The position numbers were made by a program, and so were the translations under genes. A stretch of DNA of 64,000 nt, taken from NCBI GenBank assembly GCA_044892525.1, contig CM097886.1:123442001-123506000 (forward strand), read 5' to 3'. Position 1 is the stretch's first letter, and each line of letters opens with the position of its first letter. This stretch comes from Schmidtea polychroa. Lineage: Eukaryota. This document shows, piece after piece, positions 1 to 64,000 of the stretch. The notes beneath the pieces were generated by a model. The model ran no database searches. It saw nothing but the letters and a program-made list of their open reading frames with translations, and had not been told where the DNA came from.

Positions 1-248
1 TTCGAATTTTTTCAAACTATAATATATTTATCAAACAAAAGGTAATACAAAGGTAAATATGATGGTCATACCCTCGAAGGTGAATGGTGGGTCCTCGATC
101 TTCAAAGGGTAAAAAACCTACGAATTTTTTCAAACTTTATAATATATATATATATATCATTCGAAAGGTATTTGAGAGGTAAATATGATGGTCAAACCCT
201 CGAAGGTGAATGGTGGGTCCTTGGCCTTCAAAGGGTACAAAAACCTAC
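1..248. repeat. Tandem repeat, two ~120-128 bp units (array probably continues left of the window)
   Basis: Units 1-120 and 121-248 share cgaattttttcaaact...ggtaaatatgatggtca.accctcgaaggtgaatggtgggtcc...cttcaaagggta.aaaaaccta. Confidence 0.85.
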
Positions 249-1848
249 TTCTTTTGCAGCAGAATTAATAGCAGCATTTATTTCATCTGATAAAGATGTA
301 AATGTAATATTCTGATCAGTTGGAGAATTAATTTCACACAGAAATTCTTCACAATTATCGATTTGGTTTGGATACAACCTATTCAATAAACGAGTGCCAA
401 AACTTAAATTTTCTTTTGTGGGTACAACTTGTTGAAGAAGGCATGACAACAAAGAACTCAATTCCCGATTCTGTCTTGAATTTAAGCGTGTTTTTATATT
501 TTCTCGTAATTGGGTTATAATTATGTATGTATCTCCCGCACAATTCGATTCGATACCATCGAGCTTCTTTAACAGAAATATAATTGCACCTTTTGATGTT
601 GTTAGATTAGCATCTTTTCTTCCTAATGCAAGTACAGTTAGTTCTAGTGGCTTCAATATACTACACAACAGCTTAACTACATCAAAGTCTATCAATGAAA
701 TTAAATTTGTGGCATTTAAATCATTTAACACTTCCTTTTTCGATTCGCTAATTTTTAGAAATTTTTCTAGCATGGGATGGATAGAGTTCCATCTGTGTTG
801 AACATCTAATTCTAAATAAAGTTCATGACCTAGCTTATCCATAACGTTTTTTTGCAAAAGATCATTACGGACTGAGGAAAATTTAAAAAAGCGAACGATA
901 GCTCGTACTTTTTTTAGAGTTTCAGCTATTGAAATTCTCTCTCTAACTTCTTCAATGGTATTATCTTCGCTCAAATTAAAATCACAACTATCGCTACTAA
1001 ATTCGTCTTCAGTATTATCATCGTCCTCAGTATAGGATTCTTGATTTTCTTCACTATTTTGATTATCGTCAATTTTGGAATAAAATGTGTCGCACACTGC
1101 AAGGTGAAGACCATGATTCAAGCATAATTGGACTTCTGCTGGACATTCTCTTGCATATTTCACCATGACACTAGCCCCGTCATTGGACGTTGCAACAATG
1201 TCTTGCTCAAACGAAAGATGAAACATTTTTAAATGGTCAGACATATTTGATATAATCTTGGCTGCGTTACAAGATCCAAAAATCCTGACTAATCCAAGAT
1301 TCATTACTTTTCCTTCTTTATTATGGGCATTGATGTTCATATAACGACGCTGTCGTGAGCTAACCCATTCGTCCAAAGTGATACTAAATTTCTCTCCCTT
1401 TTGTTTTTCTTGGTCAAAAAAGTTTATATACATTTTTTTCTTTTTCTCATATTCACAATGAATGAGCGGCGCTTATTAAGCGCCATTGTCCCATTTTCGC
1501 TTTTTGGTAATTGAAACCCCTTATCACTAACAGCCTTTCGAATAAAATTAGAATTTGTTATTCCACGAATAGTAAAACCATCTTTTGTGGCCAACTCCTC
1601 CACAATCTCACCAAGTGTTAGCTTTGGAACATAATTGAAAATTGTTTTTGTATTAACGCACTTGTGCTCGCAACAGCTGTTCTTTTGCAAGAAATTTTGT
1701 GGATATTTCGCATGTGGTTTATCATAGCAGAAGTCGATCCGTTCGAATTAGTTATTTCTACTCCACATTTATTACATTTTGCTTTATTGTCGGATTTGTT
1801 TGATGCTGGTATTTTTATAAAATATTCCCAAACCGTTGATGACATCAT
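228..1848 (-). pseudogene. hAT-superfamily transposase, two frameshifts, C-terminally truncated
   Basis: BED finger (VWEYF..KAKCNKC..GSTSAMINHMRNIH), SITLDEW (catalytic D1), NDGASVM (D2), CLNHGLHL (CxxH). Split over ORFs 1618-1848, 1424-1690 and 228-1433. The hATC domain with the catalytic Glu is absent where the ORF runs into the tandem repeat. Confidence 0.9.
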
Positions 1849-2298
1849 TTGAGGGTTTATTTGGCCACTGAAAGTGTTTCAAAAATTTGTTTAGTAATAC
1901 AAATCTACGTATTATCTTAAAAGAATTATATAAGTACATAATATTATTCAAAATTTTAATTACCTACTCACCTATAGTTTTAAAACAATATATAATACGT
2001 ATAAACAACCTATAATTTACATCAAATCATTCAATAAATTCAACAAGAATCAAAATAATTATACAATTATACAATCCAAGAAAATAAATTAATGAATTAT
2101 AAATTTTAATTTGTAATCAATTTTAAAGTTTTTACAAATTTATTTGACAGCTATAATTTTATAGTGGGCATGGATTCTGACTGGTGGGCATGGATTCCGA
2201 CTTACTATAAAGTATGAAAAATTGCATACAATCAGGCAAAATTAATATTTTGAGAGAATTTTTTTATTTTATGTAGCTTTAAATGAAATATTTTTTGA

Positions 2299-2398
2299 AA
2301 ACCGAAAACCGCGGTTTCTGCAGACGGTTTCCGGTTACGGTTTTTTGAGACGAAAACCGCGGTTTCGGTTTCCGGTTAACCGAACCGTGCAAACTCTA
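2299..2398 (-). mobile_element. 5' terminus and subterminal repeats of the hAT element
   Basis: Minus strand begins TAGAGTTTGCACGGTTCGGTTAACCG, followed by many AACCG/CGGTT repeats typical of hAT transposase-binding subtermini. Confidence 0.75.
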
Positions 2399-3335
2399 CG
2401 TTAGCTCTGTTTGGAATATTTTTAAAAAATTCAATCTGCCAATAGAAATATTGCAAAGGCTCAATGTTTAAAGTGTCTGATTTTTTATTTCAAATAGTGA
2501 TGGAAGCACGGGTGAAATGTTAAACCATCTGAAACTGGTACACAAAATCAATTGTAAATTGGATAATGATAAATCTATTTTTGGGGAACAAAGCTCCAAA
2601 AAAAATCAAAGAAAAAACTATGATGAATTTCGTTTAACGGCAAAGTTTAAGTTAAATTGTTTCAAAATTAGCTGCTGAAAACGGAATAAAAATTCGTACA
2701 ATTACACACTCTAAGTTTATAAGGCAATCTATTTCACACAGAGAGGTATAACCTACCAAAAAGTGAAAATAGTGTTATGAGACTTATTCATACTGAGTTT
2801 GAAAATAGGAGACAAGAGGTAATAGAAAAATTAACAGGAATTAAGAATGATAATGGTAAGTTTAGTATAACCCTTGATGAGTAAGTAAGTGGGTGAAATT
2901 GGCGATTCATTAATAATAATGTACATGGAAAGAATGCAAATTGCAACAATATATGCTTGATAAGAGCTATTGGTTCATATACTTTAGCTGTTGTCTTAGA
3001 AATTGTGACCAAATATTTAGAATTTTTTAATTTGTCATTCCAAACCGGCATAATGATGATCCATTTTCTTTTTTGTGAAGATGCTGAAAGAATTACGTAG
3101 AATTATAAAAAATTACAAAAATACAAAAAGAACCGAAGGAAGATATTTTTTAAAGCTTAATATACTTTAAATGGCCATAAAAATCATTTAATTTCAAATT
3201 ATAAATCTTAAGCAGACAAAAATCTTAACTTCATTCAAATATTTCATAATAAAAATCCTAAAATTTATATTGGATTATATTTAATTATTATATTTAATTG
3301 CAAATTATTTATTTACATTACAACGTTAAATTATC

Positions 3336-3462
3336 TTGAAAAAGGCAGTGCCGAAAATTCGTGAATATCGAAAACATCGATATATTTACTGATTCACAGT
3401 CAAGCTTTCTTAATAAATACAATGGAAAAAAATCGGTGGTGAAATTTGAAAAAATTTTCTTA
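3336..3462. repeat. Dispersed repeat/MITE-like fragment (other copies at ~10174-10372 and ~17263-17320)
   Basis: gccgaaaattcgtgaatatc.aaaa.atcgatatatttactgat recurs at ~10298. tggtgaaatttgaaaaaa recurs reverse-complemented at ~10180-10205 and ~17265-17295. Confidence 0.7.
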
Positions 3463-3575
3463 TAAAACTTTAAAGCAGTGGGGTAATTTCGAAATTAATG
3501 GATTTTAAAATTTGATAAATCATAATTTTTCTCAAGTATATACGTCGTATTTTATGTATATTATGATAGAAACTA

Positions 3576-3789
3576 CTGTATTAGCCCGAATATAACGCGA
3601 CCCCGAATTTAGAAAAAAAATACTCATAAAATATTAAAATTAAAGGAAATTCAATCAGATAAGCGTTTGGTTAGGTAATTAACAGTAATACATAGGTTAT
3701 ATTCATGACAATAAATTTAATTAATTTAAACCAAAATTTAATAAAAATAAAATGTTAAAAATTGTCGCGTTATATTCGGGCTAATACAA
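3576..3789. mobile_element. Tc1/mariner(pogo)-type MITE
   Basis: TIR ctgtattagcccgaatataacgcgac / gtcgcgttatattcgggctaatacaa, flanked by TA on both sides. Confidence 0.85.
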
Positions 3790-4891
3790 TACTATAATAC
3801 AAAATTGAAGTTTTTAAGTAAGGGCTTTTAAAATAATTTGTTAATTTGCAAATTGACTTTTAAAGTCTATTGTTTGGGACATAGAGCATAACATGATGAG
3901 AAGCACTGCTTTATAGCATTCAAATTTGAAATATTAAATGAAAATTTTGTATGAAAAAGTTAAAATATCTACTAGTAGACTTTATCTTCGTAACTTTAAA
4001 ACTCGTAATATGTTTGTTTGCTTGCACCTTTTCCTCTTATACAAAGTAGATTAGATGGCAGTATATGTTTTTATTATTAAATTATTAAAAAGCCACGTTT
4101 GCAGAACAGGTTAGTGAGTTCTATATTTAGTATCGGTATATAGTGTAGCTATAAGTGATGGCTAAATTGCAGGACCTATTGTTTAAGCAACGAACCACTT
4201 GACAGATTCATATAAATATCTCGAATATATAATATATTTTTTGGTTAGTTATTTTTTTACTAGAAAACATTTGAGAACTTTCAATAATTTTTAATTTTGA
4301 TTTATATTTTATTTAATCAATTTTAAACCAATGAAAAGACAGAATGAATTATCATTTTTAATGATAATAATAATAATAATCAACAATAATAATTATAATT
4401 AATAATCAATAATAAATATAATAATAATCGATAATAATATTAATTTATTTATTAACAAATTTTTCTAGAATCTTAGTCTTAGAAAACGGTGAGATAATCG
4501 AGATGGATACGCCGAATAATCTCCTGAAAAATCCCGAGTCTCAATTCTATTCCATGGCGAAAAGCTCGAATCTCATCTAGATATTGTGTGATTGATTGAT
4601 TATTATCTGTGCATTTGACACCTCTAGGAAATGTTCCAATGGTGAATGTCTGACTGTTGATAGATATTGATAAATATTGTCCCCCAGTTTGATTGGACAA
4701 TTATTCTATCTGGTGCGATATTGTTGTTCAATTTTGATTGGATGTTTTTACATTTGTAATGCGCATTTGATGAAATTTCTCTGACACAATCAGCAATATT
4801 TTTCAATAAACATTCAATTTCTTTTTGATTTTTGCAATTTATTTATATTTTGTTAACTATTCAATAATTTCGGGATTTTTACAAGGAAATT

Positions 4892-4926
4892 GTTTCCATT
4901 GTTACCATACGCGGTTCCTAGGCAAC
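4892..4926. promoter_or_regulatory. Cluster of RFX X-box-like sites
   Basis: GTTTCCAT (4892-4899), GTTACCAT (4901-4908) and GTTCCTAGGCAAC (4914-4926) within 35 bp. The RFX consensus is roughly GTTNCCATGGNAAC. Confidence 0.4.
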
Positions 4927-6812
4927 GCATCTTGTTTACATTATGGGTCGGCACATTAAAACAAAGAAATTATAGAATATCATCAAAACAATCTAAAGAA
5001 TCCTCTCATTGGTGCGCTTTAAAATTAAATATAAAATCAATATAATTTTTGTATTATTTAAAATTTAAATATATTTTATTGATTTATTTATAACGGTGAC
5101 CATATTTTTTGGGGGAAATAAAGGACATCGAAGAAAATAAAAAAGTACCTTATAAAATTCATAAGTTTATAACACTACGAAAATAATAGCATACAATAAT
5201 GCATACATTAAAATTTTAAACAATATAAATTATTACACACATACACACACTGTAAATATTTATATAACATTAATTTTCAGTAGAATTAGTTTTTTTTAAT
5301 ATCACCGGGTCACGCTTTAAAAAAATCATGAAATTCCATACAGTTCATTTGAAAGTTGTATTTGAAATATATGCTTCTAACATGCTTACTTTTAACTGGG
5401 ATTTATATAACATTCACCCATATTTTATTCACCCATGAAAATATTCGTTCGACGGGCCATTAGATCCAGGCATTCGAAGTATCTGTTGGATATTATTTTA
5501 TCCTAAGACCATTCATTGTAGGGAAAATTCAAGTTTATATAGAGAGTTAACATCAAAAAGTGGTTTCTTGTTTCAGGTAGAGAAGAAGAAACTTGAAAGT
5601 ATGATAGGGAAAGGAACTCTAAATAGGAAATTAATAAAAAGAAGATTAAAGACATTTTGCAGATCTTTGTAAAAAGGAGATTATTATTTTAAACTGTGTA
5701 TTTTTTATATCTGGCAGTAAAGCAAATTAATCATTTAAGACTTTAAATTGGTGAGGTGTACATTTTGTCTATAGTTTGTAATATACTTTAAGGGTGTGCT
5801 CTCTCTTGTCATCAACGAGTCTATTTTTCAGTATTTCCTAAAATAATAATTTGACGCTAAAATGATGCTTGATTTAAGAGCTATGAAATTTTAAAAATTG
5901 CATTGAATGAAAAATGACTGTATGGCAGTTCTAATGTTTCATTTTAGAAGTTCCTCGTCCAGTATTAATAAAAGATTTTTTTTAAAAATTAATTCTGTTT
6001 TGAAAAATGAACATAAAGGGGTCTCTAGAGAGATTTAAATATTAATTTTTGACTAGTTTTTTAGAGTTTAAAGCAGTGATTAATATATTATGTAATTTGT
6101 TTAATTTAAATTTAATTTTCAGAAAAGGTTTGGACTCCTAAAATCGGCCTTTCATTTTTTACACTTCATAATTTGTTTTATATAATGATTCAAAATACAA
6201 TTAAACTTTCTCAACTCTTAAAATGTGGCTCAGTCGAATTTGGTCCTTTACTAAAAAAGGTTACTCATGAATGTGTCAATTTAGTAGGGTCAATGGTGAA
6301 AATGTTTGACCCTACTAAATGTTCTTCTGGTTCTTTTAGTAAAATAGATTTCTTTGTTAAATATTCAGCCGTTTCGTTTTCAATCAAAGAAATAAGCTTA
6401 ATTAAAATATTAAATACCATTTGGCACCAGCATTTTTTAGTTCTTTAGATATCAACTTGATAAAAATTTTATAAACAAAGTATTAAACCTACAAGAGAAA
6501 CTATGACATCTATGAAATTCATATTAAAATAAAAATCATTTATTATTTGTGAACATTTTTGGTACCAATTTGAAAATATTCTGTAAGATATACAATTATT
6601 TCTATTTGTTTCCATTCGGAAACGTTGGTTATAAATGGGTCAATTAGCTAGGCTCAACTAATGCTAAAACAAGAATTGCAATATTTTTTTATTTTAATAT
6701 TAAAAAAATCATTTTTAGTAACTAAATAAGAGCAACAATATATAAAGTTTTATTGATATGATAATGATAATAAAAAATCAACAAAATAATTAATTCAAAG
6801 ATGCCACTAGAT

Positions 6813-7061
6813 CAGCCATGGCCAACCGGTGGCCCATGAAGCGTTTTGATGTGGCCCGGACACAATTTTAAACATAAAATCAATAATTGTCTTTTTTAGA
6901 ATTCATATTCGAATTAAGCATGTTTTTAATTTAAAAAATTGATTCTAAGTTTACTTGAATCGTAAAAACGAGTTATATTTATTTAAATGAATTTATTGTG
7001 GCCCGTGATAGTATTTTTCCGAAAATTTGGCTCTTCGATTGATTTGGGTTGGTCACCACTG
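6813..7061. mobile_element. hAT-type MITE
   Basis: Ends cagccatggccaacc / ggttggtcaccactg with a perfect 8-bp TSD cactagat (6805-6812, 7062-7069). Confidence 0.9.
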
Positions 7062-8074
7062 CACTAGATATTACTGATCAAATTCGTGTTTTCCAGATGG
7101 ATTCATATGTAGAATAAATGTACTCTTATTTAAACATTTAAATATTTTAACACTTTATATCACAATTATTCGTATAATTTCGAATTACTTTCCCAAAAAA
7201 ACGTCCCAACTACTAAAGTCGGTTAAAGCTCTGAATTTTGTAGTAACACTACCTAAAGTTCTGGTAGTCAATTTGTTGATTCTCATTTAGATATTTTTAA
7301 AAATTTTTATCGACAATCTATTTCCGTTAAATTTCAAAAAACGTTGAATCTGTTGTCGAAATCAAACTTGGACTTTTGTAGAAAAATTAGTTTTCAATTT
7401 TGAGCTTGATCAATAATATAATGAAAACAATTCCTACACCAGTAGGTTTATATATAACATTATATACAACATTAATAATGAATTAACAAAATATACTGAA
7501 TTGAATTAAAACTTTGAAAAACATATTTGTATAAACAATATTTTAAAAACATTTAAATTGGTATTTATTGCATATCACTCGAAAATTCTTTAGTTTTCTT
7601 TTCTCTCTAATCTAATCCACAATCGAAATCTCTGAAATATACCGGCTTTTTGTTTCTGTCTTGTTTTATTGGTTATCTTGTCCATTCTGCTCTCCACTCA
7701 TTGTCTCGATATTTCTTTTATTGTATTTGTTTCTTTAGGTTTTTATTTCATTTATTCAAAAATATTAAGTTTATTTAAGAATATTTAAACAATCATTAAA
7801 CTGTTGTTTATCTTCCACTTTATTACCAAATGTCAATTTAAGGAACATTAATAACAAAATTTACAATGGACAAAAACAATATTCTTTTTTTAACACGATG
7901 ACATTTTACGTTTTAAATTTAAAATAATAAATTAGCAAATGAAAAATATTAAATGCCTGCAAATGTGGATATACATAATATATAATGTGTATATGAGAAC
8001 TAAATATATTTCCGGTTCAACCGAACTCTGTTAGATGTTTATCAGTAACTCGAATATATCCCAGTTATGCGTAC

Positions 8075-9409
8075 CTAAATTGATTGCAAAATCGACTGTA
8101 AACTTACAATTAGATTCTCAATTTTCAAAACTCGATCACATCTTCCTATTCTTTTACAAGCATTCCATATGTATATAAATTCTTCGCTACAATTCTCTTT
8201 CATCCTTATGGTCTCCGCAGACAAATAAGTACCGTCGGAAAGGTATATATATGCAATATAGCATTTAAAATCCGTAATAATTTCTCCTATACTTGCTATA
8301 ATCTTTGAAGCGACCCTATTCCATGATATGAGGATAGGCTGTTCATATTTTATCAAGTAAATCGTAAATGTTTCCGTTAAATGACGCGAATTGATATGTA
8401 ATAGTATTAAATCCAAAAATGACATAAGTTTTGTTTTGTCTGCTGTAAATCTTGTCGATAAATGCTTTACACACTCAATAAACCTTTCTAGCAAACCAAT
8501 AATTTCTTCTAATGTTTCATAAAAAATGTACAGGCCGATTTTTTCATCTGTACTTTCCAATAAGTGTGCTTCAATGGCCTCTATAGAGGCTCTTATTTCT
8601 TTATTTGTATAGAAAGAGCTGGAAAAGGAGAGATCCATTTCCTCATGATCAATTGGCGAGTTCGAGAAAAAACCTCTATGTCTATTTATGAAGAAATTGT
8701 TGAAGTAAGTGAAAAGATTTTTCAATAGCCATATGAATAAATTAGTATAACAATCGCATTTTTTATTCAATTTATTTAGAATATCGGATATATTTTTGAA
8801 ATAATCTATAAGTTGTGCTAGATCTATCACTTTCTTTTGATACTGTCTAAAACATTCTCTTGCAAATTCCAAGATCTCATCATTATTTATGTATATGTAA
8901 TATATTTTATTATAATATTTTCTATATTCATAGACTAACAGTCGATGAGTACTCATATCAGGGAGGTCGTAACTACTAAGCACATTCGATAGTCTTTGAA
9001 TATGTTCAACCAACTCCTCTGCAGATTCGAGAAAAACTAAAGGATTTTTGTAACTTTCTTCTATCAGTGCGATGAATTCCGATTCTGACGTTTCTATATT
9101 GATGGAATGGAAATCCGGGAAAGAAATATTATGTTGGAAGTTTTTGGGAAGTTCATGGAGATTTGAATTAATCAGTTGTAGAATCTTCGAAAAACTAATG
9201 AAACTGTCAGTCAACATGGTATCATCACTAGTTCCGTTAGTGACTTTCAGCATTGTAATCGGTATTCTATCAATTGGGCAAGTTTGGTTAGTATTCAGTA
9301 ATTCACTCACACAATTCTTACAAAACGTATGGTTGCAACTTTCAAACATCATAACCATATCGTTACCCGTTTGTGAATAGCATATCAAACATTCGTAATT
9401 GATTTCCAT
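8075..9409 (-). CDS. Intronless RING-HC (C3HC3D-type) putative E3 ubiquitin ligase, 444 aa, with a long helical C-terminal region
   Basis: N-terminal CLIC-x14-CNHTFCKNC-x10-CPID. ATG start and an uninterrupted 1335-bp ORF. Confidence 0.8.
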   Translation of the reverse strand: MEINYECLICYSQTGNDMVMMFESCNHTFCKNCVSELLNTNQTCPIDRIPITMLKVTNGTSDDTMLTDSFISFSKILQLINSNLHELPKNFQHNISFPDFHSINIETSESEFIALIEESYKNPLVFLESAEELVEHIQRLSNVLSSYDLPDMSTHRLLVYEYRKYYNKIYYIYINNDEILEFARECFRQYQKKVIDLAQLIDYFKNISDILNKLNKKCDCYTNLFIWLLKNLFTYFNNFFINRHRGFFSNSPIDHEEMDLSFSSSFYTNKEIRASIEAIEAHLLESTDEKIGLYIFYETLEEIIGLLERFIECVKHLSTRFTADKTKLMSFLDLILLHINSRHLTETFTIYLIKYEQPILISWNRVASKIIASIGEIITDFKCYIAYIYLSDGTYLSAETIRMKENCSEEFIYIWNACKRIGRCDRVLKIENLIVSLQSILQSI

Positions 9410-11408
9410 TTAAATATTTTATTTTAGTTTAAATGTATTAATATCAATTTAGTAATATCCAGTTATTAAAAATATTTAATCCTCACATCTATTGGTTAAA
9501 AATATTTAAAAATATTTTTGCAAGGTATTTTATAATTTAAATTTTTTATAATTTTTGAAAAAATCATTTTCAACAAAATCCAATATTAATTTTATTTATA
9601 AAATTTTAAATGAATTTTACAACGTAAAATACACTATTTCTAAATTTTGTCTAACCTAAAAGTTGTATGTCACATGTACCTAGTATTTTTCGTAGTTGAA
9701 TAGAAAATACACTAAAATGCAATTATCTCAAAATTGTATGCTCATTTGTTATTTGGATGTATTTCGCATTCGTCTCGTGGTTTTGACTGCATGCTGCCAA
9801 TAAGTGCATGCATTGATTAGCGTAAACATTTTCCTCCTTACAGTTGAATGAATTTGGAAATGAAGTATTAATGGATTAATTAACAATTTATTCGTATAAT
9901 TGGTAGTAACACTTAATTACAACTATGCCAAGAATTTTCAGTTATTCAATTTAATTTTTAAATATAAATGCAATTTTTACCATGAGTACTAATAACTTAC
10001 ATTATTTCAAGTGAATTTATAGAAATATTTATTATTATCGCATTAAGATAAATTTTATTTTATTCATTTCAATAAATATTTTAAAAAAATCTCAAAAAAA
10101 TGTAAAATTTTATTAATATAATTTAATAAAAAAACTTTTACGGTCAATTTTATAAAATGTATTAAATTTATTATAAGAACTTTTTTTTCAAATTTCACCA
10201 CTGATTTCTTTTCCATTGACATTGTATTTATTAAAAAGCTTGAATAATATTTCTATATTTCAGTAAATATTTCGATCAAATTTACTTGAAAAAGACTGCC
10301 GAAAATTCGTGAATATCAAAAAAATCGATATATTTACTGATCCATAGTCAAACTTTTTAATAAATACAGTGTATTAAATTTCTTTCTAACATTGTTAAAT
10401 TTAAAATATAATAGAATAAAAAATAGTAGAATCTCATTTATAAAAAAAATTTAATATTTTCAAAATAAAAAAATTGTGTGAAAATGTAATTTCTGTTGTA
10501 ATTAATTATATTTTAATAATATTTTTTTAATTTGATTAATAGTCGTTTTAAAAATTAATGAAATGTTAAAAAAATTATATTTTATTACACATCTTTTATT
10601 GTTGAGTTTATCAAATTTATTTAAGAAATTGAAAAAGCGTTTTAACCTTTTCATGCATGAATTATTATTCAAGGAGAAAAACATCATTTTTATGCTACAG
10701 GATTTCAATTGTCAAAACAGCAATAAAAGTAGAAGAGTTGTCTAAATACACAAAAACTAGATCGCTACCACAAAATAAAAGATGTGGTAGGAAATAAATA
10801 CCTAAAGAGAAATGAAGACAAAATTATTGAACATGTAGATGGGAGCAAAATATTAATCGAAATGTAAGGTAATGTAAAGGTAAAATAATAAGGTAAAATA
10901 AAGGTAAAATGTAATGTAAGGTAAAATAAATTCAAACAAATATAAAATCTAAAAATATTTTAAAATGTCTGTTACATTACTACTTGAAAACCTTTAGCAT
11001 TTTACTTAAAAATATTGCCAGAAGACGATATAAAGTTTGACACAGCCTAATCTATCTTAGTGATTGAATGCCGGTATATAAAAGCAGTGAACCATGACAT
11101 GAGATGGGCAAGTCGCAAAATACAACGGCTGAAACTGATATTGAACTGCACTTATACCATCACTGACTCGATTCGCTACTACCATAGCGTGTGGTCTACC
11201 CACCAATTCTTCATTATAGAATGTTTATTCAATTTTATAATTTTTTAGTATTATATTTACTTGCTCTACCATTTTGATTTTTATTAAATAATCATTTGGA
11301 ATTTATAACAATCTCTTCAGATTTTTACATTAACATATACATACGCATATTCAAATGTTGTGTAAATTGGAAAGATACATACTATTATGTGCAGAATATT
11401 TGTATTAA

Positions 11409-11712
11409 CCCTTTTAGTGCGACGGGCTCAAAATTTTTTATTCCCCCAAAGGTGCGATTTTGCCATAAAAATGAAGTTTTCCTAAATTGATTTTCAACAC
11501 TCCACCTTACTGCAGATCGAGAATCGAAACGATTATATGAAGAGTATTGAAGACGTATAATTAAAAATATGGCTATTTTGACAACTATTACAAGCTGTAG
11601 AATATATTGGTGCAAACTAGAAGTTTTTGGCATTTAGTGGACTAGAGTCGAATTTCGCTTTCAAGACCAAAATAAAGTTGTGTGACTGTAGTCGCACGGC
11701 GCCCTCAAAGGG
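11409..11712. mobile_element. piggyBac-type MITE
   Basis: TTAA-CCCTTT...AAAGGG-TTAA termini with subterminal gtgcgac/gtcgcac. Confidence 0.8.
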
Positions 11713-13136
11713 TTAAATACGAAAACAGTGATCTATAGTCAAAATGAAGATACATAAAATTTTGAAAGAAAAAAACAATAAATGATTTTTCTGACAATCA
11801 AAAAATTAATTTTAGTACTTCACAATAACTAATTTATAACTAATAATAGTTTACCCCGGTACGTAACTTTAGGGTAAGCAAGTTTCTACAAGTTTTTGTC
11901 ATGCGTACAATATTTTATTCTTACCCTTTGCACTCGAAATTTTTTTCGGTTATGGCATACAGAAACCTGGACTTTTTTTGCTGTGTAATGTATGATGCAA
12001 CTAATATCAATTTGGAAATCACATATTTTGATCATGTTGCGCAATATATTGCTAACGTGTCTGAGAGGCGCACTTGGAGTTTAATTAAATTTGCGAAAAA
12101 TGTTTTCTTCAATTTTCAGCATTTCGGGGTTAGTATTGCGGTAACGTTATACGGTGCAAATTCTTCTCTTTTCTCTTGACGGCAAGCTAATTTTTTAAAG
12201 TCCTAGCTTTTAACTTGTGATATAAAGACAATTTGACTGTTTCCGTTGACCAAATGTTGTTTTCATATTTTGGTGGTTATTGCTAGCATTTAAATTAATT
12301 TGACATCTTATTACGGTTCTTTTATATTCACTCTTGCTTTTGATACTACACTTTTTCTCTAATTAAATAGGAATAGTTATTTAACTAAAACTTGATTATT
12401 ATATAAATTTATTATCACTAATAATACGGAGTGGTGAAACCCGCGTTTTCACTTTGTGTAGATACAAAAGGTAAACCAAGTAAGACTTATTACAAGTGTC
12501 TGCTTCAATCAGTCTTCTATAGGGAACACATTCATTGTTATTTACACAAAAGAAGGAAAATAAAACTTGTTTTTGTGCTTTTTAAAACACAAAAGAAATT
12601 TTACCAAACCCTCACCTCTTACTAGGCCTTCTATCAATTAAAAGGCAGCTATAATCGAAATTTCGACAACTAAAATCAAACCACAAATTTATTAGTTTGT
12701 TGGGAAATAAATATTCGTTTTTATCCATGTTCCCAGAAAGAATAAGAAATCCAGATTGCATTTAAATCCGTTTAATTGACGTAGATGAGTTGCCGATGAA
12801 AGTTTTTCACGCGAAAAGTATGACGTAATTATTGCTTGAAATCAATGAAGCGGAAACGAACCCCGCAAATCAACCATGACAAATTGGAATGACATCAGTG
12901 GACAAATCCGTATACTTGCTTGTTGTGTGTCATTTATCTATAAGATTATTTGTTGAACCCCAGAAATCTTTACGGAGTCATTATATATAAACTTAATATA
13001 TTAACAATAATAACTCTTTATATAAAATTGTAATTTTTAAATGAAAAAAATCACCTAGTCTTCAATTTTAGTTATTATGCCTATATCCCTTCGGGTATAA
13101 TGCCAATAACCATTCGGACGACGTCGCGTATATTCA

Positions 13137-13205
13137 GTGATGATAGATGAGTCCTAAATTTCACTGATATGTGGTATTTGGTACCAAAGTGTTTAGAAGG
13201 ACTGA
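13137..13205 (+). ncRNA. Candidate box C/D snoRNA
   Basis: GTGATGA (box C, 13137-13143), CTGA (D', 13164-13167) and CTGA (D, 13202-13205) at snoRNA-like spacing. No clear terminal stem, and C' is degenerate. Confidence 0.22.
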
Positions 13206-16200
13206 GTTCGACAAGCTCGAGGTTAAATAATAATCTGAACTTGTACATAATGAATGAATCGGGTAATTTTCAAATGAATAAGTACAGTTTCTTTCTCAGG
13301 ATTAAATCCCATGTTTCTATGAATAGCATAGCTATGGCAATAAGTCTTTTCTGTATCCTAGAAATTCTCATCTTTCTAAAATCTCTTTTATACCTATTGC
13401 CTCATTGATTCGAATATTTAACAAAATGTGAATTGCAATGGCTGAGTTTTTTCTTCTCTCAAAATTTTTAAAACCCACTTTCTCTTTCATTTCACAATGT
13501 CTATATTTTTGCAACATCTTCACAATCAAAATTAAGTTGTACAGTTTTTCTTTTAAAATACAAATGAAAAGAATCATTTTAATTTTAAAAACTATCCGTA
13601 AAAATATACATTTTAAACTCTATATTCTTTTACATTCTCTCAAAATTAAAATTTCAATATGCGTGCTCAATGCTATGAAATATTTAATATTACGCAAAAT
13701 CAACTAGTTAAGAAATAACTTTGAAAGGAACATTTTATTAATATTTTGAAAGAACGCATTGTTTTCGACGAAGAATCTATCTGCCGAATTTCAGGTCGAT
13801 CCGATCACGTGAAGTGGGTTAATTTGCTCTCGCTAGATTTGCGTGGCTCATACAAACATTCAAACATACAAAGTAAAGTTAATAAAGAGAGTTAAAAAAT
13901 AGCAAAAATTAAAAATCATGAAACTGTTAAAACAGACTTTAAATGTCGTTCCTAGTTTAAAACGTTCTAGAGTAGTTATTCCTAATCAAGTAAGATAAAG
14001 AATATCTAAGGATGTTAATGGTAGAGATACGTTTTTAACTTTGAGAAACGTCTTTTCGGAGTTCCTGACATGATACATAATTGAGTCGTTCACAGACTAA
14101 AGGATTTAACTCCACCTTATGATTTTTTAAAATTTTCTGTCAAAGCACTTAACTGATGTCAAACTTATGGAGCTTCGAATTTTGTTTAAATGAGTTGGAA
14201 AAACATAATGTGAAAACTACACCAAGTCGAATTAAAATATATGATCATACATCAAGTAATTCAAAATAAAATACATAAAACCGTAATGATCATTAATTAA
14301 AATGAAAAAACCCAATAAAGCGCCAGACAATTAACGTGGTCAAAAAGTGGGTCAGTTCGAAAAGAAAGGAATAATAAATAAAGGAATGAATAACGAGATA
14401 AAAAATTAGGTATTGATATTGGTCGTATTTTCATATGAAAGACCTATGACAAGTGCAGAATCTAAGAGAAAAAAGAAGGAAGAAATAATTTTAAAATAAT
14501 TAGTTAAAAATTGGGTAAAAATCAGTCTGAAAATCATTAAAAGAATAGCTACATAAATTTAATAAATATTTAAATTGTTTTAAACAATCAATTGAATGCA
14601 CGATAATCAAACGTGTAGTGCTGTTGTTCAGAAAAATAATTATAGAAAAAAGGAATAAAGTATTCAAGTATGTGTGTGGTGCCATTTTAAAATTCTTAGA
14701 ATAAAATACACACAAATTTCATAGACGGACACCAAAAATTAGTATAAATAGATGACGAAAATTCACGCTAACCGGCTTACTTTTTGCAGTTTTAACAGTC
14801 ATCTATGATGATGTGAATTTTGTCAAAGCCTTTTATGATTGTGAATCCGTAAGTATCTATGTAAAGTAATTTTCTATCATAGAAATTCTGTTTTATTTCT
14901 TTACTCATAATAACTGTACCTAATGTCTCTGATTTTAGGAATCAATTCTTCGGCATCCCAAAAATAATTAAGTGGTGGTAAGAACATTGAACGGTTGTGG
15001 TCTGATGCTGAACAAGCTTGGAGACAGAAGTACCTGGACAATTTTACCATTTGAGTTTCTCTTGAATAATGAGAGTTCCGGTTTACCATCCACTGGTATA
15101 TACACAGGTCTTAAATGTAAATCGGTTCTGAGGACAGTGGGAGATTCTGATGTGGTTAAATGGGTAAAAATCTGCTAAGGAAAATTAGTATTTTGTCTGA
15201 TGATTAAAAATGTGAAAATAATTTTGAGTAAATGTATCGCGAAGTAACTAGATTATTTCCCTAAATTATTGGCGGAGTTGTAAACACGAAATAAGGCCAG
15301 ATCTATGCTCTAGTGATAAGGACTTATAACCAAATGAACAAGAAACGGTCACTAATACCTGAAAAGAATATAGAAAGATAAAGCGACGTAAAACGTTCAC
15401 CTGTTCATTGATTTTTAGCCACGTGTACATTACGAACGAGATAATTGCCAAGATACATGAATAGTAGAAAGTAAAATAGTCATGAAGTTGATGATAAATC
15501 TATCAGCGACCCTAGAACATTTAAACAACGCCCCTCCTAAGCGCCAACACTCATTATATCTAAAATAAATTTACTAAATAAATAGTCACATTATCACTAC
15601 ATGTTTATTTGAATTTAAATTTTGAAAATTATAAAAAAAGAATATATTGTTTCATTAATTTTCTCTATTTTTTCGTGGAGTTAACCAAGGTCTAATGAAC
15701 TACCTGATATTAATTTGCCTTTGGCTGGCTCTACCTATATCCAAATGTTTAGGAATAAAATTCAAATCCAATTTTTAGAAACGCATATAACGAATTTCTA
15801 GACTTTCTTATTTCCATAGCAACATTTTGGAAATGTCAAAAAATTAAATAATAATCACTTGTTTTCCTTTCTGAAGAGAATATAAATTTTATCAAATATC
15901 AAATCATTTGAAGTTTTATTTTCTGGAAATAAAGAATAAAAAATCCCAGAATTATCGATTATTCCCAAAGATCACCACACCGAGGAGAAAAACGATTTAT
16001 TATGCATTCCGATTGATCTCTCTTATTGGGATGGAATTCAAATAGGAATTTTTTTTCACAAAAAGGTGTGACAAGTCGAATTTTAATAAATAAAAAGAAG
16101 ACTAATTCTGGTCTCAGCCATCACCTGAAAATACAAGGAGAATAATCTAATAAACTCCCCTCTCCAAGGAATTGGTACATTACGAGTCATTAGTATCAAT

Positions 16201-16875
16201 GAATTTTTTTTTCAAATGGGATTAGTTGCAGTGAGAAAAGTTCCCACAAGTAAAGGCCACGATCTCGACCCATTATTGGATTAGTAAACCTCTTGAGCAG
16301 CGATTTCAGTTGGGGTACTTATTTTCCTTACATATTTTCACGATGGAAATACCAAACGGATTTTTACCTTTAGTGGATTCCCAAACAGATCACCACAGTT
16401 ATGGAGAATGAGCTCTTTGTGAATTAGGATAATTTGCAACTAATGCATCGTTTCTAGAATAGTTTTTTTTCTCTCTAGAAATTAAGACAATATTAGTCTC
16501 ACCTACCAAGAAAGATTTCATTTAGAAAAACCTGATTTAATTAATAGTAGAATTACTATTACAGAGTCCTGGAGGAAATTAGGTTTTTGAAAAATTTGAT
16601 TTTCATCAGCAAGTTTTGATATCGAGATTCCTTTCGAGTTTTTCCTGCAATAATTAGGAGAATTCTTGTGTGAATATCTACGATTTATTTGTTTTTGTTG
16701 AACATTATCCGCTTCACGTATTGCCGGTTGGGAACGGATTGGATTGCGTTTTGCTACAATCGTTATGGATAAATGGGAAAAAAATTTCAATAGTCCCTTC
16801 ATCATTTATCTTTGCTGTATTATAGCTTTAGTGTATAATAATATATTCATTTTAATTACCATTACCTAAGTTAAT

Positions 16876-17084
16876 NNNNNNNNNNNNNNNNNNNNNNNNN
16901 NNNNNNNNNNNNNNNNNNNNNNNNNNNNNNNNNNNNNNNNNNNNNNNNNNNNNNNNNNNNNNNNNNNNNNNNNNNNNNNNNNNNNNNNNNNNNNNNNNNN
17001 NNNNNNNNNNNNNNNNNNNNNNNNNNNNNNNNNNNNNNNNNNNNNNNNNNNNNNNNNNNNNNNNNNNNNNNNNNNNNNNNNNNN
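16876..17084. other. Assembly gap (N run); further gaps at 30036-30185, 30374-30537, 34441-34701 and 38058-38220
   Basis: N runs seen directly in the sequence. Confidence 1.
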
Positions 17085-18107
17085 ATTATATTTTTTCTTC
17101 TACTGGAAGTTGCTGTGTGAATTTTACGACTGAAAATACAAATAAATAGACAATCAAAAGATGTAATTAGTTGACATTCGGTAGTGAGAAGGTAAGAAAT
17201 TTTGGATTATGTAAAAATTTTGAAAATACTATTTTTTAATTATTTAACAATACAAATATTTTAAGAACTTTTTTCAAATTTCACCACTGATTTCATTTCA
17301 ATTGACATTGTATTTATTTATAACTATTCTCAACATTTTCTTCATAAGTATAATATATTGTTTAGAATGTTCCAATATTTGTTCGAATTGATTCATATTT
17401 AAGAAATTTTCTTTCCACCTGAATTCAAAGAGCTATTCCAAAATATAATTTCATTTTACACCTCGCATGCCCTTAAACTTCAGTTGGAGCTATTCCAATA
17501 AAACTCTATATGCTGGGTATAGGATCCTGTTTCATGATCCACAAAGTAGTTTGGGATTAACGCATATCCTGCACGATATTCTATTTTAAATAATTTAATA
17601 TCATAAAAGAAATATTTATAATAATTATTCAATATTTCTGCCGGCCGAATCTGAGTTAAATCTACGGTTTTTGCCCATTTTTTTACCAAACATGAGAAAA
17701 TCGGATAATCTCTACAGGATTCCAGTATAGAACTAAATTTCTTATCGATTAGTGTATAAAGTATATATTTTGATATATAGAAAGTTAAAAATTGTGAAAC
17801 ATTTAAGGGGTTCCCGTTTTGATAGAAAGTATTTTAATGTAAAAAGTTAAATGTGTGAAAAAAGAATTTAATAACTTAATTTTGTGTAACTCCATCGATT
17901 CCGCTTGTTTACTGTATAAAATAGTTTTTAGGCACATTATATTATACTCAATTGAGATGCTCTCTTGGCGGTGCACCGTGTTTCTTACTTACTATAATTA
18001 TGACGTAGCCAAGCGCGTGTATGTGACTCAATGATAAAGATTAAAGTCACACCGGTATTTATTATTTGAAAAAATTGTGTTAATTGCAAGATTATAACAG
18101 AAGGAGT

Positions 18108-18345
18108 CAGTGGCGGAACTTCAAAATTTGGGCCCCCCGCGCAATGTAACATATTTCCACTTAAATTTTTCGGTTAAAGTTTAATACATAGTTATTCACA
18201 TCAGCCGCTATTCAATGATAGTTTTATGTTTGTAGGCAAATATAACTGCGGGAAAAAAGTTTCAGAAAATGATTGTAAATATTTTTTTAGTAATAATTTT
18301 GGGCCCCCGCAACGCAGGGTCCTGCGTCCACTAGTTACGCCACTG
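18108..18345. mobile_element. hAT-type MITE
   Basis: TIR cagtggcg / cgccactg with a perfect 8-bp TSD gaaggagt (18100-18107, 18346-18353). Confidence 0.9.
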
Positions 18346-18904
18346 GAAGGAGTACTGTTTTGATCGGATGCAAATTAAAACATTTTATTAATCGTTAGTG
18401 TTGCAGTTCTAAAAGGTCGTTTCAGAAACATGAATCCGGTGCACAAAAGCGCAAAAATTGAGACAAATTAGTGTACGAGAGCAAACGCATGGTTGAAGCA
18501 ACGGATCGATTTATGATATCATCAACATCACAATGGAAGCAACACGCAACAAGAAGTGAGTGTTCAAGCTTGGTTTCTAAAGGTGAATCTGCGAGTATTC
18601 TATGTACCTTACAGCACTATGTGCCTTGTTATGGCCTTTTATTTGCTTTTTTATTGTGCCTTGTGATGACTACTTTTTTAATTTTTCTAATTGCGTTGTA
18701 ATGGCTATTTTATTATTTAGTTCTTTTTATACATATTTTGATTGTCTTCATTATGTCTTCATTTGTCTTCATTGTTACATTAATGTTAAATAAAACTCTG
18801 CCTGTGAATAATGTTTATATTCAAAATGATCAACAACATTCAAAATCCCAAAAGATCATATTCCAAAAACAAACTTTATTTCAGAAAAACAGTCCTGTAC
18901 TTTA

Positions 18905-19210
18905 AAACAGTACAAGACTAGAGCGAGACCAATACAAATCAGTTTTGGCCCCTTGTCGAAATTCGTCCCGTTAAAAGGACTCATCTGTCTCTTTGGGCAG
19001 GTTTTTGGAGTAGGCTCTTCGGTAACGACTATCACCTTCGGCTACTTACAACGAGTGCATTCATTTTTTTCGGCGTCAACTTATTTAACGGCGTCAAATA
19101 ACACTGTTTCTTCTGACATATTTCATAGGTTGACCACAAATTCTGCATGAATGGTGTTGTTGGAGGAGATTGTGTTCTAAAAACCAAGCTCAGCAGGCTT
19201 CATCAGAGAA
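18905..19210 (-). pseudogene. Probable Merlin/ISXO2-like transposase N-terminal fragment
   Basis: Minus-strand DEAC*AWFLEHNLLQQHHSCRICGQPMKYV and KTCPKRQMSPFNGTNFDKGPKLICIGLALVLYCF resemble the N-terminal zinc-ribbon region of Merlin transposases. Stops are present. Confidence 0.45.
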
Positions 19211-21811
19211 TAAAAATGTAGACTACTCAAACATATCCATGAACATTTTGTTTTTTATATTTATAGAAATAGATAATTAATTTAATTGATTTTTAATTGC
19301 CTTTTAATATTAATGGTTTAATTGCAACGGGGGGGGCTGTTGTTAAATATAGCCCAAAATTGTTTTTTAGCCTCGCACAAATTTTGAACCCAGACCCGCA
19401 AAAACTTTGCGTCGCTCTTTTGTTTCAAAATATGTTATAAAATTTTGTGATAAAATAGTCTAAAATTAATTTTACATTGAATAAAAAGTAAGAATCGGTT
19501 GTAATTTTAACAATATTGAAGTTTCTAAAATTTGATTAATATGTAGAGACTGACACGCAGAGGCGGATTAACGCACGGGCGCATGGTGCGCGCGCCTTGG
19601 GGCCCGACATCTAAGGGGATCCGCACAAAATCTAATTTCACACTTTTTAATGACAAGTTGGGTTTCATATGTATGATTTTTACGTTCTTATTTCTGATTC
19701 TTTCTCAGAGAATATTATTAAATTTATTATAATTATACTTTTAAAAACCTATATATGTTCAACTATCAGTTACAAACTTTGTGATTATTGTTATGTTGCT
19801 AATTATATTACACATATATTATATTCAAATATTATTGATTAACGCGTAATTTTTTCCCATGTCTCTCGTTTTATTAGGGTGCCCAATATTTTTTCTGCGC
19901 TCTTCGCACACAGCAAACTTGTTTTCAACGATATGAGTTACGACCTCAGTTTAAAAGATTTTAACTGGTAGTAAGTTAAGGATTAAACCTATTTGTCCGA
20001 TATATTATTTTAGAATATTCCTTCCGATATTGCGATTCTTTTTCATGGTCTATGAAATTAACCTGATACTTAATACGTTGCCTTAAATGGAAATTACATT
20101 TGGAAGAAATTTATTGACAGTAGCAAAGAGTGCCAAAATTCGAATCGGTATATGAGCTCACAAAGTTATTACCCCGATCCTGATCTTTAATAAAGAATGA
20201 ATTCGTCATTGCATTTGATAAAAACCACATATAATATGGAAAAATAATCAATAAATTATATTATAATATACATACAAATTCATGTGTGCTGAAAAATCAT
20301 TAGCAGTTACACCTGCCAATTTATTATAAGATTCCGGAAAGGGTAGGAAAGATTAATGAAACATACAAACACGGTGCATTAAATTTCAATAGTGAAACAA
20401 ACATGCAAGCAAGTCATAAAATACGCCACCTATACAAATTATCATTTTTAATCAAATAACTTTTTTTTAATGAAATCGGAAAGCATTTCCTAGGCTAATA
20501 TTAGAAATATATTTTTATTTAAGGAAAATGAAGAAAGAAATTCGTGAGTTTTAATTGTTTATTATTAATAATTACTGTTAAATTATTGTTAAAAAATAAT
20601 TTACACTATTAAAATATTTTTTTTAAAATCTTTGAAAAAATAGTAAGTTATGGTTGATTGACTTAATAAATTTTAATAATATTTATTTAATTATTTAAAA
20701 ATTTAAAAAATAAAAATAATTTACATTTCTTTGAAATAATTTTGCCATTAAAATTCACATAAATAATTTAAAATGTGAAATTTTCATGATTTTTATGATT
20801 GACTTGATTTAATAATAATACGTAAGAGAAGCAGCGAAAAAAATTCGCTTAGTAGGCCGGATTCATTAAGGCTTGCACTGACGAATGTTCTACTTTTTAT
20901 ATTCCATTATTTTACGTTCCATATTGTCTTCTCGTGGAATTTTTGGTTTGTGGTTTGTCCTATACTTTATACCCTTATAAGAAACTTGGTGTAAAGGTAT
21001 TAATGAACTGAATCAATCAGGTTTAATTTGTATTTCACCGTTCCATCCCTCTGTTAATCATTGCCATAGTATACTATTTGTAAATACGCTTATAGCAAGG
21101 GTCATAAGTTATGATTAAAATTCCAGGATGCAACATTTTAGATACTACTGGGTAGTGAAAACCTTTATATTATCATTAAAATGCAAATGATTGCAGAACA
21201 TGTTTAATAAATTATTAAGGTGAGTAAACCAACCACCAATTTAAAAAAGGTAATTACAGTCAATATATTGCCGGATGCGCACATCTTTTTCTCGACATGA
21301 CGTAGTTAGGATAAAGACTTTGATATTTCTCCATCTCCCCCTCCGTGTTGACTTTTCAGCCACTAATTTGTACCAATCCGTCAGTCGACCAACTCATGAT
21401 AATTAAACTAATCTCCAGATGTGCAACACTCCAAATACGATACAATTAATCGTAACAAGAATGACCAAGATGGATAGGTTATAAATTCAGACTAAAAATG
21501 AGGCCCATATGTTTTAACTACATACATTAATAATTGACTACCACAATGACGTCCAGAAGAGGAGGGGTAAAAAGAGTACTTGCTCCAACCTGGCTTTTGG
21601 AAAAAATTTGTTTTTTAAATGCACCCTGTTTATTAGAAAATTAATTGGATACTATTTTGATGTTGTCTCTCATCTGAAAAACTCCGGTGGCCGCTTTTGG
21701 ACTAATCCATCCACCACCACGTTTTTATAATGAAATATTTAAAAATTTATAACATCCTTGAAAAAAAATACAATATTACATTTCTTTTATTAATAACCAT
21801 CTCAAATATAT

Positions 21812-22828
21812 TTAAAAAGGTCTCCAAATCTTGGTCTTATCAAAATCTTTGATTTCTTTTACGGGGCTCCTTTGATGAGATTGCGAGTTGTAGATCTCTG
21901 TCAAAGGAAGCCCAATTCGAAGTGTCGTTGCCATTAGCATGAACTGTAGCATTGAAAAATTGTCCTGCTTGCTCTGAGGTAAATTGTACTGGCAACTGTT
22001 GGGTCCACCATATGGAAAAAAAAGTGACGGTGGGATTATCAGGTTTGACTTCTGTTCAAATGAATCATTTTCTGAATTAAAAAGAAGTTATTAATAATTC
22101 TATTTTCATTAGAGATTCACCTGAAAGATTTTTCGTGTCAATTTTCGTTGTACTCCAGTAGCTCGCATGATCTGTGACTCCTGGAGAATCACTGTAACAG
22201 AAATTCGAGTCGGGTTCGGATTTGGGAATAAAGTTAGGAATTTTTATGTTATTTTTTGAGAAGTAAAAGTTTTCTAGGAAGTTAAATTTATTTATTATTA
22301 AATAAACAAAATGTTTACTGTGCTTGTTTCTGGGTTCCCTTGGACCGTCAACTGTAACCTTGATAGCATTTGTGTAAACTGCGGTGATTTTCGGGCTGCA
22401 TTCAATGTGGATATAGACATCAAAATATTTTCCTTTTTTAAACAATACTTAAAAACCATTTATATTAAATAATTTAATCAACCTCTCCCACTGCGACTAA
22501 TAAATCTTAAGTCATTAAATCTCGCTTCACCGTTAACGAGTTTCGATTCGAAATTTCTCAAAACCGCATTATTCATCGACGGATTACTCGCTGACAACCA
22601 AACCCGATGTCCATCTCCAATAGGGAGAACTCGATTGTTACTTTGATATAGCATTACTTGAAACAATGCCGGCAAAGATTTATTCGATCTCCAGTGTTGA
22701 GGTAGCTTCGTACAAAAAACCAACGGATGAGAAGTTGGAACGATCTTTTCTGTTGAAACCGATAAAGTATTGAGTTTGTACTTGGATTTGGTGAAATCAG
22801 TGGTGAAACCGTTGAACCTCTGATTCAT
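21812..22828 (-). CDS. runt: Runx/Runt-domain transcription factor (4 exons; introns 22433-22482, 22274-22318, 22052-22120)
   Basis: Runt domain (FCTKLPQHWRSNKSLP...ARFNDLRFISRSGRG|KYF...AIKVTVDGPREPR) with a GT-AG phase-1 intron at the conserved GRG/K position. The last exon ends KIWRPF-stop (WRPY-type Groucho ligand). Confidence 0.93.
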
Positions 22829-23540
22829 GATTGTTGTTCGACACAATTAATCGCTGGATTTTCCACTAAACTTTATCTCCCGCAGTGAGGAAAATTAGCC
22901 AATTAAAAAAACGCAGATTGAATTTGAGTTGAATTTGCATCACATTCGATTTCTATTGGTCCATTTTTGAGTGAAACTTTCAATAATGGAAAATCATCTG
23001 CGTCGTGGTAAAGACAATGCGGATCAATTGATAAAAGCAATAGCACACCGATAATTTCGATTATATAATCTTTGACGACACGCAGTAAAAGGCGTGGCGA
23101 GTCAATGACGTGTGTCGCTTTTTCTACATCAGTGCTCACACACAGTGAGCCGCATTGGCACATCAATTGAGTAGGCGTCCTGGTAGGTAATGTGTTAATG
23201 TTAGTGCCCGCCACCCACTATTGGCAGGGTGATTAATCTGCCCAGCCTATTAAATAACCATTGCGACCTACCACTAATAAGAGCTTTGTTTTATATGGCC
23301 ACCACTTTAATGATCAGCTTCGTTTATTTGGGTTTTCAGCTGATTTGAATTGTTTTTCAATTCTTTTCATCCATTGTTTGGTTGATGAGGTCCGAGTAAT
23401 CCAATTACATGCTACGAGTGTCGCCATTGTCCGCGTCGTTTTCTCTCATTTACTTTTATTCGAATCGAATTTGTACATTAAATTGCATTGCTAATATATT
23501 ATTTGTATAAAAGACGAAAGAAAAATGTAAGATTATATTA

Positions 23541-23620
23541 ATTATTAATTATTATTAATTATTATCAATTATTATTAATTATTATTAATTTTTATTAATT
23601 ATTATTAATTATTATTAATT
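23541..23620. repeat. Minisatellite (ATTATTAATT) x8
   Basis: Direct inspection of the tandem units. Confidence 0.9.
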
Positions 23621-24743
23621 ATTTTTATTAATTAATACAGTAAAAATATGAAAATAAATTTGCTTTGAGCTCGACATTTTTTATAAATTAATATAATTAG
23701 ATGAAATTGTAAAACTTTGTAAATATTCGTATTTTTTTCAAATTTTTCAAATAATTTTTAGTTTAAAAAAATATTTTTATTAAGCCTAGAAATCAAAGAA
23801 AATGCGGTTACGTATATATAGGGTAAAAGTTACGTAATAAATAAATGGAGGGAAATTTTCAAAATATATATATATATATATATAATTTATTTAATAAAAT
23901 AAATGTTAAATGTTGTAAACTTAAGATGCCAAAATTAGATTAAGCAAGTTGTGGAGCTCTAGACAATATCCGGTATGCCAGTACCCAAAAGAAAAGAAAT
24001 ATAAAATTTTAATTTATCACGTGGTGTTTAAATAAAATATAATAAAGCTAATTTAAACTATTTTTTTTTCATGTTTTAATTACGGAAATATTGCCGTTCA
24101 AGAACGAGTAAAATATTATACAATGAACTGTCATAATCTAGTGTAATAATATTCAACAATTGGTGGTTTCCAAACATTTCCAATGAGCGACAGCCTTCAT
24201 CAAACAGTTTCGCTCGCGTTGTATCTAGCACGCGTTGGTGCGTGATCCGTTACCAGTAAAGAAATTCCATCACGCGCCATCGCATGTTTGGTTGCGAACC
24301 AGATAAGTTGATATTTCGCTTTTGAAAAATTTTTTAGGCGTTTGTGTATTTTTTCTTTAACATTTCGCCTGAATTCGTTTATTATGAAATTCCCAGAAAT
24401 TTTTTTTTATTGTTCGAGAATAAATTCCAATGATATTCATACAATTAATGAATTCAAGTTTTATTGACAATCAATTTTGAGAGGTGGGTTTTAGGTGAAT
24501 AAGGGTTGGCTGTACTTTGCATGGTATATTCGAGAAGATTAAGAAGAATGCATGTACATGGTAATGGTCGGGATTTAATTGGGTAAGGGATTTGTGAGGT
24601 TGGATTGGGAGATGAAAACAACGTACTTCGTATCTAAACTTTTAATTTGAATATTTAGATTTATAAAACGGAAATGTTATATTACTTCTTGTTTACTATA
24701 GTACTTTCAATGTCATTAAAAATTCAAACATTATATAAATATA

Positions 24744-25042
24744 CTGGCCCCGGAAGAGGGGGGGTCATGAGGGTCTTTTGGCCTGGGTCTCTTAATTTAG
24801 GGGGCCCCAAATAACACTATTTGATACTACACCAAACGATCAAAAAATGTATTTCGCACTTTTACGTAGGGCAACAAATTTTTATTCTAAGATAAAATAA
24901 TTATTTATATATATATATATAAATTTTATATATAATTATATATAATAATTTATATAAATTTCATTTTTTGTATATTTTTCATTATATAGGGGGCCACATA
25001 TAATGTCAGACCTGGGCCTCTAAAGGGCTCTAACAGGCTCTG
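24744..25042. mobile_element. hAT-type MITE (aged)
   Basis: GC-rich termini ctggccccgg / caggctctg with a near-perfect 8-bp TSD taaatata / taaacata. Confidence 0.6.
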
Positions 25043-26499
25043 TAAACATATATACAAGGTCGGCTCTTCCTTAAGGTCAAAGAGTTAGGAGTAATCGCTT
25101 TGCACTCATTATTCGAAAAAAATTCTTACAAAATAATTTTTTTAAAAGGTAATTGTATTGTGTTTTACGGATTTTGATTTTTTACTTTCAAAAAATTTTT
25201 CTTAATATTAAATTCATTACAAAATCAATGTATGTATTTCTTTTCATTTGTTTATGACGGAGATGGCCGCTATTTTTATTTTGAATTGTAATTACAACCG
25301 TTTGTAAATGGTGTCTTAATCTCTTAGATATGGAGATCAAATTCGCTGGTATTTTTATATATAAGAATATAAACAGTACAAAAAAGACGCTCCATTACTT
25401 CTATGCTAATGGCATTAAACGACCTTGAATCGGCACTGTATATCAGAGGCGTAGCTAACGGGGGTAGGGGACAATTTGCCCCGGGTGCAGACTTAAAATT
25501 TTACAAAATTCACATCAGAAGTCAGGAAGAAACCTTCCTTGATTCTATTATTGACAAATTTGTGGACATGAAGGCGAGAAAAATCAATTTAATATGATGA
25601 ATTTTTGGAATTGGGACATTAAGTGGCGGCTGACAGACCAACTGTTGGTAAAATTTTGTTGTCTTTGTAGCAGTTAAACTTTATTTGTCTTCAAATTGTC
25701 TTTCTATGGTGTCTTTTTAGGCGATAGTGTTATTATGTCATATTGAGTATTACTGTGCTCTTATTTTTCAATTATATATTATGGTTTAAAATATAATTAA
25801 AAATTTAAATTCATATTGTAATATTTAAATATGAAAATTAAGTACCTGTTAAAAATATGTTATATCAAATTCGAAATTTTTATAGCCAATCATTAACGTT
25901 TGGTGTTTAATAGCTACTTGCCCATATTTTGTAAGTAATATGAAAATTTCTTTTTAAACCCTTACATTTTTAATTATATTAAATACAGTTATTTTGCCAT
26001 TTATAAAAAAACTTGTGTTAAAAATTAACCATATTTAGTGCCCATCTAGAGTGTTTTTCAACAGACCGCAATTTTTTGATAACAATGAATTGCAATAAAA
26101 ATATTTGCTTATATTATTTAATTAAAATAATTTTTGTTATTAGAATTTGTATTGTTTCAATGCTTCAATAAATAAATATATTACACCGCGTCATAGGTGG
26201 CGCCATAGAGGGAGAGAATATGTATTTCGCCCCTGCACTTTTTAGACCAATTTTAGACAATAATATCAACAAATTCACAATGAAAAATGTTTGCCACATA
26301 ATGTGCCGTTATGCAGTGATTGGATGAGCATGTCACATTTATTTACACTTTCACATAAAGCATGTAAAAAATGGACGAAATGAGTACGTTTGGAATTAAG
26401 GCTGTCTATACATGGGTTACCCTACCACTGTACGTGTATGTAAAAGAGCAGCAAATGACTGTGCTTAGAAAATTCTGGTTACTATTTTAGGCTGCTAAC

Positions 26500-27773
26500 G
26501 GAGCTTGTCAAGGCTAAAAATGAAAATCAATCCTTCATCAGTGAAGCGGATGAAACAAAAAAAAATTTCTTCGTTTATTCTAAATAATAACAAGCGTGAT
26601 TCATTTGTTCTAGACACATCATCATGTTCTTCTGTACTTATTGCTACGGCGACATTAGTGTGTAGTTTTAATGTTATTTCTTTAATGTCTTTAAGTACAC
26701 ATCATCGCCATGTATAACATCCACATCATCTTTTTGGCTATTAGTACTTCAGTGTCATGATGTACTTCATCATCCAATATTCCATTACAATTAGAACCAA
26801 GATACTGCCCATCAAATCAAAATGAACTTCTGTGGGCTGGAGATGGTGAACAAAGACGTCTTTGTTTAATTGAATGGTTCGCTGTTTTCTGTATTTGGAT
26901 ATACTTACTGGATAGTAAAGTCTGAAATGTCATTTGTAAAGACAAAAGTGAAGCTGCAACAAAAGTTATTCGACTAATTAATCAACTGCACAACTTTTAT
27001 TTTATCTTTCATATTCTTAATTTAGGATACTTGATTCCCATTTTGGAAATTTCGTGTAGGAAACTTCAGTTAGTTGGCATTTCATACCATACCTTACGTG
27101 ATGAAATTCACGGAATAATGAAGCAATGGAGCAATGGAGCGTTCTGATTCTTCTTTCAAACATTTTGGATCTACCAAAACATTAAAAAAAATGAAGATGC
27201 CCTCATCAGTTTGATGATGGACAAGTAGGACAAGATTTTTATGAATGCAAAGATGTAACAATGTTTTACATGCAGACATATTACAAGGTCATCGGTATTG
27301 TGACAAATATGCTCTCAGACAGGTTTTACAATGATAAATTTGATGTGATTCTTTGCATAGAAAGATTAGTAATTTCTTCCTGCAATCAGTGCGATGAAAA
27401 TAGTATTGGAAGCAATGAAGAACTAAAGACAATAATGAATTTTAACAGAAATGATTTAGCTAAAATGAGATCTGTGAAACGTCATTTACATATTTTGACA
27501 GATGCAACTAAAGGGAAATACATCAAGTCAATTCCAAAAATCATGGAGATTTACCTTGTGGTGTCTTTTTCTCTTGCAATCAATGAACGTACGTTTTCCT
27601 CTTTGAGACGCCTGAAATCATACCTACGTACGAGTATGACTTCCAACTGTTTAAATATCTGTGCTATGATGTACACTTACTCCGATATTGTAAATCTTCT
27701 AGAAATTTCTAACATCACACGTCAATTTGTCCTCCCAAGCTCAAAACGAATTGATGTTTCTAGACTGATCTAA
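26500..27773 (+). pseudogene. Decayed hAT transposase (ZMYM/TTF-like group)
   Basis: hATC dimerization motif NERTFSSLRRLKSYLRTSMT..CLNICAMMY in ORF 27261-27773. The upstream part is broken by stops and frameshifts. Confidence 0.75.
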
Positions 27774-29312
27774 TTTATTTTCATTATAATTAAATGAAAG
27801 TCCATTTGTTGAAAAATAATGACCTCTTAGTCTTCATGCAACGGACAGGGAACCAACGATATTGAAGAGTAATTTGACTTAGATGACCAGCTATTCTTTC
27901 CATTATTTTGGTCTGACGTGCAAAGACACCTTCAACACATGGTACTTTCATTTTTTAACGAGTATAACAAGTATGTCTACAATTCCTGAACAAATCTTTC
28001 TAAAAGTATTAGAATCGGGAGAAATAAAAATAGTCCCGATATTTAAAGTAAATTATACATGTACATATGTATATAAAATCATAATAGACTCCGAATTTGG
28101 ACGATTCAGAAACAGGAGACGGTGCGGTACATCCTGTGGATTCTAGAAAGACCTTTATATTTAATTGTACCGATAAACAATATCTTATCTTGCCTTTTGT
28201 GAGAATATAAATAAATTATTTATTTAAATAAATAATAACAATATAAATAACAATTAAATAAAAGAAATATATGTTATGGATTGAGGTAGTATGCAAATTC
28301 CTTATGTTCACATACGGTGAAGATATGTTTGAATATTTCAAATTGTATTGTTTTCAATTAAATAAATATTTGTGTATAATTATGGATGTTATAAATAAAA
28401 AAAGTATTACAACTAATTTCTTATGAATCCTTAACAAATAAAAACAAATAAAAATTTGTAAGTTATACGCTACTTTTATTTATATATGAAGCATATTATA
28501 CAGTCAAACTATAAACATTATTATATATTCCAAAATAACAATTTCTGCTTAAGTTTTCAGGAAATTGTTCGAAAATGTTGTCGAAATTAACCCCTTATTT
28601 CGTACACCCTAGACTGGTGTCACTGGCTTCACTGTCCTAATAAAATAGTGGCCTTGAATATAGTTTATTTTAATTTTTTAAGGGCAATAATTTTAATTCA
28701 TTAATTTTAAATCCGGTATAAGCTATAAAATTATTCATAAAAATAGTATTTCTACACAATTTGATTATACTCACATAATCCTGCATGGCGTCCCATTATT
28801 TGTATATCAAATTCACCTCTTAGTCAAATAAAGCTAGAGGGCAAACAAATTTAACTGACTTCAATTTAGACTTTTGTTCCTTTCTTTTTAATTATAGAAT
28901 TTGCAATTTAAATTTACATAATAAAAATATTTTTATTTTATGAAAATACAAAACAGTTTTACTTTTAATTTTAAAAGAAATTCAACAAAAAATGTGAAAT
29001 ATAAAAAATAATATTCAAAAGTAAATTAAGCTTTAATTTACAATAATAATATTAAAAATATATTTTTAATTTCATTTAATATCATTATTTTCATTAATAT
29101 TAAAAGTAACTTAATAATAAAATGAAGAAAATAATTTTAATAAATACTTAAACAAATTAGTCAAATGAAAAAAATTAGTTAAAATCTATTTCAAGGTCAT
29201 TTGAAATTTGTTTAACTGATATGATAAAAATTACTTTATCAAACGTTAGAATTTTGAAATTGAATTACCAAATCGCTGAAAACAGTTGAAAAGTTTTAGA
29301 GAAATAAAGTAA

Positions 29313-30035
29313 ATGGAAATCGAAAATTGCGAATTAAGAAATAGATTAAACATTTCCCAATCTATTACTCCATCTATTGGGTATACTCATGTACTGTGTT
29401 GTCCTTGTTGCATGTTCTTCACGCTCAGCTTTGCCAATCTCCACAAGCATGCTCTGGGCCACGATCCCAGTCAGCTATCTTCCTACCGAACATACACTTG
29501 TTCGAAATGCTTATCAACTTCAACTGAAAGATATCTGATGTTGGAACACGTCAATATATATCATCAAAATACTAAAGTAAGTTTGTGAAATTCTGATTGA
29601 ATGACCCATTCATATTCACCAATCTAGCGGCCAGTTGAATTGACAGAGGAGATCCACACGGTTCTCAGGAAGCCCGACTTCAAGATAGATCACAATCAAT
29701 CGGCACCAGAATCCATTATAAATTCAAAAGTTGATCATTGCCGGATTTTGCCACCAAAAATCGGATCGAAAAAGAAAACTTTCCCTCAAACATTTCGATG
29801 CTATTCGAAACTCAACCAACGACTGAGAAACAGATTCCGGTTGAATAAGCACGGAACTCTAACTGGAAACAAATCCGTCAATAACTCCCCGTCAGAAGTA
29901 TTCATTATTCATTTGTTATAAGGACTTTAATAATAACTCTTTCAAAATCTAGAAAAAGATTAACGCAAGTGACGCAATCGATGCTAAATTGGATGACCCC
30001 ATACCGACTGAAAATGAACCCATCGACATGACTGT
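29313..30035 (+). CDS. C2H2 zinc-finger gene, 5' part (introns 29577-29627 and 29898-29952; runs into a gap)
   Basis: CPCC..FANLHKHALGH and YTCSKC..LMLEHVNIYH fingers. Two GT-AG phase-0 introns join three ORF-track frames into one reading frame. Confidence 0.7.
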
Positions 30036-30799
30036 NNNNNNNNNNNNNNNNNNNNNNNNNNNNNNNNNNNNNNNNNNNNNNNNNNNNNNNNNNNNNNNNN
30101 NNNNNNNNNNNNNNNNNNNNNNNNNNNNNNNNNNNNNNNNNNNNNNNNNNNNNNNNNNNNNNNNNNNNNNNNNNNNNNNNNNNNNTAAGCCTATTGCTGC
30201 AAATAATATATTTATTATAAATGAAAAATTTTCGACTATAAGATATCCCTTGTCAATTTTCTTTAAGGACTATCTTATAGTCGAACATTTTTTCATTTGT
30301 ATTAAATATATTATTTGCTGCAAAAGACTTAAATTATCATTTAATTGTTTAAAATTTAATTAATGCTGTTACCNNNNNNNNNNNNNNNNNNNNNNNNNNN
30401 NNNNNNNNNNNNNNNNNNNNNNNNNNNNNNNNNNNNNNNNNNNNNNNNNNNNNNNNNNNNNNNNNNNNNNNNNNNNNNNNNNNNNNNNNNNNNNNNNNNN
30501 NNNNNNNNNNNNNNNNNNNNNNNNNNNNNNNNNNNNNAACATTTTTTAACAATACTCTAAAATATATTTTTCAATTTAATTAAAATATCGGTGAAAACTG
30601 GAAAAATGTCGGTGAAAAATGCAAGAGTATTTGTGAGAAAAAAGTAATCCTTAAATTGAATAGCATATTAATAATAGACAAATTGATACGGGGTTTTTCA
30701 ATCTTTTAATTTTAAAGAAACCGAAAGGGAAATAGAAAAACATAGAAAAATCATATTGAAAATTCTGAAGTTGAATTTGAATAGATAATAATAAAATGT

Positions 30800-31220
30800 A
30801 AAAAGGAAATTGTTCACCAACATACCCAGGAGAGGAGCTAGCACGGAGGAGTTGAGGACTTTTACAGAACTGAGAGAACAATAGTCGCTTTTAGAAACGC
30901 TTGGTTGAATTTTAACTGTGCTGCCACCAATAGCAGTGAGCCAGCATTGCCATTAATGTGAGTCGAGAGAGGAGGAATTATTCTTCTTGTTTCGTTGTTT
31001 TTCTTTAACAACTAGGAAAATTTTCATTGAAAAAATTAAATGCGAACAAACAAAACCGGGGACGATGAGGGCAAAGTGTGTTGCAGCTCGGTATGGAGGT
31101 GAGCCTGCACTGTTGGAGTTGAGCGGTTGCTGCTGAAATAGACAATTGCCCTGTTGCATGTATATGTGGAATGCTTGTGCTCATAGCTGTTGGGAACGGT
31201 TGAAGATACTTTACAACGAG
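30800..31220 (-). CDS. Possible exons of an unidentified Ser/Pro/Gln-rich gene
   Basis: Elevated GC, overlapping open frames (e.g. QQQPLNSNSAGSPPYR) and a ~45-bp intron-like segment gttttg...ttcctag. No recognisable domain. Confidence 0.3.
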
Positions 31221-32382
31221 ATAAAAAACAAACTGGAAATAAAATAATGGAATGCTTGTGAACAATGGGCAATTATTTGAGAATGGAACGATGTAGTGGT
31301 GGAAATTTATTATTATGTTATCTCCAGATCAAACCTGGTGGATGCTCACTCATTCACGGAGAAACAGATAGAGGATTTCCCAATGTGTCTTGCACGCTGT
31401 GTTTACAGTTGCTGCTTCATTCTCCTGCACGTCAATGAAAGATTTTTCAAAAATATAAAAGACAATTTTCATTTTGAATTATTTTTTTTTCGTCTTTTGT
31501 ACAGTGATTTTTGGGAGGTTCCATTTCAATATTATTTTTTCTTTGCTAAAACATGACAATTGTACAGTTGGCCTTAACTTACACTTCTTTTCGATTAGTC
31601 AAATGAATATATGAAAAAGTAAAATACATTCTGAATAGTTTACACATAATATGATCTTATAAAGGTGTATAGGGGTTCCAATATCCTTTTGTCATACATT
31701 ATTGCAAGCAACCTATTTCAATAAGTTTTAAACCTGAATTTCGATATTTTTATAACTGAGCTTTGAAAAGATTTCTTAAATGCACATTTTCTCGTCACCC
31801 ATTTTCAAGAAAATTTAAACAAATGTAAAGATTTTCTAACGAGTGCCCAGATGGCAGCATAATTAAAAAATGCATTTTACTAAATTTTTAAGAACCAATA
31901 TCTATTTAATTTCAATTACAATGCTTTTAATAATCATCAATAAAATCCAATTTAAGCCTTTAATTAATGACCTTTGACAAATCACCTTCTTACGCCAAAG
32001 TGACACTAAATGTAGAATTAGTGGAAGTCAGAATTAATACCAATTTCTTAAACAAACAAAGTTGGAAAACCTAGGAAACCGGATCCGATAGAAAATAGGG
32101 ACTGAATTTCTTTTTCCCTATAACTTAAAATTTTGATTATTTACCCAATAATGTAATGTGTAAAAAGAAATTAGACCTACATTAGGGTTTGCGTCCAAAA
32201 TATACATTGTCAAAATTAGTTATCCGAAAGTTATGAGACTAGAGATCAAAATTTTTATTTATTAATACAAATTGTCAGTACAGATTTTTCCAATTGTTTG
32301 AAAGTTTATTCCAACAATTTGTGTTAAATAAAACAATATTTATTTATAGTTTGAAATGAAGAAAAAATTGAAAATGAAAATA

Positions 32383-32599
32383 CCATATATACTCGCGTAT
32401 AAGTCGAGAAATTTACGTCAAATTTTCAAGTCAAAATAGCCACTTCGACTTATACGCGGGTCAAAAAGCGTACAAATTAATTTTTAATGAAATCATTAAA
32501 CCTTTTTTTATTTTTGTTACTTCGACTTATACGCGGGTTCCCAATTTAGGACTTAAAAGCCTCTTAAAATTTACTCGACTTATACGCGAGTATATACGG
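32383..32599. mobile_element. pogo/Tigger-type MITE
   Basis: TIR ccatatatactcgcgtataagtcgag / ctcgacttatacgcgagtatatacgg with TA flanks and two internal cttcgacttatacgcgg repeats. Confidence 0.88.
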
Positions 32600-33573
32600 T
32601 AATCGATCAATAATGTAAGAATTCAAACTTTATTTAATTTAAAAATCTGCTCATTGCAAAATCAAGTATTAAGCCAACTTTATTTTGAAGAATTTACGTA
32701 TTTTCTTTAACATTGCTGAATATAAATTACTGACATAGTTTTTAATATTTTATTTATTAATATTGATTTCAGATATTACAAATAATTCAGTGACAATTAA
32801 TTAAAATTTTATTAATTTTCTATTAAACATTCTTACAAAAAAATCAAAGATTTTATTTTTCAATTTTTTTTCGCTGAACCGAAAGTTATAGAAAGTTATT
32901 TAATAAATTAATTAAACAAAAAGTCAAAGAAGCATTTGTCTGGTCAGTATCATTCAAATATAAGTAAATGCGTTATTTAGGAATTTTCTGATTGGTCAAC
33001 AAAATTCTGCTCTTTCACAGCATCTTATTCTCCATTAATAGCTCCGTAATTTTAAAATTATATTATAATTTTGGTTCTAAGCCATATTATTTTGAAGTTA
33101 TACAAAATCGGTAAAATTTTATTTTGTTTAAAACTTTACCCCCCCCCCCTGTCCTCCCGCAGACTAGACGAATTCAAAACTGAGATTAAAAATCAACTGT
33201 CAAACGCGTATCAATAGATCACCTAATTTTTAACATTGCGCACAGATTCTAAATGAGCAAAACTCCACTCGAAAGCCGGCACTCATCGTGGACACGAAAA
33301 CAATCGTCTTCAGCTCGACCTGAATCCGGATCATGTTATACAGTCTTGTAAAAACATTCACCGTTAGATTTGAAAAAAAAATTATTGTTAATACTCATAG
33401 CTGAATATTTTATAGATAAAACTTATTTCGATTATGTTATCACCTTTTTCTAGAAGATAAAAACCACTAAGAAACTTGTAATCGACGGCACTGAGTTTTC
33501 TATGGCTTACTTGAGTTGTTTGAATGGTCACTAGTGAATGAAATCTTGTTTAACTATATTATAACAAATTTAG

Positions 33574-34349
33574 ATGAAACCTGACCCGATTCATTCGAAA
33601 GACAAACTGAATGAAGGAATCTTAAACGATTCTGAATCGAAATTCCCACAAGACTTTTCACTCGGGGGACACAATTTCCGATCGTATTTGTTCGATGTCT
33701 TTTCTAAAAATTCTGTCCCTTCTGGACTGCCACAGTCAATTATGTTAAGATACCTAACTGCACAATTTCAATCGTTTCAAGCGGCGAAATATTTCTCCAA
33801 CAATCATTTTCTAACCCCATCATCTCTTCTTGGTCATCAAGACACGAATTTTCCTCAAAAACTTTTCGAAAACCATTTGTCTTCATCTATTCAAAAGTCC
33901 CCAGAAGGTAGCTCAACAAGTCAAAGAAATCTCCACCGAAACAACTTTAGTCCACTACAAAATCATATTTTATTAGAATGGTACGATAAACACAAACATA
34001 AGCCTTATCCGTCAACAGAGGAAACAAAACACTTGGCGGCCTTGTGTGGCCTTTCATATCCTCAAGTAAGAATTGAACTGAGAAATTATTACAAAATTAT
34101 TTTCTATTCTATTTCAAGGTAAAAAAATGGTTCGCTAATAAAAGAGCTCGATCATCGTTTTATCAAAAGGATGAAATAATATCCTGCCAAACTCAAGCAA
34201 GGTATAACATGCTGAGGTTCCCTTTGCAAATGTCCAATCGACTCAATTCTGAAGTGGTTAAAAGTCTTGAAGCCCAATTTGCCAACAACATAGATAATCT
34301 TGCCTTGGTTTCGAGTTCCAGTCATGACGATTCTGTTATATCTGCGTAA
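33574..34349 (+). CDS. Divergent TALE-class homeobox gene (intron 34066-34118; an upstream exon is possible)
   Basis: RNNFSPLQNHILLEWYDKHKHKPYPSTEETKHLAALCGLSYPQ|VKKWFANKRAR. It has the PYP loop and a 53-bp GT-AG intron at the classic Q|V position. Exon 2 is open for 77 codons. Confidence 0.9.
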
Positions 34350-35478
34350 TTATCCCATGATACATTCTCAGATTTTTTAAATATCTCCTTTGTAACTTTT
34401 CAATTATATCTAACTTAATATTATTTAATAGATCTATTGTNNNNNNNNNNNNNNNNNNNNNNNNNNNNNNNNNNNNNNNNNNNNNNNNNNNNNNNNNNNN
34501 NNNNNNNNNNNNNNNNNNNNNNNNNNNNNNNNNNNNNNNNNNNNNNNNNNNNNNNNNNNNNNNNNNNNNNNNNNNNNNNNNNNNNNNNNNNNNNNNNNNN
34601 NNNNNNNNNNNNNNNNNNNNNNNNNNNNNNNNNNNNNNNNNNNNNNNNNNNNNNNNNNNNNNNNNNNNNNNNNNNNNNNNNNNNNNNNNNNNNNNNNNNN
34701 NAATATTAATGATGGTAAAATTCTGTCATGGAAAATATATACAATGGACCGTGCAAATCATCATCGTTATCAATATCGTAATAATAATAATAATAATTAT
34801 AATTATTATTATTAATATTACTATAATGATGATTATTATTATTATTCTCAGCATCAACAGAATACACTTATCCAACAGTTGTAACGAAGACAAACGCCAA
34901 TGGGATATAAATATTTGAGAACAATAGTCTCGGAAGAGTGATATAATTACTCCATTTGTATCCAAATACTCTGTTAGTCTAGAGTCGTCAGTAGGGAAAG
35001 TTAAGCTCACAAGGAAGAAGGATGCGTATTGAATAGAGCGCAGAGCTTATGATAATTATTGTAGTTGTTTTAATCATATTGTTGTTTTTTCCTTAACATT
35101 TCTATTATCACTTGTTGAATTGTATTAATTGTTTGAATGGCTTCCTGTGTTTATTGGTGGAGCATGAAAACATACTGGGATATGATGTCAACTCATTTGG
35201 CTGGTGTGTAAAGGTGCATGTGGTTTCCTTGGTGGGAGAATTCTATTGTTTCATTCTCAATTGTATTTAATATTCTAGTTTTCTCTGAATCCTCAGATAG
35301 ATTTATGTAACAATTTGCTGTATTCTTCTACAAAAAATTTATTCTCAAAGAACCAATACTGACAATTTTATATTGAAATTGTTTTCATTCTTTCTAATTA
35401 CTGTAATGAGGAGTCTTAGCAAGGATTACCTACGAATAAGGGATGAAGATCGAAAATACTTATTAGGGGAAATATTAT

Positions 35479-35480
<2 letters not shown>

Positions 35481-35560
<80 letters not shown>
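35481..35560. repeat. (AAT)n microsatellite; another AAT/ATT tract at ~34780-34850
   Basis: Direct inspection. Confidence 0.95.
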
Positions 35561-35562
<2 letters not shown>

Positions 35563-37581
35563 GGATTACTTTCACTAGGACCAAAGTTCAGTATAAACAG
35601 AGAAATAGATGAAGCAGCCATCCTCAATTTCAAAACAGCTCTTTGTCGCATTGCGTACCAGATCAAATGGAACAATACAATACCGCATGAAAATGAAAAT
35701 AGCGAAAACCAGCTCCCAGTATACATAAACACAGATAAACTCTATCAACCAAATCCTGATGCAGAATTAGATTCAACACTCTCAAAGGTCTGTCACAAAA
35801 TCATGGAGTTAGTTGAGAAGGAAAGAAGAAAACCATATCTCTCAAACCTTACAAAAGACGAACAGGCAATATTAAAATCCCTTAAAAAGAAACCGTACGT
35901 TTACTTACCAAGTGACAAGGGGGGAGAATTTTGCATTATAGAGAAGAATCGTTACTGTGAAGCTGGTTACGAACACCTCGGCAACATCGAAACATACAAG
36001 AAAGTCAGCCGCATGTCACCAAACACCATCGAAATGAAGATCAACAAAGTATGGAAAGCCATAGCTTTGGAAATGAGGCTCAACAACAGAATAACCAACA
36101 GCTTCGTCACAAAAAATTCTGATCTTCCTAACTTCTACCACCTAATTAAAACTCACAAAGAGGGTCCTGGTATCAAAATTAGACCTATAGTGTCCAACAA
36201 AAATGGACCAACAACTAAAACAAGTTGGCTCCTTGCAAAGATCTTGAAACCTTTATTGGACACGATACCACACCATCTTCAAAGCAGCGACTGCCTCATG
36301 ACAAGACTAAATAATAACATGACTTGCCATAGAGAATTCCAATACCCATTTAGTCTTGATGTCGTATCACTATACACATCTATCGAACCAACAGAGGCTA
36401 TTCAATGTTTAGAAAAGAAATTAAGAGAAAGCAACTTGTTAATAAAGGAAATGAATACCGAGAATATCACCAAACTACTTACTGTTATCCTCGAGAACAC
36501 CTATTTTACCTTTGAACAAAATATCTATAAACAAGTTAAAGGTCTGCCTATGGGTTCTAGCATATCAGGACTGCTAGCAATCATCTTTATGGATAACCTC
36601 GAACGACAGACACTGAGGACCATACAACCCATCGGTTTCTATGCAAGATATGTAGATGATATCTTCATCTTGACCAAAAACAGAAAAGAAGCGGAGGAAA
36701 TATTTCATTCATTCAATGCGGCTCATCAAGATATTAAGTTCGAAATCGAATATCCGGAAGAAGATGGATCCCTCAATTTATTGGATTTGAGAATCAAAAT
36801 AGAAGAAAATACTCCAACATACGGGTTCTACAGAAAACCAGCTCGCAAAGAAATATTTATGCACCAAAGATCAGCGCTTCCATACTTACAGAAAGTACAT
36901 GTCATAAGAAACGAGAAACGAAGAATAGCCAATCGATGCACGGAGAAAAACGAAAACTTTAAAGAGCAATCAAATTTCAATAAAATCCTACACCGAAACG
37001 GATACCAAGGTGAGGACATTGAAAAAATGAATTCTACCCCAAGAAGATCTAGGGAATTAACACAAAAGAATCAGAAATATTTCTATCTGAATATCCCATT
37101 CATCAGTGACATACTCGACTTCAAGATCCTGAAAGAACTTAAACGTACCGGTCTTCCAATTCGGATATCACATAAATCTTGGACATTGAGAAGGGCTCTG
37201 GCAGGCAACATAAATAGAGAAAACAATTGCACAATGAAAAACTGCCAGACACCGAAAGATATGTGCTTTAGAAAAAACATCGTCTATTGCATCACGTGCA
37301 ATGTATGCAATGAAATCTACATTGGAAGTACCCTCAGGACATTGCACCAAAGAGTTAAAGAACATCTAGATCCTGGTGGAACATCCTCGTTGGGCAGACA
37401 TCTCCGGCAGTGTCAGCCAACAGAGGAAAGAAAAAATATTTCAATAGAAATCATAGCTAATGGAAACATCCAAAAGAAAAATGTCAGAATCAAAGAAGCA
37501 ATTCTCATAATAAACAGACAGCCAAAGATCAACACTAAAGAAGAAATCAATGAAATCATGAATTTGATCTGTTGTCATTGA
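35563..37581 (+). mobile_element. Penelope-like retroelement: RT + GIY-YIG endonuclease, uninterrupted ORF, 5' truncated
   Basis: In-frame LLSLGPKF from 35563, PSDKGG, FYHLIKTHK, SLDVVSLYTSI, GLPMGS, RYVDDIF, LNLLDL, and a Cys-rich linker before IVYCITCNVCNEIYIGST..HQRVKEH. Confidence 0.95.
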
Positions 37582-38299
37582 CTTTGAGAATAACTGACAA
37601 TATACAAAGAAATTAAAAAAATAAGAATAAATTAAAAAGTAATAATTAGAATAATATAGAAAAAAATTTTAAAAAATAGGGTTTGAAAATCAAAATTGAC
37701 ACATTTATTGAAATATTTAAATAGCATATATAAGTAGTTATTGGAGGCTTTATTTAAAATATTTTCAAATATTTTATTAGGCTTCTAGAAGCTAATTATA
37801 GAAGCTGTAAAAAAATTTAAAAATTTTAGTTTGTGTCATTTTGAAATTTTAAATGTAAAAATTATAAAAAAATTTTAAAAGTTTTTAGTAAAACAATTCA
37901 TTATATTTACAACCAATGAGAATTAAGAGAAAGGAAATAAAAGAAAGATTGAAGGGTATTTTGAAGAAGAACATTGCTAAATTCCAGGAGATTGACAAGG
38001 ACTATCGTATAGTCGAAAATTCTTTCATTAAATACATTATTTGCAGCAAAAGGCTTANNNNNNNNNNNNNNNNNNNNNNNNNNNNNNNNNNNNNNNNNNN
38101 NNNNNNNNNNNNNNNNNNNNNNNNNNNNNNNNNNNNNNNNNNNNNNNNNNNNNNNNNNNNNNNNNNNNNNNNNNNNNNNNNNNNNNNNNNNNNNNNNNNN
38201 NNNNNNNNNNNNNNNNNNNNAAAGAATCGGAACGCACGAAACGCATTGTTTGAAAATCTCATTGTAGTTTCTTGATTTACATTATATCTTTTTGACAAC

Positions 38300-39200
38300 A
38301 AACGGACCTCTTCTTTGCCGTACCTTATGTCACATTTGTTAATTACAGTAATTTAAACTGTTTCATTAATTTTTAAGATTCATTTGTATCATTGTGTCCA
38401 GTTACAAGCATACTTTAACGAAGGTTATTTGATAGACTTCTGTTTTATTTCCAATTATCAGTTCAACACCGCCAAAATTTTCCTTTGAACTGCCGCTATT
38501 GTTTCAAAATAATTCCTTTCTGGTTGATCAACCATGGATTCAAAAATACGAATTTGTAGATATATTTTCTGCTGAGTTGTAATTATTGTAGATTTTCTTT
38601 CTTCCTTTTTTAAAGATTAATGCAATAGCTCTAGCATGGCATAAGTCCTACATAAGTCCAACATTTTAAACAAAAGCAATATAATATATTTTCAAACTTA
38701 ATCCACGAAACTTACCCTTTTCGAATTCATATCTTCTTGTATGTTTTGAAGCTGCAGAGAAATGCGGTAATAGAACTGAAGAATCTATCAAAAGTTCTTT
38801 TATGCTTCTCAAACAGGATGAAACCCAATTTTCTGAATGTTTCATATTTATTAACTGATCTCAAACATATACAATAAGACATGAATTCTTGCTAGGTGAT
38901 GTTGATCCATCTAAAACAATCCCAAATTTTGACTTACTATCAACTATTTTCTATGAAAGAGTCTTTTGCATTTTTTTCAGAAATGTGCATTAAAATATTT
39001 ATGCAAGCAACATTTGAAATGTAAAATTTTTTCCACATCGACACAATTGAGAATTTGTATATCAACATCTGCTTTAGGGTTGTCACATGTTGAGAGGCTC
39101 AAAGTAAGACAAATCAATAACCTACTACAGTAGTACGTAGGACAAATATCCAAAATGTAGGACTGTCTTTCTGAAAGTATCTGCCTCGAACTCATTCTCA
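38300..39200 (-). pseudogene. Decayed hAT transposase (ZNF862-like)
   Basis: Minus-strand KIVDSKSKFGIVLDGSTSPSKNSCLIVYV and YGKEEVRLL, with multiple stops. Confidence 0.55.
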
Positions 39201-39800
39201 ATTCTGCAACAACGAATTCTTATTTATAAATATTTGCTAAAACACCTATCATAATATTTTTATCGGTTCTAGGACAAAATGTCGTGGACAAAATGTCAAC
39301 ATTGAAAAAACAAATAGTAAAACGATAGTAAAATATAAACAATAGTAAAATCTATTATTTTTGTTGCCGAAATTTTGACCCCGACAATTTGACCAATGAC
39401 ATTTTTATCCCCTGTTAAAACAACTTTTTCTTCTTTTAAATGTGCAGCAGATTTTCGGTTTTTGAATATCTTTCTCAGCCAAGTTTAATTTTGAGAAGTT
39501 GATATTTGAATTTCATGAACGTTTCCAATTTGTTTCCAACTGTTTTCCAATCCATTTTTGGTTGAAGTAAATTCGGTTGATGTTAAAATTCAGCAAGAAT
39601 TACTGAAACTTCAAAACGATTTGTTGGCTACGCAGGCATTTTTATAAGATAGGAGCAATCTTTTAAAAATTTACTTAACTGAAACGAGTTATCCAAATAT
39701 AAGAAATAATTTCCTTATTTGGTGGTAACATATAATTGTAAATGTTTTTTTCTGGATAAAAAAATTGAATTGAATTTTTTTTACATAAAAACAAATTTAT

Positions 39801-40180
39801 TCAAAGAACAAAATCATTTTCCTGGTTATTTATAACCACCATCAATTTCTTTAAGCTGTGTTTCATTGGTAGTTCTTTGAGAGTTTCTTCTTGTATATTT
39901 TTAATCTGTTCGGTTTCGATAATTTCACTGAATTCGAGTGTGATTACGTCTGTTTCTGCTCTCGATAGTGTATCTGCTGCAATGTTTACTGCTCCTACGA
40001 CGTAGTCGATTGTACAATTGATTTGCGAAATGTAATTCAATCGTCTTATTTGCCTTTGGGATGGGTTTTTCATTTGTATTGCATTTGTTTGTGGTTAATG
40101 GTCCGTAAGGATTTAGAAGTTTCAGTCTTCCAGTAAGTGTTGGAAGTGTTTTATGGCATCATGTATTGCAAGGATTTCTC
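39801..40180 (-). pseudogene. Ty3/Gypsy RNase H remnant (a second element)
   Basis: FDREILAIHDAIKHFQHLLE..ILTDH.P and SQRQIRRLNYISQ..IDYVVGAVNIAADTLSR. Confidence 0.85.
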
Positions 40181-40470
40181 GGTCGAAGGTTTATTAATTC
40201 TATTTAATGTATTGTCTGTATCAAGATTTGGCAAGTCTATTATGACGAGCCACGATTCAGTTAATAAAAGAAACTTTAGCCAGTTTCCATTTAGCAACTT
40301 CAGAGGACAACATACCTTGTTGCCCTACATGAAAGGCTTTTGTTTTCGCGATCAAAAAAACAATTTTGAATATTTCTCATTGGATTTATTTTTCATGACT
40401 TTTTTATTGAGCGATTATACCTAGAGACACAGCCTGTTAATGTTAATCAACGAAAAGGCCAGTCAAAACT

Positions 40471-40962
40471 TCAACTGAAAGTCGACTCCTCATAAATGAA
40501 AGAAACTGAACCATCTTCATTGCGACGGAATTCGAATCCAGTAAACACGTCAGTGAGATTGTGCTCATTGATTTCCAATGGTTTAGAGATTTGTTCTCCC
40601 GTTCTTTTGTTCTTTAGGTAAACTTTGATTTTTCCTTTAAGTGTGTATTTTATATAGAATTCTAATTTCCGTTCTTTACCGCCAATCCCATTGGATGGAT
40701 TCACCGTATTAGAGTAGTACGACACAAGTTCATATCCAATGAACAGATTCGAATAGTCAATATTGGAAAATAGAATATTTTCAAAGTCTATCTCGTCAAC
40801 AAATTTCTTGGGAAAAGGATACGTTCTGACGAATCTGGTGACGAGCCAGTTGATGATTGCCGTATTTGTGTATTTGACGTGATCTCTCATGGAATAATAA
40901 ATAAAATGTATCAATACTATATTAAACAATTTTTTTGTTTTAATAGAATAATTACGGAACAA
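40471..40962 (-). CDS. Unidentified 163-codon ORF or exon
   Basis: Long open frame with normal amino-acid complexity in ~70% AT DNA. No motif recognised. Confidence 0.35.
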   Translation of the reverse strand: MFRNYSIKTKKLFNIVLIHFIYYSMRDHVKYTNTAIINWLVTRFVRTYPFPKKFVDEIDFENILFSNIDYSNLFIGYELVSYYSNTVNPSNGIGGKERKLEFYIKYTLKGKIKVYLKNKRTGEQISKPLEINEHNLTDVFTGFEFRRNEDGSVSFIYEESTFS

Positions 40963-42822
40963 ATATTCAATTTATTAACTTTTATTAATTAATTAATTTT
41001 TTTTGTTAACATATTATAATGATGAAATTTTGATTATCTCACATTTTTTATACATCCTAACTACCACTAAGCTTTTTGTCAGGACTAAACGCTTTTAATG
41101 GGAATAAATTGGGTTGATATGCTATATACCAAAACAAAAGACTAATAGTACTGGTATGTACCAACATATCCATCGAATTCTCGATGTCTTTTCATCATTT
41201 TCAAATATAAAAAATATTTTTGAGTAATAAAAACATAAAAAGTTCGAAAATGTATTCTCATTTCCCTTAAAAAAATACGCCAGAAAAGGATTCAATCAGG
41301 TATGAAGTAAAATACAAAATAAATAAAAATTTCTTGAAAAAAAAGGATACTATTTTTACACAAAAAGAAGAAAAAGAAAAAAAGAGAAGTGGAAGAAAAG
41401 AAAAGAGTAAAAAGATAAATGGAAAGTGAAAAAATATAAAAATATCAAGATTAAGGCACGAAATGAAAAACTGCGCAAATGGAAAACTGCACATGATACT
41501 TGACTGGGACACATATGTCCCGATATACTCCTAAGGTTAATTCAAATACATAGAAAAGATTTTTGAAAAATAAGTAGGTCAACTGACAAATTTTGAAAAT
41601 ATTTAGAAAAAATATTGAAAATTATGTGGGTCAAATCGACTTTAAAAGTAAAGATCAGTAACTCAAAGTTGATTATTGAGAGTTTCTGACAGTGTAATTT
41701 GACTATCAATGGCTAATTTCAAAGGATTTTCCTCAGAGTTTCCGAATGCCTATTATGGTGATCCAAGGTAATAAAGGGTATTACAAGGGTCATTTTGAAT
41801 GTTTATATGAATGGTCAAAACCAATAAATATTGATATATGCACGCGCAAGTACACTCTTAATAAAAAGATATATTTTAAATTATTCATGTCTTTGTTAAT
41901 CATGCAACTGTATTTATTCTGATTCGATTGGCTAAACGTGTTATAAATAGACATTTAAAATAATCATTTCTAAATCCTATTATAAAAATGTGACAAAACG
42001 AACTGTTTAACCATAATCAGAAAAATCATATCATCAATAGCCTCCAATACTTGGTGAAGCGCACAGAGAATATAATAACTCCTGTAATATCAATTAATTC
42101 TAAATCTAGAAAGATATGAGCAAATAAACTCGAATAGTCGTTGGTTTTGTCTACATGAAAAATATTATTCTTAAATCCAGCTCCGACTATGAAAATTATT
42201 TCCAATTGTCTGTAGAAGCATAATATTTTATTTTTTAATTGTTATTATTAATATTATTAAAGATTTATTGACTACTACATATACAATCGTAATTCCCACA
42301 ATTTTCTCTCATAATATTTTCTACAATACATTAGTAATAATAAATACTGATTATCAGCACCGCCTCTAGTGATACTAGCACCCCGATGCAAGTTTCTTTT
42401 TAGCGCCCTTTATAAAAAATATATCAAAAAACTCAAAATTAAACATTTTTTTTCAATTGTAATTAACAGATATCAATTATACATAAAATCAATTGCACGA
42501 TAGTTAATTCAAAATTTTATTTTTCTTGCTTTTATCGAAGCAAATTCATCCAAAATATCATTAATTTTGATTTCATCGCAGATATCGCTTTTAATAGTAA
42601 TCATTTCCAACCCAACTAATCTCTCTTGAGAAATACTTAATCGCAAATATCTTAATCAGTTTATGTCTAGAAAATGATTTTTGGTCACTAGCTACAGAAA
42701 CTGGTAGAGTTAATAGTATCCGCAAAGATAGTGAAGAAAAAAGACAAATAAAAGCGTGATCATGCACAGAATTGATAGTAAAGGAAAGTACGATGGAAGC
42801 AGTATTAGGAAATTGCAAAAGC

Positions 42823-43781
42823 AGTTACGAAAGGAAATCCGAGAAAAATCAATAAATTGTAAAATCATCGAAATCGAATTGGGAAAACCGGACAGGTATA
42901 GATTAGCAAATGGTCAACAAAATGATGATTAGGGATTTATCAGAAAATGGTTAGGTAGGCTCGAAAAGCATTCAAATGTGTAAAAACAGAAAACATTAAT
43001 TAATTAATTAATTGGCTAATAGAAAACCCGAGCTAGTGGGAAACCTGAGCCAATAGAGAACCCTAGATATAAAGGAAACCCGAGCTGGGTAAACAAGAAG
43101 AAAAGTAAACAGAAGGAAGATTTGGGCCCATTAGCTTGACACAATGATTAATTGGAAAAGAACAAGGAGAAGAAAGTACGTGTAGAAAGGCCGGACGGGC
43201 CATTAATTATCTTTGTTCGTTGGACCATTATTGGTGACAGCCGAAGCAGATACGATGAAGCAAATTTCAAGTGAGAGATTGGCTCGGCAATAACCATTTG
43301 TCATCCAGATTTCGAAGAGTATATAAGGAAGGGGAAAATTAGACCAAATCGGCATTTTGTCTCAGCTAGGGTTAGAAGAAATCGAGCTTAGGAGAAGGTA
43401 AAAACGAATTTAGGAGATTAGGGAAAAAGAAGAGATAGAATAAAAATAAAAAGAGTGAAAAAGGATCAAATCAAAGAGAAAAAGGAAAACGTTGGTCAAG
43501 AGAACCTAAGGAAATAAAAGGTGAATATTATCTTTATCAAAGCATCAATACCGAGCGGAGAATCGGTCAAACTCGAACTGTTGGACTATTTATTATTGAT
43601 TGTGTATTATTGAGAGAAAATATATTTTGATTTCAATATACGTTGGGTCGTTTATTGTTTTGATTTAAACTTTAAAAAATTCCTTTAAATCTTCTAATAA
43701 TAACCTTTAATAGTATCCTTTAAATTTTAAAGGACACGAGGAGTCAGAGGTAACCAACTTAAATTAACTGAAAACCCAACA
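42823..43781 (+). repeat. 5' LTR (left boundary approximate)
   Basis: Ends ...aacccaaCA 7 nt before the PBS. TATA-like gtatataag at ~43318 and AATAAA at ~43439 and ~43512. The start (a)GTTACG resembles TGTTACG. Confidence 0.6.
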
Positions 43782-43788
43782 TATATTC

Positions 43789-43805
43789 TGGTGAGCCGAC
43801 GTGAT
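43789..43805 (+). promoter_or_regulatory. Primer-binding site, tRNA-Trp
   Basis: TGGTGAGCCGACGTGAT versus the canonical tRNA-Trp PBS TGGTGACCCCGACGTGAT (one gap, one mismatch). Confidence 0.8.
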
Positions 43806-44022
43806 CCAAAGTCGGCGGAGAATTATTGAAAGTTATTGGAAAAATATTTGGAAAAACAATACAGAAGTAATTGAAGGTCGGCTGAGAATTATTGAAAATT
43901 ACTGGAAAATTTGTTGGAAAATAGTGCTGACGAGATAGATATTAAAGGTTATTATTAGAAGATTTAAAGGAATTTGTAAAGTAAATTTAAATTATTGTTT
44001 AACGTTTGAAGTTTAGCTCAAA

Positions 44023-45544
44023 GTGAATCAATACAACCTCAGAAGTCAAAAACAAGTCCAAATGGCAAATGATGATGCTGTTATGCCTCTCAATCGAGAG
44101 ATGATTGATTTCGCAAGATGCCGGAAATTACCCGTCAATCAATATGGAGGAGACCCTGTTGAATTCGCAGATTTCATTGGAGATTATTATATGTATGCCT
44201 CAGCATACGGATGGACACAAGCCATTATGGTTCAGAGATTCCCACTCTATTTGAAGGGTGCAGCAAGGGAAACCTGGCAACAAGTAGATAAACGAAACGT
44301 TGGTAATGATTGGTCCAAATTGAAGGATGCAATGGCACTGAAACTGGTTGGTGGAGATATCAAAAGAATCATGAGACAGAAATTCTATAATCGAGTTGAA
44401 GGTTCAGATGAATCGGTCAGTGAGTTTGCTTATCATCTGACCACTTTAGCAGATAAAGCCTTTGAAGTCAAACCAGATCAAGTAGATATGGCCAAGCAGA
44501 TTAAAGAGTTGTTGGAATATCAGTTTATAACCGAAGTCCACTCCGAAATCAAAAAGGCCCTATGTTATGTTGATTTTTCTAATTTCGATGAGCTCGTGAA
44601 GAAAGCCATGAAGATCGAGCTGAATTTGAAAAGTGCAAAAAGATCAGATACTTTTGGAGTAAATGTGGAGAGACATGAGGGGTCAATTACTCCTGTGAAA
44701 GCATCATGGGATGAAAAGAAAATAAACCAAATCAGTAGTCCGATTTTGAGACCAAATAATAGATTTCAAGCCAGTAGATCAGCCATGAACGTGCAATCAA
44801 ATGGACAGGTAAAAACCCTCAGTGCGAACATTGCCAAAAGTCCGGACACTACTCAAATCAATGTTGGTTCGAATTGGGAAAAATCCTAGCCCTAAAAAGA
44901 GATTCACAGATAACAAAAGGATCAACAGTGATGTCGAATGCTATCGATGTGGAAAGAAAGGGCATATTAGCAGAAACTGTTTCACTAGATCAAGGTCATC
45001 GTCAACGTCACCTTCACCACAAAGGGACAAAGTGAATACCAATGGACAAATACAATGCCATACGTGCAAGGGATACGGTCATATGGCGCGACCATGCCCA
45101 AGGAACTCAGAAAGATTTAGCATACCTATATTAAAGAAATCGATTAGGTTCCATGAAGATATGCCAAATACCAGTAATATGACATAGGCGCAGAGAGAGG
45201 AATTTCAAGACAAAATGGAAAAGAAATTTCGAGAAATGCGACAGAAGTTGAACAAATTAGTGGCTAAATTCGAATCAAACGAGGAAACTGAATCTCATAT
45301 GATAATTGGAACCGTGTCAGAAGGTGAGGAAAAACCCACCACGAAAGTGAGAAAAATCGTATCAGATGAGAATCCGACGGCATTGTTAGCCCGAGTTGAA
45401 AGATGGCTTGCAAGAATGGAAACTGACAACTCCCAGTTGAAACGATGGATCGCAGAACTCAGTTTGATGTCACTAACCCAGAGTGAATTAAAAAGAGCAA
45501 TAAATTTATGTGTAAAGCTAATTCAAAGTACACAGAGACGATGA
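44023..45544 (+). pseudogene. gag: Gag with two CCHC zinc knuckles and a coiled-coil extension (frameshift near 44880, stop at ~45185)
   Basis: YNLRS N-terminal motif, capsid-like YGGDPVEF..F..Y...A..YGW..FPLYLKGAARETW, and knuckles CYRCGKKGHISRNC and CHTCKGYGHMARPC. Confidence 0.9.
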
Positions 45545-45605
45545 GATACTTAAACAAATGCAGAAGTTTGGCAAGGCTTTACGGTCAACAAAGGATTTAG
45601 CTGAT

Positions 45606-45815
45606 ATCATAGTGGAAACGACTGGACTTGATAATGTGAAGTGCCAATTCCGTGTAAATGCATACGGACAAATCAGAGAGCTAAAGGAGCGAATACTGCG
45701 TCAATACAGTGGATGACAAGTGCAATTAAAATTTGAGAATCGATTTCTGGAAGACGAAGAGTACTTAGTAGATTGCGGTCTGATACCAGGCTGGAAAAAT
45801 AAAGTAAATGTCGTT
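45606..45815 (+). pseudogene. Ubiquitin-like domain 1 (not in the ORF track; internal TGA at 45714)
   Basis: IIVETTGLDNVKCQFRVNAYGQIRELKERILRQYSG*QVQLKFENRFLEDEEYLVDCGLIPGWKNKVNVV aligns with ubiquitin IFVKT..TI..VKAKI..LIFAGKQLED..TLSDY.I. Confidence 0.7.
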
Positions 45816-45851
45816 AATGCAGTCACTACTTTTAATTCAGGTAGACAGAAT

Positions 45852-46098
45852 TGGGAAAAGATTCTAGCAGATTTACAAGACACTGTATGCAGGGAATAAA
45901 GATAAAATTAATGCGAGTATCGACTTCATAATGAGCAATGAAATGGATCGAGAAATGAAAGAAGGGTTGTTTGAATGCATCGTACCGTATACGAATAAAC
46001 CGACAAGTTATCAAGCAAAGTTAAAAGAAGTAATCCGAAAACTAGGACATGATTATGGGTGGCAGACAATAGTGCGAAGTCTTTGTTACAAGCGTTGA
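45852..46098 (+). pseudogene. Possible CARD/death-fold helical domain
   Basis: WEKILADLQDTV/GNKDKINASIDFIMSNEMDREMKEGLFECIVPYTNKPTSYQAKLKEVIRKLGHDYGWQTIVRSL, assembled across one frameshift. The pattern resembles CARD D-x-L-L-S-x-E-L...R-x-L-x-D-L-x-x-[RK]G. Confidence 0.35.
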
Positions 46099-46290
46099 AT
46101 ATTGCGGATCAAAGGATTGAATATTATCAGGAACATTGGAGTGTAAAAGCAAAGAAAATACGACAAAAAGCAGCGGAGATATTAGGTAATGAAGGAATTA
46201 TCGTGTTGACGTTCAAAGGACGAGAATTAGATGATGACGAATATTTATTGAATTACGGATGTAACCCAAATTGCATTAATAATGTATACG
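46095..46290 (+). pseudogene. Ubiquitin-like domain 2
   Basis: AKKIRQKAAEILGNEGIIVLTFKGRELDDDEYLLNYGCNPNCINNV is paralogous to UBL1 (LxFxxRxL[ED]D[ED]EYLx[DN]xGxxPxxxNxV). Confidence 0.7.
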
Positions 46291-46635
46291 CAGCAAAGCA
46301 AAGTGATAATGCCGTTTTGCCCTCCGTATGAGGAAACGGACAATGATAACGTAGAGACAATGGAGATTAAAACTGAAGTTGTAGATGACCCATGATAAAT
46401 TGATCAGGAAATTAATGAATGGCAGAGTTTGGAAACACTGAAAAATAATGAAATGGGATCGGAAAATGTAGCTAAAAGGGATATCGAGGAAATGAGCACC
46501 GATAACAGGGTATTACCAAGTATAAATAAAACGAAAAGTGAAGAGAACTTCGTTGAAACGGAAAATGACATTGCGATATGTCGGAAACGACAAAATGATG
46601 CGGAAACTGAATCTTTGAGTTTAGATGAATCAAGC

Positions 46636-47016
46636 GAAACTGAGCGAGTATTAAAAAGTTTAATTGCGGAATTGTACTTGTTCGATGAAACTGAAACAAA
46701 AAGAGATGATACTTCGGAGGAGGAGGAAAGAGTTGTAAAGAAATTAGCAACGGAATTACAAAGGAGATTACCGTCGATAATTAAAACAAATAATGAAGAA
46801 AAGGAATTTTGTGAGGAAGCAGTAATTGAGGAGCTAACACGAACCGCGTTGGATCGAGATGTAATATTGACAGTGCTAGCCTATATAATATTGGAGATCG
46901 GTATTTATGGTTGTTTAGAAGCTGACAATTCAAAATCGTTAATAAAGAAAGCCACTGAAATGACGAATAAATATTTGATGAAGTGGATTGCAAACAATGG
47001 CGGATGGGAAAATTTG
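46636..47016 (+). CDS. Bcl-2-family domain within ORF 46429-47226
   Basis: BH3-like VKKLATELQRR, BH1-like EAVIEELTRTALDRDVILTVLAY (NWGR lost) and a strong BH2, KYLMKWIANNGGWENL. Confidence 0.8.
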
Positions 47017-47067
47017 ATACAAAAGACGGAGAGCCCAAAAACAGAGACAGTAAGGGAAAAGGGAAAA

Positions 47068-49083
47068 CTCGCATTTCCATGGTTGATGATCTCTATTATT
47101 ATGTTATTGGGAATAATAAACACGACGAATTCATTGGTGGCATACGGCTGCTCCCAAACCGAAATGGGAAGAGTATATTCGTTGGTAAACGTAGCAGTGT
47201 TCAGATGCATACCCAGTAAAGTTTAAAGTGACAAATCCAGTAAAATATCATGTATATCAAGAATCTGGGTTTCGACGAGCAAAGGTGAGAGAGTATACAG
47301 TCAAACGAACTACTTTTGTATTTTATTGTGGAAAATGGAGCCACTCATTGATGGTGAAAATGCAATCGATACCTAGACCGATTGAGATAATTCCAGAAAA
47401 TTGCCTGGCAGCCTTTCGAACGGGACAGCTGAAAATCAATGCCGATATTAAATTGTAAGCAAAGCTAAACCACAAAATCCGTGAGACTGTAACCGTGAAA
47501 GGGATAATAAAGTCGAATGGTGATTGCCAAGGAGAACCATACAAAATAGCGATGCGATAATTGACCAAGCCGTTGTTGTGGAAGAGTACATGTCGGAACT
47601 AAGTTAGTTTGATGGATCATTCGATGATGATACGTGTAAACTACAGACACATCCATTCTGCAACATGAAACAATCTAGGTGACAGACAGTAGAATCAATC
47701 TTGGTGTACCATGTCGATACAATACGGTTCAATTTAGTGCAATTAAAGTCAATGTGTTTTAAAGAAATAACGGGAGAGCAGATCAGGGAAAAGCCTGAGA
47801 AGATAAGAATGGATCCAGCAACGAATACAACAACAAGAATCACACCTCTACGGATGAAAGATACTTCAACAGTATTAATGTCAACCTCAACAGAAGATGG
47901 GATGAGATTCCTGAGAAAAGAAACTAAAACAAAGTGTGGACAAAGTGTCTATGAGACAAATTATATGTATCTCAGAAGGTGATTACAGAGTCTCAAACAA
48001 ATATAGATGCCGGAGATATTAAGTTGACAAATTACTTTAATAACAAAATAGATTATTTGTTTCATTTTGGTCAAAATACCGTTGAAAATGTGTACCGAGA
48101 AGTTATTATAAATGATTGCAATCTCAAAAAAGAAATACTCCGAAATCGGATGCCAATGGCTAAAACCAATCCTAATTTGATAGCACCATTGTCAATTACA
48201 GAAAATGGGGTGTTTGCCAGAATTTTCGGTGAAGCACTATATAGCTATAAATGTAAAGCGGTACCAGTTAAACTAACAAAGTACGACCAATGCACCAACA
48301 AGTTACCAGTAAATTTAAATGGAAAGTTGCGATTTATGGAGCCTATGACACGAATCTTACTGGAAGAGGACGTGAAACCGAAAGTATTACAGTGCAATAG
48401 ATTGTTGGCACCACTATACAGACTAACACCAGAATCTTGGATTGCATTGCCAGATCATCGAGAAGTGAAGACACCGGAAAATTTAGAATTGACAGAATTA
48501 CAATATCTGGTGAATTTTACGTCGTTAGAAAAATTGTCGCAAAGTGGAATTTACTCGAGCGAAGACATTGAGGAAGCTCGCAGAAAATTGTTATTTCCGT
48601 CGAAGAAGGAAAGAGTAATAATGGAAATGGTAGATACAATTCTCCCAAGCGGAAGTGGGTAGGTAAATTACGAGTATTTGTTAACTCCAGATCATTTCAA
48701 GAAAGCGATGTAATACACAATGAAAAAGATCTGGTGAAAATTTATGTTCATTGGACAAACCGTGCGCCGGATTGATTGGAATTTATGTAATATGTGTTGT
48801 AATCAAAGTAATAATATCGCAGGTCCTTTCAACACACAGGTTATACGCGATCTCAGGTTGGTCGTGGAAACTAGTAATTGTTTGCATACCATTATTGGCC
48901 AGATTCTTCATTGCTCATCATCAATATCAGGAGTTGGAGATACTCAAGGCGCGAATATTAAAGAAGAAAAAGGTGAGCTTCGCTAGTATAACCCCTTCAA
49001 GGGACGAGAATAATGACAATGACAACGAGGGTGATAGTGCACCGTTATATGTAGATAATCAAGAACTAAAGTGGAGTAAATAA
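47068..49083 (+). pseudogene. env: Class III fusion (chuvirus/herpes gB-like) envelope glycoprotein, fragmented
   Basis: Hydrophobic leader then AYGC..YSLVNV..C, YCGKWSHS, GDCQG, CGQSVYET, DC.LKKEIL, GEALYSYKCKAVPV..CTNKLPV, P.TRIL, C....P.Y, SGIYSSEDIEE.R..LLFP, and a TM followed by LY.ISGWSWKL. Confidence 0.8.
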
Positions 49084-49339
49084 AGAAGCGTTAAGAACCT
49101 ATCAAATCTTAAAATAGCCACTGTTGAATGCGAGTAGCGTAGACACGTTTACAAAATTGTGTATACCAAAATCATTTATGCAATCAGCACCAGTTTATCC
49201 AGTTGATCGATTACGAGAAATGAAATCAGTCGAAAATATCGCATTACAATGTGAAAGAATGGCAGGAGAGAGAGTCGAGTCTTCTAGTGCGGAGATCGAG
49301 AGAAAGAATATGTTAGGCTTACCATGCAATTACTCATTG

Positions 49340-49642
49340 ATGACATTAACAAAAAGAGGAAAACAACCCCGAATATTTATACAAATGAACAAACATAAAG
49401 TGGAAGCTTTGGTTGATTCGGGATTTAGTCACACAATAATATCGGAAAATGTATTAAACGCGAAGGAAAGAATGCGAATAAAGCCTACCGACGAAATAGT
49501 TAGATCATTATCAAAAAACGAATTAAACATAATTGGACAACTTAACGTCGTATTCCATATTGGAGATCGAATAATAGCTCACGATGCGCTCATAATGAAG
49601 GGACGTCCAGCACAATGTCTGATCGGCATGGATATATTATAG
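49340..49642 (+). pseudogene. Retropepsin aspartic protease
   Basis: VEALVDSGFSHTIIS...CLIGMDIL. Confidence 0.9.
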
Positions 49643-50149
49643 CAGCTGGACGGAATCTCACTTGATTTAAAGACAGGTAATTTGATAGCAGGAGAAACAG
49701 GAGAAATAATTCACAGGACAGGTGAAGTGTTTTTGAATCAGACATTAACAATACCACCACAATCGGAGATGGTCTACTGTGCAAATACCATGAGTGTGGA
49801 TAATGGCGATTTTATATTTGAACCAAATCAAACGCTAATCGAAAAATATGATCTACCGATATGTGACGAAATTATCAAAGTGGAAAATCAGTACCAGTCC
49901 ATATACTAATAGCAGTAAGAAACCGGTTCAGCTACACCCAAAAACAAAATTGGGAAAGTTATCAAAAATGTCTATTGAAACAAATTGCAAAATTCCAAGA
50001 AACGTCAAGGTGTATAAAGAGCCTGAAGTGGTAAGCAATGATTTAAATGAGATACAGAAAAAGGAATTCACAAAACTATTGAGAAAATACCGAGACATCT
50101 TTGCCAAACATGAATATGATTTGGGTTTAACCAATGTAATTGAGCATGA

Positions 50150-51400
50150 AATACCGTTATAAGACGAAACTCCAATTAAAATAAAGCCATACAGAATCCC
50201 TCCCCTACGTTCATCAAGATGAAAGTGATAGACAGATTACAGCAATGAAGGAATTTGGAATAATTCGAGATAGTGCGTCACCATTCTTCTCATCAATAGT
50301 GATAGTTAAGAAAAAAGATGGAGACTTACGATTTTTCGTAGAATATCGGAAGCTAAATCAAGTTACGAGGAAAGATACTTATCCTATTCCGGTACCTCAA
50401 GAAATGTTCGATCAAATGGGAGAGGCACGATATTTCACAGTTATTGATTTAAACAAAGGGTACAATCAATTTAGAGTAAAAGAGGAAGATAGAGGAAAGA
50501 CGGCGTTCTCTGATGGCAAAGGATTATATGAATTCAACGTGTTACTATTTGGATTAACAGGAGCCCCAGCTACATTCCAACGAGGAATGAATTATGTGTT
50601 ACGAGGTATTCGACATGCATTGGTGTATATCGACGATATAATAATATTTTCAAATGATTTTGAAGAACACCTCAAAGATGTAGAAACCGTATTTAAACGG
50701 CTCAAAAATGCAAAATTAAAAATCAAACCATCGAAATGTGAATGGGGCAAAGCAGAAGTAGTTTATGTCGGACATATAATATCACGGCGAGGGTTACAAA
50801 CTAATCCAGATAACATCAAAAAAGTGGAAGAGTACCCAGTATCGAAAGATGCCGATGAGGTCAGACAATTTTTAGGTTTGGCTAGCTATTACAGAAAATT
50901 TATAAAAGATTTCTCTCATATCACTCAACCATTGAATACGTTACTAAAGAAAAACAATAAATTTATTTGAGGATAAATGCAACAAAGCGCTTTCAATACA
51001 TTAAAAGAGAAATTAGTGACAACTCCCATATTACGATATCCAGATTTTACGAAACAATTTATCTTGATGACGAATGCAAGCAATGTTGCATTGGACGCGG
51101 TGTTGGGCCAAAAATTTGAAGGTGAAAAGGACAACATAATAGCATACGCAAGCACATCACTGAGATCTCATGAGAAAAACTACTCAACTATTGAAAAGGA
51201 AATGTTAGCGTTAGTGTATGGAATTACTACTTTTAGACAATATTTATTGGGCAGAAAATTTACACAGAGATTCAACCAGTAAGTTAATTCGATGGTCGAT
51301 TGCCCTCCAAGAATACGATTTTGAGATTAAATATCGGACAGGTAAAGCTAACGCAAATGCAGATGCAATGTCAAGAATCACAGAAAATGATAGGGAAGGA
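50150..51400 (+). pseudogene. pol: Reverse transcriptase + RNase H (disrupted)
   Basis: PIKIKPYRIP, SPFFSSIVIVKKKDG.LRF.VEYRKLN, DLNKGYNQ, FGLTGAPATFQR, YIDD, FLGLASYYRKFI, then TNASN..L.AVL.Q, YSTIEKEMLA and IKYRTGKANANADAMSR. Confidence 0.95.
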
Positions 51401-51441
51401 ACACCTGAAAAATTGGAAGGTACTATATTCGCTGCAATGAT

Positions 51442-52650
51442 ATGTCTGAACTACAAAATGATCAGGAAAACGATAGTGAATTAAAACAATTTATGGAACA
51501 AGCGGTTAAGATAAGAAAAGAACAAGATTGGAAACGACTCACAGATGCAAACAGCAGATATGTAATTCATAATGGAATACTTAAGTGTTGGATAAATGGC
51601 GAAGCGTTAATTATTATCCCAGCCAAGTACAGAGACGCATTACTGATGCAGTATCATGACGGAGCCTTGGGAGGTCATTTGTCAACGCGCAAGACGCTAT
51701 CAAGATTAAAACTGAAATACTTTTGGCCAACAATGGAACAAGACGTGAAAAATTGGTGTAGCAGTTGTAAAGTATGCATCACTCGCAGAAATACTGGTAA
51801 AAAGATCAAAGTACCATTAAAACCGATGCCAGTACCTGCAGCACCGATGGAGATGACGGCAATGGATATTCTGGAACCATTACCGGAAACAACAAAAGGA
51901 AACAAATACATTGTTGTTTTTTGCGACTATTTTACTAAATGGCCGGAAGCATACGCTATTCCAAACCAAAAAGCAGACACGATTGCTAGAATATTTGTGG
52001 AAAACATAATATTTCGCTATGGTACTCCAAAGAAATTGCTAACTGATCAAGAGAAGAACTTTCAAAGCGAAATGTTTAAATCAATCACAGACCTATTTGG
52101 GATTTGGAAATTGAATACTTCATCATATCATCCACAAACTGATGGATTAGTGGAACGATTTAATGGGACACTGATAAATATGATCTCATCATATGTGAAT
52201 CGAAAACAGAAAGATTGGGACGACTTCATTAAGCCGTGTCTATTTGCCTACAGAAATGCAGTAAATCAAAGTACAGGTGAAACCCCTTTTTATTTGATGT
52301 ATTTAAAGAAAAATAATATGCTGATTGATCTCAAATTCCGATCACCAATTTCACAATATATGGAGATACCCGAATATAAGGCATTGATGCAAGAAAGAAT
52401 GCAATCAGTATGGACTAAAGCCGGTTTGACAATAAAGCACAACCAAGAGAAATATAAAGAAGCCTACGATAAAAAAGTACATGCGCATGGCATAAAGATC
52501 GGAGATCTAGTATATCTTAACAGACCGGAACCTCTCAAAAAGCTATCACCGAAATTACAAAGACCATTTAAAGGACCATACAAAGTGTGCGACACCACCG
52601 AAACCAATTTAAATTGTTTCCATTCAGAAGTAAAAAGGCTAACCCAATGA
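51442..52650 (+). CDS. Integrase (HHCC, DDE, GPY/F)
   Basis: YHDGALGGH...WCSSCKVC, TAMDIL, LTDQ, TDGLVERFN, FKGPYKV. Confidence 0.95.
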   Translation: MSELQNDQENDSELKQFMEQAVKIRKEQDWKRLTDANSRYVIHNGILKCWINGEALIIIPAKYRDALLMQYHDGALGGHLSTRKTLSRLKLKYFWPTMEQDVKNWCSSCKVCITRRNTGKKIKVPLKPMPVPAAPMEMTAMDILEPLPETTKGNKYIVVFCDYFTKWPEAYAIPNQKADTIARIFVENIIFRYGTPKKLLTDQEKNFQSEMFKSITDLFGIWKLNTSSYHPQTDGLVERFNGTLINMISSYVNRKQKDWDDFIKPCLFAYRNAVNQSTGETPFYLMYLKKNNMLIDLKFRSPISQYMEIPEYKALMQERMQSVWTKAGLTIKHNQEKYKEAYDKKVHAHGIKIGDLVYLNRPEPLKKLSPKLQRPFKGPYKVCDTTETNLNCFHSEVKRLTQ

Positions 52651-52806
52651 TTGTCCAAAATTGAAACAGAAATTCCCAAAAAATCCAACACCAGTCAGCT
52701 ACATCAATAAAGTATTATATGTGACAACAATGCTGATGTAAGTAACAGTTGCGAGCGGCAAAAGGATTGATTTGCCATATGCGGTAAACAAAATCCAGGG
52801 AATGGA

Positions 52807-52859
<53 letters not shown>

Positions 52860-52860
<1 letters not shown>

Positions 52861-53875
52861 CACTCTAACAAATATTGTATGGAGTTGTGTATGCAAGATT
52901 ACAGACCAAATAGGAATTATTAATTTATTGGACAATACGGCACCAGTTGTAGAACTGAATTATGATAGAGATGTATTAGCGGCACGAAGTTTAAAGCCAA
53001 ATTTCAAATACCAATGGCTGTTGAGACAGAACATGTCAAAGTGGTACACGCAAATTTCGATAGAAGTGCAGACAAAAGAGATACGAAACTTGATCGAAAT
53101 AGAACCAGTAATAAATGGAATCAATATATATTGGAAGCCAGTGGACTTGGTGAAAGTGCGAATCACATTTCAAGGATTAAATGTCGACACCCTGAACTCA
53201 CGAAAATCATTTGTCCGTTATGAGAAATTGGAAATGAATCAGAATTATACAATCAGTGCAAACTACTACGAGAACATATGCCTCGACAATGGAACGGTAG
53301 TGAGAAACCAATGGTCACGGTTTAAGAGTGAGACCCAGTCCATCTATCTCAGAAACGAGACAAATCGTATAACCTTGAGTGTTGGAAATGGATCGGTAAC
53401 AATATATCGAAAATCAGGAAATGATGAAAGAGTTGTTATTAACTACAAACAGAGAACCCTGACTATATTAGATGCCGGTATTCATTTTTTTACAATTTAC
53501 ACTTCTGATTTAGAGATGGTATGGGAAATAACAGTTAAATATCAGCGTTGGATGACCGAACCAGGCAGATGGCAAACAATTTTCGTGGAAGTCAAAGCGA
53601 TCAACGAACCGAAACAAACGTTGTATACGACGACATCACCTTTCCAATTACCAACCCAAAGAACGACAAAACCTTTTATTAACACAAATAAACTAATGAT
53701 GACGGATTTGGATTTGACAGTCAACCATTGTGATTATCTCATTTACATTCTAATAACAGGTTTTCTCATTTTGTCAATAACATTCATAACTATCACCATC
53801 TTGATATGTGTAAAAAAGAGACAACTGACTATCCTTCAACCACCATCATATTCATATTATGAAACAAAACTATAA
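52860..53875 (+). CDS. Type I membrane protein with FN3-like ectodomain, Thr-rich stalk, TM and short tail (N-terminus obscured by a (TA)n tract)
   Basis: EIRNL.EIEP.INGINIYWKP...YEKLEMNQNYTISA (FN3-like), sequons NMS/NYT/NGT/NET/NGS, TM YLIYILITGFLILSITFITITILICV followed by KKR, and tail LQPPSYSYYETKL-stop. Confidence 0.65.
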
Positions 53876-54052
53876 ATTTGTGATCTGCATGCTATAAATA
53901 ATGTATAAATATATAACATTATATCGACAAAGTGCATGTTTTATGAGTATCATAGTATGAGCTGTGCGATTTGTTTGATAGGATTCAAGGCAAGGTGTTT
54001 GATGCTTTGCGAAGGAAGAGTGATAAAACTGATTATCATTTAATTTTAGACA

Positions 54053-54289
54053 ATGCAAGACGCCTCGGAAATGTCGTGCAAAGAGTGCAGAACGAATACA
54101 CAAGAATTGAAGCGGAATTTTCGAAGTATGTATGGTAGAATAACAGATTTGGAGGAAGAAAACTTCCATCTAAGAAAGCGGTTGGATCGCATGGAGATTT
54201 TATTATTTCAACATGAAGCGGACTTTATAATGTTTCGGATGAAAGTAGGAGTGTCGGAGGAATCGGAGGATGAGGGTGAGATCAATTAA
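54053..54289 (+). CDS. Small coiled-coil accessory ORF (CxxC, acidic tail)
   Basis: MSCKEC..ITDLEEENFHLRKRLDRME..EESEDEGE. ATG start preceded by a pyrimidine-rich tttag acceptor-like sequence. Confidence 0.45.
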   Translation: MQDASEMSCKECRTNTQELKRNFRSMYGRITDLEEENFHLRKRLDRMEILLFQHEADFIMFRMKVGVSEESEDEGEIN

Positions 54290-56021
54290 TTGGATTAAAT
54301 AAATTATGTGAACGGACCCTTGTTTTTTTTCGTCCTCGGAAAAATAGATAAAGTTAATGTATAAGTAAATAAATAAATAAAAAAATAGATGAATTAATAA
54401 AGAAAAAAGTTAATGTATAAGTAAATAAATAAACAAACAAATAGATGAATTAAATAACTAAAAAGACAAATAAATGAATAAATAATTGAGTAAATTCAGC
54501 AAATAAATAAAGTAAAATGAGCAAAAAAAATAAAAAAAAATAAATTAATTAATTAAATAAAATGAATGTTATAAATAAATGACTACTAATTGATAAATAA
54601 AGTAATAAATAAATTACTGACTAGTAATTGACTGAGTAGTAATTGATAAATAAATTAACATAACTAAATGACCATGAGTAACCTACTGGGGCTAGAGAAT
54701 AAAATTATAACCAATAATTATTAGTAAATAGGATTTTGGACACCGCAGTCCCATTCCTTGCGCACATTGCAAGGTGGGCGTCTCTCGAACCTACTGGACG
54801 TATCCACGCAGGCGAAGGTGCGTTTTAGGCCCTGTCGACGTAGTGGCAAAGGGACGCAGAAAAATGAAAATAAAAACCTGTTAGAATATCAGTAAACTAA
54901 CCATTTCACAACATCCAGATATTCAAACTTGGGTGCCGTAACAACCTAAATTAGTAATAGTTGAAAAATGAAATAAAGTAAAGCCTATATAAAAGTCCGT
55001 ACCATGGCGCCCCCGATATATGGTTAGTTGCAGAGAAATAGTATATGATAGTGTGAACAACCAGAAAGTAGATCTTTAAGAATTACGTAATACTAAATTA
55101 AAACAAAATTCATATTACCCGAAAAAATTAAAACAAGCGCAATCATTAACAGATAAAGGGTAGGTGTAATTAAAGGTTTGCTCTTATTGTAAAAATAAAT
55201 CTATACAAAACGGAAAATTGAAAGTAGATATCCCAAAACATGAGTGTAGGATAGGCAGTTACATAAGCAAAATAATAAATTAAATAAGTTAAAAGTAAAT
55301 AATTTCGTTTAATAAGCAACTACGAGCATTTGCAATCACCGTGGTTTGGCTACCCTGGACAGTGATTGCAAATGTTCGGTTGCTATGAGGGAATACAATA
55401 TGAATAACTAATAATTGAGGACAGCATAGTAAAAATTTAAAAGAATCACTTACGTCCATATTATTGAAAGATAATATTACTGGAAAAAAAGTAAGACAAA
55501 AATAAAATATAAAATTCTTACTTGAAGATTGAAAAAGCAAAACTAATGAGAAGCGGTAATAAGGAAACTTATATAGGGCGCTTATCAGTATTATAATCTA
55601 AACGGTGTACATTAAAAAAAAGCAGGGTAATTAATTATAAAACATTTCATCTAGATATCCGAAATATTAATGATTATCGCAGATAGGCCAGTATGAACAC
55701 TTGTCAACTTTATCAGGCGGATAGATAAAAGTGGCATATTGGCTTCTGAAACACCGACAAAAAGGATTGTTGATACTTGTTCCCAGTAATTACTCAAATT
55801 TTTCGTCAAAATCTGAAAAGCAGAAATACTTATTTGTTTACTGGTAAACTTCCTAAAATGATCACTAATGCGGGTCAATTCATTCCGTCGCAAATGCTTA
55901 AGAACTCGAGTGCAGAGATGATGGGCAGTCTCTCCAATGTATGTGGCATTACACCTATAATATGAAAATTGATACACGAGTTCTGAACACAGATCAACTG
56001 GAGTTGGAGACTTATTAGTGA

Positions 56022-57559
56022 TGTTGGGTATATTGTAGTTGGTCAGTGATTATTAAACTGCCAATTACTGATCCAACTCCAAGCGTATTTTTTAATAACG
56101 ACAATGATAAGTCCCAACCACGTAAAACTTTATTGATTAGTTACAACAACAATTGTGATTAATTGTCGATTTTCGCGTCTGTGTGCGCTTTGTACTGGGT
56201 TTTGGAATCTTTTGTGTGCGCACACAGACGCGGACAATTGTGAAGATTGTCGAGATTAGTTTTTTGGATCGATTTCTGGATAGTATCGGTTTTAGATTGT
56301 TTTAAAAAGGAGTTTTGATCGAGTTGAATTTTGGTTTCGAGTTGTTTTCGAATTTTTGAATTCCTGTCCTGTTGGGAAAATATAGGACTTTGATATTATT
56401 CGTTATAACTCAATGGAAAATAATGATGATGCCTTGAATGCTTTTCATATTATTCGTTATAACTCAATGGAAAATAATGATGATGCCTTGAATGTTTCTC
56501 ATATTATTCGTCATGTTCCTGTTGGACATACTACAAACGAAACTGACGGTTTTATGACTCCAAGAGATCCTGATAACTTTAATAGTGTTTTTGGCCAACT
56601 AATATCAAATTTATTTGGTGGATTGCTGCCGCAGGATTTTAGATCCGATTCGTCAGATTACATATTTTCAGATCAAAGTTTTGACAAGTGTGTAACGAGT
56701 ATTAAGAATCAATTTGAACAAAGTGGTCCTCCACTAGCAAATGAGGCAGATATTGAGATATTACAAGTCAAGAAAATCACCGCAGCTAATGATACAGGTT
56801 TCATTTGTCTGCCAGATTATGAGGTGGCCGATGAAGTGCACGAGTTGCTCCGTCGAGGAACGCGGACGATTATACTAAGAACCAAGCTTCAAAGGACAAT
56901 TAAACAAATTGGCTACAACAATTCAACGATACCTATTTTCAATACACTTCAAATGTTTCAGATTCTTATAATAAACTTTTGGGAGGAATAGCACAATAAT
57001 GACAATACTCTAAAGACACAACCACCTGACTACTGCCGGTAACGGGCGATTCGCTAAATTGATCTGATTGCCTTTAACTTGATTTGAGTTTCTAAATTAC
57101 TTCTGGTTTATTAATTCAATACGCAAGCTTCTTCCAAATCCTTCCTGGTTCTCAACAATTTATTTTAAATCTCCTCGTAAATTCAAATTTCTCACAAATT
57201 TTCCTTCTAGCAAATGTTCTCTCTTTTCGTCTCAAATTTTTCTCGTCTCTGGTAATATGTGTTCAGTTTTTATACCTTGTCATTTGATGGCACTTATTGA
57301 TAATTCATTCCTTTTTTCACCTGTTCCAATGGGCACTCCGTAATATCTGACAGCTATCGATATATATATATATGACCTTTTTTATTAATTTGTCTGTTTT
57401 TATTGATTTTCTTCTGTTTCTTTCTCATTTTGCAATATCTCTCTTCCACTCCTATTTCACTGAGTTTCGTAACAACACCCTATTTATTTATCATCATTTC
57501 CCCAATCATTTTACACATTTAATAATTATTTTTATTTTATTATTTAAGTACCCTCAACA
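56022..57559. mobile_element. Solo LTR (1538 bp)
   Basis: TGTTGGGTA...TACCCTCAACA termini and a 4-bp TSD gtga/atga. Removing it restores the Penelope reading frame (SMF|TNKSP). Confidence 0.82.
56413..56991 (+). pseudogene. RNF126/RNF115-like E3 ligase fragment inside the solo LTR (RING truncated)
   Basis: SDYIFSDQSFDKCVTSIKNQFEQSGPPLANEADIEILQVKKIT..FICLPDYEVADEVHEL matches the family pattern GDY.W.Q.GLD.IITQLLNQFE.TGPPPA..E.I..LP...CPVC..DY..GE.V..LPC. A 54-bp tandem duplication lies at ~56394-56501. Confidence 0.65.
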
Positions 57560-58749
57560 ATGAACATGCTACCAATCTTGGAAAACCTTGAAACAATCCT
57601 AAATATAGTCTTATCTACATGTTTAAGGATCTTATGCTTAAATTCTCTGAATCCATCAGAATAAGGTAATATTGAAACGTATTTTTGATCGGTGTTCTTT
57701 GATCGAATTTTTCACCTTCAGAACTTTATAACATATTTACCTCAACATCAAAAAAATCATTAGTTCCAGATAAACATGTGCAAGGATCATGAATATTTAA
57801 CAGCCATTTGTCAATGGTTTCTTTTGTCATTTAGAATATTCATTTTTCAAAAGAAACACAACCAGAGAATCAACACTTTCCACTGAATTGATAAATCTAA
57901 ATGATAAAGACTATGCACAAAAGATTAATCCTTTGAACATATTTCGCTTGTATTTATATTCACAAAAGCTTTCAGTAATATAAAGTCCAGTATCAGTCGC
58001 TTTTTTGTATATTTCAGCCTGATAGTCTTTTCCTTTCATTGAATAAGTAGATCTAAAAATGGTATCATAGACATTTTTTCTTCTTCATACGTAAATTTAA
58101 TATTCATATGCAAATTATCAATATAATTTAAGAAAGGCCTTACATGTTCATGATTCTCAAACACTAAAAATATATCATCAACATATCGTTTATACGCAGT
58201 TGTTTTAATTAAATTGTATGAAATATTTTTTCTAAATTGGAATATAAATAGACTTCATTGTTGAAGCCAAAAGAACCCATAGCAACACCTATTTATACTA
58301 ATCATTATTAGAAAAAAATCACATTCGAAGTTTCAAATTCAAGTAGTTTACGAAATACAATTTCATCAACATTCTCATGTTCGATAACATATCTTTGCCA
58401 CAAATTGCAAATCAGACAAGCCGGTTAATTGGCTCTTACAAGAACGCCCAGGATTTACAAAGTCTATACCAGTTTACACATCATTGTCGTCATTTTGATA
58501 CTGCATACTGTCGTTAAAAATCAGGGACAGGTGAGCTGCTGTCTTACTACTCTCTCCATATTTTCTAGCGGATTCTTAACGGCCAATTGATCATCTCCTC
58601 CTTAGGGTGGTCATATTTTCCCTACCAACAAAGTGGTATTAAATATCCATGACCCTCCCGTTTTAAGTTGACCCCTTTATTAAAACAAGGATTGACAAAA
58701 AACACCAACAGTTAAAGTTATATTTATACGACAATAAAAAATGGTTAAT

Positions 58750-59350
58750 CACAGAAACACAGCAAAATCAATAAGGGGTAATTCAAAAGAGTTCATATCC
58801 GACCGCCGTTCCATTGATTAATCTTGATCGGATCAGGCAATCCAACGGGATCTGGAACGCTTCAACATATTTTTCACTCGACATCGGCCAACAAATCGTC
58901 CAGATCGAACACGTTATCTTCAGATGTCATTAAATACTTCTCTTCGGATAGCTCCAAAAAGGGGTTGTCAGTGCACAGTTGATTCAACGCCACGGCTATC
59001 CGCGCTCGATTCTTAAAATTCTGTTTCACTTTTAATAAATTTCACTTCTTCGACTTGAGAATTCCAGATACGGCGGTAAGGAGGCTAAAATCGACGATCT
59101 GTATGACCACGATAGGCAGATTTAGTTTGGCCGAAGTTGGAACAGAAGATGTCGTTGCCAATGAAGAGCATCCGGGGCAAGATACTGACATCATCATCTC
59201 CGGTAGTATATGATAGGCCGAAAAAATATTAGCCTTCTCTGCCCTCTTCATTCCTAAAATACGAAACTCGAGCTTGCGTGCGGTATAGATCTGATACAGA
59301 GCCTGAGAGTGCTCCTGTATCACGGTCCCCTGGACCCTGCTTTATGTGAT
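58750..59350 (-). pseudogene. Possible Helitron-associated protein remnant
   Basis: KNRARIAVALNQLCTDNPFLEL resembles the RR.RI..AL..L...NP.Y segment found upstream of Helitron Rep. No Rep or helicase motifs were seen. Confidence 0.25.
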
Positions 59351-60079
59351 CAGTCTATCACTACAGATGGTGGATCTTCTGGTTACTTTCTTTCATCTTG
59401 AGGGGAGTGAATCAGGGTTTTCCTAGACGCTCGATTTTAGCTTCGGGAAGTCGGATCTTTTCCTGCTGCTTGCGGATGACTTCGTTCATATCAGAGCATG
59501 AGAAGTATGACTTTAAAGGTTGTGATTGACTGTGCATTGAATTATATAATAAATACAAGACCGAATATAATTGGAGAAGTTATTTCCACAAAATAAAATA
59601 TCCATATTTATTGAAATGACTGAATCGACAAGTTGGGTCGAGATTACGGGAAAAGAACAACCGAGCTTGGTGATGATGACGGGGGAAATTTTTATCCCTA
59701 CCGTTTACTTTAAAGGTTGCGCTCGTAATAATAAGTAATACCCGAGAAACATCATCGCAAAATAAAGGGTATGCGGCCATGTAGTTTGTTTGCCCCAAAT
59801 CTTGAAAAGAATACAATCCGTGTTGACTTAGTTAAATCAAACGAGGATCTACGAAACTAAATGATAACGTGATACTTTCTGAAGTTTAGATTCGTGATTT
59901 GCAAAATTATATAGTTGGAGATGTTTGACTTTGCAAAAAGAACTTGGAGGATGTTTGACAGTGTGACCCATATGTTACTCTAAAATTATCTACAGTCAAG
60001 AGAGAAAACAAGGTATCAGGTAATTTAGAAGTGAAAGCATTTATAAAGGATTAAAAGAATGTAATGTCATTGTGTTGGG

Positions 60080-60300
60080 TTGTATTATCATTTTACTTTA
60101 CATGGGGTTAATATTACTATCTTTACCCTGTTTATTACTGTTTCCCTGGTCTCTTATTATTATTCTTACCATTATAAGTATTATCTTTATGATTATCATT
60201 ACAACTATGGTTATCATAAGTATTATTACTATAATCCCTTATATGGGTATTATTACTATAATTCTTCTTATTATAAATATTACCATTATAATTATTATTA
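60080..60300. repeat. Low-complexity TAT/TAC-rich tract
   Basis: Repeated tattattac/attataa motifs that produce spurious Tyr/Ile-rich ORFs. Confidence 0.7.
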
Positions 60301-61817
60301 GAGGAAATTGACAAGGGCTATCTTGACAAGAGTCTATACTCGATAAAAAAGTGAGATTCAACAAGTCTACCGATATTAGGTCATTTTATTGCCTATTGCC
60401 GGTATGCTCCTAAGATATTAACTCCAATTGTGTATTCTCGCTGGGGTTTGCATAACTCTTGTTTGATCTATTGACTCTTCGACAATTTTCAGCTTGTGTG
60501 GAACTTCGTTACGACCCCTGGAGGATTTTTGTTGTAATCTCTTTCTGCGCAATGTGATTTTATGAAAAGAACACTCAGTGATGACCGCGACCAGATCCCT
60601 GTTCAGAGCCCTCGTCGAAATCATCCCACTGTTAATGAGCATTTATCGTGAATTGGCCTGAGAGATAGCAACTAGTACCTTCCCCTCATCACTTCGCGAT
60701 ACCTACTACACTAATTATATATATTAAAATTAAGGACCTTGGATAAAAAGAAAATGTGCCTTTAAAACGTATAAAATTACATTAATAATTTAGAGGAAGA
60801 ACAAATTCTGAAAATAATTTTTAATGAAAAATAAGAATGAATTACATTTTCATAATACTAAATATAACAAAAATAAAAATAATAATAAATTTATTACCGA
60901 TAGTGCTATGAATATATATTCTAAGTTAATAGTAATAGAGATTGAAAGGAAATGAACTCCAAAAACTGGATTATAAGAGTTTTGATGAAATAAACAATTA
61001 CGATTCAACTAATTGTCAGAAAATTGGCATTCAAAACCACAAAAGTATTCGCTTGAACTTGAAAGTACAAGAATTTAAGGTATAAAAGGTCGCTGGTCGA
61101 AATTAGAGTCACAGCTTACAAAAATGGTTAAAAGTAAAAAGGTAAAGTGCCCGTTTTATATAGTTTCTCAATCAGGATCGATCATGTGTGCTTTTCATCG
61201 GAATTTATTTTATTTTTTGATTTTAAATCATTTTGATTGATTCATTTCTTTAATTGTTTTAAATTACTATTTTTTTACATTTGTTGGGCTAAACTTCGAG
61301 AGTGTCGAAAATCGGGCTAAGAACGAATAAATAGGATGAAACAAATTTTCAATAAAATCACGAGAAATATAAGAATAACTAAAGCAGATAACAATAAAAG
61401 AAATAAGAATATAAAAGAAATAAAAATAACTAATAAAACAATAGAATGCATAAGGCGAAATAAGGTGAAATTACCCAACACACATGGTAGGAAAAGGAAA
61501 AAAAAAACATAAAATAACAAAAAACGTAAGAAATAAACGAGAAATTTAAGAAAATAAAATGGAAATCCTCAAATAAATGTATAGGCGAATTAAAACAAAA
61601 ATTGTATTACGATAAAATGACAATAAACGCGCAGGAAAAACGGGAGGAAAATAATAAAAAATACTAAAATAAAAAAAAATATATTAATACAAATAGGAAA
61701 AGTTATTAAAACCCAACACATTTCAATAAAAACACCTAAATAATAATAAATAAAAAATATCACAAACAAGGCGCGTCCTGATTGGACGAAGAATAGTATA
61801 TAACGGAAGGGAAAAAT

Positions 61818-61902
61818 CTGTAGAGTACCACTTTTAATCGCTACTCTACAGGTAAAAATTTTTGTTTTATTATGAGTACCACTTTTAATCGCTACTCTAC
61901 AG
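61818..61902. repeat. 29-bp direct repeat pair; the first copy sits in a 10-bp-stem hairpin
   Basis: gagtaccacttttaatcgctactctacag at 61823-61851 and 61874-61902. Stem ctgtagagta (61818-61827) / tactctacag (61842-61851). Confidence 0.8.
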
Positions 61903-64000
61903 CAATCTTGAACACCATTTTCGACTACGATTCTACGAAAACACAATCGGCTACCAGTACCTAGCGGAACCAAAAGAAAACGATTTATTGAACATTTACC
62001 AATTTTTGACACTCTCGAGGGATATTATTTAGTAAGTATGGTGATTGATTTAAATGCCTTTTATGATGATGATATTAAATATTTCTATGAATTCGATATT
62101 GAATAAATTCTTTTAGTATAATAAATGTTTTAATTTTCGAAAGATGTTCCTCTCTCTCTATATGGTGCTGACGACGATGTCGTATGGGACTCCAATATGA
62201 TGCGGGAAAATCAAACAAATCCGTAGAAGAAGCCACAAGAATGGCGGCTAGAAATGACATTAAAAATCGGGACGAAGTTAGATTTAGAGCAATAGGAATA
62301 ATTGAACGATCGTGATGATTGTGGGGCGGCATCATATTCGAGACTCAGACGGCGTGGTCGCCAGACAAGTAAATTTTATTATAACGATACATTTTATAAA
62401 ACCATACCATTTATTTAATCATATTTATTACAAAAACCTTTTTTTTTTGTTCCTTTTAATTGACGAAGTGAGGAGATCGAATCGTCCTTCCTGGCGGTCT
62501 AGGGATGGTGGCAGCGATGATTGCCGTCCTTAGGTGGGTCAGGAGGGGTGAGGACATCAGGCAGACGATATTAATACTGCACGGGGAATTCTTCCACTGA
62601 GTGATGTCTGCGTTCGGCATAGAAAATATTGTTTTTGGAGAAGCTGAAATTACGGCATTTGATGCAAGCAATAAATCCATCGAGATCTTTCGGAGAAACC
62701 GTGAGACGAGAATCTGTTTATTTGTGCACGATCACCTTTGGTTAAGTTCCAATTAGAAATAGTTACTCCTTGAGCTTTCGAATCACAATGGGTTGAGCGT
62801 CCTTGGATGGTGAGGCGAGGAGGTTTCAATGAGATTTAGGTTATTGCTATATTTTGTTTGAGATTTGAATCGCCAGGACGTTGGCGGCTGAATCCATTGT
62901 CACTGCACTTGTAGACCGAATGATTGACTCTCGGGTTATTGATAAGCGTCGTTTCTCTGAAAAATAAAGTAAATAAATCATGAGGAGTAATCAGAACACT
63001 TACGGTGGATATGAGCGAAACCGCTGTCCGCATTATCGTCTAATTGTCAAATGAATTTCAGTCAGAGTATAGCTAACCGAATGAGATGGTCGACGAGAAC
63101 TTAATAGGAAAGATAGCGTGATAATATCCACTGCGATTAGCTCATTAAACGCGTCGACAGCTATTATCTTGAGTTGACAACATCATGGAGAATAGAGAAT
63201 CAGCTTCAGTTCACATGCAGCTCCCGAATCAGGCACCCACGTACGTAAGGCATGTACTCATGAAAACTCTAATAGAACTTCCCATCGATAACGTCACACG
63301 AACATATGCACGCACACCCGGTAGAGAAATTCGTTCCAGCAAAGACGACATCAAATCCAATCGGGAGAGTTCTATATGACGTCATAGTTACATAATGAAA
63401 TAGGCCTTACCTGAGATAGTAGAGTGTGTGTAGAAACCAACGAGCAGGCCGAATTTTCGTATAGTGATATAACATCTTCACACGGCAGTCGTAATGTAAG
63501 TAGATAAACATATTATGGTACACACACTCACTAGTCTACGTCGTCATGACAACCATTATCGCAGCGATTTAAAAACAAACACTTGAAAATAATAATGGGT
63601 GAAAACAGTAATTACGAATTAAATGTTTAAGCGATCGATTTTGTATACGGTCAGGAACCTAAATCGGATTTTCTTGTTCTATTAATTCAATAATGCCTAA
63701 TTTTTTTTGATAACGAGTGAGACATAATACAGAGAAAGATAATTAGGTAGTTTAATAATCCAGATTAATACTATTAAAATAACCATCGCGAGACGGCAAT
63801 AATATATTTAACCAAAATCGACCAGATTGACATAGACGAGTAAATTTAAGGTGACTATTCTCATTTCTTTCAAATAAGTTAGGGAGATTTGTGCGAATTA
63901 TCATGAATGATCTGTGGTATGCATGAGTTTATGGACGAATGTTGAATGTATGTGTGAGATAATTTTTCTTTTAAGTTCATTTTATGAGGGATGAGGGTGG

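Follow-up and report, generated by a model that had tools for sequence, protein, structure and literature searches.

The stretch of DNA analysed here (the window) comprises 64,000 nucleotides of contig CM097886.1 of Schmidtea polychroa. On its forward strand, at 42,724-55,776, lies a decayed, 3'-truncated copy of an already catalogued planarian Ty3/gypsy family, which extends further than the 42,823-54,289 given in an earlier note on this DNA. That note had placed on one strand, in order, an LTR, a primer-binding site (Trp), gag, a ubiquitin-like domain, a CARD-like domain, a second ubiquitin-like domain, Bcl-2, a glycoprotein, protease (PR), reverse transcriptase (RT), RNase H (RH), integrase (IN), a fibronectin type III (FN3) membrane protein and a small coiled-coil ORF. 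Pfam, profile, fold and tRNA evidence agree with this order except for the CARD.

The copy begins with a 5' LTR remnant (42,724-43,781), which ends in CA and lacks the first ~62 bp relative to the 1,057-1,071-bp LTR found elsewhere. It is followed by a primer-binding site for the host tRNA-Trp(CCA) (43,789-43,805), which in two young copies is an 18-nt match, one base longer than here. The frame-broken gag (44,062-45,367; Pfam PF03732 E 2.5e-8, PF00098 E 4.5e-10) encodes a capsid domain, a coiled coil and three CCHC knuckles, rather than the two counted earlier. Next come two modules (45,368-45,825 and 45,826-46,302), an acidic linker recognised from the sequence (46,303-46,629), a Bcl-2-like domain (46,630-47,067) and hydrophobic helix 1 (47,068-47,133), predicted from hydropathy and sister conservation to be both the Bcl-2 tail anchor and the envelope signal sequence, with putative cleavage. 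The envelope (47,134-48,950) is a Monjiviricetes/gB-type fusion glycoprotein, present in pieces, with a membrane anchor near 48,760-48,820.

The pol region contains an aspartic protease (49,379-49,642; PF13975 E 2.4e-8), a conserved domain at the position of the Burro dUTPase-like domain (49,700-49,990), reverse transcriptase with RNase H (50,060-51,400; PF00078 E 1.8e-32, PF17919 E 1.4e-32) and integrase (51,436-52,655; PF17921, PF00665), which in this copy is broken at the junction to the following protein. This is a second membrane protein (52,700-53,875), the C-terminal part of the polyprotein, with its anchor at 53,735-53,812 and a (TA)n interruption at ~52,809-52,858. A small ORF (54,053-54,289), 78 aa long in this copy and about 81 aa in others, encodes a CxxC motif, a coiled coil and an acidic tail. 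The start of an AT-rich 3' non-coding region follows (54,290-55,776); homology to other copies ends at 55,776 and gives way to an unrelated repeat. Neither the 3' LTR nor the missing 3' part turned up elsewhere in the window or in the next 20 kb, nor did the missing part in the 10 kb upstream. The window copy shifts frame at least 15 times and is interrupted by more than 10 in-frame stops, and thus encodes no working polyprotein; it is old and broken, and about 90-92% identical to young copies.

The family and its young copies

The PR-RT-RH-IN order and a gag with CCHC knuckles (both from Pfam) place the element in Ty3/gypsy (Metaviridae). By sequence, its family is the Burro-clade family Smed_errantivirus_2, with hundreds of copies. 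It shares the GAG-ENV-POL order, the gB-type envelope and the high copy number, and the window frame at 47,228-47,455 matches the published envelope at 71/75 residues (aligned by eye). Smed_errantivirus_2 is listed with 215 copies in the available supplement (Chary and Hayashi, eLife 2026, PMC13524379). As in the Burro clade, env lies in frame between gag and pol, after Ubl and BCL-2, in one polyprotein. The family falls outside Burro1/GYPSM1 proper, lacking the giant size, MATH, BIR and ankyrin, with an integrase 55% identical. In an integrase tree (16 rows, midpoint root) it groups with a MATH/ankyrin/BIR giant of the same genome (100/99 support, 55% identity), with four other gypsy integrases outside; this giant is called Burro-type by domain content alone and is set beside Burro by description rather than by Repbase entry.

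The earlier note had proposed a long polyprotein for an ancestor. It exists in copies of today's genome too: 3,334-codon frames occur in 8/68 scored envelope matches in this genome, and in each of the five long-frame copies examined a single frame takes in everything from gag through the second membrane protein. The FN3 membrane protein, previously taken as a separate ORF, is in frame with integrase in 11/14 other copies (6/9 among those not chosen for long frames). Elements of the family are 15-18 kb long. Six full-length copies have TG...CA LTR pairs, up to 100% identical, and all six are flanked by 4-bp target duplications; a purine tract is present in full-length copies, and young copies carry the tRNA-Trp primer site. 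The reverse-transcription primer, target duplications and LTR identity, with the purifying selection described next, are the directly observed part of the explanation favoured below.

Every domain of the family is under purifying selection. In the reference comparison, window copy against one young copy, dN/dS is 0.07 for IN, 0.14 for the small ORF, 0.16 for env, 0.17 for helix plus Ubl, 0.28 for Bcl-2 and 0.37 for the FN3 ectodomain. Overall, values are 0.11-0.16 for env and 0.14-0.40 for the small ORF; among the cargo, the Bcl-2 domain shows the weakest constraint (0.52-0.53 in three comparisons).

The cassette between gag and protease

The cassette is a family trait. All 40 matches that were scored, out of 322 candidates, hold the Bcl-2 stretch (89-95% identity, window itself aside), and the cassette runs from the ubiquitin-like part into env at 13/19 other loci. 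It also occurs in three divergent sister families and in the giant relative. Pfam and profile searches recovered the expected Bcl-2, ubiquitin-like and glycoprotein folds; profiles were needed for these domains, as a phmmer search of the PDB with the Ubl-Bcl-2-env frame gave 0 matches.

Module 1 consists of a ~80-aa helical domain of no known family and a ubiquitin-like domain, and module 2 of a second helical domain and a second ubiquitin-like domain. The two helical domains are related and each directly precedes a ubiquitin-like domain. The second had been read as CARD-like, a reading that gained no profile support: no CARD appeared among 21 PDB matches at E up to 10, nor in Pfam. Both ubiquitin-like domains lack a C-terminal GG. 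A single-sequence AlphaFold2 model of the two ubiquitin-like modules (pLDDT 35.5) was unusable.

A Bcl-2 fold with a C-terminal membrane anchor is predicted from profile and hydropathy. All 60 profile matches listed belong to the Bcl-2 family, the best being Bfl-1/A1 (E 7e-5), and Pfam PF00452 scores E 1.8e-5 in a sister family versus 0.009 in the window. The BH2 WIxxNGGW is kept, but the BH1 NWGR, which binds the BH3 helix, has become DRDV in the window's family, with loss of the Gly-Arg pair, and TRGK or TKGK in two sisters, which thus keep Gly-Lys. The domain was not detected in P0005 or P0006. With no CARD signal for the helical segment and no BH1 Gly-Arg pair in the family's Bcl-2 domain, suppression of host-cell death is a weaker proposition than first stated.

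The gB-type fusogen is kept in all families examined; PF24664 scores E 2.6e-69 in an open-frame copy versus 1e-43 in the window. A conserved fusogen makes an infectious, enveloped element a reasonable inference. The domain between PR and RT is conserved at the Burro dUTPase position in four families and had no PDB match.

The membrane protein after the integrase

The second membrane protein has a predicted signal helix, three beta-sandwich repeats, a Ser/Thr-rich stalk, a membrane anchor and a 20-aa tail containing PPSY and a terminal ETKL, a class I PDZ-binding motif. It occupies the same position in all seven lineages examined, including the giant Burro-type element, whose polyprotein likewise ends with signal, ectodomain, anchor and PDZ tail. 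A class I PDZ-type C-terminus is found in six of the seven, on tails that cannot be aligned, against a background of 37/730 frame ends (5%); the lineages are related, so these counts are not independent. The motif has been lost in 5/25 distinct copies of the window's family and is missing from P0006, an unrelated public protein. The protein probably docks onto scaffold proteins of the cell.

The middle repeat is a predicted seven-strand FN3 sandwich (Z 8-9, rmsd 2-3 A over 75-83 residues), with FN3 domains making up most of the best 50 matches. The ectodomain model has a mean pLDDT of 49.8 and is reliable only at residues ~100-190. Sequence profiles of the ectodomain against the PDB did not find FN3, and the best Pfam fn3 match (E 0.19) was in a sister. 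The ectodomain varies, with three putative FN3 repeats in the window's family (fold evidence covers the middle one only), two in a sister and a Cys-rich domain in the giant. Its profile returned one match, P0008, among 1.84 billion representatives. A literature search, which excluded subscription journals and Repbase, found no published description of a post-integrase membrane protein.

A splice-acceptor-like TTTCAG lies 5' of the small ORF at 13 of the 15 loci listed; no GT..AG joint into it was seen among the matches listed in contigs of runs guessed to be RNA. Contigs from such runs span gag to the small ORF over 10,588 nt (X7) and 9,136 nt (X14), and are taken as no evidence of expression. 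One copy has a 223-codon frame on the antisense strand of its 3' region; with no Pfam match and no counterpart in four young copies, it was rejected as a gene.

A proposed enveloped particle and its relation to known systems

Our main reading, to which we give a probability of roughly 0.6, is that the window holds a dead copy of a Burro-clade family whose young copies encode a 3,334-codon polyprotein that would form enveloped particles bearing two surface proteins. The topology and cleavage model is based on hydropathy only. Four membrane passes are predicted for the polyprotein, and the alternating hydrophobic helices are found in the window's family, two sisters, the giant Burro-type element and P0006. 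The N-terminal part (Gag, the two helical and ubiquitin-like modules and the Bcl-2 fold) would be cytosolic; helix 1 would serve as Bcl-2 anchor and fusogen signal; the fusogen anchor would return PR-RT-RH-IN to the cytosol; and helix 3 would be the FN3-protein signal, the FN3 anchor leaving the only free C-terminus, also cytosolic. The chain may be cut by signal peptidase and the element's own protease, like flavivirus-type polyproteins. The gB-type protein would carry out membrane fusion and the FN3 protein attachment or targeting, its tail binding host PDZ scaffolds to set the budding site and its PPSY perhaps engaging Nedd4-type ligases. The anchored Bcl-2 fold and the ubiquitin-like modules could blunt host death or stress signalling, in the window's family probably by a route other than the canonical BH3 groove. 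This arrangement suggests that the element may pass between cells in the form of an enveloped particle.

Alternatively, the element could be an intracellular retrotransposon whose membrane proteins tether the polyprotein or particles, fuse neighbouring cells or serve as surface decoys, the PDZ tail only localising. All the genetic evidence shows selection rather than infectivity, and a single frame yields Gag, Env and Pol in the same quantity, which is unusual for budding viruses. Against it stands a full-length gB-type fusogen, conserved at dN/dS near 0.1-0.16 and across every family examined; we regard this reading as unlikely. Slightly better placed, if still doubtful, is the possibility that particles do form, but with the cargo working in their assembly rather than in the control of cell death, the Bcl-2 fold as a membrane-binding, matrix-like Gag tether and the ubiquitin-like modules recruiting the proteasome or ESCRT. 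The loss of BH1 NWGR in the window's family, the failure to find a CARD, the missing GG ends and the location of the modules between Gag and the first membrane helix all fit this; the Gly-Lys of the sister families and the BIR-RING, TRAF and MATH proteins of the giant relative do not, the latter suggesting that the whole clade targets death or immune signalling. No support was found for the cassette (45.4-49.1 kb) having arrived in the window copy alone, by a nested insertion or by capture of host sequence, for which absence from other copies was the earlier check (45.5-49.1 kb). Such an origin is refuted by the other loci and by the long-frame copies, in which the cassette is in frame; the sister families and giant relative also speak against it, and its chance is negligible.

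Returning to the enveloped particle, a bolder and much more tentative extension is that the Burro clade consists of retroviruses in everything except name. Two entry proteins cut from one polyprotein, a conserved gB-type fusogen and an exchangeable post-integrase attachment protein with a PDZ tail aiming budding at polarity scaffolds, might carry the element from somatic into planarian stem or germ cells, the anchored Bcl-2 fold keeping the producer cell alive. The family is abundant and young, and its host is a model animal, so infectious enveloped gypsy particles outside insects could be tested for directly. The second membrane protein, which recurs across the clade with an exchangeable ectodomain but a constant PDZ-type tail, offers a handle on the host scaffold bound and the cell type; among retroelements it would play the part that attachment proteins play in viruses.

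The link to Burro, raised in the earlier note, is correct: the order gag, ubiquitin-like, Bcl-2, env, PR, RT, RH, IN matches the giant Burro elements in the available text of Arkhipova and Yushenova (2019, PMC6431247). This, and the cataloguing as Smed_errantivirus_2, removes most of the novelty. The surprise is limited, since Ubl, Bcl-2 and env between gag and pol have been in print since 2019, and a provirus hypothesis with env in frame there was published for Burro (PMC6431247). Shared with Burro1/GYPSM1 are the single polyprotein, gag with three CCHC knuckles, Ubi2/SUMO-like and BCL-2 domains, an in-frame env lying between gag and pol, then PR, a conserved domain at the dUTPase-like position, RT, RH and IN (PMC6431247). 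The window's family is smaller (15-18 kb and 3,334 codons against over 30 kb and 4,873 aa; PMC6431247), lacks MATH, BIR, TRAF and ankyrin, and, unlike Burro1/GYPSM1, carries two helical and ubiquitin-like modules. Smed_errantivirus_2 resembles it in GAG-ENV-POL order and HSV/gB-type envelope, whereas the available supplement rows give no LTRs and tRNA type 'none', and the available main text does not mention Bcl, ubiquitin, apoptosis or fibronectin (PMC13524379). The part for which no published account was found is the post-integrase membrane protein, absent from the available text of the Burro review (PMC6431247); the rest of the anatomy is mostly published. The giant's Cys-rich ectodomain, unmatched by FN3 profiles, differs from the FN3 ectodomain of the window's family.

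Enveloped viruses with two-protein entry systems pair a fusogen with an attachment protein, and some viral glycoprotein tails bind PDZ domains, e.g. rabies G. A literature search on two-protein entry and PDZ-binding tails found nothing. The likeness lies in a fusogen accompanied by a second type I membrane protein and in the C-terminal [ST]-x-[LV]; unlike those viruses, both proteins here are predicted to be cut from one retroelement polyprotein.

The window copy and its family

Six-frame reading and Pfam searches of the + strand of the window gave a gag domain (PF03732) and then zinc knuckles, weak matches to ubiquitin and Bcl-2 (Pfam), a Monjiviricetes-type fusion glycoprotein (env; PF24664) in three pieces (best E 1e-43), and protease (PR), reverse transcriptase (RT), RNase H (RH) and integrase (IN). 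On the 3' side of integrase lies a 377-codon frame that includes a membrane anchor, in the stretch of the second membrane protein (52,700-53,875); a small ORF (54,053-54,289) follows. The element is a badly decayed copy: compared with natural open frames, it changes frame at least 15 times and contains over 10 in-frame stops. Other copies align with it between 42,724 and 55,776. The first ~62 bp of its 5' LTR are missing, and a search of the window plus 20 kb of downstream and 10 kb of upstream sequence found no 3' LTR.

An unrelated dispersed repeat, also seen in two other stretches (L159 and L166), starts exactly at the element's end (55,777-56,020) and by eye carries a GIY-YIG-like fragment on its minus strand. 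A 201-codon frame at 56,386-56,991 (+), containing a 54-bp tandem duplication, resembles by eye the end of a RING-H2 ubiquitin ligase, and may be a dispersed retrocopy since a similar stretch occurs in L153. Long inverted repeats 7.8 kb apart (30,036-38,207) are probably a DNA transposon; their arms are partly N-masked, making the 99% figure for them unreliable. At 39,800-40,160 (-) there is, by eye, a short RNase H/integrase-like piece of another gypsy element.

The window's element belongs to a young family. Three probes each returned 322-362 candidates in the 781-Mb genome, 40 of which were scored per probe. Frames of 3,334 codons hold 8 of the 68 scored PF24664 matches (2,581 candidates genome-wide), and in all five such copies fetched a single frame begins within gag and continues to the C-terminal tail of the membrane protein behind integrase, bearing out the long polyprotein proposed in the earlier note. 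Four of these five have both LTRs inside the fetched stretch (1,057-1,064 bp, 99.5-100% identical); LTR identity is 98.4% and 93.0% in two older copies. Full elements measure 15.0-17.8 kb, and 4-bp target duplications were present in 6/6. With the Bcl-2 stretch as probe, 19 other loci were found, and 13 of them have the cassette from its ubiquitin-like part into env (about 45.4-49.1 kb in the window); it is therefore not a one-off insertion, the reading that the earlier note had set against its own.

In two young copies, 18/18 bases of the primer site agree with a host tRNA-Trp(CCA) gene plus CCA; the site of the window copy is one base shorter. A 17-base pattern had 862 matches genome-wide, and most among the matches listed sit in a tandem array of tRNA-Trp(CCA) genes (period 284 bp) from ~55.02 Mb onward on contig G000:C4 (L151), where tRNA-Trp was called in 4/4 repeats.

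Ubiquitin-like modules and the Bcl-2-like domain

The genome also holds three sister families, which made it possible to build profiles. Gag and the Bcl-2-like domain are separated by a module present twice, in which a helical domain of ~80 residues precedes a ubiquitin-like domain. The module profile recovered only ubiquitin-fold chains among its best 60 of 340 rows (single-domain ISG15, E 1e-5), as the earlier note had expected. The CARD-like domain that it had also named was not recovered: the helical part alone gave 21 rows at E up to 10, none of them a CARD. The same module is found in two public proteins, P0005 and P0006, which resemble the window's family in this module and in the envelope. 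No Bcl-2 domain is detectable in either; they have two and three protease domains respectively, and P0006 also C2H2 fingers.

Among the best 60 of 104 rows the Bcl-2 profile found only Bcl-2 family chains (top match Bfl-1/A1, E 7e-5), and BH2 is retained. The BH1 motif NWGR is replaced by DRDV in the window's family, making canonical BH3 binding doubtful there, and by TRGK or TKGK in two sisters. With no CARD recovered and BH1 NWGR replaced, an anti-death function is less secure than first stated.

Pairwise dN/dS values, taken without a significance test, are below 1 in every domain. Between the window and a young copy they are 0.12 (gag), 0.17 (modules), 0.28 (Bcl-2), 0.16 (env), 0.10 (RT-RH), 0.07 (IN), 0.37 (second ectodomain) and 0.14 (small ORF); in three other comparisons the Bcl-2 value rises to 0.52-0.53.

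The post-integrase membrane protein and a proposed topology

The FN3-TM protein, previously read as a separate ORF, is in frame with integrase: of 14 other copies, five of them picked for long frames, 11 read through without interruption. Its ectodomain comprises three repeats, for which sequence searches named no family (one match in 1.84 billion). An AlphaFold2 model from a nine-row alignment is weak overall (pLDDT 49.8), with residues 101-190 at 59-78; these residues match FN3 domains (Z 8-9, rmsd 2-3 A), and Foldseek concurs (E about 1e-3). In one sister family the protein has two repeats (frames of 3,366-3,369 codons, 5/146 scored). A giant element with MATH, ankyrin and BIR (4,791-codon frame), which clusters with the window's family by integrase (support 100/99), carries a signal, a Cys-rich ectodomain and an anchor at the same position.

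In the giant Burro-type element (L164-L165, L168-L169), ankyrin repeats separate integrase from the second membrane protein, and a TRAF-like protein (zinc fingers and MATH) and an IAP-like protein (BIR and RING) are each encoded by an ORF of their own farther downstream. The sister family has a 734-codon accessory ORF 3' of the second membrane protein (L088:4,514-6,718, -), with an N-terminal hydrophobic stretch, DEDD exonuclease-looking motifs by eye and no match in a Pfam search.

A class I PDZ-binding motif, counted by its generally known definition, closes the polyprotein in 6/7 lineages (the exception is P0006), with a background of 37/730 frame ends. The tail is ETRL/ETKL in 20 of 25 distinct copies of the window's family (35 loci before duplicate removal) and MSQL in 10/10 of another lineage; further lineages end in MTTL, ETWV, ATLV and VTQV.

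Hydropathy gives four alternating membrane helices. The first three follow Bcl-2, env and integrase, respectively, and the fourth precedes the tail. From this alternation, Gag, modules and Bcl-2 would be cytosolic, env lumenal, PR-RT-RH-IN back in the cytosol, and the FN3 protein lumenal with a cytosolic tail. Small residues ahead of the conserved env and FN3-protein starts could represent signal-peptidase sites. The product would be an enveloped particle bearing two surface proteins, one a fusogen and the other serving attachment or targeting, with a tail that may bind PDZ scaffolds. The ubiquitin-like modules and the anchored Bcl-2 fold might damp host signalling or aid assembly. The small ORF is under selection, and a splice-acceptor-like TTTCAG precedes it in 13 of the 15 loci shown, which makes its expression from a spliced or trans-spliced RNA plausible; no such RNA came up among the contig rows listed.

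Comparison with published Burro elements

Giant Burro elements with extra domains, mentioned in the earlier note, are indeed on record. The review PMC6431247 describes planarian Burro1/GYPSM1 as a single 4,873-aa polyprotein ordered gag, three knuckles, MATH, Ubi2/SUMO-like, BCL-2, env, PR, dUTPase-like, RT, RH and IN; env shares the reading frame of gag and pol on either side, and BIR and ankyrin motifs are also present. It proposes that such elements are proviruses that interfere with apoptosis and ubiquitination. For BURRO1, a different family, PMC8532177 reports RNA in tissues, controlled by PIWI. No further information came from PMC11410931, PMC12440569 or PMC13238120. The supplement of PMC13524379 lists Smed_errantivirus_2 with 215 copies, a gB-type env and GAG-ENV-POL order. 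No published description of the post-integrase membrane protein was found in a search that excluded subscription journals and Repbase; the part new to the literature searched is this clade-wide protein with its exchangeable ectodomain and PDZ-type tail. By eye, the Smed_errantivirus_2 env row and the window env share 71/75 residues, and with the Burro review this means that the family is already catalogued and the layout already published. The window copy is a decayed member of that catalogued family, within the published Burro clade.

Follow-up and report, generated by a model that had tools for sequence, protein, structure and literature searches.

The anchored capsid protein of flaviviruses carries at its end the signal peptide for the glycoprotein that follows, which keeps it anchored after cleavage. 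At the HCV core-E1 junction, as far as it is treated in PMC5402940, the upstream cytosolic protein likewise ends in the signal of the next glycoprotein and is anchored after cleavage, with the anchor being later removed by signal-peptide peptidase. Among retroelements, the giant gypsy elements Burro and GYPSM1 of planarians encode one polyprotein consisting of Gag, a Ubi/SUMO-like region, a BCL2-like region, an in-frame env, protease and pol; in Burro the insert has been described as Ubi2/SUMO-like, env is placed in frame between BCL2 and the protease, and the BCL2-like motif is credited to Grohme et al. 2018, while signal peptides, topology and an FN3-like protein are absent from the Burro section of that work (Arkhipova and Yushenova 2019, PMC6431247). 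The same Gag-Env-Pol order and a gB-type Env have been reported for Smed_errantivirus_2, listed with 215 copies, and some gB-type ectodomains are said there to have a signal peptide or two membrane helices at their flanks (Chary and Hayashi 2026, PMC13524379, main text and supplements); a word search of that main text, figures apart, returned no Bcl-2, ubiquitin or apoptosis, and seven of its supplements contain no Bcl-2, signal peptide or fibronectin entry.

The window considered here is a stretch of 64,000 nucleotides from Schmidtea polychroa (assembly GCA_044892525.1, contig CM097886.1, positions 123,442,001 to 123,506,000), from the first letter of which all positions below are counted. 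The first-pass annotation had seen in it a retroelement Bcl-2 homologue whose tail anchor appeared to double as the signal peptide of Env. A Ty3/gypsy element of Gag-Env-Pol layout, present in many copies, was found to be represented in the window by a dead copy. In elements of this kind, with a probability of about 0.62, a Bcl-2-fold domain is followed by what is likely the internal signal of Env, the cut at which would leave Gag-Ubl-Bcl-2 tethered at the cytosolic face of the ER. This is no discovery of a new kind of element, since publications already describe both the in-frame env and the Bcl-2-like cargo; the modest additions are the reality of the Bcl-2 fold, a suggested single capture among the tested sequences, and selection in several lineages, together with a predicted topology with two signal peptides and an FN3-like second membrane protein that were not found in print. 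The literature searched, which did not extend to Lee et al. 2026, Grohme et al. 2018 or the figures, contained neither the signal-anchor reading nor the FN3-like protein.

Layout and decay of the window copy

All parts of the element lie on the forward strand. A 5' LTR-like stretch (42724..43669) matches the terminal repeat of another genomic copy at 82-86%; the terminal repeats are identical in one sister copy, and no 3' partner was detected at 53.8-58 kb of the window. Further on are a broken gag with CCHC zinc knuckles (44017..45187; PF03732 E 2.5e-8, PF00098 E 4.5e-10) and two ubiquitin-like (Ubl) domains, also broken, placed by tblastn within the approximate limits 45603..46307. PF00240 was matched at E 5e-4 in L031, a sister copy with an open frame, and at E 0.11 in the window, and the internal repeat of the Ubl region, seen in L031 and L111, is common to four other families. 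The frame 46399-47226 opens with an acidic linker between Ubl and the Bcl-2-like domain (46399..46638), a candidate place for a protease cut, which has the weakest constraint among the regions tested (shared-variant dN/dS 0.38 and 0.26). It continues with the diverged Bcl-2-family domain (46639..47016), recognised by sequence, profile and fold and under purifying selection, a basic, n-region-like linker (47017..47067), and a hydrophobic helix with a polar c-region (47068..47133), predicted to be the internal signal peptide of Env. The predicted signal-peptidase cut, marked by small -3/-1 residues, falls between 47133 and 47134. On inspection, the motifs stand in the order read earlier, namely DRDV (46852-46863), WIANNGGW (46984-47007), LAFPW...INTTNS (47068-47133) and LVAYGC (47134-47151), and the Bcl-2-like region indeed shares its open frame with the last two.

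The chuvirus-like or gB-type envelope glycoprotein (47134..48990) was confirmed by PF24664 on three pieces (E 7.6e-7; 1e-43 at 47955-48659; 2e-7), which bears out the glycoprotein start claimed at first pass, but the residues after YSLVNVA are off-frame in the window copy, the first of its frameshifts and stops being at about 47195. Downstream are the broken protease, reverse transcriptase, RNase H region and integrase (49118..52650, by Pfam), and a second signal-like helix with an FN3-like ectodomain (about 52859-53620) and a C-terminal membrane helix (about 53735-53810), together occupying 52700..53875. Some 20 codons beyond the predicted cut, near 47195, the copy departs from the frame of its family, and it meets a stop at 47226, so that it cannot make the Bcl-2-Env fusion itself. 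Its alignment to an open sister copy is broken into 16 pieces, between which the frame shifts and 10 of which contain stops, and there is also a stop within the second signal-like helix. The copy L004 exits the frame at the same point past the junction and with a similar short tail, by either shared descent or a fragile site; L013 breaks differently.

Relatives and conservation of the junction

The genome (781 Mb) contains at least 150 copies of this family, family A, at 85-92% protein identity, and several of them are one 3334-aa frame. In these open sister copies the Bcl-2 domain is located about 890 residues into a single Gag-first frame and not at its start, env lies in frame between gag and pol with the Ubl and BCL2-like domains ahead of it, and the order gag, env, PR, RT, RNase H, integrase was confirmed by Pfam in the window pieces and in an open sister copy. 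Families B-F of the same genome and five metagenome proteins have the same domain order at about 19-38% identity. Family F, with about 4811 aa, ankyrins and a RING-TRAF-MATH gene downstream, fits Burro1, whereas family A is compact (3334 aa) and lacks ankyrins. Judged by sequence, the window element matches Smed_errantivirus_2 and is a Burro relative, the Env given in row 206 of supplement 3 of PMC13524379 being near-identical by eye to that of family A. Accessory frames were noted after the polyprotein at L139:6926-8362, L141:2655-4985 and L143:4180-5847, and a 550-780 aa accessory frame with no Pfam match is common to families B and D. A search for viral contigs with Env gave seven pattern matches, none of them confirmed.

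The fusion itself proved to be conserved in the sister copies. The stretch from BH2 to Y[DG]C is stop-free in all 30 loci chosen on the Bcl-2 part, among them the window copy, and in 29 of 30 loci chosen on env, the two sets partly overlapping, and the frame is open from BH1 into Env proper in 24/30 and 28/30, respectively. The junction is kept in all 11 distant lineages (the six genome families A-F and the five metagenome proteins); thus, the fusion is old and no accident of the window copy. That Env is also or mainly expressed from a separate RNA, spliced or started internally, by way of a Met where the helix begins, appears improbable. A Met does stand 19-22 residues ahead of the cut in 6 of the 11 lineages, as for a relic Env start, a point weakened by the Met-richness of these helices; however, family A has no such Met, the nearest being at -16, and the downstream Pol, which is in the same frame, requires read-through of the junction. 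Contigs of five sequencing runs cover the family sequence, and one of them bridges the junction; since it is a guess that these runs are RNA, the lack of any joint into env among the contigs weighs little against this reading, and the contigs do not count as evidence of expression.

The Bcl-2-like domain

The segment 46639-47016 is a real, diverged Bcl-2-family domain, as the first-pass annotation had held. Taken alone, it was matched by PF00452 at E 0.0019 over 46636-47016, with 19.1 bits being below the cut-off of 31.4, and by human Bcl-2 chains at E 0.08-0.6. Six of seven aligned relatives match PF00452 (best E 2.5e-6); a 7-sequence profile found Bcl-2-family chains of the PDB at E 2.5e-5 and a 14-sequence profile found Bcl-xL at E 5e-6, all 60 of the 60 matches listed for each profile belonging to the Bcl-2 family. 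These profile matches span BH1 to BH2 only, and of the BH3/BH1/BH2 region originally read, BH1 and BH2 were matched but the BH3 motif is unrecognisable. In the BH1 region (46834-46869) DRDV does replace NWGR, which is absent from all 12 aligned element rows (DRDV, NRDK, DKEV, NGDR, ENR, DDEH, TDSK and DKSR types). The BH2 motif is present, with GW invariant and the first Trp replaced in family F only.

The AlphaFold model is poor (pLDDT 52, and under 50 for the junction helix, residues 151-168). All 45 rows listed by Foldseek were of the Bcl-2 family, but the best E was 0.08 and none reached E <= 0.001. Among 48,161 chains compared with VIA-align, the top 10 were all Bcl-2 family (Z 7.2-8.3, rmsd 3.0-4.1, 106-124 residues aligned within model range 1-141, so over the entire domain), a Z of 7-8 being modest for a helical bundle and such as can alone arise by chance. 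The fold evidence counts because VIA-align and Foldseek agree with the sequence searches; the structure check thus favours a Bcl-2 bundle from a weak model, and a helical bundle around a central hydrophobic helix is supported at moderate strength by model and fold searches. Foldseek against BFVD gave nothing at E <= 0.001, with two viral Bcl-2 proteins as the best rows, and a word-seeded search of longer proteins for the window domain yielded none among 1784 candidates. A bacterial DotU identity was considered from ESM Atlas and rejected, the best score of 0.89 being below the 0.9 level of a lead and the HMM and fold searches agreeing on Bcl-2. The domain shares with the PF00452 family and viral Bcl-2 homologues the helical bundle, the BH2 pattern W-x-x-x-x-GGW and the hydrophobic central helix; it differs from the PF00452 family in scoring below the Pfam cut-off, in the replaced NWGR, in having no clear BH3, and in its position inside a polyprotein with no free C-terminal tail.

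Selection and origin of the domain

The Bcl-2 domain is kept by purifying selection in several lineages. With dN/dS counted from variants common to two or more copies, its value was 0.16 in 29 family A copies chosen on the Bcl-2 part (a near-twin dropped; biased low) and 0.35 in 27 family A copies chosen on env (three near-twins dropped), where 9 synonymous and 11 non-synonymous shared variants (p 0.02) indicate moderate constraint. It was 0.05 in 19 family B copies, and two pairwise comparisons within family F gave 0.03-0.04, like family F Env. Such low ratios imply that active lineages have benefited from the domain.

When 8 host and up to 3 Maverick-like Bcl-2 rows of the same genome were included in the trees, a single branch separated the element domains from the others (support 99/99), and this branch was retained at 94/96 when the tree was confined to the BH1-BH2 core and five rows were omitted; this suggests one capture among the tested sequences, in trees of long branches whose taxa all come from the element and same-genome set. 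The comparison with host Bcl-2 paralogues that had been proposed at first pass therefore groups the element domains, but supports no donor. The element profile scores the host gene L049 and the Maverick-like L060 highest, and both were dropped as donors because the grouping has a support of only 74/75 in the first tree and 56/78 in the tree of the core. The NWGR glycine is missing from host genes L046, L049 and L051 as well, and no Ubl exons were found near four host Bcl-2 genes in nine 10-kb tiles. At least seven near-identical host Bcl-2 genes with a canonical NWGR form the tandem cluster L038-L044 (G000:C4 89.9-90.8 Mb). Stand-alone Bcl-2-like genes were also observed in multiple copies (L053-L067, L076, L077, L079); they have a tail and a stop of their own, and some seem to carry one intron. 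They adjoin A32-type ATPase, integrase and endonuclease VII-like frames as Maverick/Polinton cargo, resemble host L049, and score high against the retroelement profile.

The junction helix: signal peptide or tail anchor

The helix has the anatomy of a signal peptide in the 11 lineages compared, with net positive charge ahead of it in 11/11, a 12-residue hydrophobic core and a polar stretch. Small -3/-1 residues occur at one register, the site named at first pass, in 9 of the 11, against a background of 0.105 per position; the P value is overstated, since the lineages are related rather than independent and small residues are common after hydrophobic helices. A second possible cut three residues further fits 6/11 lineages. 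At the shared register the rule fails in family B, P0004 and P0009, the last being likely cut two residues earlier. Such features agree with an Env signal as the first-pass annotation understood it; its derivation from a Bcl-2 tail anchor fares worse, because the helix aligns with the start of the env profile. The PF24664 matches begin inside the helix at profile positions about 4-6 (residue 912 of L068 at position 4, residue 916 of L111 at position 5). In P0009, a free-standing env relative whose residue 6 falls at profile position 8, a Met and an ordinary N-terminal signal peptide stand where the helix is. Taken with the variable spacing from BH2, the possible relic Met and the second signal-like helix after the integrase, these alignments make a signal peptide belonging to Env the likelier identity of the helix, ahead of a Bcl-2 tail put to new use. 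The earlier idea of the topology is thus probably right in effect, while the origin of the helix as then stated is wrong or unproven.

The reverse descent, in which the tail anchor of a captured host Bcl-2 became the Env signal and the protease with signal peptidase frees an anti-apoptotic Bcl-2, one per Env, is rather unlikely, though several observations speak for it. Besides the Bcl-2 fold and its selection, the BH2-to-helix spacing of family A, about 20 residues, equals that of the stand-alone Bcl-2 tails of the same genome, which leaves room for descent from a tail anchor. Moreover, protection of planarian stem cells has been reported for the IAP cargo of Burro1 (Lee et al. 2026, as cited in PMC13465017), so that anti-death cargo can be useful to such elements. 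It is opposed by the alignment of the helix with the env profile start and with the signal peptide of P0009, by a BH2-to-cut distance that varies from 42 to 70 residues across the 11 lineages, by a polar c-region with a peptidase-type site in place of a basic tail flank, by the loss of NWGR in 12/12 rows, and by the lack of a known upstream release site. An uncleaved signal-anchor, by which Env would stay fused to Gag-Ubl-Bcl-2 with two membrane passes, is improbable too. The flanking of some gB-type ectodomains by two transmembrane domains (PMC13524379, as described in its text) and the hydrophobicity of the helix in families A-E (KD19 about 2.0-2.4) are consistent with it; however, KD19 is only 1.0-1.5 in F, P0004, P0005 and P0008, and the conserved small -3/-1 residues, short h-regions and polar or charged c-regions argue for cleavage. 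No furin-type R-x-K/R-R site was found in four Env ectodomains.

Proposed topology and function

With the helix taken as the internal signal of Env, Gag-Ubl-Bcl-2 would be synthesised in the cytosol, the helix with its basic linker would insert N-in, signal peptidase would cut after TNS, and Env would enter the lumen and fold there. The Env membrane helix (residues 1600-1618 of the 3334-aa frame) would then return protease-RT-integrase to the cytosol, and the second internal signal (residues 2958-2976) would send the FN3-like part to the lumen. By analogy with HCV core-E1, the anchor may be later removed by signal-peptide peptidase; that junction belongs to an unrelated RNA virus and its cleavage has been shown, whereas here cleavage is predicted, and only the element has a Bcl-2 fold between capsid and signal (PMC5402940, junction as treated there). 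Because Gag and the Ubl domains lie upstream, cleavage would anchor Gag-Ubl-Bcl-2 and release no free Bcl-2, for which an extra upstream cut by the element protease would be needed. The membrane-anchored Bcl-2 protein envisaged at first pass is therefore plausible in topology, but the cleaved product would be Gag-Ubl-Bcl-2; the stoichiometric coupling to Env stands as 1:1 synthesis from one frame, but Gag and Pol are coupled just as tightly. The anchor would be a by-product of env placed inside the frame and would hold Gag to the membrane no less than Bcl-2.

Among viral Bcl-2 homologues, several are able to bind BH3 peptides, or work, without NWGR. The G145A substitution in Bcl-2 is described as abolishing Bax binding and as being dominant negative (PMC5841437, in the portion dealing with this mutant). 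Since all lineages in which a BH1 could be seen have lost NWGR, classical anti-apoptotic binding by the element domain is doubtful. The favoured role for the domain, with somewhat less than an even chance, is that it modulates ER stress or host cell death in a non-classical way at the Env-making membrane; a classical BH3-binding inhibitor is less likely, and a structural, matrix-like role equally so. The strict version of the latter, a spacer that keeps Gag at the Env membrane with no part in cell death, is unlikely. It would suit the place of the domain between Gag-Ubl and the membrane helix in 11/11 lineages, the predicted tethering of Gag by the junction helix, and the loss of the groove signature, the BH2 Trp of family F being changed and yet the dN/dS there being 0.03-0.04. 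However, Gag-Env-Pol elements of nematodes and bryozoans have been reported with no mention of Bcl-2 in the main text (PMC13524379), and the Bcl-2 domain is accompanied by Ubl, TRAF/MATH and IAP cargo that suggests host signalling (PMC6431247).

The second signal-like helix and the FN3-like ectodomain

A second signal-like helix follows the integrase in all five families examined, with no Bcl-2 ahead of it, which points to internal signals as a general device of the polyprotein. It is followed by an ectodomain in 5/5 families and by a final membrane helix in the four where the frame extends so far; the loci in question are 52700-53875 of the window and L032, L139, L141, L142 and L143. The model of the family A ectodomain matched FN3 tandems by Foldseek (E 2.3e-5; 10 matches at E <= 0.001), ESM Atlas gave 0.88 to FN3 proteins, which is a lead only, and Pfam detected fn3 in one of six sequences, at E 0.066. 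The FN3-like part contains four N-glycosylation sequons. According to the model, the FN3-like ectodomain with its membrane helix is possibly a second surface protein. It can be speculated, as a possible but doubtful extension, that these elements are enveloped retroviruses of flavivirus style, whose four-pass polyprotein with two internal signals would yield tethered Gag-Ubl-Bcl-2, a Pol-tethering class III fusogen and an FN3-like surface protein, the NWGR-less Bcl-2 fold being selected for a new job at the ER, either as a death brake in the Env-producing stem cell or as a link of Gag to the membrane.

Other features of the window

A 179-nt inverted repeat (30036-30214 and 38029-38207) is likely an artefact, as both arms are mostly runs of N. 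The reverse strand encodes a 444-aa frame with an N-terminal RING finger (8075-9409), and the forward strand encodes a frame with a TALE/KN-type homeodomain (33574-34122) and a 704-aa Penelope-like frame with reverse transcriptase and GIY-YIG domains (35467-37581), open save for its leading AAT repeat.
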